Source: an uncultured Chthonomonadaceae bacterium (GTDB lineage Bacteria > Armatimonadota > Chthonomonadetes > Chthonomonadales > CAJBBX01). Taken from it: a stretch of 64,000 nt of DNA. A model generated the notes under the pieces. That model had not been told where the DNA came from and did not search any database. It saw nothing but the letters and a program-made list of their open reading frames with translations. Of the stretch, positions 1 to 64,000 are shown one piece after another; positions within the stretch are counted from its first letter, which is position 1, and every line of letters begins with the position of its first letter. Location of the stretch: positions 266 to 64,265 of the forward strand of contig CAYSDM010000024.1 of NCBI GenBank assembly GCA_964429855.1. The letters are read 5' to 3'. The translations under genes were made by a program, and so were the position numbers.

Positions 1-1662
1 GCGGCTCCGGGCGAGACACCCATGTTGATCGGCGGCAGGCGGCTGACCGGATGGCAGCGCGAGGGAGAGCGTTTCTGGTCGGTTTCGATTCCTGAAGCCC
101 GCAGTCGCGGCTGGGATTTCCGGCTGTTGACGGTAAACGGATCGGCGCGCTCGCGCGCGCGGCTGCCAGAGACAGGTTACTTCACGCATTTAACCCGTTT
201 TGATGTGCCCTGGATGAGTACGACGGGCGGAGGCTGGCAGCGTAAGCCGACGGATCCGGAGTTAACCCGGCTTCAGTACCGTTCCGGTGATCTGGATGCC
301 GGGCTGGATATCGCCAACGCCGAACTGACGGTCTACCATATGTGGGATGAGTCGGTGGTCGGGCTGTCGGGGCACGATCCCGCCACGCAGACCCTCACCT
401 TCTCCAACCCCGCCGGGCATCCCCCCGGCGCGTTTGGCGTGCAGAAGTATGTGGTCTGGAACGTGCGTGAAGGGATGAAAAAGCCCGGACAGTGGTATCT
501 GGATCGGACGGCGGGAAAGCTGGTCTACTGGTCTCATCCCGGCGAAGATATGTCGAAGGCGGAGGTTCTTGCCCCCACGCTGACTTCTCTGATGCAAATT
601 CAGGGCAGCGTGAACAGTCTCGCGAAGTCCATTACGCTGCGCGGGATCACGTTTGCCGTCACCACCACGCCGCTCAAAGCGGGCGGTTTCGGGGCGGGCG
701 AGTTTGCCGGGGCGGTGGAGATGGTATACGCCTCAGACTGCCGCCTTGAGCGACTGACGCTGATAAACATCGCCGGACAAGCGATCCGGGCATGGAAGAC
801 GGACCGCCTGCGAATCGAAGGCTGCGAGATACGCGATGTCGGCGCATGCGGCATTCGCGCTGAAGGTGACGGCATGGAGATCGCCGATAACCACGTCTAT
901 CGGGTCGGCACTCTCTATCCGAGCGCGGTCGGAATCTGGATCGGAGGCAACCGCTCATCAGTCCGTCATAACGAGGTGCACGATACGCCCTACAGCGCGA
1001 TCATTGGCGGCGGCGAAGAGAACCGGATCGAATATAACCTGATCTATCGGGCCATGCAGACCCTGCACGACGGCGCAGGAATCTACTTCGGTTTCTGCAA
1101 GGGGATCGTCATTCGCGGCAATATCGTGCGGGATATCGAGGATACCGGGGGATACGGCGCATCCGCCTACTATCTGGATGAACAGGCCGAGAACTGTCTG
1201 GTGGAGGGAAACCTCTCGGTGAATGTAGCGCGTCCGGCGCATAACCATATGGCGCGCAACAACACCCTTCGCAACAACCTCTTCCTCGTCACCGGCAATG
1301 CCAGCATCACCTTTATGAAGTGTCAGGGGTATCGTGTGGAGAAGAACATCGTGCAGGCGACGGGCGAGATCACCCTGAGTGCGCCTCCACAGGGAATCGC
1401 CTCCATGCCCAACAACCTCTTCCATAGCGGTACGGGCAAGGTGCTGCTGGAGGCAATGAACGACTACAACTCGAAAGGCAAACAACCGTTGGAGCCGCGT
1501 GATGGCACGCGCTTCGCGGACCCGCGCCTGATCCACTCGAAAGCCGGAAACTATCCGTTTCGATCCGATTCGCCCGCAAAGGAACTGAAGATTGCGCCGC
1601 TGGATGTTCGGATCGCCGGGCGGCGAAAACCAGCGAAGGAATCGCCTCGAGCCGCGCCGTAA
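1..1662 (+). CDS. Right-handed parallel beta-helix repeat protein (pectate-lyase-fold; probably 5'-truncated by window edge)
   Basis: Frame 1 is open from nt 1, and there is no signal peptide at the first ATG (nt 22). Recurrent beta-helix turn motifs: EIADNHVYRVG, SVRHNEVHD, RIEYNLIYRA, VIRGNIVRD, TLRNNLFLVTG. Confidence 0.6.
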   Translation, partial: AAPGETPMLIGGRRLTGWQREGERFWSVSIPEARSRGWDFRLLTVNGSARSRARLPETGYFTHLTRFDVPWMSTTGGGWQRKPTDPELTRLQYRSGDLDAGLDIANAELTVYHMWDESVVGLSGHDPATQTLTFSNPAGHPPGAFGVQKYVVWNVREGMKKPGQWYLDRTAGKLVYWSHPGEDMSKAEVLAPTLTSLMQIQGSVNSLAKSITLRGITFAVTTTPLKAGGFGAGEFAGAVEMVYASDCRLERLTLINIAGQAIRAWKTDRLRIEGCEIRDVGACGIRAEGDGMEIADNHVYRVGTLYPSAVGIWIGGNRSSVRHNEVHDTPYSAIIGGGEENRIEYNLIYRAMQTLHDGAGIYFGFCKGIVIRGNIVRDIEDTGGYGASAYYLDEQAENCLVEGNLSVNVARPAHNHMARNNTLRNNLFLVTGNASITFMKCQGYRVEKNIVQATGEITLSAPPQGIASMPNNLFHSGTGKVLLEAMNDYNSKGKQPLEPRDGTRFADPRLIHSKAGNYPFRSDSPAKELKIAPLDVRIAGRRKPAKESPRAAP

Positions 1663-1722
1663 TCTGCAGGATAACGATTGCGCGGGTCGAGATCCGCCGT
1701 CCGCGCAGAAAGAGAACAAGCG

Positions 1723-1896
1723 ATGCAGGAAGAGAGTGATCTCTTGCTGGAAGACGACGACCCCAGAAAAGAGAACCCCCGTGAACTGGCAGAGAAAATG
1801 GCTTCTGATTCCGCCTCGATCATGCCGGAAGGAGTAGACGAAGAGCCTGAGTCCGCGCCGGAGACCTCTGAACCGGATACGACTGCGGATAATTAG
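1723..1896 (+). CDS. Small acidic, probably disordered hypothetical protein (57 aa from ATG 1723)
   Basis: ORF 1678..1896. The internal ATG gives MQEESDLLLEDDDPRKENPRE... No recognisable motif; support is only the open frame in an otherwise empty 250 nt gap. Confidence 0.25.
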   Translation: MQEESDLLLEDDDPRKENPRELAEKMASDSASIMPEGVDEEPESAPETSEPDTTADN

Positions 1897-1918
1897 GACG
1901 CGAGAAGGAGTTGAAGAG

Positions 1919-2665
1919 ATGGGATTGACGGATGCGGAGAAGGAGCGTTTTCAGGAAGAGGGATTTCTGATCTTTCCAGGACTGCTCGTACCGGAAAAGC
2001 GCGCGCGCTATATGGCGATTTTCCGGGAACTGGTGGAGCGCAGCAAAACAATGACGGCTCCGCAGGGAGGCTTTAACCTTGCGCCGGATGCGGAGGGACG
2101 CCCTACTCCAGGTGTGCTGCACAAGGTGCAGGGAGTCTGCGTGGAGGAGCCGCGCATCCTCGATCTGGCGCGAGAGCCGGAGATACTGGATCGGGCTGAA
2201 TCGCTGCTGGGACCGAACATAGATATGTTCGGCTCCAAGTTCTTCCCGATGATGGTTCGCGGCGCGACCTCCACCGGCTGGCATCAGGACAACCACTACT
2301 TCGGGACAAACTCCTTCCGTATCATCAGTTGCGCGATCTATCTGGAGGAGACGGATCGTGAAAATGGTTGTCTGCGCGTTGTGCCGCGCAGCCACCGCAC
2401 CGGGGAACTGGTCTCGCACACTGCCGGAACAGGCGTCTATGCGCATGGAGCCTGGACGGAGGTGGATGAGAGTCAGGCGGTGGATGTGGTCTGTCCGGGC
2501 GGAACGGTCGTCTTCTTCTCTGCGAATCTGCTGCACGGAGCGCGTCCGAACCTGAGCGACCGCTCCAGCTTTCGCACCGCCTGGCACTACATTCCCGGCG
2601 ACCTGAATCTGGAGTGGTTCCCGCGAGGCGGATATCAGGATCGGCATATTGTGCGCGGGGTATAG
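1919..2665 (+). CDS. Phytanoyl-CoA dioxygenase (PhyH) family Fe(II)/2-oxoglutarate oxygenase
   Basis: N-terminus EKERFQEEGFLIFPGLL. HxD iron motif in GWHQDNHYF and distal His in LLHGARPN. Confidence 0.8.
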   Translation: MGLTDAEKERFQEEGFLIFPGLLVPEKRARYMAIFRELVERSKTMTAPQGGFNLAPDAEGRPTPGVLHKVQGVCVEEPRILDLAREPEILDRAESLLGPNIDMFGSKFFPMMVRGATSTGWHQDNHYFGTNSFRIISCAIYLEETDRENGCLRVVPRSHRTGELVSHTAGTGVYAHGAWTEVDESQAVDVVCPGGTVVFFSANLLHGARPNLSDRSSFRTAWHYIPGDLNLEWFPRGGYQDRHIVRGV

Positions 2666-2673
2666 ACAGAAAA

Positions 2674-2709
2674 GCCCGCCATAGACAGATAGTCCGGTCT
2701 ATGGCGGGC
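2674..2709. terminator. Bidirectional intrinsic-terminator-like hairpin between convergent genes
   Basis: Perfect 13-bp stem gcccgccatagac / gtctatggcgggc with a 10-nt loop. The flanking aaaa on the + strand gives a T-run for the minus-strand transcript. Confidence 0.6.
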
Positions 2710-2716
2710 GCAAGGT

Positions 2717-3190
2717 CTATCGCTCTCTCTCCCGTATCACAAACTGCACCCTGTCGGGCAGGCGGGGAACGATACGCATGGCGAACGGCTGCGTAAGCGC
2801 AAGCGTAACAATCGTGCCTTTCCCCGGCTTAATCAGCGTGGCATTCACCGTTGCGCCGCGCACGCCGCGCCGTATTTCGCCGATGACAACCTCGAAACCG
2901 CCCGTCGGCTTCGTCCCGGCAAAGACCGCCACCACATGATATCGTCGAAAATCCACCGTCGGCGCTCTGCGGTCGGGAGCGTGTTCTTTCCATAACGCCG
3001 ACCACTCTCCAGCGTTCCGAATCACTGTTTGACGCGGTGCGCGTATATTCGAATGGAAGCCGGACAGCGCTCGAGAAACCTGCGCCTCCTGTAAGGTGGA
3101 CTCAGGCTGACCCTGTCCTGCCAGACCGATCATCAGACCGGCAGCCGCCAACAGGAATCCAGCGCCGCTATATACTAAGCTACGGAGCAT
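2717..3190 (-). CDS. PrcB-like (protease complex subunit PrcB C-terminal domain) secreted or membrane-anchored protein
   Basis: N-terminal hydrophobic segment GAGFLLAAAGLMIGLAG. Core W..LW....P.VDF....VVAVF.G.K.TGG in EWSALWKEHAPDRRAPTVDFRRYHVVAVFAGTKPTGGFEVVI. Confidence 0.6.
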   Translation of the reverse strand: MLRSLVYSGAGFLLAAAGLMIGLAGQGQPESTLQEAQVSRALSGFHSNIRAPRQTVIRNAGEWSALWKEHAPDRRAPTVDFRRYHVVAVFAGTKPTGGFEVVIGEIRRGVRGATVNATLIKPGKGTIVTLALTQPFAMRIVPRLPDRVQFVIRERER

Positions 3191-3316
3191 CTTCCCTATC
3201 CTCTCTCATGTTGACAACGACTATCACAGGCTCTATACGATCTCGCTCCCACAGATGTGACAGCGAACGATAATAGACATTTTATCGTAGAGAGAAGCAT
3301 ACAGGGAGAAAGCGCG

Positions 3317-3832
3317 ATGCATGGCAACGGCGAACAGAATACGCGCCTGTGTCCAGACTGCCGATCCACCTTGAAGCCGGAGACTTTTCAGGGGATCGAA
3401 CTGGATATCTGCGAAATCTGTGCGGGCATATGGTTTGATATGGGGGAGCTTCGTCGCCTGATGGATTCGGAGGAGCGCTCCCTGATAAAGACGGAAGACT
3501 GCGTCAAGCCGACGACGGATTCACGACCGAAACGATCCGATCTTCCCCGCCTGTGCCCGCGCTGTCGCCTTCCAATGAGTTCCCACCGCTATATGCATGT
3601 CTCGTTCATCTGGTTGGAAGGATGCGAGCGGTGCAGCGGCATATGGGTGGAGGAGGGAGAGCTTCAGCAGATCGAGGAGTGGCTCGTCAACAGAGAGCAG
3701 TTCGCCGCATCCCGTCCAGAGCACCTTCTGGCAGTAGATCAATATGAGCAGGAGCACGTGCGGCAAGTAGATCAGAAACGGATCATGGCGCACATGATGA
3801 GATGGCTGAAGATGCGCGCTCGATTGAGGTGA
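3317..3832 (+). CDS. Tandem zf-TFIIB-type zinc-ribbon protein
   Basis: Two CxxC...CxxC units each followed by GIWxxxGEL: CPDCRS..CEICAGIWFDMGEL and CPRCRL..CERCSGIWVEEGEL. ATG 3317 is preferred over GTG 3257 because of the GGGAG Shine-Dalgarno (SD) at 3304-3308. Confidence 0.65.
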   Translation: MHGNGEQNTRLCPDCRSTLKPETFQGIELDICEICAGIWFDMGELRRLMDSEERSLIKTEDCVKPTTDSRPKRSDLPRLCPRCRLPMSSHRYMHVSFIWLEGCERCSGIWVEEGELQQIEEWLVNREQFAASRPEHLLAVDQYEQEHVRQVDQKRIMAHMMRWLKMRARLR

Positions 3833-3847
3833 GAGGAGATAGCGCTG

Positions 3848-4480
3848 ATGCCGCGCCGTCTGATACTGGCTTCCGCCTCCCCCCGCCGCCGGGAACTTCT
3901 GTCGCTGCTGGGAATACCCTTTGAAGTGATGCCGGGGGAGGTGGATGAGGACGATTTTGACCCGGCGATGAATCCCCCCGTGCTCGCTGGCAAACTGGCA
4001 GTCGAAAAGGCAAATCACATCCTGCAGAGGCTTCAGGATGCCGATCTACTGGTTCTCGGCGCCGATACCATTGTCGTCGCCCAATCGGGCGCAGAGACGG
4101 CGATTCTGAATAAGCCGCAGGATGCGTCGGATGCGCGACGGATGCTCTCGCTGCTCTCCGGCGCTACCCACACGGTCTATACCGGAGTCGCGCTGGTCGG
4201 CAGAAGCGCGGAGGGAACCTCGCTGCCGGAGATCGCGGAAGTGGTGGGCACGCAGGTAACCTTTCGAGAATTAAACGCGGCGCTGATGGACGCCTATATC
4301 GCCACCGGAGAGCCGTTTGACAAGGCGGGAGCCTACGGGATTCAGGAGCGCGCCGCGCCTTTTGTCGAGGCGATCCACGGCGACTATTTCAACGTGGTCG
4401 GTCTGCCGGTGAAGACGGTAGCGCGTATGCTGGAACGCCTCGGCGTGGAGTGGTGGCGAGGGGCGGAGGCATTCCGATAG
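3848..4480 (+). CDS. maf: Maf-like nucleoside triphosphate pyrophosphatase
   Basis: LILASASPRRRELLSLLGIPF, GADTIVV, KAGAYGIQE, GDYFNVVGLP. Confidence 0.9.
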   Translation: MPRRLILASASPRRRELLSLLGIPFEVMPGEVDEDDFDPAMNPPVLAGKLAVEKANHILQRLQDADLLVLGADTIVVAQSGAETAILNKPQDASDARRMLSLLSGATHTVYTGVALVGRSAEGTSLPEIAEVVGTQVTFRELNAALMDAYIATGEPFDKAGAYGIQERAAPFVEAIHGDYFNVVGLPVKTVARMLERLGVEWWRGAEAFR

Positions 4481-4509
4481 AAGTCCGAAAAAGCGTCCCT
4501 GTACTGCTC

Positions 4510-5676
4510 TCAGGAGCAGCCCTGACGCAGATCGGCGACCACCTGCGCCACACAGGCTGCCGCGATCATACCGATCAGTGCAGCCGGGGGCAGCGCACCT
4601 CCCGCCGCGCCCAGTACCAGAATAGCTCCAGCGGTGGCGAATCGCCAGACCGCGCGCACTTTGCGGCGCGGGGCGGTGATGGTTGTGGTGCTGGCAAGAT
4701 GAATCAACGCCAGACAGCAGAGACAGACAGCGACGGAGACGCAGAGCAGCCACCGATCTTCCGGCGTGAGAATGCCTCCCATCCCCGGCGAGATCACGTG
4801 TTTGACCCCGATAGCCGCCGCCGTGATGCCGATCACCAGAGGCAGATGTGAATAGAGCCAGACCTGATAGGTGCGCACCTGTCCAGCGGAGAGCGCCTCC
4901 CAGGGAGAAGCGTTATTCTCCGCGTTGAAATAGACCCACCAGAGGCTAAAGGCGATGGATAGCCCGAACAGTCCGGAGAGCGCGGCGTGAGGTTCCAGAT
5001 CCTGTTTGGAGATTCCCGTGACGACCGCGACAATCGCTTCGCCCAGCACAATGATGGTAAACAGCCCGAAACGCTCCGGCAGATGGGAGATATGCGGCGG
5101 TATCCTTGCATGAAGCATCCCTGCCGTTAAAGGCGTTCCGATATCAATCGCCAGCCCCAGCGCCCAGAAGAGGTAACGCAGCGGCGCAGGCACAAACGCC
5201 GACGCGATCCATAGCATCGCGGCGATGCCGAATCCGACAGAGTAACGGTTCGTCAGTGGTCGCGCCGCCGGGATGTGGCGACCTGCCCAGAGATACTCCA
5301 GCACGAGCAGAGTCCGTACAAAGGCATAGGAGAGAGCAAAACCCGGCGCGTTCTCCGTAAAGCCGTCCGGGACATTCACCGCAAGTATGGCGACACCGAA
5401 CATCGTCAGAATGGTTAACAGGCGATGCCCCAGATCATCGGTGTCGAATCGCGTTGCGTAGAAGGTCTGCCCGATCCACGCCCACCAGACCGGAATGAAA
5501 AGCCCCACGAACTGTAATACGCCTCGCAGCGACACATCGTTATGCAGGTTGTTCGCCAGTTGCGCAATGGTAACTACAAAGATCAGGTCGTAGAACAGTT
5601 CCAGCCAGGTGGCGTGCCGCTCCTCTGCCTTTTTTCCTTCGACTCGTAACTGCGGATACCACAGACGTCTTCTCAC
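4510..5676 (-). CDS. Low temperature requirement protein A (LtrA) family membrane protein
   Basis: ATWLELFYDLIFVVTIAQLA N-terminal signature, followed by about 10 hydrophobic helices. Confidence 0.8.
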   Translation of the reverse strand: MRRRLWYPQLRVEGKKAEERHATWLELFYDLIFVVTIAQLANNLHNDVSLRGVLQFVGLFIPVWWAWIGQTFYATRFDTDDLGHRLLTILTMFGVAILAVNVPDGFTENAPGFALSYAFVRTLLVLEYLWAGRHIPAARPLTNRYSVGFGIAAMLWIASAFVPAPLRYLFWALGLAIDIGTPLTAGMLHARIPPHISHLPERFGLFTIIVLGEAIVAVVTGISKQDLEPHAALSGLFGLSIAFSLWWVYFNAENNASPWEALSAGQVRTYQVWLYSHLPLVIGITAAAIGVKHVISPGMGGILTPEDRWLLCVSVAVCLCCLALIHLASTTTITAPRRKVRAVWRFATAGAILVLGAAGGALPPAALIGMIAAACVAQVVADLRQGCS

Positions 5677-5848
5677 TTTTATGCTCCTGCGCTGTCCGGG
5701 GCAGTCCCCGTCAAAGCCACTTTATCATAGCAGAAGGAGAGCGCTTTTTAATTACCGGGAGCATGAAGAACAGGCGCATTCGGATATAGGGTTATAATGA
5801 AGGCATAGCTGGCGCAAACCGGCGCCCGTTCAGGAGAGACCATCATCC

Positions 5849-6961
5849 ATGACCGATTTCGACTATCAGGTACATCCCGACATTTTTCAGGCGGAGACGC
5901 TGCCATCGCAGATCTACACCGATCCGGTCCTCTATGAAGCGATAAAGGAGCGGATTTTTGTCTCCGGGTGGCAGTTCATCGCCGATACCGACAGCGTGAA
6001 AGCGCCGGGGCAGGTGCTTCCGTTGACCCTGCTGGAGGGATGCCTGGAGGAGCCGCTGCTGTTGACGCGAGATAGCGAGGATCAGATTCACTGTCTCTCC
6101 AATGTCTGCACGCACCGGGGCAGTTTGCTGGTCGAGAGGGGAGGAAATGAGCGGTTCCTGCGCTGCCGGTATCATGGCAGGCGGTTCGGACTGGACGGAA
6201 CTTTTCAGAGCATGCCGGAATTTGAGGGAGTTGTCGGATTTCCCTCCGAATCGGATCGCCTGCCGAAAGTCTCCTTCGGCATCTGGGGGAAGTTCATTTT
6301 CGCCTGCCTCTCCCCGGTATTTTCGCTGGAGGAGCTCCTGCTGCCCATGCGGGAGAGAGTCGGCTGGATGCCTCTTCCGCAGGCGTATCTCGATCTCTCC
6401 CGCTCTCGCGACTATCTGGTGCGCGCCAACTGGGCGCTCTATGTGGAGAACTATCTGGACGCGCTGCATATCCCCTTTGTTCACTATGAACTGGCGGAAG
6501 CGCTGGACTACAGCCTCTACGACACGGAAAACTACCGTTACTCCAACCTTCAGCTTGGCGTGACGACAGGAGCAGAGGATACCTTCACTCTTCCCGCCGA
6601 CTCGCCGGACTATGGCAAACAGGTTACCGCCTACTACTTCTGGCTCTTTCCGAACACCATGTTTAACTTCTACCCCTGGGGAGTCTCCATCAACGTCGTT
6701 CGTCCGCTGGGCGTGGATATGACGCGGGTCTCCTTCCTGCGTTATGTGTGGGATGCCGGACGGGGCGGGTCGCATGTCAGCGCGGATGCGGCGGTAGATC
6801 GGGTGGAGCGCGAGGATGAAGCGGTGGTGGAGATGGTGCAGAAGGGCGTCCGCTCGCGATTCTATACACGCGGACGCTACTCTCCGACCCGCGAAACCGG
6901 CACGCACCACTTTCATCGCCTTCTTGCGGAGTTTCTGGAAAAAGGCGCACAGGGCGGATAG
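5849..6961 (+). CDS. Rieske [2Fe-2S] aromatic-ring-hydroxylating oxygenase alpha subunit-like protein
   Basis: Rieske ligands CLSNVCTHRG (CxH) and CRYHGRRF (CxxH). AGGAG SD upstream. The large antisense ORF 5843..6916 is rejected. Confidence 0.85.
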   Translation: MTDFDYQVHPDIFQAETLPSQIYTDPVLYEAIKERIFVSGWQFIADTDSVKAPGQVLPLTLLEGCLEEPLLLTRDSEDQIHCLSNVCTHRGSLLVERGGNERFLRCRYHGRRFGLDGTFQSMPEFEGVVGFPSESDRLPKVSFGIWGKFIFACLSPVFSLEELLLPMRERVGWMPLPQAYLDLSRSRDYLVRANWALYVENYLDALHIPFVHYELAEALDYSLYDTENYRYSNLQLGVTTGAEDTFTLPADSPDYGKQVTAYYFWLFPNTMFNFYPWGVSINVVRPLGVDMTRVSFLRYVWDAGRGGSHVSADAAVDRVEREDEAVVEMVQKGVRSRFYTRGRYSPTRETGTHHFHRLLAEFLEKGAQGG

Positions 6962-6975
6962 AAACTGTATGAACG

Positions 6976-7004
6976 TTGACAGAGATGAGAGGATGTGTTA
7001 TGCT
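6976..7004 (+). promoter_or_regulatory. Sigma70-like promoter upstream of rimI-tsaD
   Basis: TTGACA (6976-6981), 17-nt spacer, TATGCT (6999-7004). It is flanked by the 8-bp inverted repeat aacgttga (6972) / tcaacgtt (7022). Confidence 0.5.
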
Positions 7005-7043
7005 CTATAGACAGACACACTTCAACGTTTTCGAGCTGTTCTG

Positions 7044-7595
7044 ATGGCGATCATCATTGATCCGATCTTTGTTGAGCCGATGCGGCGCAGCGATGTGCCG
7101 ACCGTCTCCAATATTGAGAAGCGCTGTTATGCCACTCCCTGGCATGAGAACGCCTACTATACCGAGTTGTCGAATCGGAGCGCGGTCTATCTGGTGGCGC
7201 GTCTGGACGGCGAGGTGGTCGGCTACTGCGGGATGTGGGTCATCATGGATGAGGCGCATATCACCACGCTGGCGGTAGACCCCGATCATCGCGGTAAGAA
7301 AATCGGTGAACGTCTGCTCCATTCCCTGCTGGAAGAGGCGATCCTGCACGGAGCCAACCGCGCCACGCTGGAGGTGCGGGAAGGCAACCTCGTCGCGCAG
7401 AATCTCTACCGCAAGTACGGCTTTCAGGATGCCGCCATCCGCAAGAACTACTACTCCGACAATCAGGAGAACGCCATCGTCATGTGGGCGGAGGGATTGC
7501 GGGAACCGCACTACCTGGAGAGGATGCGCGAACTCAAACGCCAGTTGTATCAAGCATACGATGATCATCTTAGGACTCGAGACGAGCTGCGATGA
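7044..7595 (+). CDS. rimI: Ribosomal-protein-alanine N-acetyltransferase (GNAT)
   Basis: GNAT acetyl-CoA motif LAVDPDHRGKKIGERLL and ATLEVREGNLVAQNLYRKYGF. Sits directly upstream of tsaD and overlaps it. Confidence 0.8.
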   Translation: MAIIIDPIFVEPMRRSDVPTVSNIEKRCYATPWHENAYYTELSNRSAVYLVARLDGEVVGYCGMWVIMDEAHITTLAVDPDHRGKKIGERLLHSLLEEAILHGANRATLEVREGNLVAQNLYRKYGFQDAAIRKNYYSDNQENAIVMWAEGLREPHYLERMRELKRQLYQAYDDHLRTRDELR

Positions 7596-8553
7596 GACCT
7601 CAGCGGCAGTTGTCGCCGACGGGACGCGGATTCTTTCCAACGTGGTCGCCAGTCAGGCGGATCTTCATGCGCGCTGGGGCGGCGTTGTGCCCGAAGTCGC
7701 CTCCCGCAAACATGTGGAGCGTCTCCTTCCGGTTATCTACGAGGCGCTGGAAGGCGCGAAAATCACCCTTCGCGACGTGGAAGGTATCGCCGTCACCAAC
7801 CGTCCCGGTCTGATCGGCGCGCTCTTGATCGGCGTCACCGCCGCGAAAGCGCTGGCTTACGGTTTCAAGCTTCCGCTGGTTGGCGTACATCATCTGGAAG
7901 GGCATCTCTACTCCAACTTTCTGGCGGCTCCCGACCTTGCGTTTCCCTTCGTCTGCCTGCTTGTTTCCGGCGGACACACGGAGATCGTTCTGGTGGAGAG
8001 CCATGAGAAGCGCGAATCGCTGGGTCGGACTCGCGATGATGCCGCCGGAGAGTGCTTCGATAAGTGCGCCCGCCTGATGGGGCTGCCCTATCCCGGAGGT
8101 CCGCATATTGATCGTCTGGCGGCGTCGGGCAACCCGAAGCTTATCGCTTTTCCACGCGCCTGGCTCGGAGATTCCGGCGACTTCAGCTTCAGCGGCTTGA
8201 AAACGGCGGTGCTGCGGTTTCTGGAGACAGACCGCGGAGCGACCCCGCAGGAAGATGTGGCGGCTTCGTTTCAGGCGGCGGTGGTGGAGCCGCTGGTACG
8301 AAAGACGATTCGCGCCGCGCAGACGACCGGCGTGAGAACCGTCGCCGTTGCCGGGGGCGTGGCAGCCAATCGCGGTCTGGTTCAGGCGATGCAGCAGGCG
8401 TGCAACGAAGCCGGACTGCGCATGATTATCCCCCCTCCCTCCCTCTGCACCGATAACGCCGCCATGATCGCCGCCGCAGGAGCGCCCCGTCTTCTGCGCG
8501 GCGAATCCGATCCGCTCAGTCTCGACTCCTTCGCCGCAGAACCTATCGGATAG
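7561..8553 (+). CDS. tsaD: tRNA N6-adenosine threonylcarbamoyltransferase TsaD
   Basis: MIILGLETSCDETSAAVV at ATG 7561, HHLEGHL, VAGGVAANRGL. The upstream extension to 7306 is out-of-family sequence overlapping rimI. Confidence 0.95.
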   Translation: MIILGLETSCDETSAAVVADGTRILSNVVASQADLHARWGGVVPEVASRKHVERLLPVIYEALEGAKITLRDVEGIAVTNRPGLIGALLIGVTAAKALAYGFKLPLVGVHHLEGHLYSNFLAAPDLAFPFVCLLVSGGHTEIVLVESHEKRESLGRTRDDAAGECFDKCARLMGLPYPGGPHIDRLAASGNPKLIAFPRAWLGDSGDFSFSGLKTAVLRFLETDRGATPQEDVAASFQAAVVEPLVRKTIRAAQTTGVRTVAVAGGVAANRGLVQAMQQACNEAGLRMIIPPPSLCTDNAAMIAAAGAPRLLRGESDPLSLDSFAAEPIG

Positions 8554-8605
8554 ACGATCCCGTATCTCGCAAAACCAAACGCAGGTTTTCCACGTACAGA
8601 AGAGT

Positions 8606-9319
8606 ATGAACAAACCTGATCCTCCGACATCGAATCCGCCTTCTGGAAACGCTAATCGGGCGCGGCGTCTGCTTCTTATCGCAAGCCTTGCCTCGCTGAT
8701 TCTCTGGTTCATTCCCGGAGCCAGCTATCTGACCTATCCCATCAAGCTGTTCGTCACCTTTATCCATGAGGGCGGCCATGCGTTGATGGCGATTCTGACA
8801 GGCGGCACGGTCGAATCCATTCGAATACACCCCGACACCAGCGGCGTCGCTTTTACCTCCGGCGGTTTTAACTTCCTGATCTATCAGGCAGGATACCTGG
8901 GAGCAACGCTGTTCGGGGCATTCTGTCTGATCCTGAACAGCCGTTCGGGCAGAGGACGCGCCATGCTTGTCGTGCTGCTGACGGCGGTTGCACTGATTAC
9001 TGCGATATGGACTCGCAACCTCTTCGGAATCATCAGCGGCTGCGTGATAGTACTGCTGCTGGCGGCCGCAGCGCGCCTCCTGACCGCGCAGGCGGCAGAC
9101 TTTCTGGCGGCTTTCCTCGCTGTACAGTTGAGCCTGAACGCGCTGTTTGATCTACGAAGCCTGCTCTGGATCACCACCTACTCCACTCTGGAGAACGATG
9201 CGGCGAACATGGCGCGAGACTACTTCCTTCCGGCGTGGTTCTGGGCAGGAATCTGGGCAGTCAGCGCGGCGGTCATTCTGTTTGGCGCACTGCGTATCTA
9301 CTGGCGCGACAGCCGATGA
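8606..9319 (+). CDS. Peptidase M50B-like membrane metalloprotease
   Basis: HExxH-type motif FIHEGGHALMAIL inside a polytopic membrane protein. Confidence 0.7.
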   Translation: MNKPDPPTSNPPSGNANRARRLLLIASLASLILWFIPGASYLTYPIKLFVTFIHEGGHALMAILTGGTVESIRIHPDTSGVAFTSGGFNFLIYQAGYLGATLFGAFCLILNSRSGRGRAMLVVLLTAVALITAIWTRNLFGIISGCVIVLLLAAAARLLTAQAADFLAAFLAVQLSLNALFDLRSLLWITTYSTLENDAANMARDYFLPAWFWAGIWAVSAAVILFGALRIYWRDSR

Positions 9320-9367
9320 TTCTCCTCTCTCCCTTCTCGAGTAGATCGTCAAGGTCGTTTGGATGGA

Positions 9368-9494
9368 TGTCATTCAGAGAGAGACATAACTGTCATTCTG
9401 AGCGTAGCCCAACCCGGTTGTCATTCTGAGCGAAGAATCTAAAGATGTCTCGCTGCGCTCGACATGACAATACTTCGTTGCGCTCAACAGGACA
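9368..9494. repeat. Cluster of short palindromic (REP/MITE-like) repeat units
   Basis: Three forward units tgtcattc(a/t)gag at 9368, 9391 and 9419. Two inverted partners: cgctgcgctcgacatgaca (9451-9469) and cgttgcgctcaacaggaca (9476-9494). Confidence 0.6.
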
Positions 9495-9638
9495 GCCAGA
9501 CCATGCAGCCCTTCTACCGTGAAGATGTACTAGCGTCATCAGGAAGGAATTCTGTAAAAAGAGGCGAATCCTACCGCCGGATGTTCAACTCATCCTCCAG
9601 CCGTTGCGACCAATAAAAAACTTGCGTCCCAGGCTTCA

Positions 9639-9667
9639 TTGACGTTTACGCAGCATGGGCATATAAT
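9639..9667 (+). promoter_or_regulatory. Near-consensus sigma70-like promoter upstream of the FHA/PP2C/kinase operon
   Basis: TTGACG (9639-9644), 17-nt spacer, TATAAT (9662-9667), 39 nt before ATG 9706. Confidence 0.55.
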
Positions 9668-9705
9668 AGGCACATACCTCTTATATTCACTCTCCAGAAC
9701 GTTAG

Positions 9706-10860
9706 ATGGACATTCTCGAAAAAATTAACCGTGTCTTCGCCGGATGGTATGAAGGACTGTTTGCCGCCGGGGAGGATGTTCGCCCGAAAGACATCCTGCG
9801 AAAAGTCCTCTTCACGCTGGAATCGTACCGTAAAGAGGGTTTTGATAATCAGGTCTATGTTCCCAATCAGTATGTGCTGGAGATCGCTGTGGAGGAGGAG
9901 GAGAGAGAGACGCTGCTCTCCTTTCTGGATGCAGAGGAGCTTTGCGCCGTCATTCGCCGTTACTGCCAGCAAAATCGGTATGCGATACGCGGCGATCTGG
10001 AGGTAACGATCAAAGAGGTTCCTCTGGAGACGCTGCCTGCGAAAGAGAAGATTCGCGTTCGCTGCCGTTACACTGCGCCAAAGCGTACAAAGACTACCGT
10101 TCCTGCTCCCATTGAAACCGCACATCCCGAATCGCGTCTCGAGACGGAAGAGGCGGATTCGCAGGAGCCGGGAACGGTCGCCTCCGTCTGGCAGGCGAAG
10201 CTGACCATCTTCTCGCCGGGCAAGCCCGCCTATGGGATCGCCCTGCCACCGGAAGGTCTGAGTATCGGGCGATCCGCGAAGCAGGGCAATCAACTGGTGC
10301 TGGAGGGGGACGGCATGGTTTCGCGTCGTCATGCGCGGATCGAGCGCGAAGCGGACGGGCGTTTTACGCTCTACGATCTCGGCGCGACAAACGGAACCAC
10401 TGTCAATGGCAGGCGCGTGGATAACTGCACCCTGCAGGACGGCGACGAGATTGTGATTGGCGCAACGCGAATCCATTTCCATCAGGCAGCGCCGCCTGAA
10501 TCGGAAGATATCCGCCAGAATGCCGTTCGCGCCGTCAACGCCGCTCATTCCGAAAAGGAGAGCCAGCCGCGCCTGATCTTAACCGACAGCGAACGCGACC
10601 TGGAGGTGTTCGTGATCTCCTCTGAGACGCTCATCGGGCGCGGCATGACCAACGATATCGTCCTGCCGGATCGCTCCGTAGCCACCCGCCATGCGCGGCT
10701 AGTGCGCGGCGCGCCTTATATTCTGGAGGCGCTGGATTCTGAGCATGAGACGCTGTTGAACGGTCAGCCGGTGCTGCCGGGAAAGCCCATTGCCGTTCTC
10801 AGCGGCGACATGCTGCGAATCGGCGTCATGACTCTCCGCTTTGAAGAGGGCAAGCCATGA
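9706..10860 (+). CDS. FhaA-like protein (DUF3662-type N-domain + two FHA domains)
   Basis: N-terminus MDILEKINRVFAGWYEGLF. FHA 1: LSIGRS...VSRRHARIEREADGRFTLYDLGATNGTTVNG. FHA 2: TLIGRG...VATRHARLV...LLNGQPV. Confidence 0.85.
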   Translation: MDILEKINRVFAGWYEGLFAAGEDVRPKDILRKVLFTLESYRKEGFDNQVYVPNQYVLEIAVEEEERETLLSFLDAEELCAVIRRYCQQNRYAIRGDLEVTIKEVPLETLPAKEKIRVRCRYTAPKRTKTTVPAPIETAHPESRLETEEADSQEPGTVASVWQAKLTIFSPGKPAYGIALPPEGLSIGRSAKQGNQLVLEGDGMVSRRHARIEREADGRFTLYDLGATNGTTVNGRRVDNCTLQDGDEIVIGATRIHFHQAAPPESEDIRQNAVRAVNAAHSEKESQPRLILTDSERDLEVFVISSETLIGRGMTNDIVLPDRSVATRHARLVRGAPYILEALDSEHETLLNGQPVLPGKPIAVLSGDMLRIGVMTLRFEEGKP

Positions 10861-10955
10861 GTATCGCCCTCGGTCTGGCGCGATTTCTCTTTCTTGCCTT
10901 TCTGGCGCTCTTTCTTCTCTATCTCGTGTGGCTCATTCGCCGCGATCTGGATTAG
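10857..10955 (+). CDS. 32-aa single-TM micro-protein, translationally coupled to the FhaA-like gene (below the ORF-track cut-off)
   Basis: ATGA start/stop overlap at 10857-10860. Translation MSIALGLARFLFLAFLALFLLYLVWLIRRDLD is a hydrophobic helix followed by RRD. Its stop is 3 nt before the PP2C start. Confidence 0.4.
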   Translation: MSIALGLARFLFLAFLALFLLYLVWLIRRDLD

Positions 10956-10958
10956 CGT

Positions 10959-12437
10959 GTGATGATGAGGCGACTCACCTGGGCACATCTCAGCGATGTA
11001 GGCAGAACGCGAAAGAACAATCAGGACAGCCTGGCGGTCGTGGAAGCGCAGGATCTGGACGGTCATCTGGAGGGGCTGTTCATCGTCGCGGACGGCATGG
11101 GAGGGCACGCGGGAGGCGAGGTCGCCAGCCGGGTCGCGATTGAAGTGATTCCGACAGTAGTGCGGGAGACGCTGGCGGTCGGGAACGGTCATGTTCCGGG
11201 AGAGCGCATGGCGACGGCGCTTCGGAAAGCCATCGCCGCCGCCAACGAAGCCATTCGCGAAAAGGCGCGCAACACGCCGGAGCTTCGCAGCATGGGAACC
11301 ACCTGCGTGGCCGCGCTGATTGGCGACGGACTGCTTGCTGTCGGGAATGTGGGAGACAGCCGCCTCTATATGCTCCGGGAGGGCGAACTGATCCAGGTAA
11401 CGAAAGATCACTCTCTGGTGCAGGAGTATATCCAGTCCGGCGAGATGAGTCCCGCGCAGGCGCGCAAGAGCCGATTTCGCAATATTCTGACACGCGCCGT
11501 GGGAATCGCGGGGAAGGTGGAGGCGGATGTCGAGGTCGTTCCGCTGCAGGAGGGCGACAGCCTGCTGCTGTGCAGCGACGGTCTCACCAACATGGTTCCC
11601 GAAACGGAGATCGCCCGAATCCTGGGAACCGTTCCTGATCCCGAAGAAGCCTGCCGGCAACTGGTGGAGACGGCGAATCGCAACGGCGGGGAGGATAATA
11701 TCACCGTCGTGATCGTCCGCAATGGAGAGTTTCGGGAGGTTCCGGTAAAGACTCATCTGGAGGAGCCGATTCCCGCGCCTGTCCCGGTTTCCGCTCCAGT
11801 CGCCGCGTCTCCGGCGCGTCGGAATCAGGATAAATTGAACCAGATCATGATGCTGGTCTGCTTTTTTGTGATCGGCGGGATTCTGGGCTATGCGACGGCG
11901 CGCAGTTCCGAGAGCAGCCAGAAGCCGAAGACTCTCGCTCCCGCGCAGAACACGCCCCCGCCCTCTCTTCCGGCGAAAGCGCCTGCGCCTCCTCCAGACT
12001 TCGGGAGCCTTCTCTACGATGCGCCGGTCACCATCTTCAAAAAGCCGATTCGCGGCGCTCCGCTGGCAACCGATACGGCAGGAAATATCTATGCGACCAC
12101 TGAGACGGGGCGCATCTATCATATTGCGCCGGACGGCAGATCGTTTCGCGATCTGGGCGCGCCGGTGAAGTCCCTGGGACAGGAGCCGCGCATTCGCATG
12201 ACGGCAGATTCCCAGGGCAATGTCTACATCGTCTCCAAAACGGAGCGGTGTATCTACCGTTTCGACTCGAAAGGAACGCGCCGGGGGGTCATCGGAGCGG
12301 GACAACTTCAGGCGCCTGAAGATATCGCCGTAGACGGCAGAGCGAATATCTACGTGGTGGACAAGGGGGTATTGAAACTCTTTCGCGCTCGCCACCCATT
12401 CGATAGAAGTTCGGGGGTGACCGATGGCGCTCGGTAA
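10959..12437 (+). CDS. PP2C-family Ser/Thr phosphatase with TM helix and C-terminal NHL-like beta-propeller repeats
   Basis: HLSDVGRTRKNNQDS, FIVADGMGGHAGGEVAS, LLLCSDGLTN, GGEDNITVVIV. TM segment IMMLVCFFVIGGILGYATA. Repeats GNIYATTETGRIYHI / GNVYIVSKTERCIYRF / ANIYVVDKGVLKLF. Confidence 0.9.
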   Translation: MMMRRLTWAHLSDVGRTRKNNQDSLAVVEAQDLDGHLEGLFIVADGMGGHAGGEVASRVAIEVIPTVVRETLAVGNGHVPGERMATALRKAIAAANEAIREKARNTPELRSMGTTCVAALIGDGLLAVGNVGDSRLYMLREGELIQVTKDHSLVQEYIQSGEMSPAQARKSRFRNILTRAVGIAGKVEADVEVVPLQEGDSLLLCSDGLTNMVPETEIARILGTVPDPEEACRQLVETANRNGGEDNITVVIVRNGEFREVPVKTHLEEPIPAPVPVSAPVAASPARRNQDKLNQIMMLVCFFVIGGILGYATARSSESSQKPKTLAPAQNTPPPSLPAKAPAPPPDFGSLLYDAPVTIFKKPIRGAPLATDTAGNIYATTETGRIYHIAPDGRSFRDLGAPVKSLGQEPRIRMTADSQGNVYIVSKTERCIYRFDSKGTRRGVIGAGQLQAPEDIAVDGRANIYVVDKGVLKLFRARHPFDRSSGVTDGAR

Positions 12438-14472
12438 GCTCGGAAAGTATGAGCGCGTGGATGTGCTGGGGCATGGAGCGACCGGCATCGTCTATCTGGC
12501 CTGGGACACTCTCCTCAAGAAGCAGATCGCTCTGAAGGAGGTGGATGTTCAGTTTGCCGACATCAACCGCTTCCTGGAGGAAGCGCGGGTGATGGATCGG
12601 CTGAATCACCCCAACATCGTCCGCGTCAACAGCGTGGATATTATCGAGGGGCGGGTTGTGATAGATATGGAGTATGTGAAGGGGCAGAACCTTCAGCATC
12701 TCCTGCGCCGTCTGGGGCGTCTGCCTCTCTCCGTCGCGCTGGATATCACCATTCAGGTTCTGGACGCGCTGATCTACGCGCACCAGATGCGAACTATCCA
12801 CCGCGACATCAAGCCCGCCAATATCCTCCTGAGCGCGACCGGACAGGTGAAGCTGACCGATTTCGGTCTGGCGGAGGTGCTTGCCAGCAACTCCTATGCG
12901 GGAGGAGCCGGAACCTACGCCTATATGGCTCCGGAAGACTTCTCCGAGGAGCGGCAGTCCGATCATCGCAGCGATCTCTGGGCCGTCGGAGTGACTTTCT
13001 ATGAGATGTTAACCGGGAGGCGCCCCTTCAATGTCGCCAGCGCGCGCGATCCGTTTGCCTGGCGGCGGGTATTGACCACGGAAGAGCCTGCTCCTTTGAC
13101 ACCGCTGCTTCTCTCCCTGCCGGGTTCCTCGCACTCTCCTGACGGAACCGAAGCCGCAACAGCAGGAGGCGCGGCATACGATGCCGAAGAAGACTCCTGG
13201 AGCTGTCCGATAACCTCTACACAGGCGGTCAGCGAGGTAGACGAAGCGAAGTTTCGTCGGGCGGTGCAGGCGGTCGTCACCTTCGCGCTGGCAAAAGAGA
13301 AGTCTGTTCGCTATGCGACCGCCGTCGAGTTTCGCACGGATCTGATCGCCATTCGCGACAGCTTTCCGACCCTGGTAGAGTTTCCGCAGGTCTCCGATGC
13401 GCAGGAGGAGGCGTCCAGCCACGCGCATCCGGCGGCGGAGATACTGGCGGAGGATTCCAATGTGACTCCGCCCACCACGATGGAGCCGCCGCAGCCTCTT
13501 CGTTTAGAGGCTGCGGAAGAGCCGGTCTCTGTCAGCATGCAGACGCTTGCGCCGGAAACGCCTGTCCCGGAAAGCGCAGCCGTTGCCCCAAAATCTCCGG
13601 AGCCGGTCGGCGAAACGCTTGCGCCTGTAAACGAAACGCTGATGCCGGAACCGGCGGCGCGACCTGCGCCGTTGCCGGCGGAACCTTCTTCAGAACACCG
13701 TACCGTCACCGTCAGAGACGGAAAAGCGAAACCGTCGCGCATTCACGCCGAACCGGAACGGATTGATTTTGGAGTCGTTCGCGCAGACGAAGAGCGCGTT
13801 CGGGTGCTGACGCTGAAAAATGAGGGAGGAGCGCGCTCCATTCGCGGCAGGGTGGTCCATGCTCCGGCATGGGTACAGATCACGCCGAGTTTCTTCTCCC
13901 GCCCGGAACCGAAGCTGAAAGTGATGTTTACGGCGGAAGGACAGGAGCTTGACGGCGATCAGGATGGAGAAGTCCGGGTTGAGACCGATCACGGCGATGT
14001 GCGCCTGTCTGTTCACGCGAAGGTTCAGCCACCCCGTCCACGTTTCAGCGCGGTGGCGCTCTGGTATGTGCCGCTCTTTGCCGTCACGCTGCTGCCCCCC
14101 CTGATCGTCGCCTGGGGCGGTCAGCAGGAGATAGCGCGCCTGATGGTTCCGGCGGCGTCGCTTGCTTCCGCGCTGCTGGCGGTAATGCTGATGATGGTCA
14201 CCATGTCCGCCGGGCTGGGTTCAGCGGAGCGGATGGCGTGCGGTATTCTGGCGTCCGTGATGGCGATTGTACTGGGCGTAACTTTCACGATTGTTCGGAG
14301 CCATAGCAGCGGCAGTCTGGATCAGATTATGATCGTGACCGCCGCGCCGTTTCTGGTGATGCTGGTCATGATGGCGTTTACGCGGAGGTACTGGCGGCTG
14401 TGGGCAGGGGCAATCGGTCTGATCGCAGTGCTTGCTGCCAGCGTTTTCGGGGTGGTGCTGATCGGAATATGA
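12424..14472 (+). CDS. Ser/Thr protein kinase (Hanks type) with Pro-rich linker, Ig-like domain and four C-terminal TM helices
   Basis: GHGATGIVY..IALKEV, HRDIKPANILL, LTDFGLAE, YMAPE. No PASTA repeats. C-terminal hydrophobic segments cover roughly aa 545-680. Overlaps the PP2C gene by 14 nt. Confidence 0.9.
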   Translation: MALGKLGKYERVDVLGHGATGIVYLAWDTLLKKQIALKEVDVQFADINRFLEEARVMDRLNHPNIVRVNSVDIIEGRVVIDMEYVKGQNLQHLLRRLGRLPLSVALDITIQVLDALIYAHQMRTIHRDIKPANILLSATGQVKLTDFGLAEVLASNSYAGGAGTYAYMAPEDFSEERQSDHRSDLWAVGVTFYEMLTGRRPFNVASARDPFAWRRVLTTEEPAPLTPLLLSLPGSSHSPDGTEAATAGGAAYDAEEDSWSCPITSTQAVSEVDEAKFRRAVQAVVTFALAKEKSVRYATAVEFRTDLIAIRDSFPTLVEFPQVSDAQEEASSHAHPAAEILAEDSNVTPPTTMEPPQPLRLEAAEEPVSVSMQTLAPETPVPESAAVAPKSPEPVGETLAPVNETLMPEPAARPAPLPAEPSSEHRTVTVRDGKAKPSRIHAEPERIDFGVVRADEERVRVLTLKNEGGARSIRGRVVHAPAWVQITPSFFSRPEPKLKVMFTAEGQELDGDQDGEVRVETDHGDVRLSVHAKVQPPRPRFSAVALWYVPLFAVTLLPPLIVAWGGQQEIARLMVPAASLASALLAVMLMMVTMSAGLGSAERMACGILASVMAIVLGVTFTIVRSHSSGSLDQIMIVTAAPFLVMLVMMAFTRRYWRLWAGAIGLIAVLAASVFGVVLIGI

Positions 14473-14503
14473 CACGCAAAAACGGCGTTCAGGAGCATCT
14501 TGT

Positions 14504-16066
14504 ATGAACCGTAAGTATATCAACTACGCGATCTTTATCGCCATTGTCGCGGTGGTGGTCGGTCTGGCGGTCAAACACAGCCGGGATATGCAGAACCTGG
14601 TCAATAACATGGCTGGAGACAACCGCGAGGCGCGAGTCGCTGCCGCTAAGGAGTTGGTGAAGGGCGAACAGTTTATGGACGCCATCACCGGCGAACTGGA
14701 AGAGAAGCGCGCAAAGATCGTACTGGCGCTGGAGGACTGGGGCGACAAGGATGCCACCAAGCAGTTGGTTGCGTTTCTCAAAGACCCGGAAAAGGATGTG
14801 CGGGAGCGCATCCTCCTGGCGCTGCTTGCCATCGGCGGGCGATCCGAGGAGAATCTGCAGGAGGTGATCAACGGGATCAAGGAGGGAGACGGCAATGTGC
14901 GCCGTCCCTGCGTGGTTACGCTGCAGGTGCTCGGGCAGAAGGATCGCGCAAGGGCGGGAACCATTCTCCGACAGACGCTGCCCTATGTGGATGACGCCAG
15001 GCTTGCCGGGCTGCTCGACCAGAGCAAGCCGGAGGTGACCGCGCTGATCGTCCCGAAGGTGGTGGAGTATATGAAGAAGGAGGGCGGGGCGCGCGGACCG
15101 GGCGGGGACGTGCTGGCGGCCTTAAAGGAACAGCGCGAGCAGAGCGTCTCCCTGCTGCTGCCGCTCCTTCAGGATAAAGATGAGGGAGTTCGCTCCGGCG
15201 CTGCCTCCGCGCTGGGCAAGCTGGGCAGTCCGACCGCAACGAAGAGCCTGATTGAGGTGATCGAGAAAGATACGGCGCAGGTACGGCGCGTCGCAATCGG
15301 CGCGCTGGCGCTGATTGCCGATCCTGCCGCCGAAGAGACGCTGGAGAGATCACTCGTCTCGCAGCAGACCGACAATGAGGCGCGCGCGCAGGCGGCGCTG
15401 GGTCTGGGAAGGATCGCCTCTCCGAAAGCGATTGATACCTTGATCGCCGCCCTGACTGATTTCGATCTGCGCGTGCAGGATGCCGCGGTTGCGGGTCTGG
15501 CGCGCGCTGGCGAGAAGGCGGTGGATCCGCTTCTCGTCGCGCTTCGTTCAAACAATGCAGAGCTGCGTATTCAGGCAGCGCATGCGCTGGAACGGATCGC
15601 CAGTCCCCGCGCCAACGCCGGACTACGCGCCGCGCTCAGCGATTCGAAATTAGAAGTGAAGAAAGCGGCGATCTCCGCACTCGGTTTCAAGGATAATCGC
15701 GAGGTTGTCGAGGCGCTGGCGGCGCTTCTCTCCGATCCGGACGGCTCTATCGCCTCGGAAGCGGCGGATGCGCTGGCGAAGATCGGCGTTCCGTCGCGGG
15801 AGGCGCTGGCAAAGGTGCTGACCGGAAACAACGATACCGCCGCCTTCTATGCCGCCCGCGCTCTGAGTCAGCAGGGATCAGAGGTGGTTCCCCTGCTTGA
15901 GAAAGCGTCTCAGTCGCCGGGCGCGGCGCGCTGGTCCGCCATTGCGCTGGGCAATGTCGGCGGGCAGCCTTCGGTAGAGGCATTGAAACGAATTGCGCAG
16001 AGCGCAGACCCCGATGCGAAGGCGGTCGCTCAGCAGGCGTTAATGCGGCTGGGTGTGAAAGAGTAG
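14504..16066 (+). CDS. HEAT (PBS-lyase type) repeat protein with N-terminal TM anchor
   Basis: N-terminal YAIFIAIVAVVVGLAV. More than 8 repeats of the form VRxxAAxALGxLGSPxAxxxLIxxL, e.g. VRSGAASALGKLGSPTATKSLIEVI and LRIQAAHALERIASPRANAGL. Confidence 0.8.
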   Translation: MNRKYINYAIFIAIVAVVVGLAVKHSRDMQNLVNNMAGDNREARVAAAKELVKGEQFMDAITGELEEKRAKIVLALEDWGDKDATKQLVAFLKDPEKDVRERILLALLAIGGRSEENLQEVINGIKEGDGNVRRPCVVTLQVLGQKDRARAGTILRQTLPYVDDARLAGLLDQSKPEVTALIVPKVVEYMKKEGGARGPGGDVLAALKEQREQSVSLLLPLLQDKDEGVRSGAASALGKLGSPTATKSLIEVIEKDTAQVRRVAIGALALIADPAAEETLERSLVSQQTDNEARAQAALGLGRIASPKAIDTLIAALTDFDLRVQDAAVAGLARAGEKAVDPLLVALRSNNAELRIQAAHALERIASPRANAGLRAALSDSKLEVKKAAISALGFKDNREVVEALAALLSDPDGSIASEAADALAKIGVPSREALAKVLTGNNDTAAFYAARALSQQGSEVVPLLEKASQSPGAARWSAIALGNVGGQPSVEALKRIAQSADPDAKAVAQQALMRLGVKE

Positions 16067-16094
16067 CCGTCCGTCAACGGCGACTTATCCGATT

Positions 16095-16125
16095 GGGTCT
16101 TTGCGGTCTCAGTACGCAAAGACCC
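16095..16125. terminator. Hairpin between convergent genes
   Basis: Perfect 11-bp stem gggtctttgcg / cgcaaagaccc with a 9-nt loop, followed by attctatt. Confidence 0.5.
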
Positions 16126-16186
16126 ATTCTATTCCAACACGTTCTTCGGTCCAGGTGAAGGCGTCTCTTCGTCAACGTCATCCCTA

Positions 16187-17473
16187 TCATCTCGTTCCAA
16201 CCGCTGCGAGATAGGCTTTCACGGCGGAGTGCATTCCCTGCACGATCCTGTCGGACGCGGCTCTATCCAGCCGATAGGCATCAATGCCCACGCCGGAAGG
16301 GTTCTCCACCGCATGGGCGTCCACCATCTCATTCCAGCTATAGAAGCCGATTCCGTTGGCAATCGCCGCCGTATCCATTCCGTGTTCGCCGCTCAACATC
16401 TCGCTGACCCGATAGCAGATCACCACATCCGCCCGGCTCATTTTACGAAAGCGCGTAATCGCATCGCGCTCCAGCTGAGTGGGACGCCCCTGTATCCAGC
16501 GCAGGATAAGAATATCGGCAAAGCGAAACGCCTCCGGCAGCGCGGCGCAGCTCCACTGATAGGCGGGTCCATGCGGATGGGGACAGTCGAAGGAATAGGG
16601 CATCTCCGCCAGAATCAGCAGGTCGGGGAAACGCCGTTTCAGGCGCTTCGTGATCTCTGTAAAGACAGCGTTTCCCGTCTCTGCCCGGAAGAGCGCATGA
16701 TCCCTTACGGCAGGCGGAAGATGCTTCTGCGGGTCGGAGTAGTCGAAGAGGCGCGTCTCTCGCGGATCAATCTCCTCAAATGCGCCGAACTGCGTGCCCC
16801 AGGCGCGATTCAACCGGGGCAGGTCTTCCTGATACCGCCGCTTGAGCCAGAGGATAAAGGCGCGATTCGTCTGCGCATCATACATGGTTATATCGAGTTC
16901 GCAGCCGAGAGTCACCACCGGACGCGCCTTCCCTTCTTTCATAACATGCAGCAGCGCGCCGTCTTTCGCATAGCGTTCCACATAACGGGAGACATAGGCA
17001 GTCAGGTAGTCCTTGAACTGTGCCGAGGTGATAAGCGAGCCGCCCTGACTACCGTCCTGTCTTACCGTCAGAGGAATGTCCGCCGAGACACCCAGCGCTT
17101 TCGCTGCCCACTGCCTCCGATCGCCTATCGAGATATCGTTGCCGCCATGCGCCTCCAGCCAGGGAACGATCACAAATCCGCACTCTTTCGCCAGCCGATG
17201 CTCGCGATCCAGCCATTTCCACTCCCCGTCCAGCGACTGCGAAAACTCATGATCCACCAGCAGCGTGTTGAACCCCATCGCCTTCAGCCGACGCAGATCA
17301 CGGCGGATCGCCTCATCATCGGACATCCAGGGCTGCCACCAGTGACCAAAGAAGTAGATAGCGACCATCGGTTCGCCGTTCGGAAGCCTCAGAGACGGCA
17401 GAGAGCGCGTTCCCTGCGCACATACCGATCCGGCAAGCAGCATGAGAAACATCAGTACGATCAACAGGCGCAT
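16187..17473 (-). CDS. Secreted TIM-barrel glycoside-hydrolase-like protein (GH42/GH5-like N-domain)
   Basis: Signal peptide MRLLIVLMFLMLLAGSVCAQG. DEAIRRDLRRLKAMGFNTLLVDHEF..WKWLDREHRLAKECGF resembles the first strands of beta-galactosidase-type barrels. Family assignment is tentative. Confidence 0.55.
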   Translation of the reverse strand: MRLLIVLMFLMLLAGSVCAQGTRSLPSLRLPNGEPMVAIYFFGHWWQPWMSDDEAIRRDLRRLKAMGFNTLLVDHEFSQSLDGEWKWLDREHRLAKECGFVIVPWLEAHGGNDISIGDRRQWAAKALGVSADIPLTVRQDGSQGGSLITSAQFKDYLTAYVSRYVERYAKDGALLHVMKEGKARPVVTLGCELDITMYDAQTNRAFILWLKRRYQEDLPRLNRAWGTQFGAFEEIDPRETRLFDYSDPQKHLPPAVRDHALFRAETGNAVFTEITKRLKRRFPDLLILAEMPYSFDCPHPHGPAYQWSCAALPEAFRFADILILRWIQGRPTQLERDAITRFRKMSRADVVICYRVSEMLSGEHGMDTAAIANGIGFYSWNEMVDAHAVENPSGVGIDAYRLDRAASDRIVQGMHSAVKAYLAAVGTR

Positions 17474-17666
17474 GGCGTTTTCTCCTCACTCCTTCATTCC
17501 TCTCCTGATTCCACGCCTGCGGGAAATATATCCTTCTCTCCCTTTTTCAGCGAGAGATATATCCCGAAAAGAAAGATTGGAACCCTGAATCGGATAACGG
17601 AATGAGTCAGATAGCGTCATCTATTGTTAAAAGCAAACAGATCTCTTTAAAAAATGTCACCCTGAC

Positions 17667-17695
17667 TGGACAAAGTCGTTGAAACTCGTTATACT
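17667..17695 (+). promoter_or_regulatory. Candidate sigma70-like promoter for the amidase-GerMN-murI operon
   Basis: TGGACA (17667-17672), 17-nt spacer, TATACT (17690-17695), within an AT-rich 290 bp spacer. Confidence 0.4.
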
Positions 17696-17762
17696 GTTGC
17701 GGCACTAACTATTCGGATATGCGCGTCAGAGACCTGCTCTATTCTACGGGAGGTATAGATTA

Positions 17763-19676
17763 GTGAGGAGATGCGAACCGCGTTTTCGATTCGCAGCGGG
17801 TGCGCTTATTGTCATCGCTCTCAGCCTGATGGCTTCGACAGCGAAGGCGGATACGCTGACTCCGGTGCGCCTGCAGGTAGACGGCAAAGATATCTCCCTG
17901 AAAGTACAGCCCCTCTTTGATGGACGCGAGGTCTATTTGCCGCTTGAGGCGTTACGCGCCTTTGGAATCTCCTGGTCTGTCCTGCGACGCGAGGAGAGTG
18001 TCACTCTCACCTTTCCCGACGGCATCTCCTCTGAATTTGCGCTGGCGCACCCCCGGCATCAGCCGATGCTTCCCCTTTCCACACTGGTAAACGCTCTCAA
18101 TCTCAAAGCGCAGGTGGAGAACGGCGTCTGCAGCGTTCGGCTGCCCCGAACGGAATCAAGGCGCGAAGCCGGTTCCTCCAGCCGGATTCAGCGATGGGGA
18201 GCCGTTCCTCCGCAATCTCCCCCCCCCTCTACACAGTCAGAGTACCGAAAGAACGAGACGGCGCGCACCGGAAGCTCAGGGATCAGCGCAAAGCAGCCAT
18301 CTGATATTCAGAAGGGCGAATCGCTCGAAAACTTCACCACGCGCCCGACCGAAAACCGACCGAAGAACACGGCGCAAACAGACAGGCAGTCAGAACCGCC
18401 GGTCGCTCCCACCTCTACCGCCCGTTTAACGGCGCACGCAGGCTCCTCCTCCCCCGTGGTGTCACGGACTCTTGCGGAGAAGCCGACAATCCCTGTCCGT
18501 CAGGATCGCGAGGTCAATCCTGCTCCCGCCGTCCCACCTCGACAGAACGGCGCGCCTCCGGTACAGATTGCGGCATCTGACGGAAACGGGGAGCGTATGC
18601 AGGCTCCTCAGTCGCTGGACGGACTCGGCTCCTACTTCCAGAGAGTCTTCGAGAACGCGCAGGAGCGGAAGCCGCCTGCGGCCGCGACGAAACCGGCTCC
18701 CATACTGACCGCTATTCAAGATGTCATTCTGGAGCCGATGGGCGATGACCGCGCCAGACTGCGGATCGTGACCGGTGGGCGCGTGGGAGTCAGCGTTCGG
18801 TTTCTACGCCAGCCGACGCGACTGGCGATAGATTTGCCCAATACGCGCCTCGATTCTGAAGCGCGCTCCTGGAATGTGAACCATCCCCTTCTGTCGGAGA
18901 TTCGCGCCCGGACAGGCGAAACGCCCAACATTACGCGCCTGGAACTGAATCTCTCCAAACTGATCAGCTACAGTCTGGTCTCCTCAGGTCAGGACGGCGT
19001 GATATTCAATCTGACCCTGCCGCGCAACGCCGGACAACCGATCCAGGATCTGGTGGTGGTGGTGGATCCGGGACACGGCGGCTCTTCCACCGGATGCAGC
19101 TGGCCCGTCGGCAGCCAGCGCGTCTATGAAAAGCATCTGGCGCTCTCAATGGCGAAAAAGCTGCGGGAGATCATGGAGGAGGCGGGTATAAACGTAATCA
19201 TGACGCGCACGGAGGATGTGGATGTCAGCCTTTCCGCGCGTCCCGCCATCGCCAGCGATAATAACGCCCATCTTTTTATCAGCCTGCATATTGACGACTG
19301 CCGAATTCCCAACTCCGCCTCTGGAACCACCGTATACTATCATAAGAGCGAGCCGAGCAGCCGCACGCTGGCGCACTCCATCATAGAACGGATCGCAATG
19401 GTCAGCGGTCTGCCCAGCCGGGGAGCGCGCTCTGATACCGTCCTCTATGCCAGCGGTCTGGCGGTTCTGCGCGAGAGCGTAACTCCGGCAGTTTTAATTG
19501 AAGTCGGGTATATTAACCATTCAACGGATCGCGCAAAGCTCATGGACTCCGGATTTCAACAGCGTGTCGCGCAGGCCATCTTCGACGGAATTCGCGGCTA
19601 TGTGGAGAGCGCGTTGCCGGAACGCCGCTTCTCCCCCATTGCCCGCGAGACAGAACAGAGCGACTCTCCGCGCTGA
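17763..19676 (+). CDS. N-acetylmuramoyl-L-alanine amidase (Amidase_3) with Cu-amine-oxidase-N-like and AMIN-like domains
   Basis: VVVVDPGHGG, LFISLHID, GTTVYYH, AVLIEVGYINH. N-terminal LQVDGKDISLKVQPLFDGREVYLPLEAL, then a long Pro/Ser-rich linker. Confidence 0.9.
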   Translation: MRRCEPRFRFAAGALIVIALSLMASTAKADTLTPVRLQVDGKDISLKVQPLFDGREVYLPLEALRAFGISWSVLRREESVTLTFPDGISSEFALAHPRHQPMLPLSTLVNALNLKAQVENGVCSVRLPRTESRREAGSSSRIQRWGAVPPQSPPPSTQSEYRKNETARTGSSGISAKQPSDIQKGESLENFTTRPTENRPKNTAQTDRQSEPPVAPTSTARLTAHAGSSSPVVSRTLAEKPTIPVRQDREVNPAPAVPPRQNGAPPVQIAASDGNGERMQAPQSLDGLGSYFQRVFENAQERKPPAAATKPAPILTAIQDVILEPMGDDRARLRIVTGGRVGVSVRFLRQPTRLAIDLPNTRLDSEARSWNVNHPLLSEIRARTGETPNITRLELNLSKLISYSLVSSGQDGVIFNLTLPRNAGQPIQDLVVVVDPGHGGSSTGCSWPVGSQRVYEKHLALSMAKKLREIMEEAGINVIMTRTEDVDVSLSARPAIASDNNAHLFISLHIDDCRIPNSASGTTVYYHKSEPSSRTLAHSIIERIAMVSGLPSRGARSDTVLYASGLAVLRESVTPAVLIEVGYINHSTDRAKLMDSGFQQRVAQAIFDGIRGYVESALPERRFSPIARETEQSDSPR

Positions 19677-19687
19677 GAACCGAATCT

Positions 19688-20230
19688 ATGCGACGCCCGT
19701 TACCGATTCTGATACTATCGCTGCTGATCCTCTTCGGCGGAGGACTGGGCTTCTGGTACGCCAGTTCCCGTCCGCCACAGCCCCCTACGCCCCCGACACC
19801 CGTTCAGAAGGGCGAAGTCGAGATCACTCGCCCCGGACAGACCGGAAATGATGTCACGCTCAAGCCGGAGAAGCGGCAGATTCCCCCCGGCAGCAGCCAG
19901 ATCGCGCAGACACTCGAAGCCCTCTTCGAGACCGCGCAGGACAATAAGGGAACCAGCGCCTTTCCGAAAGGCGTGAAGCTGCACAGCGTCAAGATCGAAA
20001 ACGGGGTCGCCACAATAGACCTCAGCGCAGACTTTCAGGGAGTTAATCAGCAGGGAGACACAGGGGAATCGCTGGCGTATAACGCGCTGCGAAAAGCGCT
20101 GGCGCAGTTCCCCGAGGTCGAGAAGATGCGGGTTCTCGTGGACGGCAAACCTTTCGAAGGCGAACACAGCGGAGCATGGATGGATATTCCGGTACGCGAC
20201 CCCAGCACGGCGTCGGGAAGCAATCCCTGA
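19688..20230 (+). CDS. GerMN domain protein
   Basis: N-terminal TM, then LEALFE....FPKGVKLHSVKIENGVATIDLSADF...ALRKALAQFPEVEKMRVLVDGKPF. Located next to an amidase gene. Confidence 0.7.
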   Translation: MRRPLPILILSLLILFGGGLGFWYASSRPPQPPTPPTPVQKGEVEITRPGQTGNDVTLKPEKRQIPPGSSQIAQTLEALFETAQDNKGTSAFPKGVKLHSVKIENGVATIDLSADFQGVNQQGDTGESLAYNALRKALAQFPEVEKMRVLVDGKPFEGEHSGAWMDIPVRDPSTASGSNP

Positions 20231-21075
20231 TGCCGGAAGCGCGTCCCATCGGGATATTCGATTCAGGGGTTGGCGGTCTGACGGTAGCAGGCGCGCTGCT
20301 GCGACGCCACTCCCGCCTTCCGATTCTCTATGTGGCGGATCAGGCGCATGTTCCCTATGGCGGTCGTCCGCTGGAAGAGATTCGCGGCTTTGCGACCGCC
20401 ATCAGCGCGTTTCTGGCGCGGCAAAACTGCCGCGCCATTCTTATGGCGTGCAACATCTCTTCGGCAACCGCGCTGCCCTCCGTCTCGCAGTCTCTCTCCC
20501 CGCTTCCAGTTCATGGGATGATCGCCCCGGCTGTCCGCCGCGCGCTGCAATCGCTGGCAGTGTCGCAATCCGAAAATGCGCCCCGGATCGGCGTTCTAGC
20601 GACCGCCGGAACGGTGCAGAGCGGAGCCTACGCCGTCGCGCTGCACTCCCTGAACAGGCGTTGTCAGGTGACGCAGGTTCCCTGTCCGAAGTTCGTTCCG
20701 CTGGTGGAAGCGGGAGAGATAGAGAGCGCGGCGGCGCGGGAAGCTGCCTGCGAATACCTGACTTTGCTGGCAGAGTCGCGCTGTCAAACCGTAATCCTCG
20801 GCTGTACACACTACCCTTACCTGCTTCCCACGCTCCAGAGAGTTGCAGCAGACCTCTTTCCGTCGCCGGTCACCTTCATTGACCCGGCGGAGGCGCTTGC
20901 CGACGCTCTGCCAATCCCTATGGATCCCGACGACATCTCATCTCCTCTGCGCCTGCTGCTGACGACCGGCGATCCGGAGCATTTCCGTCGTCAGATACCC
21001 CGTTTCCTTCCGGATGTCTCCTGCGAGGTGCGCGCCGCCCGCTGGCAAACGGACGGATCACTGCAAATTGCCTGA
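20230..21075 (+). CDS. murI: Glutamate racemase
   Basis: IGIFDSGVGGLTV. Catalytic Cys motifs ILMACNISSA and VILGCTHYP. ATG 20230 overlaps the GerMN stop (TGATG). Confidence 0.9.
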   Translation: MPEARPIGIFDSGVGGLTVAGALLRRHSRLPILYVADQAHVPYGGRPLEEIRGFATAISAFLARQNCRAILMACNISSATALPSVSQSLSPLPVHGMIAPAVRRALQSLAVSQSENAPRIGVLATAGTVQSGAYAVALHSLNRRCQVTQVPCPKFVPLVEAGEIESAAAREAACEYLTLLAESRCQTVILGCTHYPYLLPTLQRVAADLFPSPVTFIDPAEALADALPIPMDPDDISSPLRLLLTTGDPEHFRRQIPRFLPDVSCEVRAARWQTDGSLQIA

Positions 21076-21418
21076 CATCCCCTCTCTCGTAAACACCTAT
21101 TGATTGTCTGAATCCAATTTACGAAACGCTGTTAAATATATCACAGTCAGTAATACAGACGCCTCAACACCGTCCTGGAAAGTATGTTTAATTTTAAGCG
21201 ATCCGACAAAAACCCGGCAGGAACTTCCCTGACGCAAGAGGAATTGAGCAATGTGGCACTGAATGCTCATAGAAGTATCTTGCTGCGCGATTTGCTATTG
21301 GCTCTGAGGTGACCGGTCCATTCAGGCGTCCCTCACACGTGATAATCCAACCCCATTCTTACGTGAATGACAGGCTGCCGTCAGAGACGAGACCCTGACG
21401 AGCAGCCCATATAAGCGA

Positions 21419-22918
21419 GTGAGTCTCATGTTTACCTGCCGAGTCTGTGGACGTTCTATAGCGGAGCCAAACCCGGAGAATCGCTACTGCCCCTACTGTG
21501 GAACCGCGTTCGTCCTCTCCTGCACCAATGAGCTTTGTGGAAACCGCGCGGATGGCATCGTCGTCCGCCGCAGCGCGACCTGCGGACAGTGCGGCGCGCT
21601 CTACCGCTATGCTCCCTCCAGCGGACTGCCGGTCCTTGTGCGTCACCTTGGACCGTTTCTTCCCCCGGAAGAGTCTGCGTCCGTGGCGGCCCAAACCGAA
21701 TCGCCCGCATTTCTCCAGGACCTTCTGCCAGCAAGCGGCAATCCTTTCAGCGATTCCGCCCTGCTCTCGCAGCAGCCTCCCGACATCTCCATCCCCGAAA
21801 AAGAGGCGGATTTTGCGGTCAATACGCGCCTGCACGATGTCGAAGCGCGGCATGGACGCATCTATCTGGTTCCTCAAAACGGGATGGTACAGGCGCTGGA
21901 TTACGAGTCCCTGACCCGCCTCAATTTCTGGGCGGGAGAGGTGCTGCCAAACTGGGTTCCCACTAATCCGCAGCCGGTAAAACTTCAGGTCTCTGAAACC
22001 ATCGTCTATGTGTTGCATCGGGGAGCCATCAGCGGTTACGACGCGGGCAACGGCAAAGCGATCTTCTCCCTCACCGTCAACGACCTGCGCGATATCCACT
22101 GCCTGCTCGTGCGTAACCGGCTGCTGGTGGTCGGCACGGCGGGAGATCAGAAAGAGTATGCGCGGCTTTTCGACATCGAACATCTGTGCGATGCCCGCAC
22201 TCCCGCCAAACGCCCGCTATGGGAGGGCGAGGTGCGCGGAAGCATCGCGCCGGGACAGGCGCTTCCAGCGAAACGACTGGGCGTTTTTGGCGGCTACTTC
22301 TACCTGATCTCCCGCAGCAGCCAGCTTCTTGCCCTGCCGATGGAGGGCGGCGGCTTTGAAACGATGTATGACAACTGGGGATCGCGCTCCATCCACGCCT
22401 GGACGATGAATGAGAGAGCAGGCATACTGTTCCTCTCCCCGCCCACCCCGCAGGGCTACTACTCGCTGGTGACCTTCACGCCGGGAACCGGAAAACCGGT
22501 CTCCAACGAGACTCAGTTGATGACGGTTCGCCCGCGCGAAAAGCCGCGCAGCGTCCTGCTCTGGGATGAAGACATCCTGCTGCTGGATGAGGCGGGAAGC
22601 CTGCAGAGACTTCCCCTGATCAATCCCAACAACCCGACGGCGAACTGGGGCGCGCTGACCGGTCTGCAGAATATTGCCGACCTCTATCCGCCTCTCCTGA
22701 TTCCCTGGGGCAAGCAGATGCACTTCGTTATGCAGGTAAAGGAGCAGCTATCTCACTCTTTCCGCCATGTTCCGCTGAGCAAGGCGTCTACCGGCTTCAG
22801 CGCCAAACTGCCGGCATCTCCCTCGGCGCGAGACGATGTGCGAGCTATCTACTGTGGTCCGAATATCTACGTGTGTAATATGACCAATGGGAACATTAAA
22901 CGACTACCTCTTCGCTAG
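21419..22918 (+). CDS. Double zinc-ribbon + PQQ/BamB-like beta-propeller protein (cluster gene A)
   Basis: CRVCG..14..CPYCG and CTNELCG..13..CGQCG at the N-terminus. Repeated strand patterns follow: IYLVPQNGMVQALD, VYVLHRGAISGYDAGNGK, FYLISRSSQLLALP, ILLLDEAGSLQRLP, IYVCNMTNGNIKRLP. The start could instead be ATG 21428. Confidence 0.7.
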   Translation: MSLMFTCRVCGRSIAEPNPENRYCPYCGTAFVLSCTNELCGNRADGIVVRRSATCGQCGALYRYAPSSGLPVLVRHLGPFLPPEESASVAAQTESPAFLQDLLPASGNPFSDSALLSQQPPDISIPEKEADFAVNTRLHDVEARHGRIYLVPQNGMVQALDYESLTRLNFWAGEVLPNWVPTNPQPVKLQVSETIVYVLHRGAISGYDAGNGKAIFSLTVNDLRDIHCLLVRNRLLVVGTAGDQKEYARLFDIEHLCDARTPAKRPLWEGEVRGSIAPGQALPAKRLGVFGGYFYLISRSSQLLALPMEGGGFETMYDNWGSRSIHAWTMNERAGILFLSPPTPQGYYSLVTFTPGTGKPVSNETQLMTVRPREKPRSVLLWDEDILLLDEAGSLQRLPLINPNNPTANWGALTGLQNIADLYPPLLIPWGKQMHFVMQVKEQLSHSFRHVPLSKASTGFSAKLPASPSARDDVRAIYCGPNIYVCNMTNGNIKRLPLR

Positions 22919-24464
22919 GCGCGTAAGCCGCGCCCGATCCGGCTCTCCCGGACGTCGGACACTGCTGTTTCCGGCGCTGATGATGCTCCTTTCACTGGGA
23001 CTGCTCTCCCCGCAGTCTGCTCTTTCGCAGACGCCTTATCGGGGCGACTTTTTCGATGTCTATCAGGAGATCACGCGCCAGCTTGCCACTCAATACAGGA
23101 TGGTCTGCAACCGACGTCTGCATGTGGTGCTGGTGCTGGACGTGTCGCGCAGCACGCAGCAAAACGGGATGGAGATCCGGTTCGGTCAGATATGGTCGAA
23201 GATGTGGGATAACTTCCTGCGCGATGGCGATATGGTGACGCTGCTTCCCTTTGCGTCCAATTCGCTGCCGACATCCGGTCCCTTCAAGAAATCCGACAAG
23301 AGCGGTTTTGACTCGGCGGTGGCGAAAGCGAAGAAAGACACTGCGCAGGATACCGGAACCGCGCTCTACACCGTGCAGCAGTCTGCACTGACAGAGGCGA
23401 AGCGCATTGCGGAGTCGGATAAAGACCGCGCCGTACTGGTGCTGATGTTCACCGATCTCGACGGTCCCAATGTCACGGCGAACACTCTGACTCAGGAGAA
23501 CAATGTCCGGGACACGGTCATCCCTGAGTTGATGAAAGAGTTCACGGTAGGCAGCCCGAAGAAGGAGCCGGCGCAGCCCCGCCCCACCCCGACGCCCGGT
23601 CAGCCTGCGCCCGGTCAACAGGGAACGCCTCCGCCCCCGGGTCTGCTGTTGATGCACAAGAAGTTCTACTCCATCCAGTCGGATGATCGAAAAGGCGCGT
23701 CTCCGCTCTGGCTTCACTCCGCGATGGAGTCGAAATGGCAGCAGAAGAAGGAGCAGGCGGTTTCACGCAAGATCGAGTCGCGTCCTACGGAGCCTCCTCC
23801 TCCTCCGGAGCCTCAGCCTGACCGCCGCCCGATCATTCGTCTGCTGGGTCTTCTGATCGGCTTTCTTGGATTTGCGTTTCTGCCGTTCCTGCGCTTCCGC
23901 GTGAAGGTGGTTCCCTCCGGCATCTCTCCCATCGGCGACACCGATAAAAAGGTCTCCGCCTATGGCAAGGTCACCGTCGCCGCGTGCAACACCGCCGAAA
24001 CGCCGGAGCCGCGCGATCTGTGGCTGCCCCTCCCCTACAGTAGCGCGACCCCGGAGCCGCTTATCACCATTAAAGGGCTGAAACCCGGCTCCTGCGTGGT
24101 TGAGAAGATTGGCGGTCATATGCTGACACCAGACGGAGAGGCTGCCAGCACCGTAGATATTCCCTACGGCGAGTCGGAGACGATTCGTGTCGGCATACGT
24201 CCCAATGAACTCTATCCCCTGCAGATTGTTCCGGGTTCCTGGATGGAGGGGAAACTGATCCCGCTTCTGATGACGATGCTCTTCTTCCTGTTCGGCTTTA
24301 TCGTGCTGGTGATCGGTCTGGCGATGAAAGCGCCGGAGCAGCCGGTGGCTCCAGAGCCGGAGCCTGCGATCACCGATGTCTGTCGCGCCACCGGCGGCAG
24401 CCTGATGGAGAGCGGCAGGATCGTTGTCTCGGAACTCAAATCATCGTCTGAAAATCGGGCATAA
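22887..24464 (+). CDS. vWA (MIDAS) domain membrane protein (cluster gene B)
   Basis: Signal/anchor RRTLLFPALMMLLSLGLLSPQSALSQ. MIDAS DxSxS in VVLVLDVSRST, then GTALY and VLMFTDLDG. Pro-rich linkers, and TM segments IIRLLGLLIGFLGFAFLPFL and LIPLLMTMLFFLFGFIVLVIGLAM. The start is uncertain and overlaps gene A by 32 nt. Confidence 0.7.
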   Translation: MGTLNDYLFARRVSRARSGSPGRRTLLFPALMMLLSLGLLSPQSALSQTPYRGDFFDVYQEITRQLATQYRMVCNRRLHVVLVLDVSRSTQQNGMEIRFGQIWSKMWDNFLRDGDMVTLLPFASNSLPTSGPFKKSDKSGFDSAVAKAKKDTAQDTGTALYTVQQSALTEAKRIAESDKDRAVLVLMFTDLDGPNVTANTLTQENNVRDTVIPELMKEFTVGSPKKEPAQPRPTPTPGQPAPGQQGTPPPPGLLLMHKKFYSIQSDDRKGASPLWLHSAMESKWQQKKEQAVSRKIESRPTEPPPPPEPQPDRRPIIRLLGLLIGFLGFAFLPFLRFRVKVVPSGISPIGDTDKKVSAYGKVTVAACNTAETPEPRDLWLPLPYSSATPEPLITIKGLKPGSCVVEKIGGHMLTPDGEAASTVDIPYGESETIRVGIRPNELYPLQIVPGSWMEGKLIPLLMTMLFFLFGFIVLVIGLAMKAPEQPVAPEPEPAITDVCRATGGSLMESGRIVVSELKSSSENRA

Positions 24465-24506
24465 CGTCCTTCGTATAATCCCATTCCCCTGACGGGAGGA
24501 GTATCC

Positions 24507-24824
24507 ATGGCAGGACTTTTCGGAGATATGATGGCTCTGATCTGGATCGCGCTGATGGTGATCGGAATGATCTTTCTGGTCTACATGGTGCTTTTCTGGA
24601 TCTACTTCGGGATCTGTAAACTGAACGGACCGGTCGCAATCCGGATTGCGTGGACAGTCGGCGTTCTCAGCCTGCTGATCGTGCTCGCTTTCATCTTTCC
24701 CTTCCAGGCTCCCTATTTCAATCCGCTCAGCGGGGATATAGGTTCGCTGGTCAACATGGCGATTGTGGCGGTGATCTCGATGTTCTTTCTGATTATCGTC
24801 TGGGTGACCAAACCGAGTCTGTAA
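24507..24824 (+). CDS. Small polytopic (3-4 TM) membrane protein (cluster gene C)
   Basis: 105 aa, almost entirely hydrophobic helices. GGAGGAG SD 6 nt upstream. Confidence 0.6.
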   Translation: MAGLFGDMMALIWIALMVIGMIFLVYMVLFWIYFGICKLNGPVAIRIAWTVGVLSLLIVLAFIFPFQAPYFNPLSGDIGSLVNMAIVAVISMFFLIIVWVTKPSL

Positions 24825-24927
24825 GGTGTTCCTTCGTTCGCTTCCGGCGAAATAGCATGTATCGAATCAGAGGCTGCGCTCCGCGGCGCGCGGAAGCCCC
24901 TCTCACGCATTGTCAAGGAGACTGCAC

Positions 24928-27900
24928 ATGCTGCGTCCTGCACTGGTAATTGCCCTCGGCGGCACCGGCACGAACATCGTGCTCCGTCTGCGCGAACGCT
25001 TCCATATGATGTATGGAACTCCCGATCCGGAGGGCGTGCGCTATATTTTCGTAGATACCGACACGAAAAATAATCTGAGCCGGAGAGAGCTTCAGGGCTA
25101 TGCGGGTCGTACTATCGGGATCGCGGTCGGTCCCAACACCCTGAACGATCTGCAGATCCCCAACTCTCCTACGTCGCAGCGGCTTCGACTGGACGACTGG
25201 TTTGACCCCGACCTTCGCGGGCGGTTGACCAATCAGAGCTTTCAGGCGGGCGTTGGCGGGGTGCGTATGTACGGGCGGCTGGTGCTGCTGGCGGCGGATC
25301 AACTGCGGCAGCTTACGGAACTGATCAGCAATGACATTCAAGCGCTTCGCCGTAACGCCGCCGGAAACGATCCCGGCTCCCTGCACATCTTCGTCGCATC
25401 CTCCTCTGGAGGCGGAACCGGCAGCGGCTCCTTCATTGACATGGGCTATCTGACCCGGCTGATACTGCAGGACTTAGCGGTTCCGGGAGGCGTCTGCGAA
25501 CGTGAGGGGCTGCTGGCAATCGCCGTGCCGACCCTCGTTCCCGCGCCGCAGCAGGCGCGCAACTCCGCCGCCATGCTCTCCGAAATGGACTACTTCTGCG
25601 AGCCGGGAAATATCTTCCAGGCGGTCTATATTGATCGCCCCCTGCCGGAGAGCATTGGACGGGAAGCCCCCTACGACTATATTCTGCTCTCCTCCCCGAC
25701 CCAGGGAGATCAGGTGCTCAGCGAAAATCCCGTTCAGGCGATGGGGCTTCTGGAGAGCAAAATGGCGGACTATATCTTCATCCGCCTGACCGAACCCGGA
25801 CGCCTCGGCGGTCTGCTGCGCGATGTCCGCACCAACTGGCAGACCACTCCCCGCGACAACCGGGGCTATCCCAACCGCTTTATGACCTTCGGCGTCAGCA
25901 TCCGTCAGTTCCCCGTCGGTCTGGTGGAGATGCTCGGTTACCGTTACGCCATCCGCAACTTCACCTGGGGATGGCTGAAGCGACCCCGCGAGGGCGACTC
26001 CATTCTGGACGACTCCGAACTGGCAACCAGACCGGATATACAGCAGGCGTACACCAACGATCTGGCGGCTCTGCGCAAGCTAATCGGTCTGCCATCGGTG
26101 CATGAGCAGACCGGCAAGCAGCCCCGCGATGCCGTGAACGACGCGCTCTACGCCGAACTGATCCAGACCCAGCAGGAGGCGCTGGAGGCCTCTCTTCGCA
26201 GCCGCGCCAACGACGGCAAGGTGGACGATCTGTTCCAGTACTCCGGTGCGGATCAGCCCGTAGCTCCCGGCTCTCCCGGTTATGTTGCTGGAACGATCAG
26301 CCGTAACGCCACGCGCCTGATGAATCCCAATGAGCCTGCCAGTCTGTTCAATCGCATCCGCGATTACCTGTATGCGGCAGCATTTGATCGAACGCGAGGA
26401 CCGCGCTATGCCCAGCGACTGGCGCGCGACCTGGTGGAGGAGATGCGCCGCGAAGAAGAGTTCATGGATGAAGTGCTGCGCGCCGCCGGAATGGTGGGAA
26501 CCGGCGGAACCGGCGGAGGCGGTCTCAACCGCGCACAGAAGGTGCGCCGCGATTTTCTGCTGCTATTCTGGGCAGACACGGCGGCAAAGCGGGAGCGCGG
26601 CGGCAGTGGCGGCGGAGCCAGCGGCCCCTATGCCAACCGACGGTTTGAGACCAGCCTGTTGGAATCCAAGAAGTTTATCTATGGCACGCTGCGGGATAAG
26701 CTTCTGGTCGGCGGTGAAAACCTGGAAGGACGCTTCAAGCGACTCTCCGCCTATATCGAAGCCTGGGCGAATCAGGCGGAGATGTCGGCGGCGGACAATG
26801 AGAAGCTGGTCGAGAACCTGCCCTACGGCACGATCTATCCGAAAGACCGCATTGAAGAGAAGTGGAAGAACCTGACCCCGACCGTCTCGCAGGATAGTCT
26901 GGAGCCGCTTCAGCGTCAAACCCGCAGCCAGCAGTTCGGCGTGGATATGCCCAAAGACCCACGTGGCGCGCCGGACTTTGCCCCGTTTGAGAACATCGGC
27001 GAACAGATTCGCGCCGCGCTGCGATCAGAGGCGGGAGAGTCCGCCAGCTCGATCTACGGAGAATCGGTGCTGCGCCTGATCGCCGAGATCAACGAAGGAA
27101 ACCTGGAGCCGACATGCCAGCAGATGGCGTCGGAGAGCCGCCCGCTGCTGAATCTGCGGCTGGACGCGCCGGGATACGCCGAACTGCTCAACAGCCGCAC
27201 CTCCTTCGGTCAGCCGACCTACCTCTGGTTCGCGATGGCAAGCCCGGAAGCGGATTTCAACTCCTATCAGGCGTTCTGGACAAGCACCCTGCGCGCCGCG
27301 CAGGGGATCACCCCGGTGGTGCGCGCCAATCCCGACGCCCCCATCCGCGACGACCTGAAGATCAAAAATGGCAGCATTGCAGCCCTGATATTCGTCCGAG
27401 CCGCCTTCCCCTCGCGCATTATCAACCAGTATGAGCAGGATGATCGCTGGGGACTGCTCTTCCCGCCCAATGCGACGACGATCACCACGCCCTTCACGCA
27501 GACCGGCATCCTCCTGCCGCCCCCGCTTGCCGTGTTGGACGAGGCGCGCGTACTGCTGATGCTCGGCGAGACTCTGCGAGTCATGCCCAACGACCCGAAC
27601 GAGTTTGCGACCGAACCCAAAATCACCTGGGGCGGCGCGGAGCACACGTTCGAGTATCAGCTCGGTCCGTATGAAGTGGAGCGAATGCGCTACCCGAAGA
27701 ACGACTTTGAGCGCGCCGCCTATCTTCTGGCTGTCAACGAGAAGGCTCTCAGCGCGCTGCGAAAAGCTCTCAACCTGCGCGCCGGAGATATGAACCAGCG
27801 AGGCATTATCGCGGAGAAGATCGTTCAGGAGATACACAAACTCAACGACCGTATCCTTAACGCCCCCGGCGGCGCGATGCAGGGCTACTACGACAGCCTC

Positions 27901-28122
27901 GATCTTGGCGGCATCAAGTATCCGGAATCGCGCAAGATGCTGTTCGAAGGCGCAAAAAAACTCGGCATTGACCTGTTCATCATAGACCCCAGTCTGCACC
28001 CCTGGGCGAAACCAAGCGATGCCGACAGTCTCTGGCGATGCAACAAGTGCAACTATGTCCTGGGAGCCGAGGTGCCGGATATGCAGGGCGAGTGTCCTAA
28101 CTGCGGTCATCCTAACCGTTAG
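24928..28122 (+). CDS. Large tubulin/FtsZ-superfamily GTPase-like protein with C-terminal zinc ribbon (cluster gene D)
   Basis: T1-like VIALGGTGTNIV, FVDTD, and the tubulin signature in VASSSGGGTGSGSFIDMGYL. C-terminus CNKCN..16..CPNCG. AAGGAG SD at 24915-24920 supports ATG 24928 over the track's TTG 24910. Confidence 0.85.
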   Translation: MLRPALVIALGGTGTNIVLRLRERFHMMYGTPDPEGVRYIFVDTDTKNNLSRRELQGYAGRTIGIAVGPNTLNDLQIPNSPTSQRLRLDDWFDPDLRGRLTNQSFQAGVGGVRMYGRLVLLAADQLRQLTELISNDIQALRRNAAGNDPGSLHIFVASSSGGGTGSGSFIDMGYLTRLILQDLAVPGGVCEREGLLAIAVPTLVPAPQQARNSAAMLSEMDYFCEPGNIFQAVYIDRPLPESIGREAPYDYILLSSPTQGDQVLSENPVQAMGLLESKMADYIFIRLTEPGRLGGLLRDVRTNWQTTPRDNRGYPNRFMTFGVSIRQFPVGLVEMLGYRYAIRNFTWGWLKRPREGDSILDDSELATRPDIQQAYTNDLAALRKLIGLPSVHEQTGKQPRDAVNDALYAELIQTQQEALEASLRSRANDGKVDDLFQYSGADQPVAPGSPGYVAGTISRNATRLMNPNEPASLFNRIRDYLYAAAFDRTRGPRYAQRLARDLVEEMRREEEFMDEVLRAAGMVGTGGTGGGGLNRAQKVRRDFLLLFWADTAAKRERGGSGGGASGPYANRRFETSLLESKKFIYGTLRDKLLVGGENLEGRFKRLSAYIEAWANQAEMSAADNEKLVENLPYGTIYPKDRIEEKWKNLTPTVSQDSLEPLQRQTRSQQFGVDMPKDPRGAPDFAPFENIGEQIRAALRSEAGESASSIYGESVLRLIAEINEGNLEPTCQQMASESRPLLNLRLDAPGYAELLNSRTSFGQPTYLWFAMASPEADFNSYQAFWTSTLRAAQGITPVVRANPDAPIRDDLKIKNGSIAALIFVRAAFPSRIINQYEQDDRWGLLFPPNATTITTPFTQTGILLPPPLAVLDEARVLLMLGETLRVMPNDPNEFATEPKITWGGAEHTFEYQLGPYEVERMRYPKNDFERAAYLLAVNEKALSALRKALNLRAGDMNQRGIIAEKIVQEIHKLNDRILNAPGGAMQGYYDSLDLGGIKYPESRKMLFEGAKKLGIDLFIIDPSLHPWAKPSDADSLWRCNKCNYVLGAEVPDMQGECPNCGHPNR

Positions 28123-28143
28123 GCAGAGCGAATCCGCGCGTTC

Positions 28144-28175
28144 CCGCAGATCGCGTCTGGCGGCTCGATCTGCGG
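28144..28175 (+). other. Intra-operon stem-loop between the GTPase and protease genes
   Basis: Perfect 10-bp stem ccgcagatcg / cgatctgcgg with a 12-nt loop and no U-tract. Confidence 0.4.
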
Positions 28176-28201
28176 AGAGACGCTAGAGCGAGGAGAAAAC
28201 G

Positions 28202-29107
28202 GTGCGCTACTACAAACAGGACTGGGTGGCTATGGGAGTGAAACCGGGAGGCGGCTCGACCGGCAGCATTCCGCTGGCAGCGCTCTTTTCCGTGATTCTG
28301 CTGGCGGGGCTGGGGGTTCTGGCGTTTTTCCTGGGCAACTTCAGCGGATTTGGCGGCGGCAATCCCGGCGATGCGACTGTCTTCATAGACTGCCAGTGGC
28401 AGATTAATCTGGCGGATGGACGGCAGGTACAGACTGGAGGAAGCGGTTCCGGCACGATCATCCATCCCAACGGCAAAGTCATCACCAATCACCATGTCGT
28501 CTTCATGAACAGCCTGAAGACACAGGAAGGCGAGATACCGCTCGATCAGGAGGTCGAGGCGTCGAAGATCACCGTCTACCTTCGCAGCGGAACCAACGAG
28601 GTGAAGAAGATGGAGGCGCAGGTCTTAGATACCGACCGCACCGGAAAGACCTGGACGGGCGCATCGCTGGACGATATGTGGCACGACTGGGCAGTTCTTC
28701 AGATCAAGAATCCCCCGCCCGATCTGCCCTATGTACGCATCGGGGACAGTCGCAAGGTGGGGCAGAACAACAAGATCACTGTCTTCGGCTTTCCGCTGGG
28801 ACAGAAATACCAGGTCGAAGAGGGCAAAGGTCCAGCGATGACGGTGGTTCCCGGCGTGGTGAAGCGGATCGTTCCGCCCAACCCCAACACCTTCTTCTAT
28901 TTCGTTCACAGCGCGAATGTGCAGCCCGGCAACAGCGGCGGTCCGCTCATCAACGACGCCTCGAAGGAGCAGGTCGGAATCAATACACGGATTTCCGTCA
29001 TTCGCAGCATGGAGGGAGCCTCCAGCGATGAACACTATACGATCCCAACCCACAAACTGGAAGAGGTCTGGAAGAAGCACGCGAAGTCACAGGCGTTCGG
29101 CAAGTAG
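28202..29107 (+). CDS. Membrane-anchored trypsin-like (S1/HtrA-type catalytic domain) serine protease (cluster gene E)
   Basis: N-terminus MRYYKQDW + TM. Complete triad context: His in GKVITNHHVV, Asp in HDWAVLQI, Ser in GNSGGPLIN. GTG start with AGGAG SD. Confidence 0.85.
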   Translation: MRYYKQDWVAMGVKPGGGSTGSIPLAALFSVILLAGLGVLAFFLGNFSGFGGGNPGDATVFIDCQWQINLADGRQVQTGGSGSGTIIHPNGKVITNHHVVFMNSLKTQEGEIPLDQEVEASKITVYLRSGTNEVKKMEAQVLDTDRTGKTWTGASLDDMWHDWAVLQIKNPPPDLPYVRIGDSRKVGQNNKITVFGFPLGQKYQVEEGKGPAMTVVPGVVKRIVPPNPNTFFYFVHSANVQPGNSGGPLINDASKEQVGINTRISVIRSMEGASSDEHYTIPTHKLEEVWKKHAKSQAFGK

Positions 29108-29139
29108 TCCTCTGATCGCAACAGGGCAGGAGCAAGCGA

Positions 29140-29985
29140 ATGCGATACTATAAACAGGACTGGGCCGTGTCCGGTCCGGTCAAAGAGACCAGCGGCGGAA
29201 GCATTCCGCTCGCCATCCTATTCTCTTTGATCATCTTTATTGCGCTGGGAGTGCTGGCTTTCCTCTTCGGCGGCGCGCTTCCGTCTATCGGGCGCGAAGA
29301 CCTGAAGAATGTGGTGCTCATCATCAGCACGCAGTATCCGGGAGAACAGACGCGATTTTTCACCTCCGGCGTGCTGATTAAGTCGGATGGGACTCTCATC
29401 ACGACCTACAAGAACCTGAACCGGGCAGATCAGGGCGGTAATCTGGTCAAACCAGAGAAGATCGTCGTGATCCTTCCGCCGGAGAAGCAGGGAGACCAGC
29501 CGCGCGAATTTGAAGCGCAGGCGCTGGATGCCAATAAGTCGCCGGAAGAGGCGCTCTCCAGCGATCTGGAGAAGATGTGGCACGACTGGGAACTGGTGAA
29601 GATCAAGAACCCGCCGAAAGGACTGCGCGCCCTGCCCATCGGCGACAGCGCCAGCATCAAGCCGCAGGATAAGGTCACGGTCGCCGGTCTCTCGCAGGCG
29701 CAGCAGCCCATGCGATACGAAGGCATCAATATCGCCGACGGGCAGATCACCAAAGTGGTGCCGCCGAACAATCCCCGCAACTCCATCTACTTTGCGCACG
29801 ATGTCAAGGTGGATCGCGGCAGTTCGGGCAGCGCGGTGGTGGACCAGCGCACCGGACAGATGATCGGTCTGCATATCAAAACCGATACCGACGAGCGAAC
29901 CGGACGTTCGGAGTACTTCGCCGTCCCGTCGCGCAAGCTCGCGGACGCCTGGCGCGCCGCGGGGCTGGATAACTATCCGAAGTAG
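29140..29985 (+). CDS. Paralogous membrane-anchored trypsin-like protein lacking the catalytic His (probable pseudo-protease; cluster gene F)
   Basis: Same MRYYKQDW + TM N-terminus. The aligned His position reads GTLITTYKNL, Asp is kept (HDWELVKI), and the Ser context is GSSGSAVV. Confidence 0.75.
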   Translation: MRYYKQDWAVSGPVKETSGGSIPLAILFSLIIFIALGVLAFLFGGALPSIGREDLKNVVLIISTQYPGEQTRFFTSGVLIKSDGTLITTYKNLNRADQGGNLVKPEKIVVILPPEKQGDQPREFEAQALDANKSPEEALSSDLEKMWHDWELVKIKNPPKGLRALPIGDSASIKPQDKVTVAGLSQAQQPMRYEGINIADGQITKVVPPNNPRNSIYFAHDVKVDRGSSGSAVVDQRTGQMIGLHIKTDTDERTGRSEYFAVPSRKLADAWRAAGLDNYPK

Positions 29986-29999
29986 CAGGAGACGCACCT

Positions 30000-32474
30000 A
30001 TGAACTGCATGGTCTGTCAGCGACAATTCGACCCCAACGATCCCGATATCTGTTACTGTCCGCGCTGCGGATGGTCGCTGGGACAGTTGAGCGTTGCGCT
30101 GCATCCCGAAACCCTGATTCTTGCCGGTCCGCGTCCGGTTCCACTGACCCTGATCTGCCGTAATACCGGATTCGGGAAGCTGAAGTGCGAACTGGATCGC
30201 GACAGCCTGCCGCCGGGCGTTACGCTCGCGCAGGGCAGCGAGTCCTCGCTGCAACTCACCTCGCAGCCTCAGGAGATTCGCCTGCTGGTAGACCCGCGAA
30301 ATCTGGAGAAAAATCTGTCGGTGCTGCCGGTGGTGCTCCACTCGTATGATCGGCGCGGACAGCATCGGATGGATTTTCGTCCGGCGTCTCTGGAAGCGGG
30401 GCGCGTCGCGCAGCCCTGCGCCCTTCCTATTCAGAGAATGCGCTTCGGTCCGGTGCAGATTTTTCAGGAGATGCTGCTGTTTCGCAGCCTTCAGCGCAAA
30501 CAGAAACTTCAGGTGCAGAATCTGGGCGATGTGGAGGTGGTGCTGGCATTGACGGCGCCCTCCGGCTTTCAGCTTCGTTATGGCAGCCAGCCTCCCGCCG
30601 GATCGTTCACCATGCGTTTGAGCGGAACGCCGGTTCCAGAAGAGATCACGGTCGAAGCGACCACAACCGGCGCGCCCGTTCAGCGCGGAGGCGCGCCGCT
30701 GATTCTGCGCGTGGAGGTGGCGGATCTGCCGGATGACAGCCGGGATATTCAACTGCTCTGGATTCCGGAAGAGACGGTCGAGACCCAGCGTAAGCGATGG
30801 ATCATCGGCATTGACTTTGGCACGGCCAAGACCGCCATCTTCTACAGCGACTGCAACCTGCCCCAGCCGCAGCCCCGCCCCGCCAGATGGCTGATGCCGA
30901 CCGGTGATGTTCGCATCAAAGTTCCGTCGGTCATCATGTATCCGTACACCAGCCCGCTTCCGCCGCGCTGCGGTTGGGATGTGCCGGAGACCGCCGAGGT
31001 GGACGGGCGCGATGTGGTGGTGCGCTCCATTAAGAAGCGGCTGACGGACGAGACGGCGATTGAATACGAGTTGTCGGACGGAACCGTTCTGACGGTGGAT
31101 CAGGTGGTCGAACACTATCTGCGGTTTATTGTGGGCAAGTTCCGGCAGCAGGATGCTTTTCGGGGCGAAGGCAACCCGTTTGACAACGCGCAGGTAGTGT
31201 TGAGCCTGCCGGTGCGCGATGATGAGGAGCAGTACGAGGAGCAGAAGCGGCGCACGATCAATGCGGCAGTGCGTGTCGGGTTAAATGAAGACCAGATTCT
31301 CTGCTATACGGAGCCGGAGTGCGCGGCGGTAGACTTTCTGCGTCGGCGGCAGGAGCTAGGCATGACGGTGCAGCAGGGCGACCTGCTGTGCGTCTTCGAC
31401 TGCGGGGCGGGAACGACGGATATCTGCCTGCTTCAGCTTCACTACAGCGGCGGCGAACTCAGCTTCACCCGACGCGCGCTGGCGGGATTCCCCTTCGGCG
31501 GAGACGTGATTGACGAACTGCTGACCCAGTATGTGCTGGATGAGTGGCTGGAGAAGGGCAAGTTCCACGAGTATAACGCCGACTTCTCAATGTTCCATCT
31601 CAAGGGCGAAGCGCAGGCGCGCACACGGCGGTTCCTGCTCTCTGCGCTGCGCCGGGTCAAGGAGCGTCTCGCGTTTGTAGACCCGGATCAGCTTCAGCCC
31701 AACAACGAGCAGAGCGTCTCCTTCAGCTACAACAACGATCCGGCCGACGCGATCCCGATCACCTGGTCTCTGATCGAGACGCTGTTCCGTCCCTATGTGC
31801 AGAAGATTCTCAGCGAGGGCTTTGATCCCAATGATATGATTCCGGACTGGACGAAAGAGCAGCCGCAGGGGCGTCCGGTGGGAGTGAAGCTGCCTTCGCT
31901 CAACTCCGTGCTGTGGCGCGAGGGGCTGGATGCCGTGGACATCCGCTGGCTCTGTCTGACGGGAGGAAGCAGTTTTATCCCGTTCCTGGTGAAGATGCTG
32001 CAGAATATGTTCCCGCACGCCGCGCTGGTTCCTCCGGTCACCATGATCCCGGATATGCTGCGTGAGCAGGATACGCCGATGACCCTCAATGTGGCGCAGG
32101 GCGCGGCGGCGCGCCCCCTCTACCGGGTCGAGGGACAGCTTCCGCTGGACTACCTGCTTCAGTATAGCTCCAGCAGCGGAATGACCGAACCGACCGTTGT
32201 GCTGACCAAAGGCGGCGCGCCGGGCAAGATCGGACCGCAGCAGGCGTACCGGCTGATGGCGGGTGATACCGGCACGCTCCGGCTGATCGCGCAGGTTGGC
32301 GGAGAGCGTGGAACCGTCTACAAGAAAATCCTGAAAAACCCGTATGAGGACAAGCATATCAGCGTGCTGGCGCAGGTCGAATACGGACGTGATATGAAGG
32401 TCTATCTGACCATCTCCTTCGGGGTAGACAACGACGTGATACCTATTCTGGAGAAGATCGCCGTCGTCGAATAG
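30000..32474 (+). CDS. Hsp70/actin-fold ATPase with N-terminal zinc ribbon and two beta-sandwich-like domains (cluster gene G)
   Basis: CMVCQ..11..CYCPRCG. Phosphate-1 IIGIDFGTAKTAIFYS, phosphate-2 VFDCGAGTTDICLLQL, adenosine motif LCLTGGSSFIPFLVKML. Short beta-rich C-terminus with no helical lid. Confidence 0.85.
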   Translation: MNCMVCQRQFDPNDPDICYCPRCGWSLGQLSVALHPETLILAGPRPVPLTLICRNTGFGKLKCELDRDSLPPGVTLAQGSESSLQLTSQPQEIRLLVDPRNLEKNLSVLPVVLHSYDRRGQHRMDFRPASLEAGRVAQPCALPIQRMRFGPVQIFQEMLLFRSLQRKQKLQVQNLGDVEVVLALTAPSGFQLRYGSQPPAGSFTMRLSGTPVPEEITVEATTTGAPVQRGGAPLILRVEVADLPDDSRDIQLLWIPEETVETQRKRWIIGIDFGTAKTAIFYSDCNLPQPQPRPARWLMPTGDVRIKVPSVIMYPYTSPLPPRCGWDVPETAEVDGRDVVVRSIKKRLTDETAIEYELSDGTVLTVDQVVEHYLRFIVGKFRQQDAFRGEGNPFDNAQVVLSLPVRDDEEQYEEQKRRTINAAVRVGLNEDQILCYTEPECAAVDFLRRRQELGMTVQQGDLLCVFDCGAGTTDICLLQLHYSGGELSFTRRALAGFPFGGDVIDELLTQYVLDEWLEKGKFHEYNADFSMFHLKGEAQARTRRFLLSALRRVKERLAFVDPDQLQPNNEQSVSFSYNNDPADAIPITWSLIETLFRPYVQKILSEGFDPNDMIPDWTKEQPQGRPVGVKLPSLNSVLWREGLDAVDIRWLCLTGGSSFIPFLVKMLQNMFPHAALVPPVTMIPDMLREQDTPMTLNVAQGAAARPLYRVEGQLPLDYLLQYSSSSGMTEPTVVLTKGGAPGKIGPQQAYRLMAGDTGTLRLIAQVGGERGTVYKKILKNPYEDKHISVLAQVEYGRDMKVYLTISFGVDNDVIPILEKIAVVE

Positions 32475-32508
32475 TCTACTGTGCGAACCATGACGCATGA
32501 GGGATCCC

Positions 32509-34524
32509 ATGAAGATGACCCCCTATTCCATGCCATGTTTAAGCGTCAGGCGACTGCGCCTGCTGCCGATTCTTGCGCTGCTGCTGCTGTCGCTGCCGTT
32601 AGACGCGCAGTCAGTCTATACCCCCTGGCAGAAGGGGAACGGAAAGATACAACCGACCGGTGACAGGCAGGCGATAATACAGCCGCCGAAGGCCGCCGGG
32701 GAGTATGCCTTCATTCAGTTGAACGAACTCAAGGGAAAGAGCTGGAGCGTTCAGGCTAAAGTCATTCTGGAGGGTGTCGTTCCGACGAATCTGCCGAAAA
32801 ATGCCATCACTCCGATCTTTCAGCTAAACAATAAGATGGCTGAACCGGGTAAGTGGAACTACCAGATGGCGCTGAGTCTGGACTGGGGGCAGGATGGCAA
32901 ATCCACGCCGCGCATCGCGCTCCCTCAGGGTCTGAGACGCGACTTTCAGCCGATCCAACTGCCTCAGGTCTTCCATGTTCGCGTCCAGCGCAAAGAAGAT
33001 CAGGTAACCATCGCGCTGCTGAAAGAGAGCAGCGAGCCGCCGCTGAGCGAAGTCACTCTTCCCGCCACCGGAGATACCCTCTACATGACATGGGGTTCGC
33101 TGGGGACCGATACGAAACACACCACCTTTGAATGGCGGATCAACGATCTGGAGATCAAGCAGGGAGAAGCCGCCAGCCCCGGCGTGACTCCCCAACCCGT
33201 ACAGAATCAAGGGGGGGCGGCGGAGGGGCAGCCACAGGCGGAGGATCCCCGCGTGAGCAAGGCGACACAGCAGGCGGGAGGCGCGCTCGTGCTGGGCGCG
33301 CTTGCGCTGCTGGCGTCGCTGCTGGCAATTGTGCTGACCGTCGTGACCTTTGTGCTGAACCGCGGAAAAGGAGCCAAAGATTCCGGGGAACTGCCCGGCA
33401 AAATCACCGCCATCGAAACGCGGGTGAATACGCTCAACAGTCAGATGGCGACCAAACAGGATATCCAGAACAGCCGGGAGCAGATCACGAAAGACCTGAC
33501 AGAGAGGGTGCAGCAGGGTTTCGTAAAACTGGATGATCGGATGAAGGCGGCGGAGGCGGCGGTTCAGTCCGCCAGCTCCTCCGCGCCGCCGTCCTCCAGT
33601 GATGGACTGGACTATCGTGTGCAAAGCTGTGAGGCGCAACTGCAGCAGATCGCCGGGCAGATTCAGAATCAGAACAGCGACATCAGCAACCTTCGCGCCA
33701 CGCTGAATACGCTGATGGATAAGATCACTCTCCTGAATCGCGCGCTCCAGCAGATGGAGCAGGCGCAGCGCAACGCCCAGCAGGTTCAGACGACGGCTGC
33801 CGTCTCCCCCTCCACGCCAACTGCGAACGCCGGGACCGTGGAACCCGGTCTGGAAGATCGTTATCATACGACCCATCCGGCGACAACGCCAGCGGTCACC
33901 ATCATCCAGAGCGGGCCGAGCGGGACGCCGCCCGCCGATAACGGCGGAACGGTTGTCTCCTCCACGCCGCCTGCATCCTCTAACGCTCCTCTCTGGGAGA
34001 CACAGTGGAGGCAGCTCCGGCAGAGCCTCAACGCCCATCGCGCTTCGGTAACCGTCGAGAGCTTCAGCAAAGACCTGGATATGCTGGAGACCTACTTCAA
34101 GACGCTGATCGAAAAGTGGGAGACGCTCAAGCCGCCCGCCGAAGACGCGCATATGTGGGATGAGTGGCTGTTCAGTAATCTGGACTACCATCTCTATCAG
34201 GCGCCGCGCCTGACCTCGCTCGGAGAGGTTTCGCCGGAGATTCGAGGCGCGCTGGAGCGGATGCGCTCCGTGATCGAACAGGCGCAGGAGGCGCGCAAAG
34301 CGCAGTTGCGCGAGTGGGAACTGGAACGAATCGAGGGCGTTCCCGGCAAAGACCGCGCCACCGCCTATGTCATGGAAGCCGACCCGGAGAACCCGCCGGA
34401 GCCGACCACCGATCCGCGAAAGGACTACACCTTCTCGCATATCGTTCCCGGCAGAGGCGGATACCGGTTCCGGGGGCGCGTGCTGCGGAAAACGCACGCC
34501 GTTTTCTATCAGTTCAAGGGATAG
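32509..34524 (+). CDS. Single-pass receptor-like protein: signal peptide, beta-rich ectodomain, TM, long coiled coil, C-terminal domain (cluster gene H)
   Basis: Signal peptide [52 protein letters not shown]-rich heptad region ([24 protein letters not shown] ... [29 protein letters not shown]). GAGGGA SD supports ATG 32509. Confidence 0.7.
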
Positions 34525-34541
34525 TCGAAGGGAGTGGCTCT

Positions 34542-36101
34542 GTGACGACTGCCGCCGCGCCGTTTGCGCTGGAGATGCGTAACATCGCCAAGTCCTACCC
34601 CGGCGTTCGCGCGCTGGAGGATGTGAGTCTTCAGGTTGCGCCGGGAGAAGTTCACGCGCTGGTCGGCGAAAACGGAGCGGGCAAGTCTACCCTGATGAAG
34701 ATTCTCGCCGGGGCGCAGCCGAAAGACTCCGGCTTCATTCTGCTGAACGGACACCCGGTGAACATCGTCAGCCCGCAGCAGGCGATGGATCTCGGCATCT
34801 CCATCATCTACCAGGAGTTTAACCTCGTCCCCTACCTGAACGCCGCCGAGAACATCTTTCTCGGGCGAGAGCCGGGGGCGAAGATTCCCGGTTTTGTGGA
34901 CTTCGGGCGCATGTACCGCGAGTCGCAGGCGATCATTGACCGTCTCGGTGTCCCGGTCAATGTTCGCACACCCGTCAATCGCCTCTCCGTCGCGCAGCAG
35001 CAGATGGTCGAGATTGCCAAGGCGACCTCCCGTAAAAGTCGCATCATCGTGATGGATGAACCCTCCGCCACCCTGACGGAGCATGAGCTTCAGAGCCTCT
35101 TCAACCTGATCCGCCAACTGAAGCGCGAAGGCGTCGCCATCGTCTACATCTCCCATCGGCTGGAAGAGATTTTCGAGATATGCGACCGTGTGACGGTGCT
35201 TCGTGACGGACACTGGATCGCCACCGAGAATATCGGCGATCTCAAACGCGAAGATATCATCCGCCTGATGGTAGGACGCGAACTCAAACAGATGATTCCC
35301 AAAGAGACCGCTCCGATCGGCGCGCCGGCTCTGGAGGTGCGGAATCTGTCGCGTAAAGGCGTGCTGCGCGAGATTAACCTGACCGTTCATCAGGGAGAGA
35401 TTCTCGGGCTGGCGGGACTTGTGGGAGCCGGTCGCACGGAACTGGCGCGCGCCATCTTCGGAGCCGATCCGATAGACGGCGGATACATTCAGCTTTTTGG
35501 GAAACCGGTGCGAATCCGTTCTCCGCGACAGGCGATCCAGATGGGGATTGGCCTGGTGACCGAAGATCGAAAGGCGCAGGGGCTGGTGCTGGGCATGGCG
35601 GTGCGCGAAAACATCACTCTCGCCAACCTGCCCGCCCTATCGGTACTGAACTTCATTCAGGCGGGGCGCGAACGCGAAGTCGCCCGTAAATATGTCAACG
35701 ACCTCTCCGTGAAGACGCCCACCATTGAGCAGACGGTACAGAACCTCTCCGGCGGCAATCAGCAGAAGGTGGTTCTTGCCAAGTGGCTCTTTACACAGTC
35801 GAAAGTACTGATCTTCGATGAGCCGACGCGCGGCATTGATGTCGGCGCAAAAACCGAAATCTATCAGTTGATGAACAGACTGGCGGCGCAGGGCGCAGCC
35901 ATTATCATGATCTCCTCGGAACTGCCGGAAGTGCTCGGAATGAGCGACCGTATTCTGGTGATGCATGAGGGAAGAATTGCCGGTGAGTTATCTCGTCAGG
36001 AGGCGACCCAGGAGAAGATCATGCATCTGGCGACAGGCGGAGACCACGAGGAGGAGTCGCCATCGCCGAACAGGGAGAAAATAGACGAGACCAAAGCCTG
36101 A
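34542..36101 (+). CDS. Sugar-type (RbsA/MglA-like) tandem-domain ABC transporter ATP-binding protein
   Basis: GTG 34542 with GAAGGGAG SD. Walker [24 protein letters not shown], second-half signature [15 protein letters not shown], Walker [12 protein letters not shown]. No permease or binding-protein gene is adjacent. Confidence 0.85.
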
Positions 36102-36149
36102 GAACGCAATCCGCTGAATGATGGAGCATATCGCAGAGAAAGGAGGGCA

Positions 36150-38405
36150 ATGATGCCTATCCTGCAAGAAGAAGCTCTTAACTATCATGCCGCTTATCCT
36201 GCCGGTAAACTCTCTGTCGTCCCCACAAAACCGTGCAGGACTCAACGCGACCTCAGTCTGGCATATACGCCGGGAGTCGCGATCCCCTGTCTGGAAATCC
36301 ATCGAGACCCGAGCCTGATCTACCAGTACACCGCGCGTGGCAATCTCGTAGCCGTCATCTCCAACGGAACCGCCGTGCTGGGTCTGGGCAACATTGGGGC
36401 GGGAGCCGGCAAGCCCGTCATGGAGGGCAAAGCCGTCCTCTTCAAGCGTTTCGCCGATATTGATGTCTTCGACATCGAACTGGCGACCGAAAACCCCGCG
36501 GAGATTATTCGCACCTGTCAGCTTCTGGAGCCTACCTTCGGCGGCATCAATCTGGAGGACATCAAAGCGCCGGAATGTTTTGAGATAGAAGAGGAACTGA
36601 AGCGCACCATGCAGATTCCGGTGTTCCATGATGACCAGCATGGAACCGCCATCATCTCTGGAGCCGCGCTTATCAATGCGCTGGAACTGGTGGGAAAATC
36701 CATCTCCGAGGTGAAGCTGGTCATCAATGGAGCCGGAGCGAGCGGTATCTCCTGTGCCAGACACTACCTCAAACTGGGCGTACAACCGGAGAATATCACC
36801 TTCTGCGACAGCAAAGGGGTGATCTATACGGGTCGCAAAGAGGGTATGAACCGTTACAAGGAGTGTTTCGCGCGCGAAACCGATCTTCGCACGCTGGAGG
36901 AGGCGCTGTGTGGCGCGGATGTATTCGTCGGACTCTCCGCTGCCAACTGCGTCAGCCCGGAGATGCTCAAGGTGATGGCGGACGATCCAGTGGTCTTCGC
37001 GATGGCCAACCCCGACCCCGAAATTCCCTATGATGTCGCGAAGGCCGCGCGCCCCGACATCGTGATGGCGACCGGACGCTCCGACTATCCGAATCAGGTG
37101 AATAATGTGCTGGGCTTCCCCTTCATCTTTCGAGGCGCGCTGGATGTGCGGGCGACCGCCATCAACGACGAGATGAAACTGGCGGCGACCCGCGCGCTGG
37201 CGGATCTGGCGAAGGAGGATGTGCCCGACTCGGTGCGACGCGCCTACGGAGTGGAGTTGATGGAGTTCGGTCGGGACTACATTATTCCCAAGCCGTTCGA
37301 TTCGCGGGTGCTGATCCGGGAGGCGTCCGCGGTGGCGCTGGCGGCGATGGAGACCGGCGTCGCCCGGCAGCCGATAGATATCGAGGAGTATCAGGATCAA
37401 CTGGAACGGCGTCTGGGAAAAGCGCATGAGGTGATGCGCGTGATGATCCACAAAGCGCAGCGCAAGCCCCGCCGCATCGTCTTTCCGGAGGGCGAAGAGC
37501 CGAAAATCCTGCGCGCCTGTCAGATGCTGGCGGATGAGCATATCGGTATTCCGGTGCTGATCGGTCGTGAAGAGATCATTCGACAGAATATCGCCGAACT
37601 GCATCTGCATCTGTCGGAGGTAGAAGTGATCGAGCCGCAGAAGTTCCCGCGTCTCGCCGACTACTGCGAGACGCTCTACCGGCTTCGGCAGCGAAAAGGG
37701 GTGACCTCGCAGGAGGCGCAGCAGCTCATTCTGGATCGAAACACCTTCGCGGCGATGATGGTCTACAAGGGAGACGCGGATGCGCTGATCGGTGGACTGA
37801 CGCAGCACTACCCCGACACGCTGCGCCCCGCCCTGCAGGTGATTCCGGTCACGGAAGGATTTCATCGGGTCTCCGGCGTCTATATGCTGATTACTCCGAA
37901 GGGGCATCTCTACTTTCTGGCGGACTGCACGGTCAATATCGAGCCGACGGCGGAAGAGCTTGCGGAGATCGCCATCAGCACGGCGAATGTGGCGCGAGAG
38001 TTCGATGTCGAGCCGCGAGTTGCCATGCTCTCCTTCTCCAACTTCGGCAGCACCCGGCATCCCCTCTCCGAGAAGATGCGGCAGGCGACGGAGATCGTCA
38101 AGCGGCGCGCCCCGGAACTGATGGTGGATGGCGAAATGCAGGCGGACACCGCCGTTACGCCCGAGATTCTGGAGGAGACCTACCCCTTCAGTTCGCTGAA
38201 AGGCAGCGCGAATGTGCTGATTTTTCCCAATCTGGAGTCGGCGAACATCGCCTACAAACTGCTGAACCGAATCGGCGGCGTCGAGGTGCTGGGTCCGATT
38301 CTGGTGGGGATGTCCCGCCCGGTTCATGTGCTTCAGCGCGGCGCGGAGGTCAACGACATCGTGAACATGGCGACGATAGCGGTGGTGGACGCGCAGTCGG
38401 ATTAG
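36150..38405 (+). CDS. maeB: NADP-dependent malic enzyme with C-terminal phosphotransacetylase-like domain
   Basis: [52 protein letters not shown]. The 751-aa length fits the MaeB architecture. Confidence 0.95.
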
Positions 38406-38426
38406 TTCCGGGTCACCCACACAGGG

Positions 38427-38448
38427 AGGGCTGGCTTCCGCCAGCCCT
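38427..38448 (+). terminator. Hairpin downstream of maeB
   Basis: 9-bp stem agggctggc / gccagccct with loop ttcc and a weak T-tract. Confidence 0.4.
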
Positions 38449-38552
38449 TCGCGCCTGTCTGCCGGACAAAGAGGATTGCCGGGAGACGATGAAGAATAGT
38501 GCCGCTGTCTGATAAGTCTGAAGATGCACTGTGGAGAAGGGAGAGATCATCC

Positions 38553-39455
38553 ATGCAGTTAGGAATGGTGGGGCTGGGGCGCATGGGAGCCAATATGGTG
38601 CAGCGGCTCCTCAATGGCGGGCATCAGGTGGCGGCGTTTGACCGAAATCCTGCCGCTGTTGAGGAGATTGCCTCCAGAGGCGCGGTCGGCGCGACCTCAC
38701 TGGAGGATCTCGCGCGGAAACTGAATGCGCCTCGCGCCCTCTGGATCATGGTTCCGGTCGGCGCGCCGGTGCAGCAGACCATAGATGCCCTGCGTCCGCA
38801 CCTGCAGCCCGGCGATATTCTCATAGATGGCGGCAACTCCAACTTTCACGACAGCCGCCGCCGCGCCGAAGAGCTTGCTTCTGCAGGCATTCACTATGTG
38901 GATGTGGGCACTTCGGGCGGTGTATGGGGTCTGGAGAAGGGCTACTGCCTGATGATCGGCGGAGCGAGGGAGGCGTTTGAGCATCTGGAGCCGCTCTTTA
39001 AAACGCTGGCGCCGCCGGACGGCTACGCCTATGTGGGACCGAGCGGCGCAGGTCACTTTGTTAAGATGGTGCATAACGGCATCGAATATGGGATGCTCCA
39101 GGCGTATGGCGAAGGATTCGAAGTTCTGCACGCCTCCGATTACGATCTCGACCTGCATCAGATCGCGCACCTGTGGAATCAGACAAGCGTGGTACGCTCC
39201 TGGCTCCTCGAATTGGCGGAACGCGCCTTCGAGAAGGAGGGCGACCTGGCAAGCATTCGCGGTTATGTTGAGGATACGGGTATGGGTCGCTGGACAATAC
39301 AGGAGGCGATGGATAAGAACATCCCCGCGCCGGTGCTGACACTCTCCCTCCTGGCGCGATTTGCCTCCCGGCAAGAGGAGTCGTTTTCGGCGAAAGTGAT
39401 CGCCGCCCTGAGAAATGAGTTTGGAGGTCATGCGGTCAAGCGCGAGAAGCCTTAA
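38553..39455 (+). CDS. gnd: 6-phosphogluconate dehydrogenase (decarboxylating, short form)
   Basis: MQLGMVGLGRMGANMV at ATG 38553 (GGAGAAGGGAG SD), and GAGHFVKMVHNGIEYG. Confidence 0.85.
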   Translation: MQLGMVGLGRMGANMVQRLLNGGHQVAAFDRNPAAVEEIASRGAVGATSLEDLARKLNAPRALWIMVPVGAPVQQTIDALRPHLQPGDILIDGGNSNFHDSRRRAEELASAGIHYVDVGTSGGVWGLEKGYCLMIGGAREAFEHLEPLFKTLAPPDGYAYVGPSGAGHFVKMVHNGIEYGMLQAYGEGFEVLHASDYDLDLHQIAHLWNQTSVVRSWLLELAERAFEKEGDLASIRGYVEDTGMGRWTIQEAMDKNIPAPVLTLSLLARFASRQEESFSAKVIAALRNEFGGHAVKREKP

Positions 39456-39487
39456 CCCCTTGCCCTATTCTCCACAGATCGCCTGTC

Positions 39488-40399
39488 ATGACCATGATTA
39501 TAGACTTCCACACCCATATCGGCGATCTGCGCTCGCCATATAATCTCCAGCGCGCGCCTATCACGGCAGAAGACCTGATCGCGCGTCTGGACGACGAGGG
39601 CATCGCCCTTGCCGTCGTCCTGCCCTGGCCCAACGCGCCGGAAGCAGTGGAGTTTCCCGGACTGTTTGCCCCGCAGCCGGACGTGATCGGGCAGATTCGG
39701 GAGGCAGCCCGCTTCCCGGATCGGCTGATCCCCTTCGGCAACGCCGACCCGCGCTGGGGCGGGAACTCGCCGCGCGCAGACTTCTCCTGGCTCCTGGAGC
39801 GATTCGTAGAGATGGGCTGCCGGGGTATAGGTGAAGTGGCTGCCAATCTTCCCTTTGACGATCCGCGTGTTGTGAACCTGTTCCGGCAGTGCGGCGCATG
39901 GAATCTGCCCGTGACGATTGAGAGTACCGGTCCCGGCGAAGGCAGGTACGGTCTGGTGGACACCGCCGGATCACCGCATCTGGAGCGCCTGCTCCATCAG
40001 GCGCCGGAAACCGTCGTCGTCGGACACGGTCCTGGCTTCTGGGCTGACATCTCCGGCGACGCGAAGACGGAGGATCGGCTCGGCTATCCCGGAGGACCGG
40101 TGGTGGAAGGGGGCGGCGTGCCGAAGTTGATGCGCGCCTGCCCCAACCTCTACGCTGATATCTCTGCGGGCAGCGGTTATAATGCGCTCACCCGCGATGA
40201 ATCTTTCGGCGTCCGCTTTCTGAACGAGTTTCAGGACAAATTGCTTTTCGGAACGGATGTCTGCTTCGCGGATGCCGAGGGGCGGATGCCGCAGTTGCCT
40301 TATCTGCGCCGTCTCCATTCCGAAGGAAAGATCGGTCCGGAAGCCCTGGACAAAATACTCTACCGAAATGCGCTGCGCCTATTGCGCCTGCCGACATAG
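39488..40399 (+). CDS. Amidohydrolase-family (TIM-barrel metal-dependent hydrolase) protein
   Basis: IIDFHTHIGD metal-binding start, HGPGFW, LLFGTDVCF. Confidence 0.75.
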   Translation: MTMIIDFHTHIGDLRSPYNLQRAPITAEDLIARLDDEGIALAVVLPWPNAPEAVEFPGLFAPQPDVIGQIREAARFPDRLIPFGNADPRWGGNSPRADFSWLLERFVEMGCRGIGEVAANLPFDDPRVVNLFRQCGAWNLPVTIESTGPGEGRYGLVDTAGSPHLERLLHQAPETVVVGHGPGFWADISGDAKTEDRLGYPGGPVVEGGGVPKLMRACPNLYADISAGSGYNALTRDESFGVRFLNEFQDKLLFGTDVCFADAEGRMPQLPYLRRLHSEGKIGPEALDKILYRNALRLLRLPT

Positions 40400-40524
40400 C
40401 GCAGCCCTGATTCTATTCTGACGAAGATAGACATCGCCGAGCACCAGCCGGAGCAGCGTCGGCGGTTGCAGTAACGCAAGAGAAGCCGTAGAGACCTGTC
40501 CCATTCAGTGCGGAGGAAGAGAGA

Positions 40525-42120
40525 ATGTCGTCCGGTGAAACGCGGTCTATTCATCCATTGTCCAGCATAGCGTCCGGCACAACCACCGTAGAGGGGCCTA
40601 TCGTCAGCCGCTCCGTACTGGAGCGTCCTTCGGAAGGCAGCGCTTTCATCATCTTCGGCGCCAGCGGCGACCTGACTCGCCGAAAACTGATCCCCGCGCT
40701 CTACAATCTTGCCTGCGCCAGCCTGCTGCCGTATGGTTTTGTCGTCTTCGGATTTGCCGTCACCCCGAAGAGCGATGAGCAGTTCCGCAATGAGATGCGC
40801 GAATGGGTCATGAACTCCCCGGAAGCCAATGTCTTCCGGCAGGACATCTGGGAAACATTCGCCGAGCAGCTTCACTATATCACGGCGGACTTTGAGAGCG
40901 CGGAGGGTTACCAGGAACTCGCGCGACGGCTGCGGGAACTGGACGAGAGCGACGACTGCCCGGATAACCGCCTGTTCTACTGCGCGACCCCGCCCAGTTT
41001 CTTCCCGGTCATCGTAAGCAATCTGGGGAAGCACGGACTAACCACGCGAGCGAACGGTTCCAGCGCCTGGACCCGAATCATCATCGAAAAGCCCTTTGGA
41101 CACGACCTGCAGAGCGCGATCAAGCTCAATGAAACCATTCACGAGGTCTTTCAGGAAGAGCAGATATACCGCATAGATCACTATCTTGGCAAAGAGACGG
41201 TGCAGAATATCCTCGCCTTCCGGTTCGCAAACTCCATCATCGAGCCGATCTGGAATCGCCGGTATGTAGACCATGTGCAGATTACGGCAGCGGAGACGCT
41301 GGGCGTGGAGCATCGCGCCCGCTACTATGAGGAGGCGGGCTGCCTGCGCGATATGTTCCAGAATCACCTGCTGCAGTTGATGGCGCTGCTGGCGATGGAC
41401 GCCCCGGTACGCTACGATGGGCGATCCGTGCGAGACCGCAAAGCCGATGTGCTGCGCTCCATCGTGCCGATGAACCCGGAGAATCTGGCGGAAGTGGCGG
41501 TGCGCGGGCAGTATGGTCCCGGAGCCATCAACAATCTGTCGGTTCCTGGCTATCGCGAAGAGCCGGATGTCTCTCCCGCCTCCAATGTTGAAACCTTCGC
41601 CGCGATGAAGCTGATCGTGGATAACTGGCGTTGGGCGGATGTTCCCTTCTACATCCGTTCGGGAAAGCGGCTGCCCGCCAAACGCACGGAGATCGCCATT
41701 CAGTTCAAGCGCGTTCCACACCTCTTCTTTCGCGAGACGGCGGATCAGATCGAGCCGAACGTGCTGACCATCCGCGTACAGCCGGATGAGGGCATCTCGC
41801 TGAAACTGGGAGCGAAACAGCCCGGACCGCAGATGCACATCCGGCAGGTAAAGATGGAGTTCTCCTATGGAGATGCGTTCGGCGTGAACCCGGAGACCGC
41901 CTATGAAACCCTGCTGCTGGATGCCATGCAGGGCGACCCGACCCTGTTCAATCGCAGCGATGCGGTAGAACTGGCATGGGAGGTGCTGGAGCCGGTGCTG
42001 GAGACATGGTCGGCGACGCGCCCCTTCCACCCCTTCCCCAACTACGCCGCTGGAACCTGGGGACCGGCATCGGCAGACGCGCTGATCGCCCGGGATGGAC
42101 GCGCCTGGAAGAACAGCTGA
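40525..42120 (+). CDS. zwf: Glucose-6-phosphate 1-dehydrogenase
   Basis: [34 protein letters not shown]. Confidence 0.95.
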
Positions 42121-42148
42121 CGCCGCCGCATTCGGGAGTGGAGGAGAG

Positions 42149-43045
42149 ATGCGCTTGATTACCTGCCTGCTGTTGCTGGGGCTGATTATGCCTCTGTTCG
42201 GCTCTGCTTTTCCCCGACGAAAAGCGCAGGAAGAGCCGCCGTTCAAGATTCCGCTCTGGTCTCGTGGCGCGCCGGGAGCGAAAGGCAGCGACCCTGCCGA
42301 CACGCCCTTCATCGCCGTCTATCGTCCGCCTGCAGAGAAAGCCAACGGCGCGGCGGTGGTGATCTGTCCCGGCGGCGGCTACGGATTTCTGGCTCCACAT
42401 GAGGCGGAACCGATCGCGAAATGGCTGAACTCGCTGGGGGTAACCGGACTTGTGCTGACCTATCGCCTCGGACCCCGTTACCATCATCCGGCGATGCTTC
42501 AGGATGCCTCCCGCGCCATTCGTATGGCGCGCGCCCATGCGGTGGAATGGAAACTGGACGAAAAGCGAATAGGCATTCTGGGATTCTCCGCCGGGGGGCA
42601 TCTGGCATCCACCGCCGCCACGCACTTTGACGCCGGAGACCCTGCTGCCGACGATCCCATTGAAAGAGTCTCCTCACGCCCGGATATTGCGATTCTGATC
42701 TATCCGGTCATCACCATGAGCGATCCTTACACGCATGCAGGATCGCGCTCCAACCTGCTGGGCAGAAGTCCCTCGCCGGAGCTTGTGAAACTGCTCTCCA
42801 ATGAAAGACAGGTGACGCCGCAGACGCCGCCTGTCTTTCTGGTGCATACCACCCAGGATTCGGTTGTGCCGTTGGAGAACAGCCTGCTGTTCGCGCTTGC
42901 CTGCCGGAAAGCGGGCGTTCCGGTCGCCATGCAGGTCTACGAAAAAGGGCAGCACGGTTTCGGACTGGGCGGAAATGACCCGATTCTTTCGACCTGGCCC
43001 CCGCAGTGCGCGGCATGGATGAAGTCCCGGGGCTTTATCCGCTGA
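42149..43045 (+). CDS. Secreted alpha/beta-hydrolase (esterase/lipase type)
   Basis: Signal peptide [20 protein letters not shown] at ATG 42149. VVICPGGGY oxyanion region, nucleophile elbow GFSAGGH, distal QHGF. Confidence 0.75.
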
Positions 43046-43055
43046 CCGTCTCCTC

Positions 43056-44024
43056 CTACGGATCCTGCCGATAACGATGCGCCTCGTCAATGGCGGCGCG
43101 CAGGTTCTCCCAGGGCGTTCCGCCGGGAACGGTGCAGTCCGCGCCCAGAAGAAAGCGTCCGGGAGCCTCCTGCAGAACCCGGCGCGCCTCGCGGCGGACC
43201 TCCTCTTCGGTTCCCGCCGCCAGAACGCCCTTGCGCTCCATGCCTCCCATAAACGGGCGTCCGAACAGTCGCGATAGCTCCACGCTGCTCAAGGTTGTAC
43301 CGCCGATGACGGGATTGCAGTTAACAACATGACCGGGATAGTCCAGGAAAGGCGTCAGATCGTCGTAGCCGCCATACTCGTCGCTGTGATAGTCGCAGAT
43401 GTGCAGGATGTTGAAGGGACAGCGGCGATTGATCTCCTCCATTAACGCCAGATCATACGGCTTCACATAACGAGTAAAGAGCGAGGGATCGCGGAACCGG
43501 CGGCTCTCGCCTCCCTGCGTGGAGTGGTAGAAGCCATCTACGCCGATCTCGATACAGGCTCTCACAAACCCGAGCAGGCTGTCCGTCACGATCTCCAGCC
43601 CCTTTTTCACCGCGTCCGGATTCTCGTGGAGGTGGCTGTTCAGCGTATCCCTGCCGCCCAGATGTCCCGCGCACATCAGCGGCGAATAGAGTGTCAATAC
43701 GATCAGCGCCTCCCCCTTCATTGTCTCCACCAGCCCGCGCACCACCTCCAACTGCGGCTCGAAGAAGTCCAGTCCCAGATGCGGCACAGATGCCCAGTCC
43801 TCCGGTCGGGACACCGGATACGCGGGAAAGGTTCGCTCATACTGAATCTTCACGAAGTCCATCCCGGTGAAGCGGAAGAACTCCTGATGCTTTGCGACGG
43901 CTGCCGCTCCTCGATGATACTCAGGCGGAAAGTGCAGGAAGAAGGCGGCGGGAATATAGGTCTGTGGCGGATTGCCCTCCAGTCCCCCATCCAGCAGGCT
44001 TAGAACGGCGTCTCTTCGATTCAT
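43056..44024 (-). CDS. Uroporphyrinogen-decarboxylase (URO-D) family protein
   Basis: N-terminus MNRRDAVLSLLDG. C-terminus GRFLLGADCTVPGGTPWENLRA. Length and pattern fit URO-D/MtaA-like TIM barrels. Tentative. Confidence 0.65.
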   Translation of the reverse strand: MNRRDAVLSLLDGGLEGNPPQTYIPAAFFLHFPPEYHRGAAAVAKHQEFFRFTGMDFVKIQYERTFPAYPVSRPEDWASVPHLGLDFFEPQLEVVRGLVETMKGEALIVLTLYSPLMCAGHLGGRDTLNSHLHENPDAVKKGLEIVTDSLLGFVRACIEIGVDGFYHSTQGGESRRFRDPSLFTRYVKPYDLALMEEINRRCPFNILHICDYHSDEYGGYDDLTPFLDYPGHVVNCNPVIGGTTLSSVELSRLFGRPFMGGMERKGVLAAGTEEEVRREARRVLQEAPGRFLLGADCTVPGGTPWENLRAAIDEAHRYRQDP

Positions 44025-44266
44025 GGTCTGCCCCCTGACGGCGTTTATCTTCTCAATTCCGCTATCGGGATGGGACTCTCCTGCTCAATCCAGAAATCCG
44101 GCAGCCCGAAATCAAACCGGTTCGTCGGCGAATTGTTTTCCGCGCGTCATGAAAGAAGGTAGGATTTTGACGGTATTTCGCACAACTGAATAGATAGCTG
44201 GACATGGCTGCATGAAGGCGGAGGCGCGCTTTCCTGCCGTCGGGGAAATAGATAGAAGGATTCGGT

Positions 44267-47200
44267 ATGAAGCGTATCACTGGAATATCGGGTAGATGTC
44301 TGGGATTGTCGGCGTTGACCCTGCTGCTGGCGGCTTTGACCGTCATGGCGGCGTCGCAGACGAAACGTCCCGCGCCAGTAATGTTCAATCGGGACATTCG
44401 CCCGATCCTGTCGGAGAACTGTTTCGCCTGTCACGGTCCCGATCAGAACAAACGGATGGCGGGACTGCGGCTGGATGTTCGCTCCGAGGCAGTAAAGCGT
44501 GGAACCATTGTCCCCGGAAAACCGGAGCAGAGCCGCCTGATTACCCGTGTCTTCGCAAAGCAGCCGCAGTTACGGATGCCTCCCCCTTCCACGCATCGAG
44601 CACTGACTCCCGCGCAGAGATCGCTGCTTCGGCAATGGATCGCCGAAGGCGCGAAATATGAGAAGCACTGGTCTTTCGTTCCGGTTCCAGCGCAGGTCGC
44701 TCTCCCGAACGTCAAAAATGCCGCCTGGGTTCGCAACCCGATTGACCGATTCGTGCTGGCGCGTCTGGAGCAGGAGCGTCTAAAGCCCTCGCCTCCTGCA
44801 TCGCGCGCAGACTGGCTGCGCCGGGTCACCTTCGACCTGACCGGACTGCCGCCTGCTCCCGCCGAAATCGCCGCGTTTCTGGAAGACCGATCGCCACAGG
44901 CATATGAAAAGGTGGTGGACCGCCTGCTGGCAAGCCCGCGATATGGAGAGCGGATGGCGCAGCCCTGGCTCGATGTGGCGCGTTATGCCGACAGCTACGG
45001 TTATCAGAGCGACCAGCTTTCGCCTACCTGGCCCTACCGCGACTGGACGGTTCGGGCTTTTAACAGCAATCTCCCCTACGATCAGTTCATTACCTGGCAG
45101 CTTGCGGGCGATCTGCTGCCCTCCCCCACACGCGAACAGCGGCTGGCAACTGCCTTCAATCGCCTGCACCGCATGACAGGAGAAGGCGGGAGCGTTGCGG
45201 AGGAGTGGCGGATCGAAGGGGTCTCAGATCGCGTGCACACCTTCGGCATGGCGTTCCTCGGCCTGACTCTGGAGTGCGCTCGCTGCCACGATCATAAGTA
45301 CGATCCTATCTCCCAGCGCGACTACTACGCGCTCTCCGCCTTCTTCAACAGCATTGACGAGTACGGCCTGTATGACCGCGCCGACATTGTGCCGACGCCG
45401 ACTCTGCTCCTGCCAACTCCGGAGCAGGAGAAGGCTCTGTCCGTCGCCCGCGAGACATTAGCGGCGCGTGAACGGGAATATGCAAAGACACGCGCCGAGA
45501 GGGAGACCGCCTTCCGCGAGTGGCTGGCATCCCCGACGCCGCTTTCACATCCAGACATGATCGGACGGTTCGATTTCGAGCGGTTTGACGGCGCGACGCT
45601 GCCGAATCTGGTTCCGGGAGAGAAGCGAAACGGCGCGCGGCTGGATGAGGTTCCTCTGGTGGAAGGACGCTCAGGAAAGGCGGCGCGTCTGGATGGAGAG
45701 AACAACGTCAACTTCCCGGAACTCGGTCGGTTCACCCGGCATACGCCCTTTACCATCGCCTTCTGGATGCGCGATCCGCGCCTGATCGAAGAGCCACTGG
45801 TCGTCTTCCAGGCATGCAGCGGAACCGATGTCGGACCGCACGGCTACGATCTGATGATGGAGAAGGGCGTGTTGACGGCGCGGCTCTTCCGCCACTGGCC
45901 CGGCAATGCCATCGCGGTGCGAACCCGGGAGTCGGTTCCGAAAGATGCCTGGACGCACGTCGCCGTTACCTACGATGGCTCAAGCCGCGTTGCCGGACTG
46001 AAAATCTACCTTAACGGCAGGCTTGCAGACAGTGAGATGCTACGGGACCACATGGTGAAGGGGATCGGTCAGCACACGCTGATCTTCGGGCAGCGTTTTC
46101 GAGATCGCGGTTTCAAAGGCGGACTGATTGACGAACTGAATATCTATGCCCGCGATCTATCGGCAGTGGAGGTGGCGCAGGTCTACGACGGGCGCAGCCT
46201 CGCTCTGGCGCTGGCGCAGCCGCAAAAGAACGAAGCCGCTCTGCGAGAATACTACTTTTCCGCTCTGGACTCTCCCACAAGAGAATCGGCGCAGAAGCTG
46301 GCGGCGGCGCGCGCGCAGGTCATCGCGCAGGAAGACGCCCAGTTCGAGATCGCCGTGATGGAAGAGATGTCTCAGCCTCGCCCCACCTTTGTGCTGGCGC
46401 GAGGACAGTATGACGCGCCGAAGACCGCCGCAAATCGGGTCTACCGCCACACTCCCGCCGCGATTCTCTCCTTCCCGGAGGGTCTGCGGCGGGACAGGCT
46501 GGGTCTGGCGCAGTGGCTCACTCTTCCCGACAACCCGCTCACCGCGCGGGTCGCCGTCAACCGCCTCTGGGCGCTCTTCTGGGGGAGAGGGCTGGTGGAG
46601 ACCGCCGAAGACTTCGGCATTCAGGGACGCCTACCCTCGCATCCGGAGCTTCTCGACTGGCTGGCGCGTGAATTCATGCGGTCAGGGTGGAACGTCAAGA
46701 GTCTGATCCGGCAGATCGTTCTCTCCAACGCCTACCGGCAGGCTTCAGCGGTGCGTCCAGACCTGCGTGAGCGCGATCCGAATAATATACTGCTGGCGCG
46801 CGGTCCCAGTCATCGTCTGAAAGCGGAGATGATTCGTGACGCCGCACTGTTTGCCAGCGGCTTGCTGGAGGAGCGTCCGGGAGGACCTCCGGTCAGCCCC
46901 TATCAGCCGGGCGATCTCTGGCGCGAGAGCAACACGATGAGTCCGGCGTACCGGCAGAGCGTCGGAACCGATCTGTATCGGCGCAGTCTCTATACGGTCT
47001 GGAAACGCACGGCTCCCATGCCGAACATGATGGCGTTTGACGCCGTCACCCGTGAGGTCTGCGTGGCGCGTCGTCAGACAACGAACACGCCTCTGCAGGC
47101 GCTGGTGCTGCTCAACGACACGCAGTTTATCGAGGCGGCGCGCGTTCTGGCGGAGCGCGCTCTGAAGGAGGGCGGTAAAAGCGACAGAGAACGCATACGC

Positions 47201-47434
47201 TTTATGTTCCTGCGGCTCGCCTCTCGCGAACCGACCACAAAAGAGTCGCATCTTCTGACCTCGCTCTGCGAACAGCAGCGCGCCATGTTTATTAAAGAGC
47301 CGGAGCGCGCCGCAAAACTGATACGGATCGGAGAGCGCAAGCCCGATCCTGCGCTCCCTCCCATCGAAACGGCAACGGCGGCGGTTCTGGCGCAGACGAT
47401 CCTGAACCTCGATGCCGCTGTCTGGAAGCGATAA
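44267..47434 (+). CDS. PSCyt (planctomycete cytochrome c) / DUF1549 / LamG-like / DUF1553 / PSD1 domain protein
   Basis: Haem site FNRDIRPILSENCFACHGPD. DUF1549-like NPIDRFVLARLEQERLKPSPPA. DUF1553-like CARCHDHKYDPISQRDYYALSAFFN. LamG-like insert (FTIAFWM..WTHVAVTYDG..LKIYLNGRL). Confidence 0.85.
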   Translation: MKRITGISGRCLGLSALTLLLAALTVMAASQTKRPAPVMFNRDIRPILSENCFACHGPDQNKRMAGLRLDVRSEAVKRGTIVPGKPEQSRLITRVFAKQPQLRMPPPSTHRALTPAQRSLLRQWIAEGAKYEKHWSFVPVPAQVALPNVKNAAWVRNPIDRFVLARLEQERLKPSPPASRADWLRRVTFDLTGLPPAPAEIAAFLEDRSPQAYEKVVDRLLASPRYGERMAQPWLDVARYADSYGYQSDQLSPTWPYRDWTVRAFNSNLPYDQFITWQLAGDLLPSPTREQRLATAFNRLHRMTGEGGSVAEEWRIEGVSDRVHTFGMAFLGLTLECARCHDHKYDPISQRDYYALSAFFNSIDEYGLYDRADIVPTPTLLLPTPEQEKALSVARETLAAREREYAKTRAERETAFREWLASPTPLSHPDMIGRFDFERFDGATLPNLVPGEKRNGARLDEVPLVEGRSGKAARLDGENNVNFPELGRFTRHTPFTIAFWMRDPRLIEEPLVVFQACSGTDVGPHGYDLMMEKGVLTARLFRHWPGNAIAVRTRESVPKDAWTHVAVTYDGSSRVAGLKIYLNGRLADSEMLRDHMVKGIGQHTLIFGQRFRDRGFKGGLIDELNIYARDLSAVEVAQVYDGRSLALALAQPQKNEAALREYYFSALDSPTRESAQKLAAARAQVIAQEDAQFEIAVMEEMSQPRPTFVLARGQYDAPKTAANRVYRHTPAAILSFPEGLRRDRLGLAQWLTLPDNPLTARVAVNRLWALFWGRGLVETAEDFGIQGRLPSHPELLDWLAREFMRSGWNVKSLIRQIVLSNAYRQASAVRPDLRERDPNNILLARGPSHRLKAEMIRDAALFASGLLEERPGGPPVSPYQPGDLWRESNTMSPAYRQSVGTDLYRRSLYTVWKRTAPMPNMMAFDAVTREVCVARRQTTNTPLQALVLLNDTQFIEAARVLAERALKEGGKSDRERIRFMFLRLASREPTTKESHLLTSLCEQQRAMFIKEPERAAKLIRIGERKPDPALPPIETATAAVLAQTILNLDAAVWKR

Positions 47435-47436
47435 AG

Positions 47437-48576
47437 GTGAATCGAAAAGAGCGATTGATGGCGACGCTGCGCGGGGAGAGAGTAGACCGTCCGCCCGTAT
47501 GTTTCTATGAATTGAACGGGTTGGATGAGAATACGGAGAGCGCCGATCCCTACAACATCTTTTCCGATCCCTCCTGGCAGCCGCTTCTCCAGTTGACGCG
47601 GGAGAAGACGGATCGGATCGTGATGCGCGGCATTCCGTTCCGAGACGCTTCCGCCGAGCCAATGAGCGAGTTGACGACGGTCGAAACGGAGGAGCGCGAC
47701 GGGGAGCTTATCACCAGGGTTACCATACGCGCCGGAAACCGAATCCTCACCGGGCGCACAAAGCGACAGGCGGCGATCAACACGGTCTGGACGGAAGAAC
47801 ATCTGCTGAAAAGTGTGGAGGATGTGAAAGCCTATCTGGAGATTCCCGCGCCGCCCTTCGGAGGAACGCCTGACCCGTCGCATGCGCAGGCGACCGAAGA
47901 GGCGCTGGGAGATACCGGAATCGTAATGGTGGACTCGCCCGATCCTCTGGTGATGGCGGCATCCCTTTTTGAGATGGGAGAGTACACGATCTTCGCGCTG
48001 ACGGAGCCAAAGCTGTTTCGCCGGCTGCTGGATCGCTTTGCGGAGACGCTCTATCCTCGCGTGGAGGCGATTGCCGCCGCCTTTCCCGGTCACCTCTGGC
48101 GCATCTATGGACCGGAATACGCCTCTCCGCCCTATCTGCCTCCATACCTCTTCCGGGAATATGTGGCTGCGTATGACCATCCGCTCGTGGAGAGCATTCA
48201 GCGGTATGGCGGTTATGCGCGAATCCATTCGCACGGACGCCTGCGGGCCATTCTGGACGATATCGCCGGGATGAAACCGGACGGTCTCGATCCTATCGAG
48301 CCGCCGCCGCAGGGAGATATGCAGTTATGCGAGGTGTGGGAGAAGATGGGCAGGGAGACGGTTCTGTTCGGTAATCTGGAGATCAGCGACATCGAGACTC
48401 TGCCCACACCTCTGTTTGTGGTGAAGGTAAAACGCGCTCTGTCGGAAGGAGTGAGGGAAGGCGGTCGGGGATTCGTGCTGATGCCCTCCGCCTGCCCGCT
48501 CGGACGAACGCTGCCCGCTCTCACCCTCTGTAACTATGAGGCGATCATAGATCAGGTCGAACGTTTTTCAGCGTAA
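47437..48576 (+). CDS. Uroporphyrinogen-decarboxylase (URO-D) family protein
   Basis: KERLMATLRGERVDRPPV N-terminal pattern and GRGFVLMPSACPLG C-terminal pattern. Starts 2 nt after the preceding stop. Confidence 0.7.
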   Translation: MNRKERLMATLRGERVDRPPVCFYELNGLDENTESADPYNIFSDPSWQPLLQLTREKTDRIVMRGIPFRDASAEPMSELTTVETEERDGELITRVTIRAGNRILTGRTKRQAAINTVWTEEHLLKSVEDVKAYLEIPAPPFGGTPDPSHAQATEEALGDTGIVMVDSPDPLVMAASLFEMGEYTIFALTEPKLFRRLLDRFAETLYPRVEAIAAAFPGHLWRIYGPEYASPPYLPPYLFREYVAAYDHPLVESIQRYGGYARIHSHGRLRAILDDIAGMKPDGLDPIEPPPQGDMQLCEVWEKMGRETVLFGNLEISDIETLPTPLFVVKVKRALSEGVREGGRGFVLMPSACPLGRTLPALTLCNYEAIIDQVERFSA

Positions 48577-48588
48577 TGGGGGAACAAT

Positions 48589-51488
<2,900 letters not shown>

Positions 51489-51512
51489 CGCCCAAAGACT
51501 TCGCCGTATGCA

Positions 51513-51550
51513 AACAGGTTCCTCGCCCAACCGACGGGGAACCTGTTCTT
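51513..51550 (+). terminator. Hairpin downstream of eno
   Basis: 10-bp stem aacaggttcc / ggaacctgtt with a 15-nt loop, followed by cttg. Confidence 0.5.
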
Positions 51551-51645
51551 GCAGACGGCGGGCTGCTCATTCGGAAGAGGAATAGCGTCCGGCAGTGTAT
51601 AATGAACCGATAACAACGTCACGATAAAAAGGCGCACAGTCATCT

Positions 51646-53076
51646 ATGAGGAAAACGCGGATCGTTTGTACCCTCGGACCGGCTTCGTTGAAGCGCAGCG
51701 TGTTGGAGAAGATGCTGAATGCCGGGATGGATGTGGCGCGCCTGAACTTCTCTCACGGCTCCCATGAACAGCATGCCCAGACCATCGCCCTGCTGCGCTC
51801 CCTGAGCGCCTATCGTGAAAAACCGCTGGCGATCCTGCAGGACCTCTCCGGCCCCAAGGTGCGCCTGGGAAAGATCGCCTGCGGAACCGTCCCGCTTCGT
51901 CGGGGACAGCAGATCGTCCTGACCACGCGCAGCGTGCCGGGAGATCATCAGGAGGTGCCGCTGCCTGTCCCCGAACTGGTCGCCGCCCTGCGTCCCGGAG
52001 ACCGACTCTTCGCCGACGACGGGCGCGTGGAGATGCGCGTTCTGGAGGTATCCGCCACCGACGTTCTGGCGCGAACGGTCGTTCCGGGAGACCTGAGCAG
52101 TAACAAGGGGGTGATGTCGCCGGGCGTTTCGCTGGATATTCCCGGCGTGACCTCCAAAGATATCACAGACCTGCGCTTCGGGCTGGCGCAGGGCGTGGAC
52201 TGGGTCGCCGCCTCCTTCATTCGCAAGCCGGAAGACCTCGCTCCCCTGCGCGAGGTGATGCGCGAAATGGATATTCATCGCCCGATCATCGCCAAGATCG
52301 AAAAATGGGAGGCGGTGAAGCGGATCGAAGAGATTATCGCCTGCGTGCAGGGCGTCATGGTGGCACGAGGCGATCTGGGCGTCGAGATACCGATTGAAGA
52401 GGTGCCGGGCGTTCAGAAGAAGATCATCCGACTATGCAACCGCGCCGGCAAACCGGTGATCACCGCGACGCAGATGCTCGACTCGATGATTCACAACCCG
52501 CTTCCAACCCGCGCGGAGGTGACCGATGTGGCTAACGCGATCCTGGATGGAACCGACGCGGTGATGCTCTCCGGAGAGACGGCGGCGGGACAGTATCCGC
52601 TCGAATCGGTGCGGATGATGGCGAAGATCGCCGCGGAGACGGAACCGCAGGTACCGGATCGAGCCGCCTTTTCCGGCATTCGCCCCGGACGCGCCGATGC
52701 TGCCGAAGTGGTGGCACAGGGCGCTGTGGAGATGGCTCGCGCGCTGCGCGCCGCCGCGATCATCTGCGCGACGACCTCGGGCAGTACGGCGCGGCTGATC
52801 GCCAAATATCGCCCCGATACGCCGGTTGTCGCGCTGACGCATCAGTCGGAGACCTTCCGGCGCCTGGCGCTGACCTGGGGCGTGCGCCCGATCCTGATAA
52901 GCGCCATTGCCGACACCGATGAGATGATGGAGAAGTCCATCGCGGCGGTGGTAGAGAAAAAGATCGTCCGAACCGGCGACCTGGTCGTATTGACGGCGGG
53001 CGTCCCTGTGAATATCGTTGGCAACACCAACCTGATTCGAGTCCATACCGTCGGGCAGCCGATTCGCGCCCGTTAA
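51646..53076 (+). CDS. pyk: Pyruvate kinase
   Basis: RKTRIVCTLGPAS, NFSHGSHE, MVARGDLGVEIP, MLSGETAAG. Confidence 0.95.
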   Translation: MRKTRIVCTLGPASLKRSVLEKMLNAGMDVARLNFSHGSHEQHAQTIALLRSLSAYREKPLAILQDLSGPKVRLGKIACGTVPLRRGQQIVLTTRSVPGDHQEVPLPVPELVAALRPGDRLFADDGRVEMRVLEVSATDVLARTVVPGDLSSNKGVMSPGVSLDIPGVTSKDITDLRFGLAQGVDWVAASFIRKPEDLAPLREVMREMDIHRPIIAKIEKWEAVKRIEEIIACVQGVMVARGDLGVEIPIEEVPGVQKKIIRLCNRAGKPVITATQMLDSMIHNPLPTRAEVTDVANAILDGTDAVMLSGETAAGQYPLESVRMMAKIAAETEPQVPDRAAFSGIRPGRADAAEVVAQGAVEMARALRAAAIICATTSGSTARLIAKYRPDTPVVALTHQSETFRRLALTWGVRPILISAIADTDEMMEKSIAAVVEKKIVRTGDLVVLTAGVPVNIVGNTNLIRVHTVGQPIRAR

Positions 53077-53108
53077 AACGGTTCGCAGAGCCTCAGAAAG
53101 AGGGGATC

Positions 53109-53417
53109 ATGAGCCGATCAGAAAACCAGACCGTTCCCCCCCGCCGACAGATCGCGCTGCTGTTTATCTTGCAGATGGCGCTGGTCATCGGGATGATACA
53201 TCTCGGCGTCCAGACCGGCGAGCGGTGGATGCGCGCGCGGGAGATGCGCCGGGAGAATGCCCGGATCGAGCGCAGGCTGCTGGAGGTTCAGCAGGAGAAT
53301 CAGCGGCTTCGCCGGGAAGCGCAGGCGCTTCAGACCCCGAACGGCATGGAGCGGGAGGCGCGTCGTCTGGGCTATGTTCGCCCGGGAGAGGTTCCGTTAA
53401 TCGTTTTGCCGCAATAG
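53109..53417 (+). CDS. Septum formation initiator (FtsB/DivIC family)
   Basis: One TM (IALLFILQMALVIGMI), a leucine-zipper-like coiled coil (ERRLLEVQQENQRLRREAQAL), and conserved LGYVRPGEV. Confidence 0.7.
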   Translation: MSRSENQTVPPRRQIALLFILQMALVIGMIHLGVQTGERWMRAREMRRENARIERRLLEVQQENQRLRREAQALQTPNGMEREARRLGYVRPGEVPLIVLPQ

Positions 53418-53496
53418 CAGCCACGACAGAGAGCATCCCTTCCTGCGGACATGGCGCAATGCCGTGTCCGCTTTGCACATCCGCAGGCGGAAAAAG

Positions 53497-54096
53497 ATGG
53501 AAACACTGTTCAGCATCTGTATCGGGGTGGGTTTAAGCGCGGCGGTCGGTTTCCGGGTGTTTGTGCCGCTCCTGATTCTGAGCATCGCCTCCTACGCCGG
53601 ATCCCTTCCCCTGTCAGACAGCTTTGCCTGGGTCGGGACGCTGCCCGCGCTGATCGCCTTCAGCATCGCCACGTTGTGCGAGGTTGCCGCCTACTTTATT
53701 CCCTGGCTGGATCACCTGCTGGATGTTATCGCCACTCCCGCAGCGGTGGTTGCGGGAACCGTCGTAACGGCAAGCGTCGTCGCCGATCTCAACCCGTTTC
53801 TGCAATGGTCGCTGGCGATTATCGCCGGAGGAGGCACAGCTGGTCTGATTCAGGGAGGAACCGGCGCAGCGCGGGCGATGTCCACCGCCGCCACCGGAGG
53901 ACTGGGCAACCCGATTTTTGCGCTGGTCGAGGCGGTCAGTTCCATCGCACTCTCGCTGCTGGCGCTGCTGCTTCCCATCATGGCGTTTGCGCTGGCTCTC
54001 TCGCTGGTCTCCATCGGGATCGCAGTTATCATCCTGTTTCGACGCGCCCTTGCGAAACGCAACATATCGCCTCCCATCCGCGATAAACATGGATAA
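53497..54096 (+). CDS. DUF4126-like membrane protein
   Basis: METLFSICIGVGLSAAVGFRVFVPLLILSIA and Gly-rich helices. Start chosen at the internal ATG 53497. Confidence 0.7.
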   Translation: METLFSICIGVGLSAAVGFRVFVPLLILSIASYAGSLPLSDSFAWVGTLPALIAFSIATLCEVAAYFIPWLDHLLDVIATPAAVVAGTVVTASVVADLNPFLQWSLAIIAGGGTAGLIQGGTGAARAMSTAATGGLGNPIFALVEAVSSIALSLLALLLPIMAFALALSLVSIGIAVIILFRRALAKRNISPPIRDKHG

Positions 54097-54273
54097 AGAG
54101 GCGGGAAAAGAGAGTATTGCCGTCGTACAAAGAACCTGAATGCATAATGAGGATGGCGACTCGCTTCCAGACGCCCTCCGCCAAACAGCAGCCCGACTGC
54201 CTATCTGTTTCAATGCCGTCATTGCGGCGCATCTGGAGGATACCGGGATTCCGATTAAGAAGGGAAAACGATC

Positions 54274-55173
54274 ATGGCACGCACCTACAACTACCTGACA
54301 TCCGAGCAGATCGAGCATTTTCTGGAGAAAGGCCATATCGTTCTGCACGACTGCTTTTCGCGAGAGACCGCAAACCAACTGACGGAATTTGCCTGGACAC
54401 GTCTGGGCTACGATCCCAACGATCCCTCCACCTGGGAGAAGTCTCGCATTCACATGCCTTCGCGGGAAAGACTGGAGGTGCGCGACTTCGCTCCGAAAGC
54501 CTGGGGAGCCGCCTGCGAACTGATGGGCGGCGAGGATCGGGTCGAACAGCCTGCCTGGTGGGGCGACTCGTTTATTATCAACTTTCGCGACGGCGCAGAC
54601 CGCCCCTGGGAGCCGCCTTCCGCACAGTCACCTGGCTGGCACAAGGACGGCGACTGGTTCCTGCACTTTCTGGACAGCCCGGAACAGGCGCTCCTGACGC
54701 TGGTCATCTGGTCTGATATCGAACATCAGGGCGGTGGAACCTATGTCGCCTGCGATTCGGTCGGACCGGTGGCTCGTTTTCTGGTCGAGCACCCGGAGGG
54801 CGTTCAACCGGGCGGCTTTGATTTTCGCGCGCTTGTCAGCCAGTGCAGCGATTTTCTTGAGTTCACCGGAAAGGTCGGAGACGTGGTGCTGCTGCATCCC
54901 TACATCCTGCATGCCTCCTCGCAGAACCTCTCCGGCAAGCCGCGATTTCTGACCAACCCCTGCTTCCATCTGCGCGAACCGATGCAGTTCAACCGCGCCA
55001 ATCCCGACGACTATTCGCTGGTAGAACAGGCGGTGCTGCGCTCTCTGGGCGTGGAGAGTCTGGATTTCCAGCCCGCTGCGCCGCGCGAGCGCATTGTCCC
55101 GGAGCGCGAGCGTATCCAGCAGAAGATGCGCGAGGAAGAGGAGGCGCGAATCGCGCAGGCAACCGCCGGATGA
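54274..55173 (+). CDS. Phytanoyl-CoA dioxygenase-like Fe(II)/2OG oxygenase
   Basis: LTSEQIEHFLEKGHIVLHDCF, HxD in GWHKDGDWF, distal His in LLHPYILHASSQN. Confidence 0.7.
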   Translation: MARTYNYLTSEQIEHFLEKGHIVLHDCFSRETANQLTEFAWTRLGYDPNDPSTWEKSRIHMPSRERLEVRDFAPKAWGAACELMGGEDRVEQPAWWGDSFIINFRDGADRPWEPPSAQSPGWHKDGDWFLHFLDSPEQALLTLVIWSDIEHQGGGTYVACDSVGPVARFLVEHPEGVQPGGFDFRALVSQCSDFLEFTGKVGDVVLLHPYILHASSQNLSGKPRFLTNPCFHLREPMQFNRANPDDYSLVEQAVLRSLGVESLDFQPAAPRERIVPERERIQQKMREEEEARIAQATAG

Positions 55174-55186
55174 GCGATGCGTAAAA

Positions 55187-55224
55187 CCGCCGCGAAGGAA
55201 GCCTCTTCGCGGCGGCTATTTTTC
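55187..55224 (+). terminator. Rho-independent terminator
   Basis: 11-bp GC stem ccgccgcgaag / cttcgcggcgg with a 7-nt loop, followed by ctattttt. Confidence 0.75.
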
Positions 55225-55263
55225 TGCTATTCTCCTTACAGCACAGTATATGCCTGATCTGCC

Positions 55264-55668
55264 ATGCGTAACTCCTTCCGATTTCCGCCCGCCTTCTACC
55301 ACGCGCTGGAGCAGTTTAACGCCGGAGAGTACTTCGCCTGTCACGAGACTTTGGAGGAACTATGGATACCGGAGACGGATACGATCCGGGAGGTCTATCA
55401 GGGAATTCTCCATGCGGCGGTCGCCTGTTACCATCTGGTTGAACGCGAAAACTGGCACGGCGCAGAGCGGCAGTTAGGGCGCGCTCTGCGTCGGCTGGCT
55501 CCCTGGCTCTCCATCATCGAGAGCGTGGATCTGGCGCAGATGCAATCGGACTGCCAGCGCCTGCGCTCCCACCTGCACGCCCTGGGATATGCGCGTGTCC
55601 GGGAGTACGATTCTTCACTGCTGCCCCGAATCATCTTTTTTAAACCCTGTGAGAAAGAGTTTAGTTAA
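55264..55668 (+). CDS. DUF309 domain protein
   Basis: FNAGEYFACHETLEELW...GILHAAVACYH pattern. Confidence 0.75.
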   Translation: MRNSFRFPPAFYHALEQFNAGEYFACHETLEELWIPETDTIREVYQGILHAAVACYHLVERENWHGAERQLGRALRRLAPWLSIIESVDLAQMQSDCQRLRSHLHALGYARVREYDSSLLPRIIFFKPCEKEFS

Positions 55669-55781
55669 TCTAATAAACTATCAAGATAAGGTACTATAGC
55701 AACCATATTTCGTCAAGCAGCCTCGAACCGTTGCATCCATCACGGGATTTCATCCCGTCACCCGGTATAAGGAGTCTATCC

Positions 55782-57101
55782 ATGTATCGTTTACGGCAGA
55801 CGTATACCCCGGCATTGATCGTTGTCCTCGTCCTGGGAATCTGGCTGAACGGGTGCGGGGGCGGAGGCAGTACTCCGGAGAAGTTTGAGGAAAAGTTCGC
55901 CACATCGCGAGAGGCGTTTCGTCCCCTGTCCGACAAACTGCTGGCTCTCTTCACGGTGGGCAACACGGGAACGCTTAACACCAGTCAGGCGGAAGGTCTG
56001 AAAGTACGGCTGAACACCGACGCGACCCGACTTTCCATCGAGTTTCACAACGAGGCACAGGGACTGGTCATCAGTCCGGTGGAGTTGCTACCCGATCCAG
56101 CGGCATCGGGCGGTTTCCGGGCGGAAAATGTGCAGGCGTTTGGACGAAATGACCTGATACTGCTGGCGCGCGTTCACGAAAATGGACCGGACGGCACCGA
56201 GATATCCCTGATGATTACCACCCCTGCCACACGCGCCGCTTCACGCACACGCGCGGTCATTAATACGTCTGCGGATCGAGCGGAAAGGCGTCAAGCCTAT
56301 AAACGTCACAATGCGGAGTTGATCCGTCAGAACGTCTGCAACGATCTGGAGCGGTTCGCCTGCATGGTTCAGGATATTGTAGATACTGGCGTAAGCAAGT
56401 TCGGTCGTGACCAGGCTGCCCTGGATCTGATCATGGACGATCTGGTGGATATCTTCGTTCCCGCCGGTTACTACAAGAGCAGCATGATGCGGTTGGAGCC
56501 GACCCTTCAGGAAGACGTGCTTACCGATCCGGGTCCCGCCTGCGGCAATGCGAAGGGACTGAGCGGTTTTGCTCCAGAGTTTCGCAACGGGGAGGGGCGT
56601 TTCCGCCACTTTATGGCGAATGCCTCCTCAAAGCGGTTCGCACCCGGATTCATCGTGAATCTGACAGCGCGCTTCGTAGGAGGCGACTGGGGGTGGAAGA
56701 ACGACCCGACCGGAGATATCGCCGCCGATCTGGCAACCAACGCAGCCGGACGCGATTTCTACGATTTCCTGTTTGGTCTGAAAGGGGACAACCGCCTCGG
56801 TGATGGCGTGACCGTCAAAGAGTGGATCAGGAACAAGTTCAAAGACCCGAACGATCCGAATCGCACGAATGTTCTGTTGAAGCTGAATAAACAGGTCGGT
56901 CCGTATGCCGCTGGAACCGAGATCGCCCTCTGCCGGATACGCGGATGTATGATCAATCCGATCCATCTTCCCAATTGCGCATATGAGCATATGCATGCTC
57001 AGCATGAAGAGGGAATCTTCATTGATGATCAGGGTCCTTATACGGATACGGAGCATACGAAATGCGGCTATGGCGAGATCGTTCGCCGCCCCTCCAACTG
57101 A
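55782..57101 (+). CDS. Hypothetical lipoprotein with Cys/His-rich C-terminus
   Basis: ATG 55782 after an AAGGAG SD. Lipobox LVLGIWLNGCGGGG. C-terminus CRIRGCMINPIHLPNCAYEHMHAQHEE...HTKCGYG. No family recognised. Confidence 0.6.
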   Translation: MYRLRQTYTPALIVVLVLGIWLNGCGGGGSTPEKFEEKFATSREAFRPLSDKLLALFTVGNTGTLNTSQAEGLKVRLNTDATRLSIEFHNEAQGLVISPVELLPDPAASGGFRAENVQAFGRNDLILLARVHENGPDGTEISLMITTPATRAASRTRAVINTSADRAERRQAYKRHNAELIRQNVCNDLERFACMVQDIVDTGVSKFGRDQAALDLIMDDLVDIFVPAGYYKSSMMRLEPTLQEDVLTDPGPACGNAKGLSGFAPEFRNGEGRFRHFMANASSKRFAPGFIVNLTARFVGGDWGWKNDPTGDIAADLATNAAGRDFYDFLFGLKGDNRLGDGVTVKEWIRNKFKDPNDPNRTNVLLKLNKQVGPYAAGTEIALCRIRGCMINPIHLPNCAYEHMHAQHEEGIFIDDQGPYTDTEHTKCGYGEIVRRPSN

Positions 57102-57424
57102 AGTAATCAAAATCAGCGCATATATCCTGTGTTTTTTGGGTAACTATGTCTAGCCATATCCAGTATTATATGGTAGACTACTCATAACACTGATAACAGA
57201 TTTCATAGCATAAACTTTATGCCTTTGTCTGCACAGCAGAGACGCTGCGCGGGCAGAGGCTTTCGGCTTATTGGCAGCCGCGAATCGGCATCGGGCTGCA
57301 GTCCTTGATGACACGATGCCGGAGAAGGATATAATCGCCCCATGTTCGCAGTACATACCAACTGGTTCGGAGCCGTGCAGATGCATGGCTGGATGGCGTT
57401 GTCTGGAGAGATGACGGAACGTTA

Positions 57425-57476
57425 GGCGTCCCGTCGGACAGAGAGGATCAGAAGGATCTCTGTCGGCGGAGACGCC
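57425..57476 (+). promoter_or_regulatory. Long imperfect stem-loop in the leader of the ABC exporter operon
   Basis: About 19 bp pair in three blocks (ggcgtc/gacgcc, ccgtc/ggcgg with one G-U, gacagaga/tctctgtc) with two 1-nt bulges and a 12-nt loop. It ends 28 nt before ATG 57504. Confidence 0.35.
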
Positions 57477-57503
57477 CTGTTCACGCGAAAAGGTTATAAG
57501 CTC

Positions 57504-59264
57504 ATGCGAAACTTTTTCCGGCTTCTTCGCGAAGTTAGACGCTACTGGAAGGTACTGCTGTTAATCGGCTTTTTGACGCTGATTGCCGCAGCGCTGGGTC
57601 TTCCCGGTCCCCTCATCATCAAATACCTCGTTGACCACCTTGTCAGCCGCCAGCCCTTCAGCATTTTTGCGGTTTTCTGCGCCCTCGTCGGAGTCGCCAT
57701 CGCCAGCGGTCTGGTTGGATTTGCCCTCACCATGTCCGTCACCTATCTCGGACAGCGTTTCAAATTCGATATGCGCCGCAAGCTCTACGCGCATATGCAG
57801 ACGCTCTCGCTGGGCTACTTCGAGAAGAACCAAACCGGCAAACTCATGTCCAACATCACCAACGATGTGGCGACGCTGGATCAACTGATCGGCGGCGGTT
57901 TTGTCACGCTTGTCTCCGATCTGGTGACTCTGACCGCGGTACTTATCATCATCTTCACCATGAACTGGCAGCTTGCGCTGGTGGGCATGTCGGTATTCCC
58001 CTTCTATATCGCCAACTACCTGGTGCATATCGGCAAGATCAAACGCACCGCCGACGACATTCGCGAAGAGCGCGACGTGATGCTGGGCGACCTGCAGGAG
58101 AAGCTGGCAGGCGCGCTGGTGGTTAAGTCGTATGCCAAGGAGCGATCCGAGGTGCTTCAGTTTGTCGGTCAGAACCGGAGCCTGCTGGGTTTGAATGTTC
58201 GTCAGGGCGTGCTGGGAACCCGGTTGTGGACTATCGCCGAGTTTATCGGAAGCGGTCTGGGAGTCGCATTGATTCTCTGGTTCGGCGGACGACAGGTCAT
58301 GCAGGGCAACCTGTCTCCGGGCGCTCTGGTGGCGTTCGTCTCCTTCATCACCGGCTATCTTTACGGTCCTATTCTGCGCCTGATCCAGTTAAACGATCAG
58401 ATTGCGCGCACTAACGCCGCGCTCCGCCGCATCTTTGCCACGCTCGACACCGAGCCAAACATCAAAGACCGCCCGGACGCCAAACCCCTCCCTCCCATTA
58501 AGGGTGCGGTTCGCTATGAGAATGTCTGGTTCGAATATGAGCCGGGACAGCCAGTACTCAAGGGGATCAACCTGGACATCCGACCGGGCATGATGGTGGC
58601 TCTGGTGGGACAGTCCGGCTCCGGCAAAACGACGATGATCAACCTTCTGCAACGGCACTACGACGTGACGGAGGGCAGGATCACGGTAGATGGATACGAC
58701 CTGCGCGATGTAACGCTGCTCTCCCTGCGGAAACAGGTGGGAGTCGTCATCCAGGAGACCATCCTGTTCAACACCACCATCCGCGAAAATATACGTTACG
58801 GGCGGCTGGAGGCGACGGACGAAGAGGTGGAGGCGGCAGCACGCGCCGCCAATATCGCCCATGTCATCGAAGGGCTTCCCAAAGGCTACGATACGCGCAT
58901 CGGCGAAGAGGGAATCAAACTCTCCGGCGGAGAGAAACAGCGGCTTGCCATTGCCCGCGCCATCCTCTCCGACCCGCGCATTCTAATCCTGGATGAAGCC
59001 ACCTCCTCGCTGGACTCCGAGACGGAGACGCTCATTCAGGAGGCGCTGGAGCACCTGATGCAGGGGCGTACCTCTTTTGTCATCGCCCACCGCCTCTCCA
59101 CCATTGTCAAAGCCGATCTGATCGTCGTCATGGAGAAGGGGAACATCCGGGAGATGGGCAGTCATCAGGAACTGCTGCAGCAGGGCGGAGTCTACGCTGA
59201 CCTCTACAATCAACAGTTCAAAGTCGCCCTGGACGCGATCCAGACGGAGGGAGCCGCCGCTTAG
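57504..59264 (+). CDS. ABC exporter, fused permease/ATPase subunit (canonical NBD)
   Basis: Six N-terminal TM helices. Walker A GQSGSGKTT, signature LSGGEKQR, Walker B ILILDEATS, H-loop FVIAHRLS. Confidence 0.9.
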   Translation: MRNFFRLLREVRRYWKVLLLIGFLTLIAAALGLPGPLIIKYLVDHLVSRQPFSIFAVFCALVGVAIASGLVGFALTMSVTYLGQRFKFDMRRKLYAHMQTLSLGYFEKNQTGKLMSNITNDVATLDQLIGGGFVTLVSDLVTLTAVLIIIFTMNWQLALVGMSVFPFYIANYLVHIGKIKRTADDIREERDVMLGDLQEKLAGALVVKSYAKERSEVLQFVGQNRSLLGLNVRQGVLGTRLWTIAEFIGSGLGVALILWFGGRQVMQGNLSPGALVAFVSFITGYLYGPILRLIQLNDQIARTNAALRRIFATLDTEPNIKDRPDAKPLPPIKGAVRYENVWFEYEPGQPVLKGINLDIRPGMMVALVGQSGSGKTTMINLLQRHYDVTEGRITVDGYDLRDVTLLSLRKQVGVVIQETILFNTTIRENIRYGRLEATDEEVEAAARAANIAHVIEGLPKGYDTRIGEEGIKLSGGEKQRLAIARAILSDPRILILDEATSSLDSETETLIQEALEHLMQGRTSFVIAHRLSTIVKADLIVVMEKGNIREMGSHQELLQQGGVYADLYNQQFKVALDAIQTEGAAA

Positions 59265-59279
59265 CGGCTAGAGCCAGCC

Positions 59280-61034
59280 ATGAATAACTTCTCGCGACTG
59301 CTGAGCTATCTGAAACCTTACCGAACGCGAGTCGGTATAGCGGTCGGATTGATGCTGCTGGTAACTCTGACCGCGCTGCCGATGCCGCGCATCACGCAGT
59401 ACGTCATTGACGATGTGCTGCCGAAAAAGCAGTTTCACGCTCTCAATTACGTCTTTCTGATGGTGGTGCTGCTCTATCTGATACGCGGGACGATCTCCTT
59501 TCTGCTCAACTACCTGATTAGCTGGCTCGGACAGCGCATTGTCTTTGATCTGCGCTTCCAGTCTTACCGGCATATCAACCGTCTGTCGCTCTCCTACTAC
59601 GACAAACGACAGACCGGCAAGATCATGGCGCGGGTGATTGACGACATCAACGTCATTCAGTACATGATTACCGGCGGCTTTGTCACGCTGATCACCGATA
59701 TTCTGACTCTGGTGGTCGTTATCCCGGTAGTCTTCTGGATGGACTGGCGGCTTGCGCTCATCTCCATCACCGTCGTCCCGATCTACGTAGCCTGCTACAA
59801 ACTATTTCTGAAAAAGATTCGTCGGTTGAGCGAACAGCTTCGGGAGAAGTGGGACGCCCTGCTGGGCGCGCTGCAGGAGAAGATCACAGGCATTACGGTC
59901 GTGAAGGCGTTTGCGCGAGAGACCCATGAGACCGAACGGTTTATGTATACGGTGCAGGATAACTTCTCGCTCGGAATGCAGCAGGCAAAACTCAATCGAA
60001 CGCTGGGCGTCGTCGCCACCGTGATACGCGCCGTCGGAACAGGACTAATCTTCTGGGTGGGGACAAAACTGGTGCTGGGAGAGCAGCTTCAGCCGGGCGA
60101 GTTGATCGCCTTTGTCGGCTATATCGGCTATCTTTACGATCCCTCCGTCCGACTGGTGGACTTCAACATTCAGGCGCAGTGGGCAGGCGCGGCGATGGAT
60201 CGCGTCTTTGAAACGCTGGATACGCGCCCGGAGATCACCGATGCGCCGAATGCGGTTACCATCCGCGAGATGAAGGGGGCGGTGGAGTTCAAGAACGTCA
60301 CGTTCGGTTATGAGGCAGACAGTCCTGTGCTGCGAAATATCAACCTGAATGTAGAACCCGGCAAGGTGGTCGCCATCGTGGGACCGTCCGGCGCGGGCAA
60401 GACCAGTCTGGTGAACCTGATTGCCCGCTTCTATGATGTGAGTGAAGGGGCAGTGTTGATTGATGGGGTGGATGTGCGGCAGATTCGTCTGGAATCGATC
60501 CGGCGTCAGATCGGATATGTCAGTCAGGAGTCGCTGCTCTTCTCCGTCTCCATCCGTGAAAATATCGCCTACGGCAATAAAGAGGCGACGGATGAGCAGA
60601 TCATACAGGCGGCGAAAGACGCCGATCTGCACGACTTCATCACATCGCTGCCGGACGGCTACGACACCAAGATCGGCGAAGACGGAATCAAGATGTCCGT
60701 CGGGCAGAAGCAGCGTCTGGCGATTGCTCGCGCCACGCTGACCAATCCGCGCATTCTGATCCTGGACGACGCCACCTCCGCCCTCGACTCCAGAACGGAA
60801 GCCAATGTGCAGCAGGCGCTGGAGCGCGTGATGCAAGGACGCACCAACTTCGTCATCGCGCACCGCCTCTCCACCATCGTCAACGCCGACCAGATCATCG
60901 TCCTGGATCGCGGCGAGATCGTGGACCTCGGGACACATGCGGCACTGGTGGCACGCCCCGGTGTCTACAAAAATCTGTACGATGAGCAGTTCAAGAGCGC
61001 GCAGGAAGAGGCTCTCACTGCGCTGCTGGGATAA
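59280..61034 (+). CDS. ABC exporter, fused permease/ATPase subunit (non-canonical NBD)
   Basis: Walker A GPSGAGKTS, signature variant MSVGQKQR, Walker B ILILDDATS (Asp in place of the catalytic Glu), H-loop FVIAHRLS. Confidence 0.9.
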   Translation: MNNFSRLLSYLKPYRTRVGIAVGLMLLVTLTALPMPRITQYVIDDVLPKKQFHALNYVFLMVVLLYLIRGTISFLLNYLISWLGQRIVFDLRFQSYRHINRLSLSYYDKRQTGKIMARVIDDINVIQYMITGGFVTLITDILTLVVVIPVVFWMDWRLALISITVVPIYVACYKLFLKKIRRLSEQLREKWDALLGALQEKITGITVVKAFARETHETERFMYTVQDNFSLGMQQAKLNRTLGVVATVIRAVGTGLIFWVGTKLVLGEQLQPGELIAFVGYIGYLYDPSVRLVDFNIQAQWAGAAMDRVFETLDTRPEITDAPNAVTIREMKGAVEFKNVTFGYEADSPVLRNINLNVEPGKVVAIVGPSGAGKTSLVNLIARFYDVSEGAVLIDGVDVRQIRLESIRRQIGYVSQESLLFSVSIRENIAYGNKEATDEQIIQAAKDADLHDFITSLPDGYDTKIGEDGIKMSVGQKQRLAIARATLTNPRILILDDATSALDSRTEANVQQALERVMQGRTNFVIAHRLSTIVNADQIIVLDRGEIVDLGTHAALVARPGVYKNLYDEQFKSAQEEALTALLG

Positions 61035-61090
61035 ATACGGGTATACTCTGGTACGCAACCTTCCGACCTGCGCGTAACGTATAGGAAATG

Positions 61091-61122
61091 ATCCGGGCGT
61101 CTGCTTAAACGCCCGGATCTTG
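61091..61122 (+). terminator. Hairpin downstream of the ABC exporter pair
   Basis: 10-bp stem atccgggcgt / acgcccggat with an 8-nt loop, followed by cttgt. Confidence 0.55.
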
Positions 61123-61148
61123 TAAAGTCGCCCTTGAAGGATGGATGC

Positions 61149-61802
61149 ATGATCAACAGTCACCTCGTCTGGAATCTTTTTCTGGCGGTCATACCGGTTG
61201 TGTTAGCCTGGACGCTTGCCTGGGGACTGACCCGCCAGGGCAAGCAGCGACATCTGCCCCTTCTGGTCTGTCTGCCGCTGGCGGTCGCATGGCTGGTCTT
61301 TCTGCCGAACACCTGTTACCTGCTGACCCAGTGGCGGCATCTTCTCTTTGATGCGCGCTGGGAGGGGCTTCTGGACAGCGGACATGCAGACCGCCTCGCG
61401 ATGCTCTCCACCGCCAAATGGTCGCTCTTTTTTCTGATCTACAGCGGAACCGGCGTAATTCTCTTCACCCTGGCGATTCGCCCGATGGAACGCTGGCTGC
61501 GCTCCATCAACCATAAATTCTATCTCTACGCGCCGTTCTTCTTTTTCCTGATGTCGTTCGGAGTCTATCTGGGGCTGATTCCTCGCGCTAACTCCTGGGA
61601 CATTCTCTCCAATCCACTCTGGTTATGGCAGCAGACTCTCTATGCTCTGGGGAACACCACGCTAATAACAGCGATTGTCGTCTTCGGGTTAATCCTCTGG
61701 GCGCTCTACGAGGCGATTGATCTGTGGGTGGACGGCGTGGCGGAGCGACTGCATCGCTGGGGCATTCTGCGTTCCCCGGCGCGCGCCCGCGCAACGGCAT
61801 AG
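61149..61802 (+). CDS. DUF1361-like membrane protein
   Basis: HLVWNLFLAVIPVVLAW N-terminal pattern, polytopic. ATG 61149 is preferred over TTG 61134. Confidence 0.7.
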   Translation: MINSHLVWNLFLAVIPVVLAWTLAWGLTRQGKQRHLPLLVCLPLAVAWLVFLPNTCYLLTQWRHLLFDARWEGLLDSGHADRLAMLSTAKWSLFFLIYSGTGVILFTLAIRPMERWLRSINHKFYLYAPFFFFLMSFGVYLGLIPRANSWDILSNPLWLWQQTLYALGNTTLITAIVVFGLILWALYEAIDLWVDGVAERLHRWGILRSPARARATA

Positions 61803-61809
61803 ACAGACG

Positions 61810-62148
61810 ATGAAGATCACCGGTCCGGGCAAACACCTCTCGATCTATATCGGCGAATCCGACCGATGGCACGGCAAAGCGCTCTACATGGCAATCGTGG
61901 AGCGTGCCCGCCAGGAGGGACTTGCGGGAGCCACTGTGACGCGCGGCATCGAGGGATTCGGAGCCAACAGCCGCATCCATACCGCCTCCATTCTGCGCCT
62001 CTCGGAAGACCTGCCCATTCGGATCGAGATCATTGATAACGCCGAACGAATCTCGCGATTCCTGCCGCTGCTGGATGAGATGGTGTCCGAAGGGCTGATA
62101 ACCGTTCAGGACTGCGAGATCGTGAAATACACGCACGCCGATAAATGA
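61810..62148 (+). CDS. DUF190 (PII-like fold) protein
   Basis: LSIYIGESDRWHGKALYMAIVERARQEGLAGATVTRGIEGFG at ATG 61810. Confidence 0.75.
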   Translation: MKITGPGKHLSIYIGESDRWHGKALYMAIVERARQEGLAGATVTRGIEGFGANSRIHTASILRLSEDLPIRIEIIDNAERISRFLPLLDEMVSEGLITVQDCEIVKYTHADK

Positions 62149-62166
62149 TAATCCAGAAACGAAACC

Positions 62167-62958
62167 ATGACCACCTCTTACCATAACCACACGACCTGGA
62201 GCGATGGAACGACCGCGCTTTCCGAGATGATTGAAGCTGCCGAACAGATCGGGTTGCAGGAACTGGGTATCTCCGATCACTTTGTGCTCTATCCCGGCGG
62301 CGAACAGGTCGGATGGACGATGCCGCTGGATCGGTTGGGGGACTATGTGGGGGAGATTTATGAGGCGGGACAGAGCGCGAAGGTGACGGTGCGCGCCGGA
62401 ATAGAAGCCGACTACTTCCCGGAGACGGTCGAAACATTGCGCGGGCTTCTGGCGCAGCATCCTTTTGACTACGTGATCGGGTCTGTCCACTATCTGAATG
62501 GCTTCCCGATAGATGAGCATCGCCGTTACTGGGATGCCCTCTCCATAGAGCAGCGCGAAGAGAACTGGCGGCTCTACTGGGAGCGAATCCGGCTGCTGGC
62601 GGAGAGTCGGGTCTACGATTTTGTGGGACACCTGGACCTGCCCAAGAAGTTCGGACACCTGCCGACCACCTCGCACGCAAAGGCGGAGAGCACCGCGCTG
62701 GACGCCATTGCGGCCGCCGACATGGCGATTGAGATCAATACCGCCGGATGGAGCCTGCCGGTACAGGAAGCCTATCCTGCTCTCTCGCTGCTGCGCGCCG
62801 CCCGTGAACGCGACATTCCCCTGCTTATTAACGCCGACGCCCACACGCCCGCGCATCTCACCCGCCACTTCGACCGCGCCCGCGACCTTGCCCGGGAAGC
62901 CGGGTACACCCATCTTGTTCGCTACGAACGCCGTCAGAGGGTTCCGGTCCCGCTCTGA
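62167..62958 (+). CDS. PHP-family histidinol-phosphatase-like protein
   Basis: YHNHTTWSDG metal motif, GISDHF, GSVHYL, VGHLDL, INADAHTP. Confidence 0.8.
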   Translation: MTTSYHNHTTWSDGTTALSEMIEAAEQIGLQELGISDHFVLYPGGEQVGWTMPLDRLGDYVGEIYEAGQSAKVTVRAGIEADYFPETVETLRGLLAQHPFDYVIGSVHYLNGFPIDEHRRYWDALSIEQREENWRLYWERIRLLAESRVYDFVGHLDLPKKFGHLPTTSHAKAESTALDAIAAADMAIEINTAGWSLPVQEAYPALSLLRAARERDIPLLINADAHTPAHLTRHFDRARDLAREAGYTHLVRYERRQRVPVPL

Positions 62959-62977
62959 CACGGCTTCATTCTGCCGC

Positions 62978-64000
62978 CTAATCCCGCGTCGGCGCTTTCA
63001 CCCGCTCCAGCAGCAGTTTAATGATCCGATCCGAATCCATGCCTTCGGCTTCTGCATTGAAGTTGGTGATGATTCGATGACGCAGCACCGGCAGGGCGAC
63101 CTCGGCGACATCGCGGGTCGTGGCGTCGTGGCGTCCATAGAGCGCGGCGCGCGCTTTCGCCCCCAGCACCAGATACTGCGAGGCGCGCGGTCCGGCGCCC
63201 CAGCTTACGTACTCTTTGATGAAGTCCGGCGCTTCCGATTCGGTCGGGCGCGTGGCGCGGGCAAGCTCCATCGCATACTGCAGCACATGATCCGTCGCGA
63301 TGATGCGCCGAACGGTCTCCTGCAGGGCGATGATATCCTCCGCATGCAGCGTCTCCGAAACCTCGGATTTGAGCGCGCCGGTCGTGGCGCGAAGGATGCC
63401 CATCTCCTCCTCCGCGCTGGGATAGCGCACCGAGATCATAAACATGAAGCGATCCAGTTGCGCCTCCGGGAGTGGATAGGTTCCCTCCTGCTCGATGGGA
63501 TTCTGAGTCGCCAGCACGAAGAAGGGCGCGGGAAGCGGATAGGAGTGTCCTGCCGCCGTGACATGATGCTCCTGCATCGCCTCCAGCAGAGCCGCCTGCG
63601 TCTTCGGGGGCGTGCGGTTAATCTCGTCGGCGAGGATCATATTGGCGAAGATCGGTCCGCGGGCAAACACAAAGGTGCGCTCGCGGGTCACCTTATCTTC
63701 CTGAATGATCTCCGTTCCGGTGATGTCGGCAGGCATCAGGTCGGGGGTGAACTGAATGCGTTTGAAGGAGAGGGAGAGCGTTCGCGCCAGCGTGCTGACC
63801 AGCAGCGTCTTTGCCAGCCCCGGCACGCCCACCAGCACGCAGTGACCGCGCGCAAAGATGGCGATCATTAACTCCTCGATCACCTCATGCTGCCCGATGA
63901 CCACGCGCCCGATCTGCGTTCGGATATTTTCGTAGGCGTCATGCAGCCTCTGCAGCGCCTGTTCGTCAGGATGCTCCCGGGACGCGGCAGTATCCGGGTT
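62978..64000 (-). CDS. MoxR-family AAA+ ATPase (5' end beyond window)
   Basis: Walker A GVPGLAKT, Walker B LADEINR, VLATQNPIEQEGTYPLPEAQLDRF. The minus-strand frame stays open with no ATG from 63904 to the window edge (..DAYENIRTQIGRVVIGQHEV), so the track's GTG 63904 start is probably internal. Confidence 0.9.
   Translation of the reverse strand, partial: NPDTAASREHPDEQALQRLHDAYENIRTQIGRVVIGQHEVIEELMIAIFARGHCVLVGVPGLAKTLLVSTLARTLSLSFKRIQFTPDLMPADITGTEIIQEDKVTRERTFVFARGPIFANMILADEINRTPPKTQAALLEAMQEHHVTAAGHSYPLPAPFFVLATQNPIEQEGTYPLPEAQLDRFMFMISVRYPSAEEEMGILRATTGALKSEVSETLHAEDIIALQETVRRIIATDHVLQYAMELARATRPTESEAPDFIKEYVSWGAGPRASQYLVLGAKARAALYGRHDATTRDVAEVALPVLRHRIITNFNAEAEGMDSDRIIKLLLERVKAPTRD

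What the first reader, a model, noticed from the sequence alone, without database searches (positions are those of the whole stretch)
30000..32474. Non-canonical Hsp70: zinc ribbon + two beta-sandwich-like domains fused upstream of the ATPase, no helical lid, no adjacent DnaJ/GrpE
The actin-fold motifs are clear: IIGIDFGTAKT, DCGAGTTD, LTGGSSFIP. The ATPase, however, starts only around aa 268. The N-terminus is CxxC-x11-CxCxxC followed by two segments of about 110 aa with alternating beta-strand patterns. The C-terminus is a short beta-rich region. No J-protein or GrpE gene is in the cluster. Its downstream neighbour H has a long cytoplasmic coiled coil plus a small C-terminal domain. Inference, speculative: H could serve as the dedicated partner or exchange factor.
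Basis: partly seen in the sequence, partly recalled or inferred. Interest (0 to 1): 0.65.

Follow-up and report, generated by a model that had tools for sequence, protein, structure and literature searches.

The report
Lidless Hsp70 with membrane-tethered GrpE-like partner
This gene encodes an unusual Hsp70-type chaperone ATPase that always sits next to a membrane-anchored protein resembling its nucleotide-exchange factor GrpE, inside a conserved operon built around a bacterial tubulin relative; the system's function is unknown.

Summary
ORF 30000-32474 (+) encodes an 824-aa protein built as follows: Zn ribbon, two ASH/PapD-like Ig-type beta-sandwiches, an Hsp70-class nucleotide-binding domain (aa 266-705, catalytic residues conserved), and a 112-aa eight-stranded beta domain. 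It has no helical lid. The family is small, about 40 clusters at 50% identity among 1.84 billion representatives, and named members are Armatimonadota.

In all 9 loci examined, the gene lies in one operon. Shared components are a Tubulin_2 (FtsZl1) GTPase, a vWA membrane protein and a membrane-anchored trypsin-like protein. One or two genes carrying the C-terminal domain of neighbour H follow immediately downstream.

That domain is a probable divergent GrpE. Profile-profile comparison gave probability 90.5%, E 1.3e-6, over 100 colinear columns, and permutation and shuffle controls all scored lower. Pfam's GrpE model does not detect it, and its structure model was too poor to test.

No J domain and no P-loop GTPase occur in the cluster.

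Best reading: a J-independent Hsp70/GrpE-like pair working at the membrane within an uncharacterised FtsZl1-vWA envelope-spanning system. Five of the nine loci also carry a ZorA/ZorB-like stator pair. This is a new variant of a known kind.

The parts
30000..32474 (+). G: non-canonical Hsp70-class protein, 824 aa, no hydrophobic segment (cytoplasmic)
   Evidence: ORF and translation. 32 homologs at 90% clustering and about 40 full-architecture clusters at 50% identity. AF2 mean pLDDT 88.9. No TM segment by hydropathy.
30000..30083 (+). N-terminal Zn ribbon (aa 1-28): C3, C6 ... C20, C23, then G-W
   Evidence: Cysteines and the G-W pair are invariant or nearly invariant in alignments A1 and A4. 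Only weak Pfam Zn-ribbon or RING-type hits.
30084..30764 (+). Two ASH/PapD-like (MSP-fold) Ig-type beta-sandwich domains (aa about 29-118 and 135-255), each with a conserved N-x-G-x-G motif
   Evidence: Strands in the AF2 model. N174, G176 and G59 are invariant. The A4 profile hits repeats of giant proteins at E 1e-63 to 1e-10. Pfam calls those repeats Cep192_D4, HYDIN_VesB_CFA65-like_Ig, BACON_2, DUF1573, ASH or PapD-like. PDB profile hit 2qsv, E 0.0035.
30795..32114 (+). Hsp70-class nucleotide-binding domain (aa 266-705)
   Evidence: Pfam HSP70 25.6 bits against a gathering threshold of 20.6. NCBIfam HscA/DnaK hits are weak. hhalign against DnaK: probability 99.7%, E 2.4e-25. Foldseek top 50 are all Hsp70-type. 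Invariant residues: D272-x-G-T275, K345, E438-P439, D467-x-G-x-G-T-T-D474, G655-G656.
32136..32471 (+). C-terminal eight-stranded beta domain (aa 713-824) in the position of the Hsp70 substrate-binding beta domain; no helical lid follows
   Evidence: Eight strands at aa 717-823. The best Foldseek hits are NBD+SBD DnaK structures, mostly ATP-type or related docked states, aligned over about 600 columns at E about 1e-23, against 6.7e-19 for an NBD-only chain. No sequence similarity to the DnaK SBD was detectable for the domain alone.
32497..34524 (+). H: signal peptide, ectodomain (aa about 41-230), TM (aa 269-287), cytoplasmic coiled coil (aa about 296-435), low-complexity linker, conserved C-terminal domain
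   Evidence: Translation. Coiled-coil-type Pfam and NCBIfam hits at aa 296-433. Hydropathy. The ectodomain has no counterpart in the other 8 loci.
34153..34521 (+). GrpE-like C-terminal domain of H (aa about 553-675)
   Evidence: hhalign of the H-C family (15 sequences) against a GrpE alignment (11 sequences): probability 90.5%, E 1.3e-6, 100 columns, aligned to E. coli GrpE 91-191. The 10-sequence version scored 39.8, against a maximum of 18.8 in 200 column permutations and 30.6 in 200 block permutations. A GrpE HMM ranks H-type ORFs first and second, and 5 of the top 7, among 692 ORFs. The H-C HMM scores 2 of 11 real GrpE sequences above all 3300 shuffles. The domain is present directly downstream of G in 9 of 9 loci.
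24910..28122 (+). D: tubulin/FtsZ-like GTPase (Pfam Tubulin_2, the FtsZl1 type), 1070 aa, with a C-terminal Zn ribbon
   Evidence: Tubulin_2 E 2e-36; rubredoxin-like Zn ribbon at aa 1042-1069. GGGTGSG signature in the sequence. Present in 9 of 9 loci.
22887..24464 (+). B: membrane protein with an N-terminal extracytoplasmic vWA domain (DxSxS MIDAS motif intact) and two TM segments
   Evidence: Pfam VWA E 3.2e-5. 'DVSRS' in the sequence. TM segments. Present in 9 of 9 loci.
21419..22918 (+). A: cytoplasmic protein with two N-terminal Zn ribbons and a beta-rich body; no family match
   Evidence: Sequence. No Pfam or NCBIfam hit. Homologs in 7 of 9 loci. No match in L004 or L076: the upstream gene is cut by the locus end in both, and the 287 aa held in L004 did not match A.
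24507..24824 (+). C: small membrane protein, 105 aa, three hydrophobic segments
   Evidence: Homologs in 5 of 9 loci.
28202..29107 (+). E: N-terminal cytoplasmic tail (MRYYKQDW), one TM, extracytoplasmic trypsin-like protease with His, Asp and Ser present
   Evidence: Trypsin_2 E 2.4e-21. Alignment A5. TM.
29140..29985 (+). F: paralog of E with the same tail and TM, but lacking the catalytic His
   Evidence: Trypsin_2 E 2.7e-16. Alignment A5: 'TTYKNL' stands in place of 'TNHHVV'.

Best explanation
G is a catalytically competent, specialised Hsp70-class ATPase that works with its downstream neighbour H as a dedicated chaperone and exchange-factor pair at the cytoplasmic face of the membrane. 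The pair belongs to a conserved envelope-spanning system built around a tubulin-like (FtsZl1/Tubulin_2) GTPase.

Shown:
- G's architecture: Zn ribbon, two ASH/PapD-like Ig domains, Hsp70 NBD, lidless beta domain.
- Conservation of the Hsp70 catalytic residues.
- Strict linkage of G to the tubulin-like, vWA and trypsin-like genes and to the H-type gene.
- Remote similarity between H's C-terminal domain and GrpE.

Inferred:
- H, anchored by its TM helix and probably dimerised through its long coiled coil as GrpE is, releases ADP from G. G's ATP cycle would then turn over only at the membrane complex.
- G's N-terminal Zn ribbon and Ig module targets it to partners. A and the tubulin-like D carry Zn ribbons of the same CxxC...CPxCG type.
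- The lidless beta domain clamps a specific short peptide rather than unfolded proteins in general. The invariant cytoplasmic [RQDE][YF]Y-x3-[WN] tail of the membrane-anchored trypsin-like proteins is the most obvious candidate.
- The ATP cycle serves to assemble, disassemble or license the tubulin-like polymer and transmembrane complex.
- There is no J protein, so ATPase stimulation would come from the client or from G's own N-terminal module.

The biological role of the whole system is most likely envelope-linked sensing and conflict (defence), or membrane remodelling.
For: Hsp70 identity:
- Pfam HSP70 scores above its gathering threshold.
- hhalign against DnaK: probability 99.7%, E 2.4e-25, G 266-813 aligned to DnaK 2-489.
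- All 50 best Foldseek PDB hits are Hsp70-type. The best are NBD+SBD DnaK structures, mostly ATP-type or related docked states.
- Equivalents of DnaK K70, E171-P172 and D194-x-G-G-G-T199-x-D201, the N-terminal D-x-G-T and the G-G adenosine motif are all invariant in 28 homologs.

Linkage:
- In 9 of 9 loci the Tubulin_2, vWA-like and trypsin-like genes are present.
- One or two H-C-domain genes lie directly after G. In L001 and L004 they overlap the G stop codon.

GrpE-likeness of H.

Topology: A, D and G have no TM segment. B, C, E, F and H are membrane proteins.

Conserved cytoplasmic tail of the proteases.

No J domain and no P-loop protein. The position aligned with DnaK R167 is variable in the family; the link between R167 and J-domain coupling is from my own knowledge.

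Published context:
- FtsZl1-vWA operons were predicted to be membrane-associated machines (PMC2875224).
- Tubulin+vWA and Hsp70+GrpE themes occur in GTPase-centred conflict systems (PMC7159879).
Against: - GrpE similarity is remote. Pfam GrpE does not hit any of 10 H-type sequences, and a profile search of PDB sequences finds no GrpE.
- The AF2 model of H aa 500-675 is poor (pLDDT 59.8, beta part below 50), and Foldseek finds nothing with it.
- The C-terminal beta domain of G has no detectable sequence similarity to the DnaK SBD when tested alone. Its SBD-like nature rests on the full-length model only.
- No client, no interaction and no activity is shown. The roles of the N-terminal module and of the protease tails are guesses.
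- PADLOC gives no meaningful hit for the core genes.
- The window's flanks are housekeeping genes: amidase, GerM, glutamate racemase, ABC-F and malic enzyme. A defence role is therefore not established.
Confidence: 0.6

Rival explanations
1. H is not an exchange factor. It would be a scaffold, anchor or client of G. Its conserved C-terminal domain would bind G (for example in the beta-domain cleft or on the Ig modules) to hold it at the membrane, and the GrpE resemblance would be convergent or too degraded to matter.
For: Pfam GrpE does not hit H-type proteins. There is no PDB sequence hit, the AF2 model is poor and Foldseek finds nothing. Strict adjacency fits any obligate partner, not only an exchange factor.
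Against: The match to GrpE is colinear over 100 columns and includes the family-invariant LDxAL, G-I-E-R-I-E and G-G-Y..G..L..[TA].A.. motifs. It exceeds all 400 permutations. Independent HMM tests run in both directions point the same way.
Confidence: 0.25
2. G acts like FtsA does for FtsZ. It would be an actin-fold protein whose main job is to tether or organise the tubulin-like polymer D at the membrane complex, possibly by polymerising itself, rather than to run a chaperone cycle on a peptide client.
For: G is an actin-fold ATPase encoded in the same operon as an FtsZ/tubulin homolog in 9 of 9 loci. The C-terminal beta domain shows no sequence similarity to the DnaK SBD. The N-terminal Ig domains are of the ASH type; in eukaryotes ASH domains occur in microtubule- and centrosome-associated proteins (my own knowledge).
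Against: The fold and sequence are specifically Hsp70-class, not FtsA, MreB or ParM. MreB_Mbl scores below its threshold and all 50 top Foldseek hits are Hsp70-type. A GrpE-like partner makes sense only for an Hsp70-type nucleotide cycle. G has no membrane-targeting helix.
Confidence: 0.12
3. G is merely a diverged housekeeping-type Hsp70 paralog (HscA- or HscC-like) that happens to lie next to an unrelated tubulin/vWA cluster.
For: Public pipelines name it 'molecular chaperone DnaK (HSP70)'. NCBIfam's best weak hit is HscA.
Against: The gene order is conserved in 9 loci whose flanks all differ. The architecture is unique and restricted to about 40 clusters. NCBIfam scores are about 30 bits against cutoffs of 620-1000.
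Confidence: 0.03

Closest known systems
[quoted passage not shown]
   Same: The NBD has all catalytic motifs. A beta domain follows the NBD in the same place as the SBD-beta. The adjacent gene has a long coiled coil plus a C-terminal domain that aligns with GrpE 91-191.
   Different: G carries a 265-aa N-terminal extension (Zn ribbon plus two Ig domains) and has no helical lid. No J protein is present, and the position aligned with DnaK R167 is not conserved. The beta domain has no sequence similarity to the SBD. The GrpE-like protein is membrane-anchored, carries an ectodomain, and escapes the Pfam GrpE model.
FtsZl1-vWA operons (Makarova and Koonin 2010, PMC2875224), predicted membrane-remodelling systems
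   Same: A Tubulin_2/FtsZl1 gene sits next to a vWA membrane protein with intact MIDAS, among many membrane proteins. OmpA-family proteins occur in 5 of the 9 related loci.
   Different: The 'distinct GTPase' of those operons is absent. The paper does not mention an Hsp70-like, GrpE-like or trypsin-like component.
GAP1-N2 GTPase-centric conflict systems with tubulin+vWA or Hsp70+GrpE themes (Kaur, Burroughs, Iyer, Aravind 2020, PMC7159879)
   Same: The same kinds of parts appear: tubulin homolog, vWA proteins, an Hsp70 (some lacking the peptide-binding domain) and GrpE.
   Different: Those systems centre on a GAP1-N2 GTPase and FNIII-repeat proteins. The tubulin and Hsp70 themes are described there as non-overlapping, and as occurring in firmicutes and actinobacteria. 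Here there is no GTPase, both themes sit in one operon, and named members are Armatimonadota.
Zorya anti-phage system (ZorA/ZorB stator-like motor)
   Same: Five of the nine related loci carry a MotA/ExbB-like protein with a long coiled-coil tail plus a MotB/OmpA-like protein. The latter matches PADLOC ZorB1 over its full length (E 2.7e-22).
   Different: The pair is absent from this window. No ZorC, ZorD or ZorE match was found. ZorA matches are weak and lie mostly in coiled coil. ZorB matches may reflect only generic MotB homology.
FtsA-FtsZ (actin-fold partner of a tubulin-fold polymer)
   Same: An actin-fold ATPase and a tubulin-fold GTPase are encoded together.
   Different: G is Hsp70-class by fold and motifs, not FtsA-class.

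Membership tests
Hsp70 (Pfam PF00012) | Actin-fold nucleotide-binding domain recognisable by the family model and by fold | tested here: met
   Pfam HSP70 25.6 bits against a gathering threshold of 20.6. hhalign against DnaK: probability 99.7%. Foldseek top 50 are all Hsp70-type.
Hsp70 (Pfam PF00012) | Catalytic and phosphate-binding residues (equivalents of DnaK D8-x-G-T11, K70, E171, D194-G-G-G-T199-x-D201, G341-G342) | tested here: met
   D272-F-G-T275, K345, E438-P439, D467-x-G-x-G-T-T-D474 and G655-G656 are invariant in 28 homologs. Their mapping to DnaK comes from the hhalign alignment.
Hsp70 (Pfam PF00012) | Substrate-binding beta-sandwich after an interdomain linker | tested here: inconclusive
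   An eight-strand domain lies at aa 717-823. NBD+SBD DnaK structures, mostly ATP-type or related docked states, are the best Foldseek hits over about 600 columns. The domain alone shows no sequence signal: hhalign score 11.4, equal to the permuted mean. The domain could not be modelled or searched on its own.
Hsp70 (Pfam PF00012) | C-terminal helical lid (SBD-alpha) | tested here: not met
   The protein ends with beta strands at aa 812-823. No helix follows aa 702.
Hsp70 (Pfam PF00012) | J-domain co-chaperone partner | tested here: not met
   No DnaJ Pfam hit in the window cluster or in the called genes of 8 related loci. No conserved HPD motif and no phmmer J-domain match. A J protein encoded elsewhere in the genome cannot be excluded.
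GrpE (Pfam PF01025), for the C-terminal domain of H | Match to the curated family model | tested here: not met
   No GrpE hit for any of 10 H-type sequences, even at E up to 10. There is also no GrpE among PDB profile hits.
GrpE (Pfam PF01025), for the C-terminal domain of H | Colinear profile-profile similarity over the helical bundle and beta domain | tested here: met
   Probability 90.5%, E 1.3e-6, 100 columns, aligned to E. coli GrpE 91-191. The score exceeds 400 of 400 permutations. Supported by the GrpE HMM ranking and the H-C HMM against shuffles.
GrpE (Pfam PF01025), for the C-terminal domain of H | GrpE fold (long helix, helical bundle, small beta domain) | tested here: inconclusive
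   The AF2 model shows helices followed by three strands, but pLDDT is 59.8 overall and below 50 in the beta part. Foldseek gave no hit.
GrpE (Pfam PF01025), for the C-terminal domain of H | Nucleotide-exchange activity on its Hsp70 | not testable with these tools
   Needs biochemistry.
FtsZl1-vWA system (PMC2875224) | FtsZl1 (Tubulin_2) gene with an adjacent vWA gene carrying a MIDAS motif | tested here: met
   Tubulin_2 E 2e-36 and VWA E 3.2e-5. DxSxS motif present. Tubulin_2 is equated with the Makarova-Koonin FtsZ-like proteins in PMC9871819.
FtsZl1-vWA system (PMC2875224) | Associated diverged P-loop GTPase | tested here: not met
   No Walker A motif in any window cluster protein. Only chance-like matches appear in related loci.
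FtsZl1-vWA system (PMC2875224) | OmpA-family protein | tested here: not met
   None in the window cluster. Present in 5 of 9 related loci.
GAP1-N2 GTPase-centric conflict system (PMC7159879) | GAP1-N2 GTPase and FNIII-repeat component | tested here: not met
   No P-loop protein. No fn3 or GTPase Pfam hit in the cluster proteins.
Zorya (ZorAB plus effectors) | ZorA and ZorB genes in the locus | tested here: not met
   PADLOC gave no ZorA or ZorB hit for the window proteins. Such a pair exists only in related loci L002, L004, L064, L065 and L076.

The most novel reading that the evidence does not exclude
The G-H pair is a J-independent Hsp70/GrpE machine dedicated to a bacterial tubulin homolog. 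G's ASH-type Ig domains belong to a domain class that in eukaryotes marks microtubule- and centrosome-associated proteins. They would dock G on the FtsZl1 polymer, and the membrane-tethered GrpE-like H would gate G's cycle. Signals from outside would arrive through the vWA protein, the protease and, in sister loci, a Zorya-like ion-driven stator. They would be converted into chaperone-driven assembly or disassembly of a tubulin-like filament. This would be a chaperone-regulated prokaryotic tubulin cytoskeleton used for envelope defence or remodelling.
Probability: 0.15. Interest if true: 0.85.

Novelty: new variant of a known kind. Interest (0 to 1): 0.62.

Why it matters
Hsp70 systems are usually described as a trio of Hsp70, J protein and exchange factor acting on many clients. 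Here an Hsp70 has lost its lid and gained a targeting module. It has no J protein encoded nearby. It is hard-wired to a membrane-anchored, very diverged GrpE-like protein inside an operon for a tubulin homolog of unknown function.

If the pairing is functional, three things follow:
- It gives a compact, genetically defined example of a single-purpose Hsp70 cycle.
- It gives the first concrete handle on what FtsZl1-vWA systems do. They were predicted in 2010 and I found no experimental study of them.
- It offers a link between these systems and stator-based (Zorya-like) envelope sensing.

The work also shows that 'no GrpE nearby' calls based on standard models can miss highly diverged exchange factors.

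Tried and rejected
It returned only distant NBD relatives (L005-L063, NBD at the N-terminus, 470-1660 aa) with no tubulin-like neighbours by tblastn. It was of no use for the ortholog context, so the look-up of encoding contigs was used instead.
- The search for homologous proteins with the H C-terminal fragment found nothing. With alignment A2 it found only 3 proteins. The MSA for structure prediction was therefore only 4 sequences.
The H model that could be run was poor and gave no Foldseek hit.
- BLASTP of H against E. coli GrpE was not significant (E 0.19).
- The Pfam and PDB-sequence profile searches for H-C showed no GrpE.
- hhalign of G's C-terminal domain alone against DnaK gave no signal. 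The apparent alignment through the SBD came from greedy extension and is not counted as evidence.
- The promoter and terminator scan was no better than shuffles.
- J domain, HPD motif and Walker A searches were negative.
- PADLOC on the window proteins gave only weak or coiled-coil hits.
- P0021 could not be located on a contig.
- Literature searches found no description of this architecture or operon.


Full report
**1. Observation**

ORF 30000-32474 on the + strand starts with ATG and encodes 824 aa. The N-terminus reads C3-x2-C6-x11-C18-x-C20-x2-C23.

A search of 5.8 billion clustered proteins found 32 homologs down to 25% identity, nearly all full-length. In an alignment of 28 of them, the invariant columns include C20, C23, G24 and W25 of the Zn ribbon. 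They also include D272-F-G-T275, K345, E438-P439, D467-x-G-x-G-T-T-D474 and G655-G656.

Public pipelines already label some members 'molecular chaperone DnaK (HSP70)' or 'hypothetical protein'.

**2. What G is**

Sequence and fold evidence for an Hsp70-class NBD:
- Pfam HSP70 matches above its gathering score (25.6 against 20.6 bits), while MreB_Mbl is below its threshold.
- NCBIfam gives only weak HscA and DnaK hits, far below their cutoffs. G is therefore not an ortholog of any named Hsp70.
- An AlphaFold2 model built on the family alignment is confident (mean pLDDT 88.9, pTM 0.73).
- All 50 best Foldseek PDB matches are Hsp70, DnaK, BiP or Hsp110.
- The best matches (E about 1e-23, about 600 aligned columns) are NBD+SBD DnaK structures, mostly ATP-type or related docked states. 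An NBD-only chain scores 6.7e-19.
- hhalign of the family against three DnaK sequences gives probability 99.7%, E 2.4e-25, with G residue 266 aligned to DnaK residue 2.
- The invariant residues map onto DnaK's catalytic Lys70, Glu171-Pro172, the DxGGGTxD phosphate-2 motif and the GG adenosine motif.

The ATPase should therefore be active.

After the NBD comes a 112-aa domain of eight strands (aa 717-823), and then the protein ends. There is no helical lid. The size, position and docked placement of this domain fit an SBD-beta. Tested alone, however, it shows no sequence similarity to the DnaK SBD: hhalign score 11.4, the same as permuted controls. I therefore call it 'SBD-like by position and model' only.

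**3. The N-terminal 265 residues**

The model shows a Zn ribbon followed by two beta-sandwiches at aa 30-115 and 136-254.

A profile of this region was searched against 1.84 billion representatives. It found about 40 proteins of 780-925 aa with the whole module at their N-terminus; these are the orthologs. It then found hundreds of giant proteins in which the single sandwich recurs 5-25 times.

Pfam calls those repeats Cep192_D4, HYDIN_VesB_CFA65-like_Ig, BACON_2, DUF1573, ASH, PapD-like or MSP. The best PDB sequence hit is 2qsv (E 0.0035). The two domains are therefore ASH/PapD-like Ig domains. G itself matches these Pfam models only at E around 0.1.

**4. Context**

The window cluster runs on the + strand from 21419 to 34524:
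- A: two Zn ribbons plus a beta-rich body.
- B: secreted vWA domain with DxSxS, plus two TM segments.
- C: small protein with three TM segments.
- D: Tubulin_2, E 2e-36, GGGTGSG signature, C-terminal Zn ribbon.
- E and F: short cytoplasmic tail, one TM, extracytoplasmic trypsin-like domain.
- G: the Hsp70-class protein.
- H: the downstream neighbour.

The flanks are unrelated housekeeping genes.

I fetched eight further loci that encode diverse G homologs and compared all genes by phmmer and jackhmmer. Results:
- Tubulin-like D: 9 of 9 loci.
- vWA-like B: 9 of 9.
- Trypsin-like: 9 of 9.
- A: 7 of 9. No match was found in L004 or L076, where the upstream gene is cut by the locus end; the 287 aa held in L004 did not match A.
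- C: 5 of 9.
- The C-terminal domain of H occurs in one or two genes directly downstream of G in 9 of 9 loci. In L001 and L004 the gene overlaps the G stop codon.

Flanking genes differ in every locus. H's ectodomain is unique to this window.

**5. Is H an exchange factor?**

The H-type C-terminal consensus is LDxALY ... RGIERIEG..G ... PG.GGYR..G.VL.PT.AVFY. It recalled GrpE's lDnleRAl ... Gve.i...G..FDP ... GY.l..RvlRpA.V.V.

Tests, weakest first:
- BLASTP of H against E. coli GrpE was not significant (E 0.19).
- Pfam GrpE gave no hit for any of 10 members.
- A profile search of PDB sequences found no GrpE.
- The AF2 model from a 4-sequence MSA had pLDDT 59.8, and Foldseek found nothing with it.
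- Profile-profile comparison against a GrpE alignment built from 11 diverse sequences gave probability 63.6%, E 6.7e-5 with 10 H-type sequences.
- With 15 H-type sequences it gave probability 90.5%, E 1.3e-6, over 100 colinear columns, H aa about 553-670 against E. coli GrpE 91-191.
- The real score (39.8) exceeded all 200 column permutations (maximum 18.8) and all 200 block permutations (maximum 30.6).
- A GrpE HMM searched with filters off against all 692 + strand ORFs of the nine loci ranked H-type genes first and second, and 5 of the top 7.
- The H-C HMM scored two real GrpE sequences (14.0 and 18.7 bits) above all 3300 shuffles (maximum 10.8), and six of eleven within the top 1%.

I conclude that H carries a probable, highly diverged GrpE-like domain (about 70% confidence). 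It is preceded by a long coiled coil, as in GrpE, and is tethered to the membrane. Exchange activity is inferred, not shown.

**6. What is missing**

No J domain or HPD motif and no P-loop GTPase occur in any cluster protein. The position aligned with DnaK R167 is variable in the family; its role in J-domain coupling is from my own knowledge. This fits J-independent operation. A J protein encoded elsewhere in the genome cannot be excluded.

**7. Mechanism proposed**

*Shown:*
- G is a cytoplasmic Hsp70-class ATPase with intact catalytic residues, a lidless beta domain and a Zn-ribbon/Ig targeting module.
- G is obligately linked to a membrane-anchored GrpE-like protein and to a tubulin-like/vWA/protease set.

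*Inferred:*
- H recycles G at the membrane.
- The N-terminal module docks G on partners. A, D and G all carry CxxC...CPxCG ribbons.
- The beta domain clamps a specific short peptide.
- The cycle assembles, disassembles or licenses the tubulin-like/transmembrane complex.

One concrete candidate client is the cytoplasmic tail of the trypsin-like proteins. All ten share [RQDE][YF]Y-x3-[WN] at the extreme N-terminus (MRYYKQDW in both E and F), with Tyr4 invariant.

**8. System-level role**

The cluster fits the FtsZl1-vWA operons of Makarova and Koonin, which they predicted to be membrane-remodelling machines. It lacks their GTPase, however, and that paper mentions no Hsp70, GrpE or protease component.

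Kaur et al. 2020 describe tubulin+vWA and Hsp70+GrpE as separate themes of GAP1-N2 GTPase conflict systems in firmicutes and actinobacteria. Here both themes are combined without the GTPase, in Armatimonadota.

Five of the nine loci add two further proteins:
- A MotA/ExbB-like protein with a long coiled-coil tail.
- A MotB/OmpA-like protein matching PADLOC ZorB1 at E 2.7e-22.

Together they form a Zorya-like stator pair.

Several features lean toward a conflict or defence role:
- The Zorya-like stator pair in five loci.
- The patchy distribution of the family.
- The variable flanks, which include transposases and toxin-antitoxin genes.
- Catalytically dead protease paralogs.

Against this, the core genes hit no known defence model and the window's flanks are housekeeping genes. 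The role stays open.

**9. Verdict**

This is a new variant of known kinds (atypical Hsp70, GrpE, FtsZl1-vWA system), not a categorically new thing. It is experimentally tractable and untouched in the literature I could search.

Noticed in passing
window 28202-28225 and 29140-29163; also L001 9120, L002 6734, L003 9198, L004 5589, L064 5857, L065 6524, L076 5241, L077 9046: All ten membrane-anchored trypsin-like proteins share a short N-terminal cytoplasmic motif, [RQDE][YF]Y-x3-[WN]. It reads MRYYKQDW in both window paralogs, and Tyr4 is invariant. It looks like a docking peptide for a cytoplasmic partner.
   Followed up: partly
window 29140-29985; L002 6734-7534; L076 5241-6092: Window paralog F lacks the catalytic His. 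The L002 and L076 homologs lack both His and Ser. Protease activity is therefore not universally kept in the system.
   Followed up: partly
L064 6771-9853; L065 7437-9964; L004 6410-9126; L002 7531-10004; L076 6111-8875: Five related loci carry, between the trypsin-like and Hsp70-like genes, a MotA/ExbB-like protein with a long coiled-coil tail and a MotB/OmpA-like protein (PADLOC ZorB1 E 2.7e-22). This is a Zorya-like stator pair. A gene of about 300 aa with no family match usually follows. The pair is absent from the window.
   Followed up: partly
window 21419-21620 (A), 28033-28119 (D), 30000-30083 (G): Three cytoplasmic proteins of the cluster carry Zn ribbons of the same CxxC-x13/14-CPxCG type. 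A has two of them.
   Followed up: no
window 10959-16066: A PP2C phosphatase, a Ser/Thr protein kinase and a HEAT-repeat protein lie about 5-10 kb upstream on the same strand. Makarova and Koonin list protein kinases as frequent components of FtsZl1 operons. These genes are separated from the cluster by cell-wall genes, so a link is uncertain.
   Followed up: no
window 17763-21075: Directly upstream of the cluster are peptidoglycan-related genes: an AMIN-domain N-acetylmuramoyl-L-alanine amidase, a GerM-like protein and glutamate racemase. This flank is not shared by the other eight loci.
   Followed up: no
window 32617-33186 (H aa about 41-230): H's extracytoplasmic domain has no homolog in the other eight loci and no family match. 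H-type proteins elsewhere have different N-termini. The sensing or anchoring part seems freely exchangeable.
   Followed up: partly
window 34314-34524: The mechanically listed ORF for the downstream ABC-F ATPase (GTG at 34314) overlaps the last 211 nt of H. The ABC_tran domain begins at aa 101 of that ORF, so its true start is probably further downstream.
   Followed up: no
L001 5001-5840: In locus L001 a DDE transposase sits between the vWA-like gene and the tubulin-like gene. A Y1 transposase and another DDE transposase flank the cluster.
   Followed up: no
L005-L063: Many Terriglobia/Bryobacterales, Myxococcota, Vibrio and other genomes encode distant (about 25% identity) Hsp70-like proteins of 470-1660 aa, most with the NBD at the N-terminus. 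No tubulin-like neighbour was found by tblastn. These are other non-canonical Hsp70 families that I did not characterise.
   Followed up: no
window 44267-47434: A 1055-aa protein carries PSCyt1, PSCyt2 (DUF1549), Laminin_G_3 and PSD1 (DUF1553) domains.
   Followed up: no
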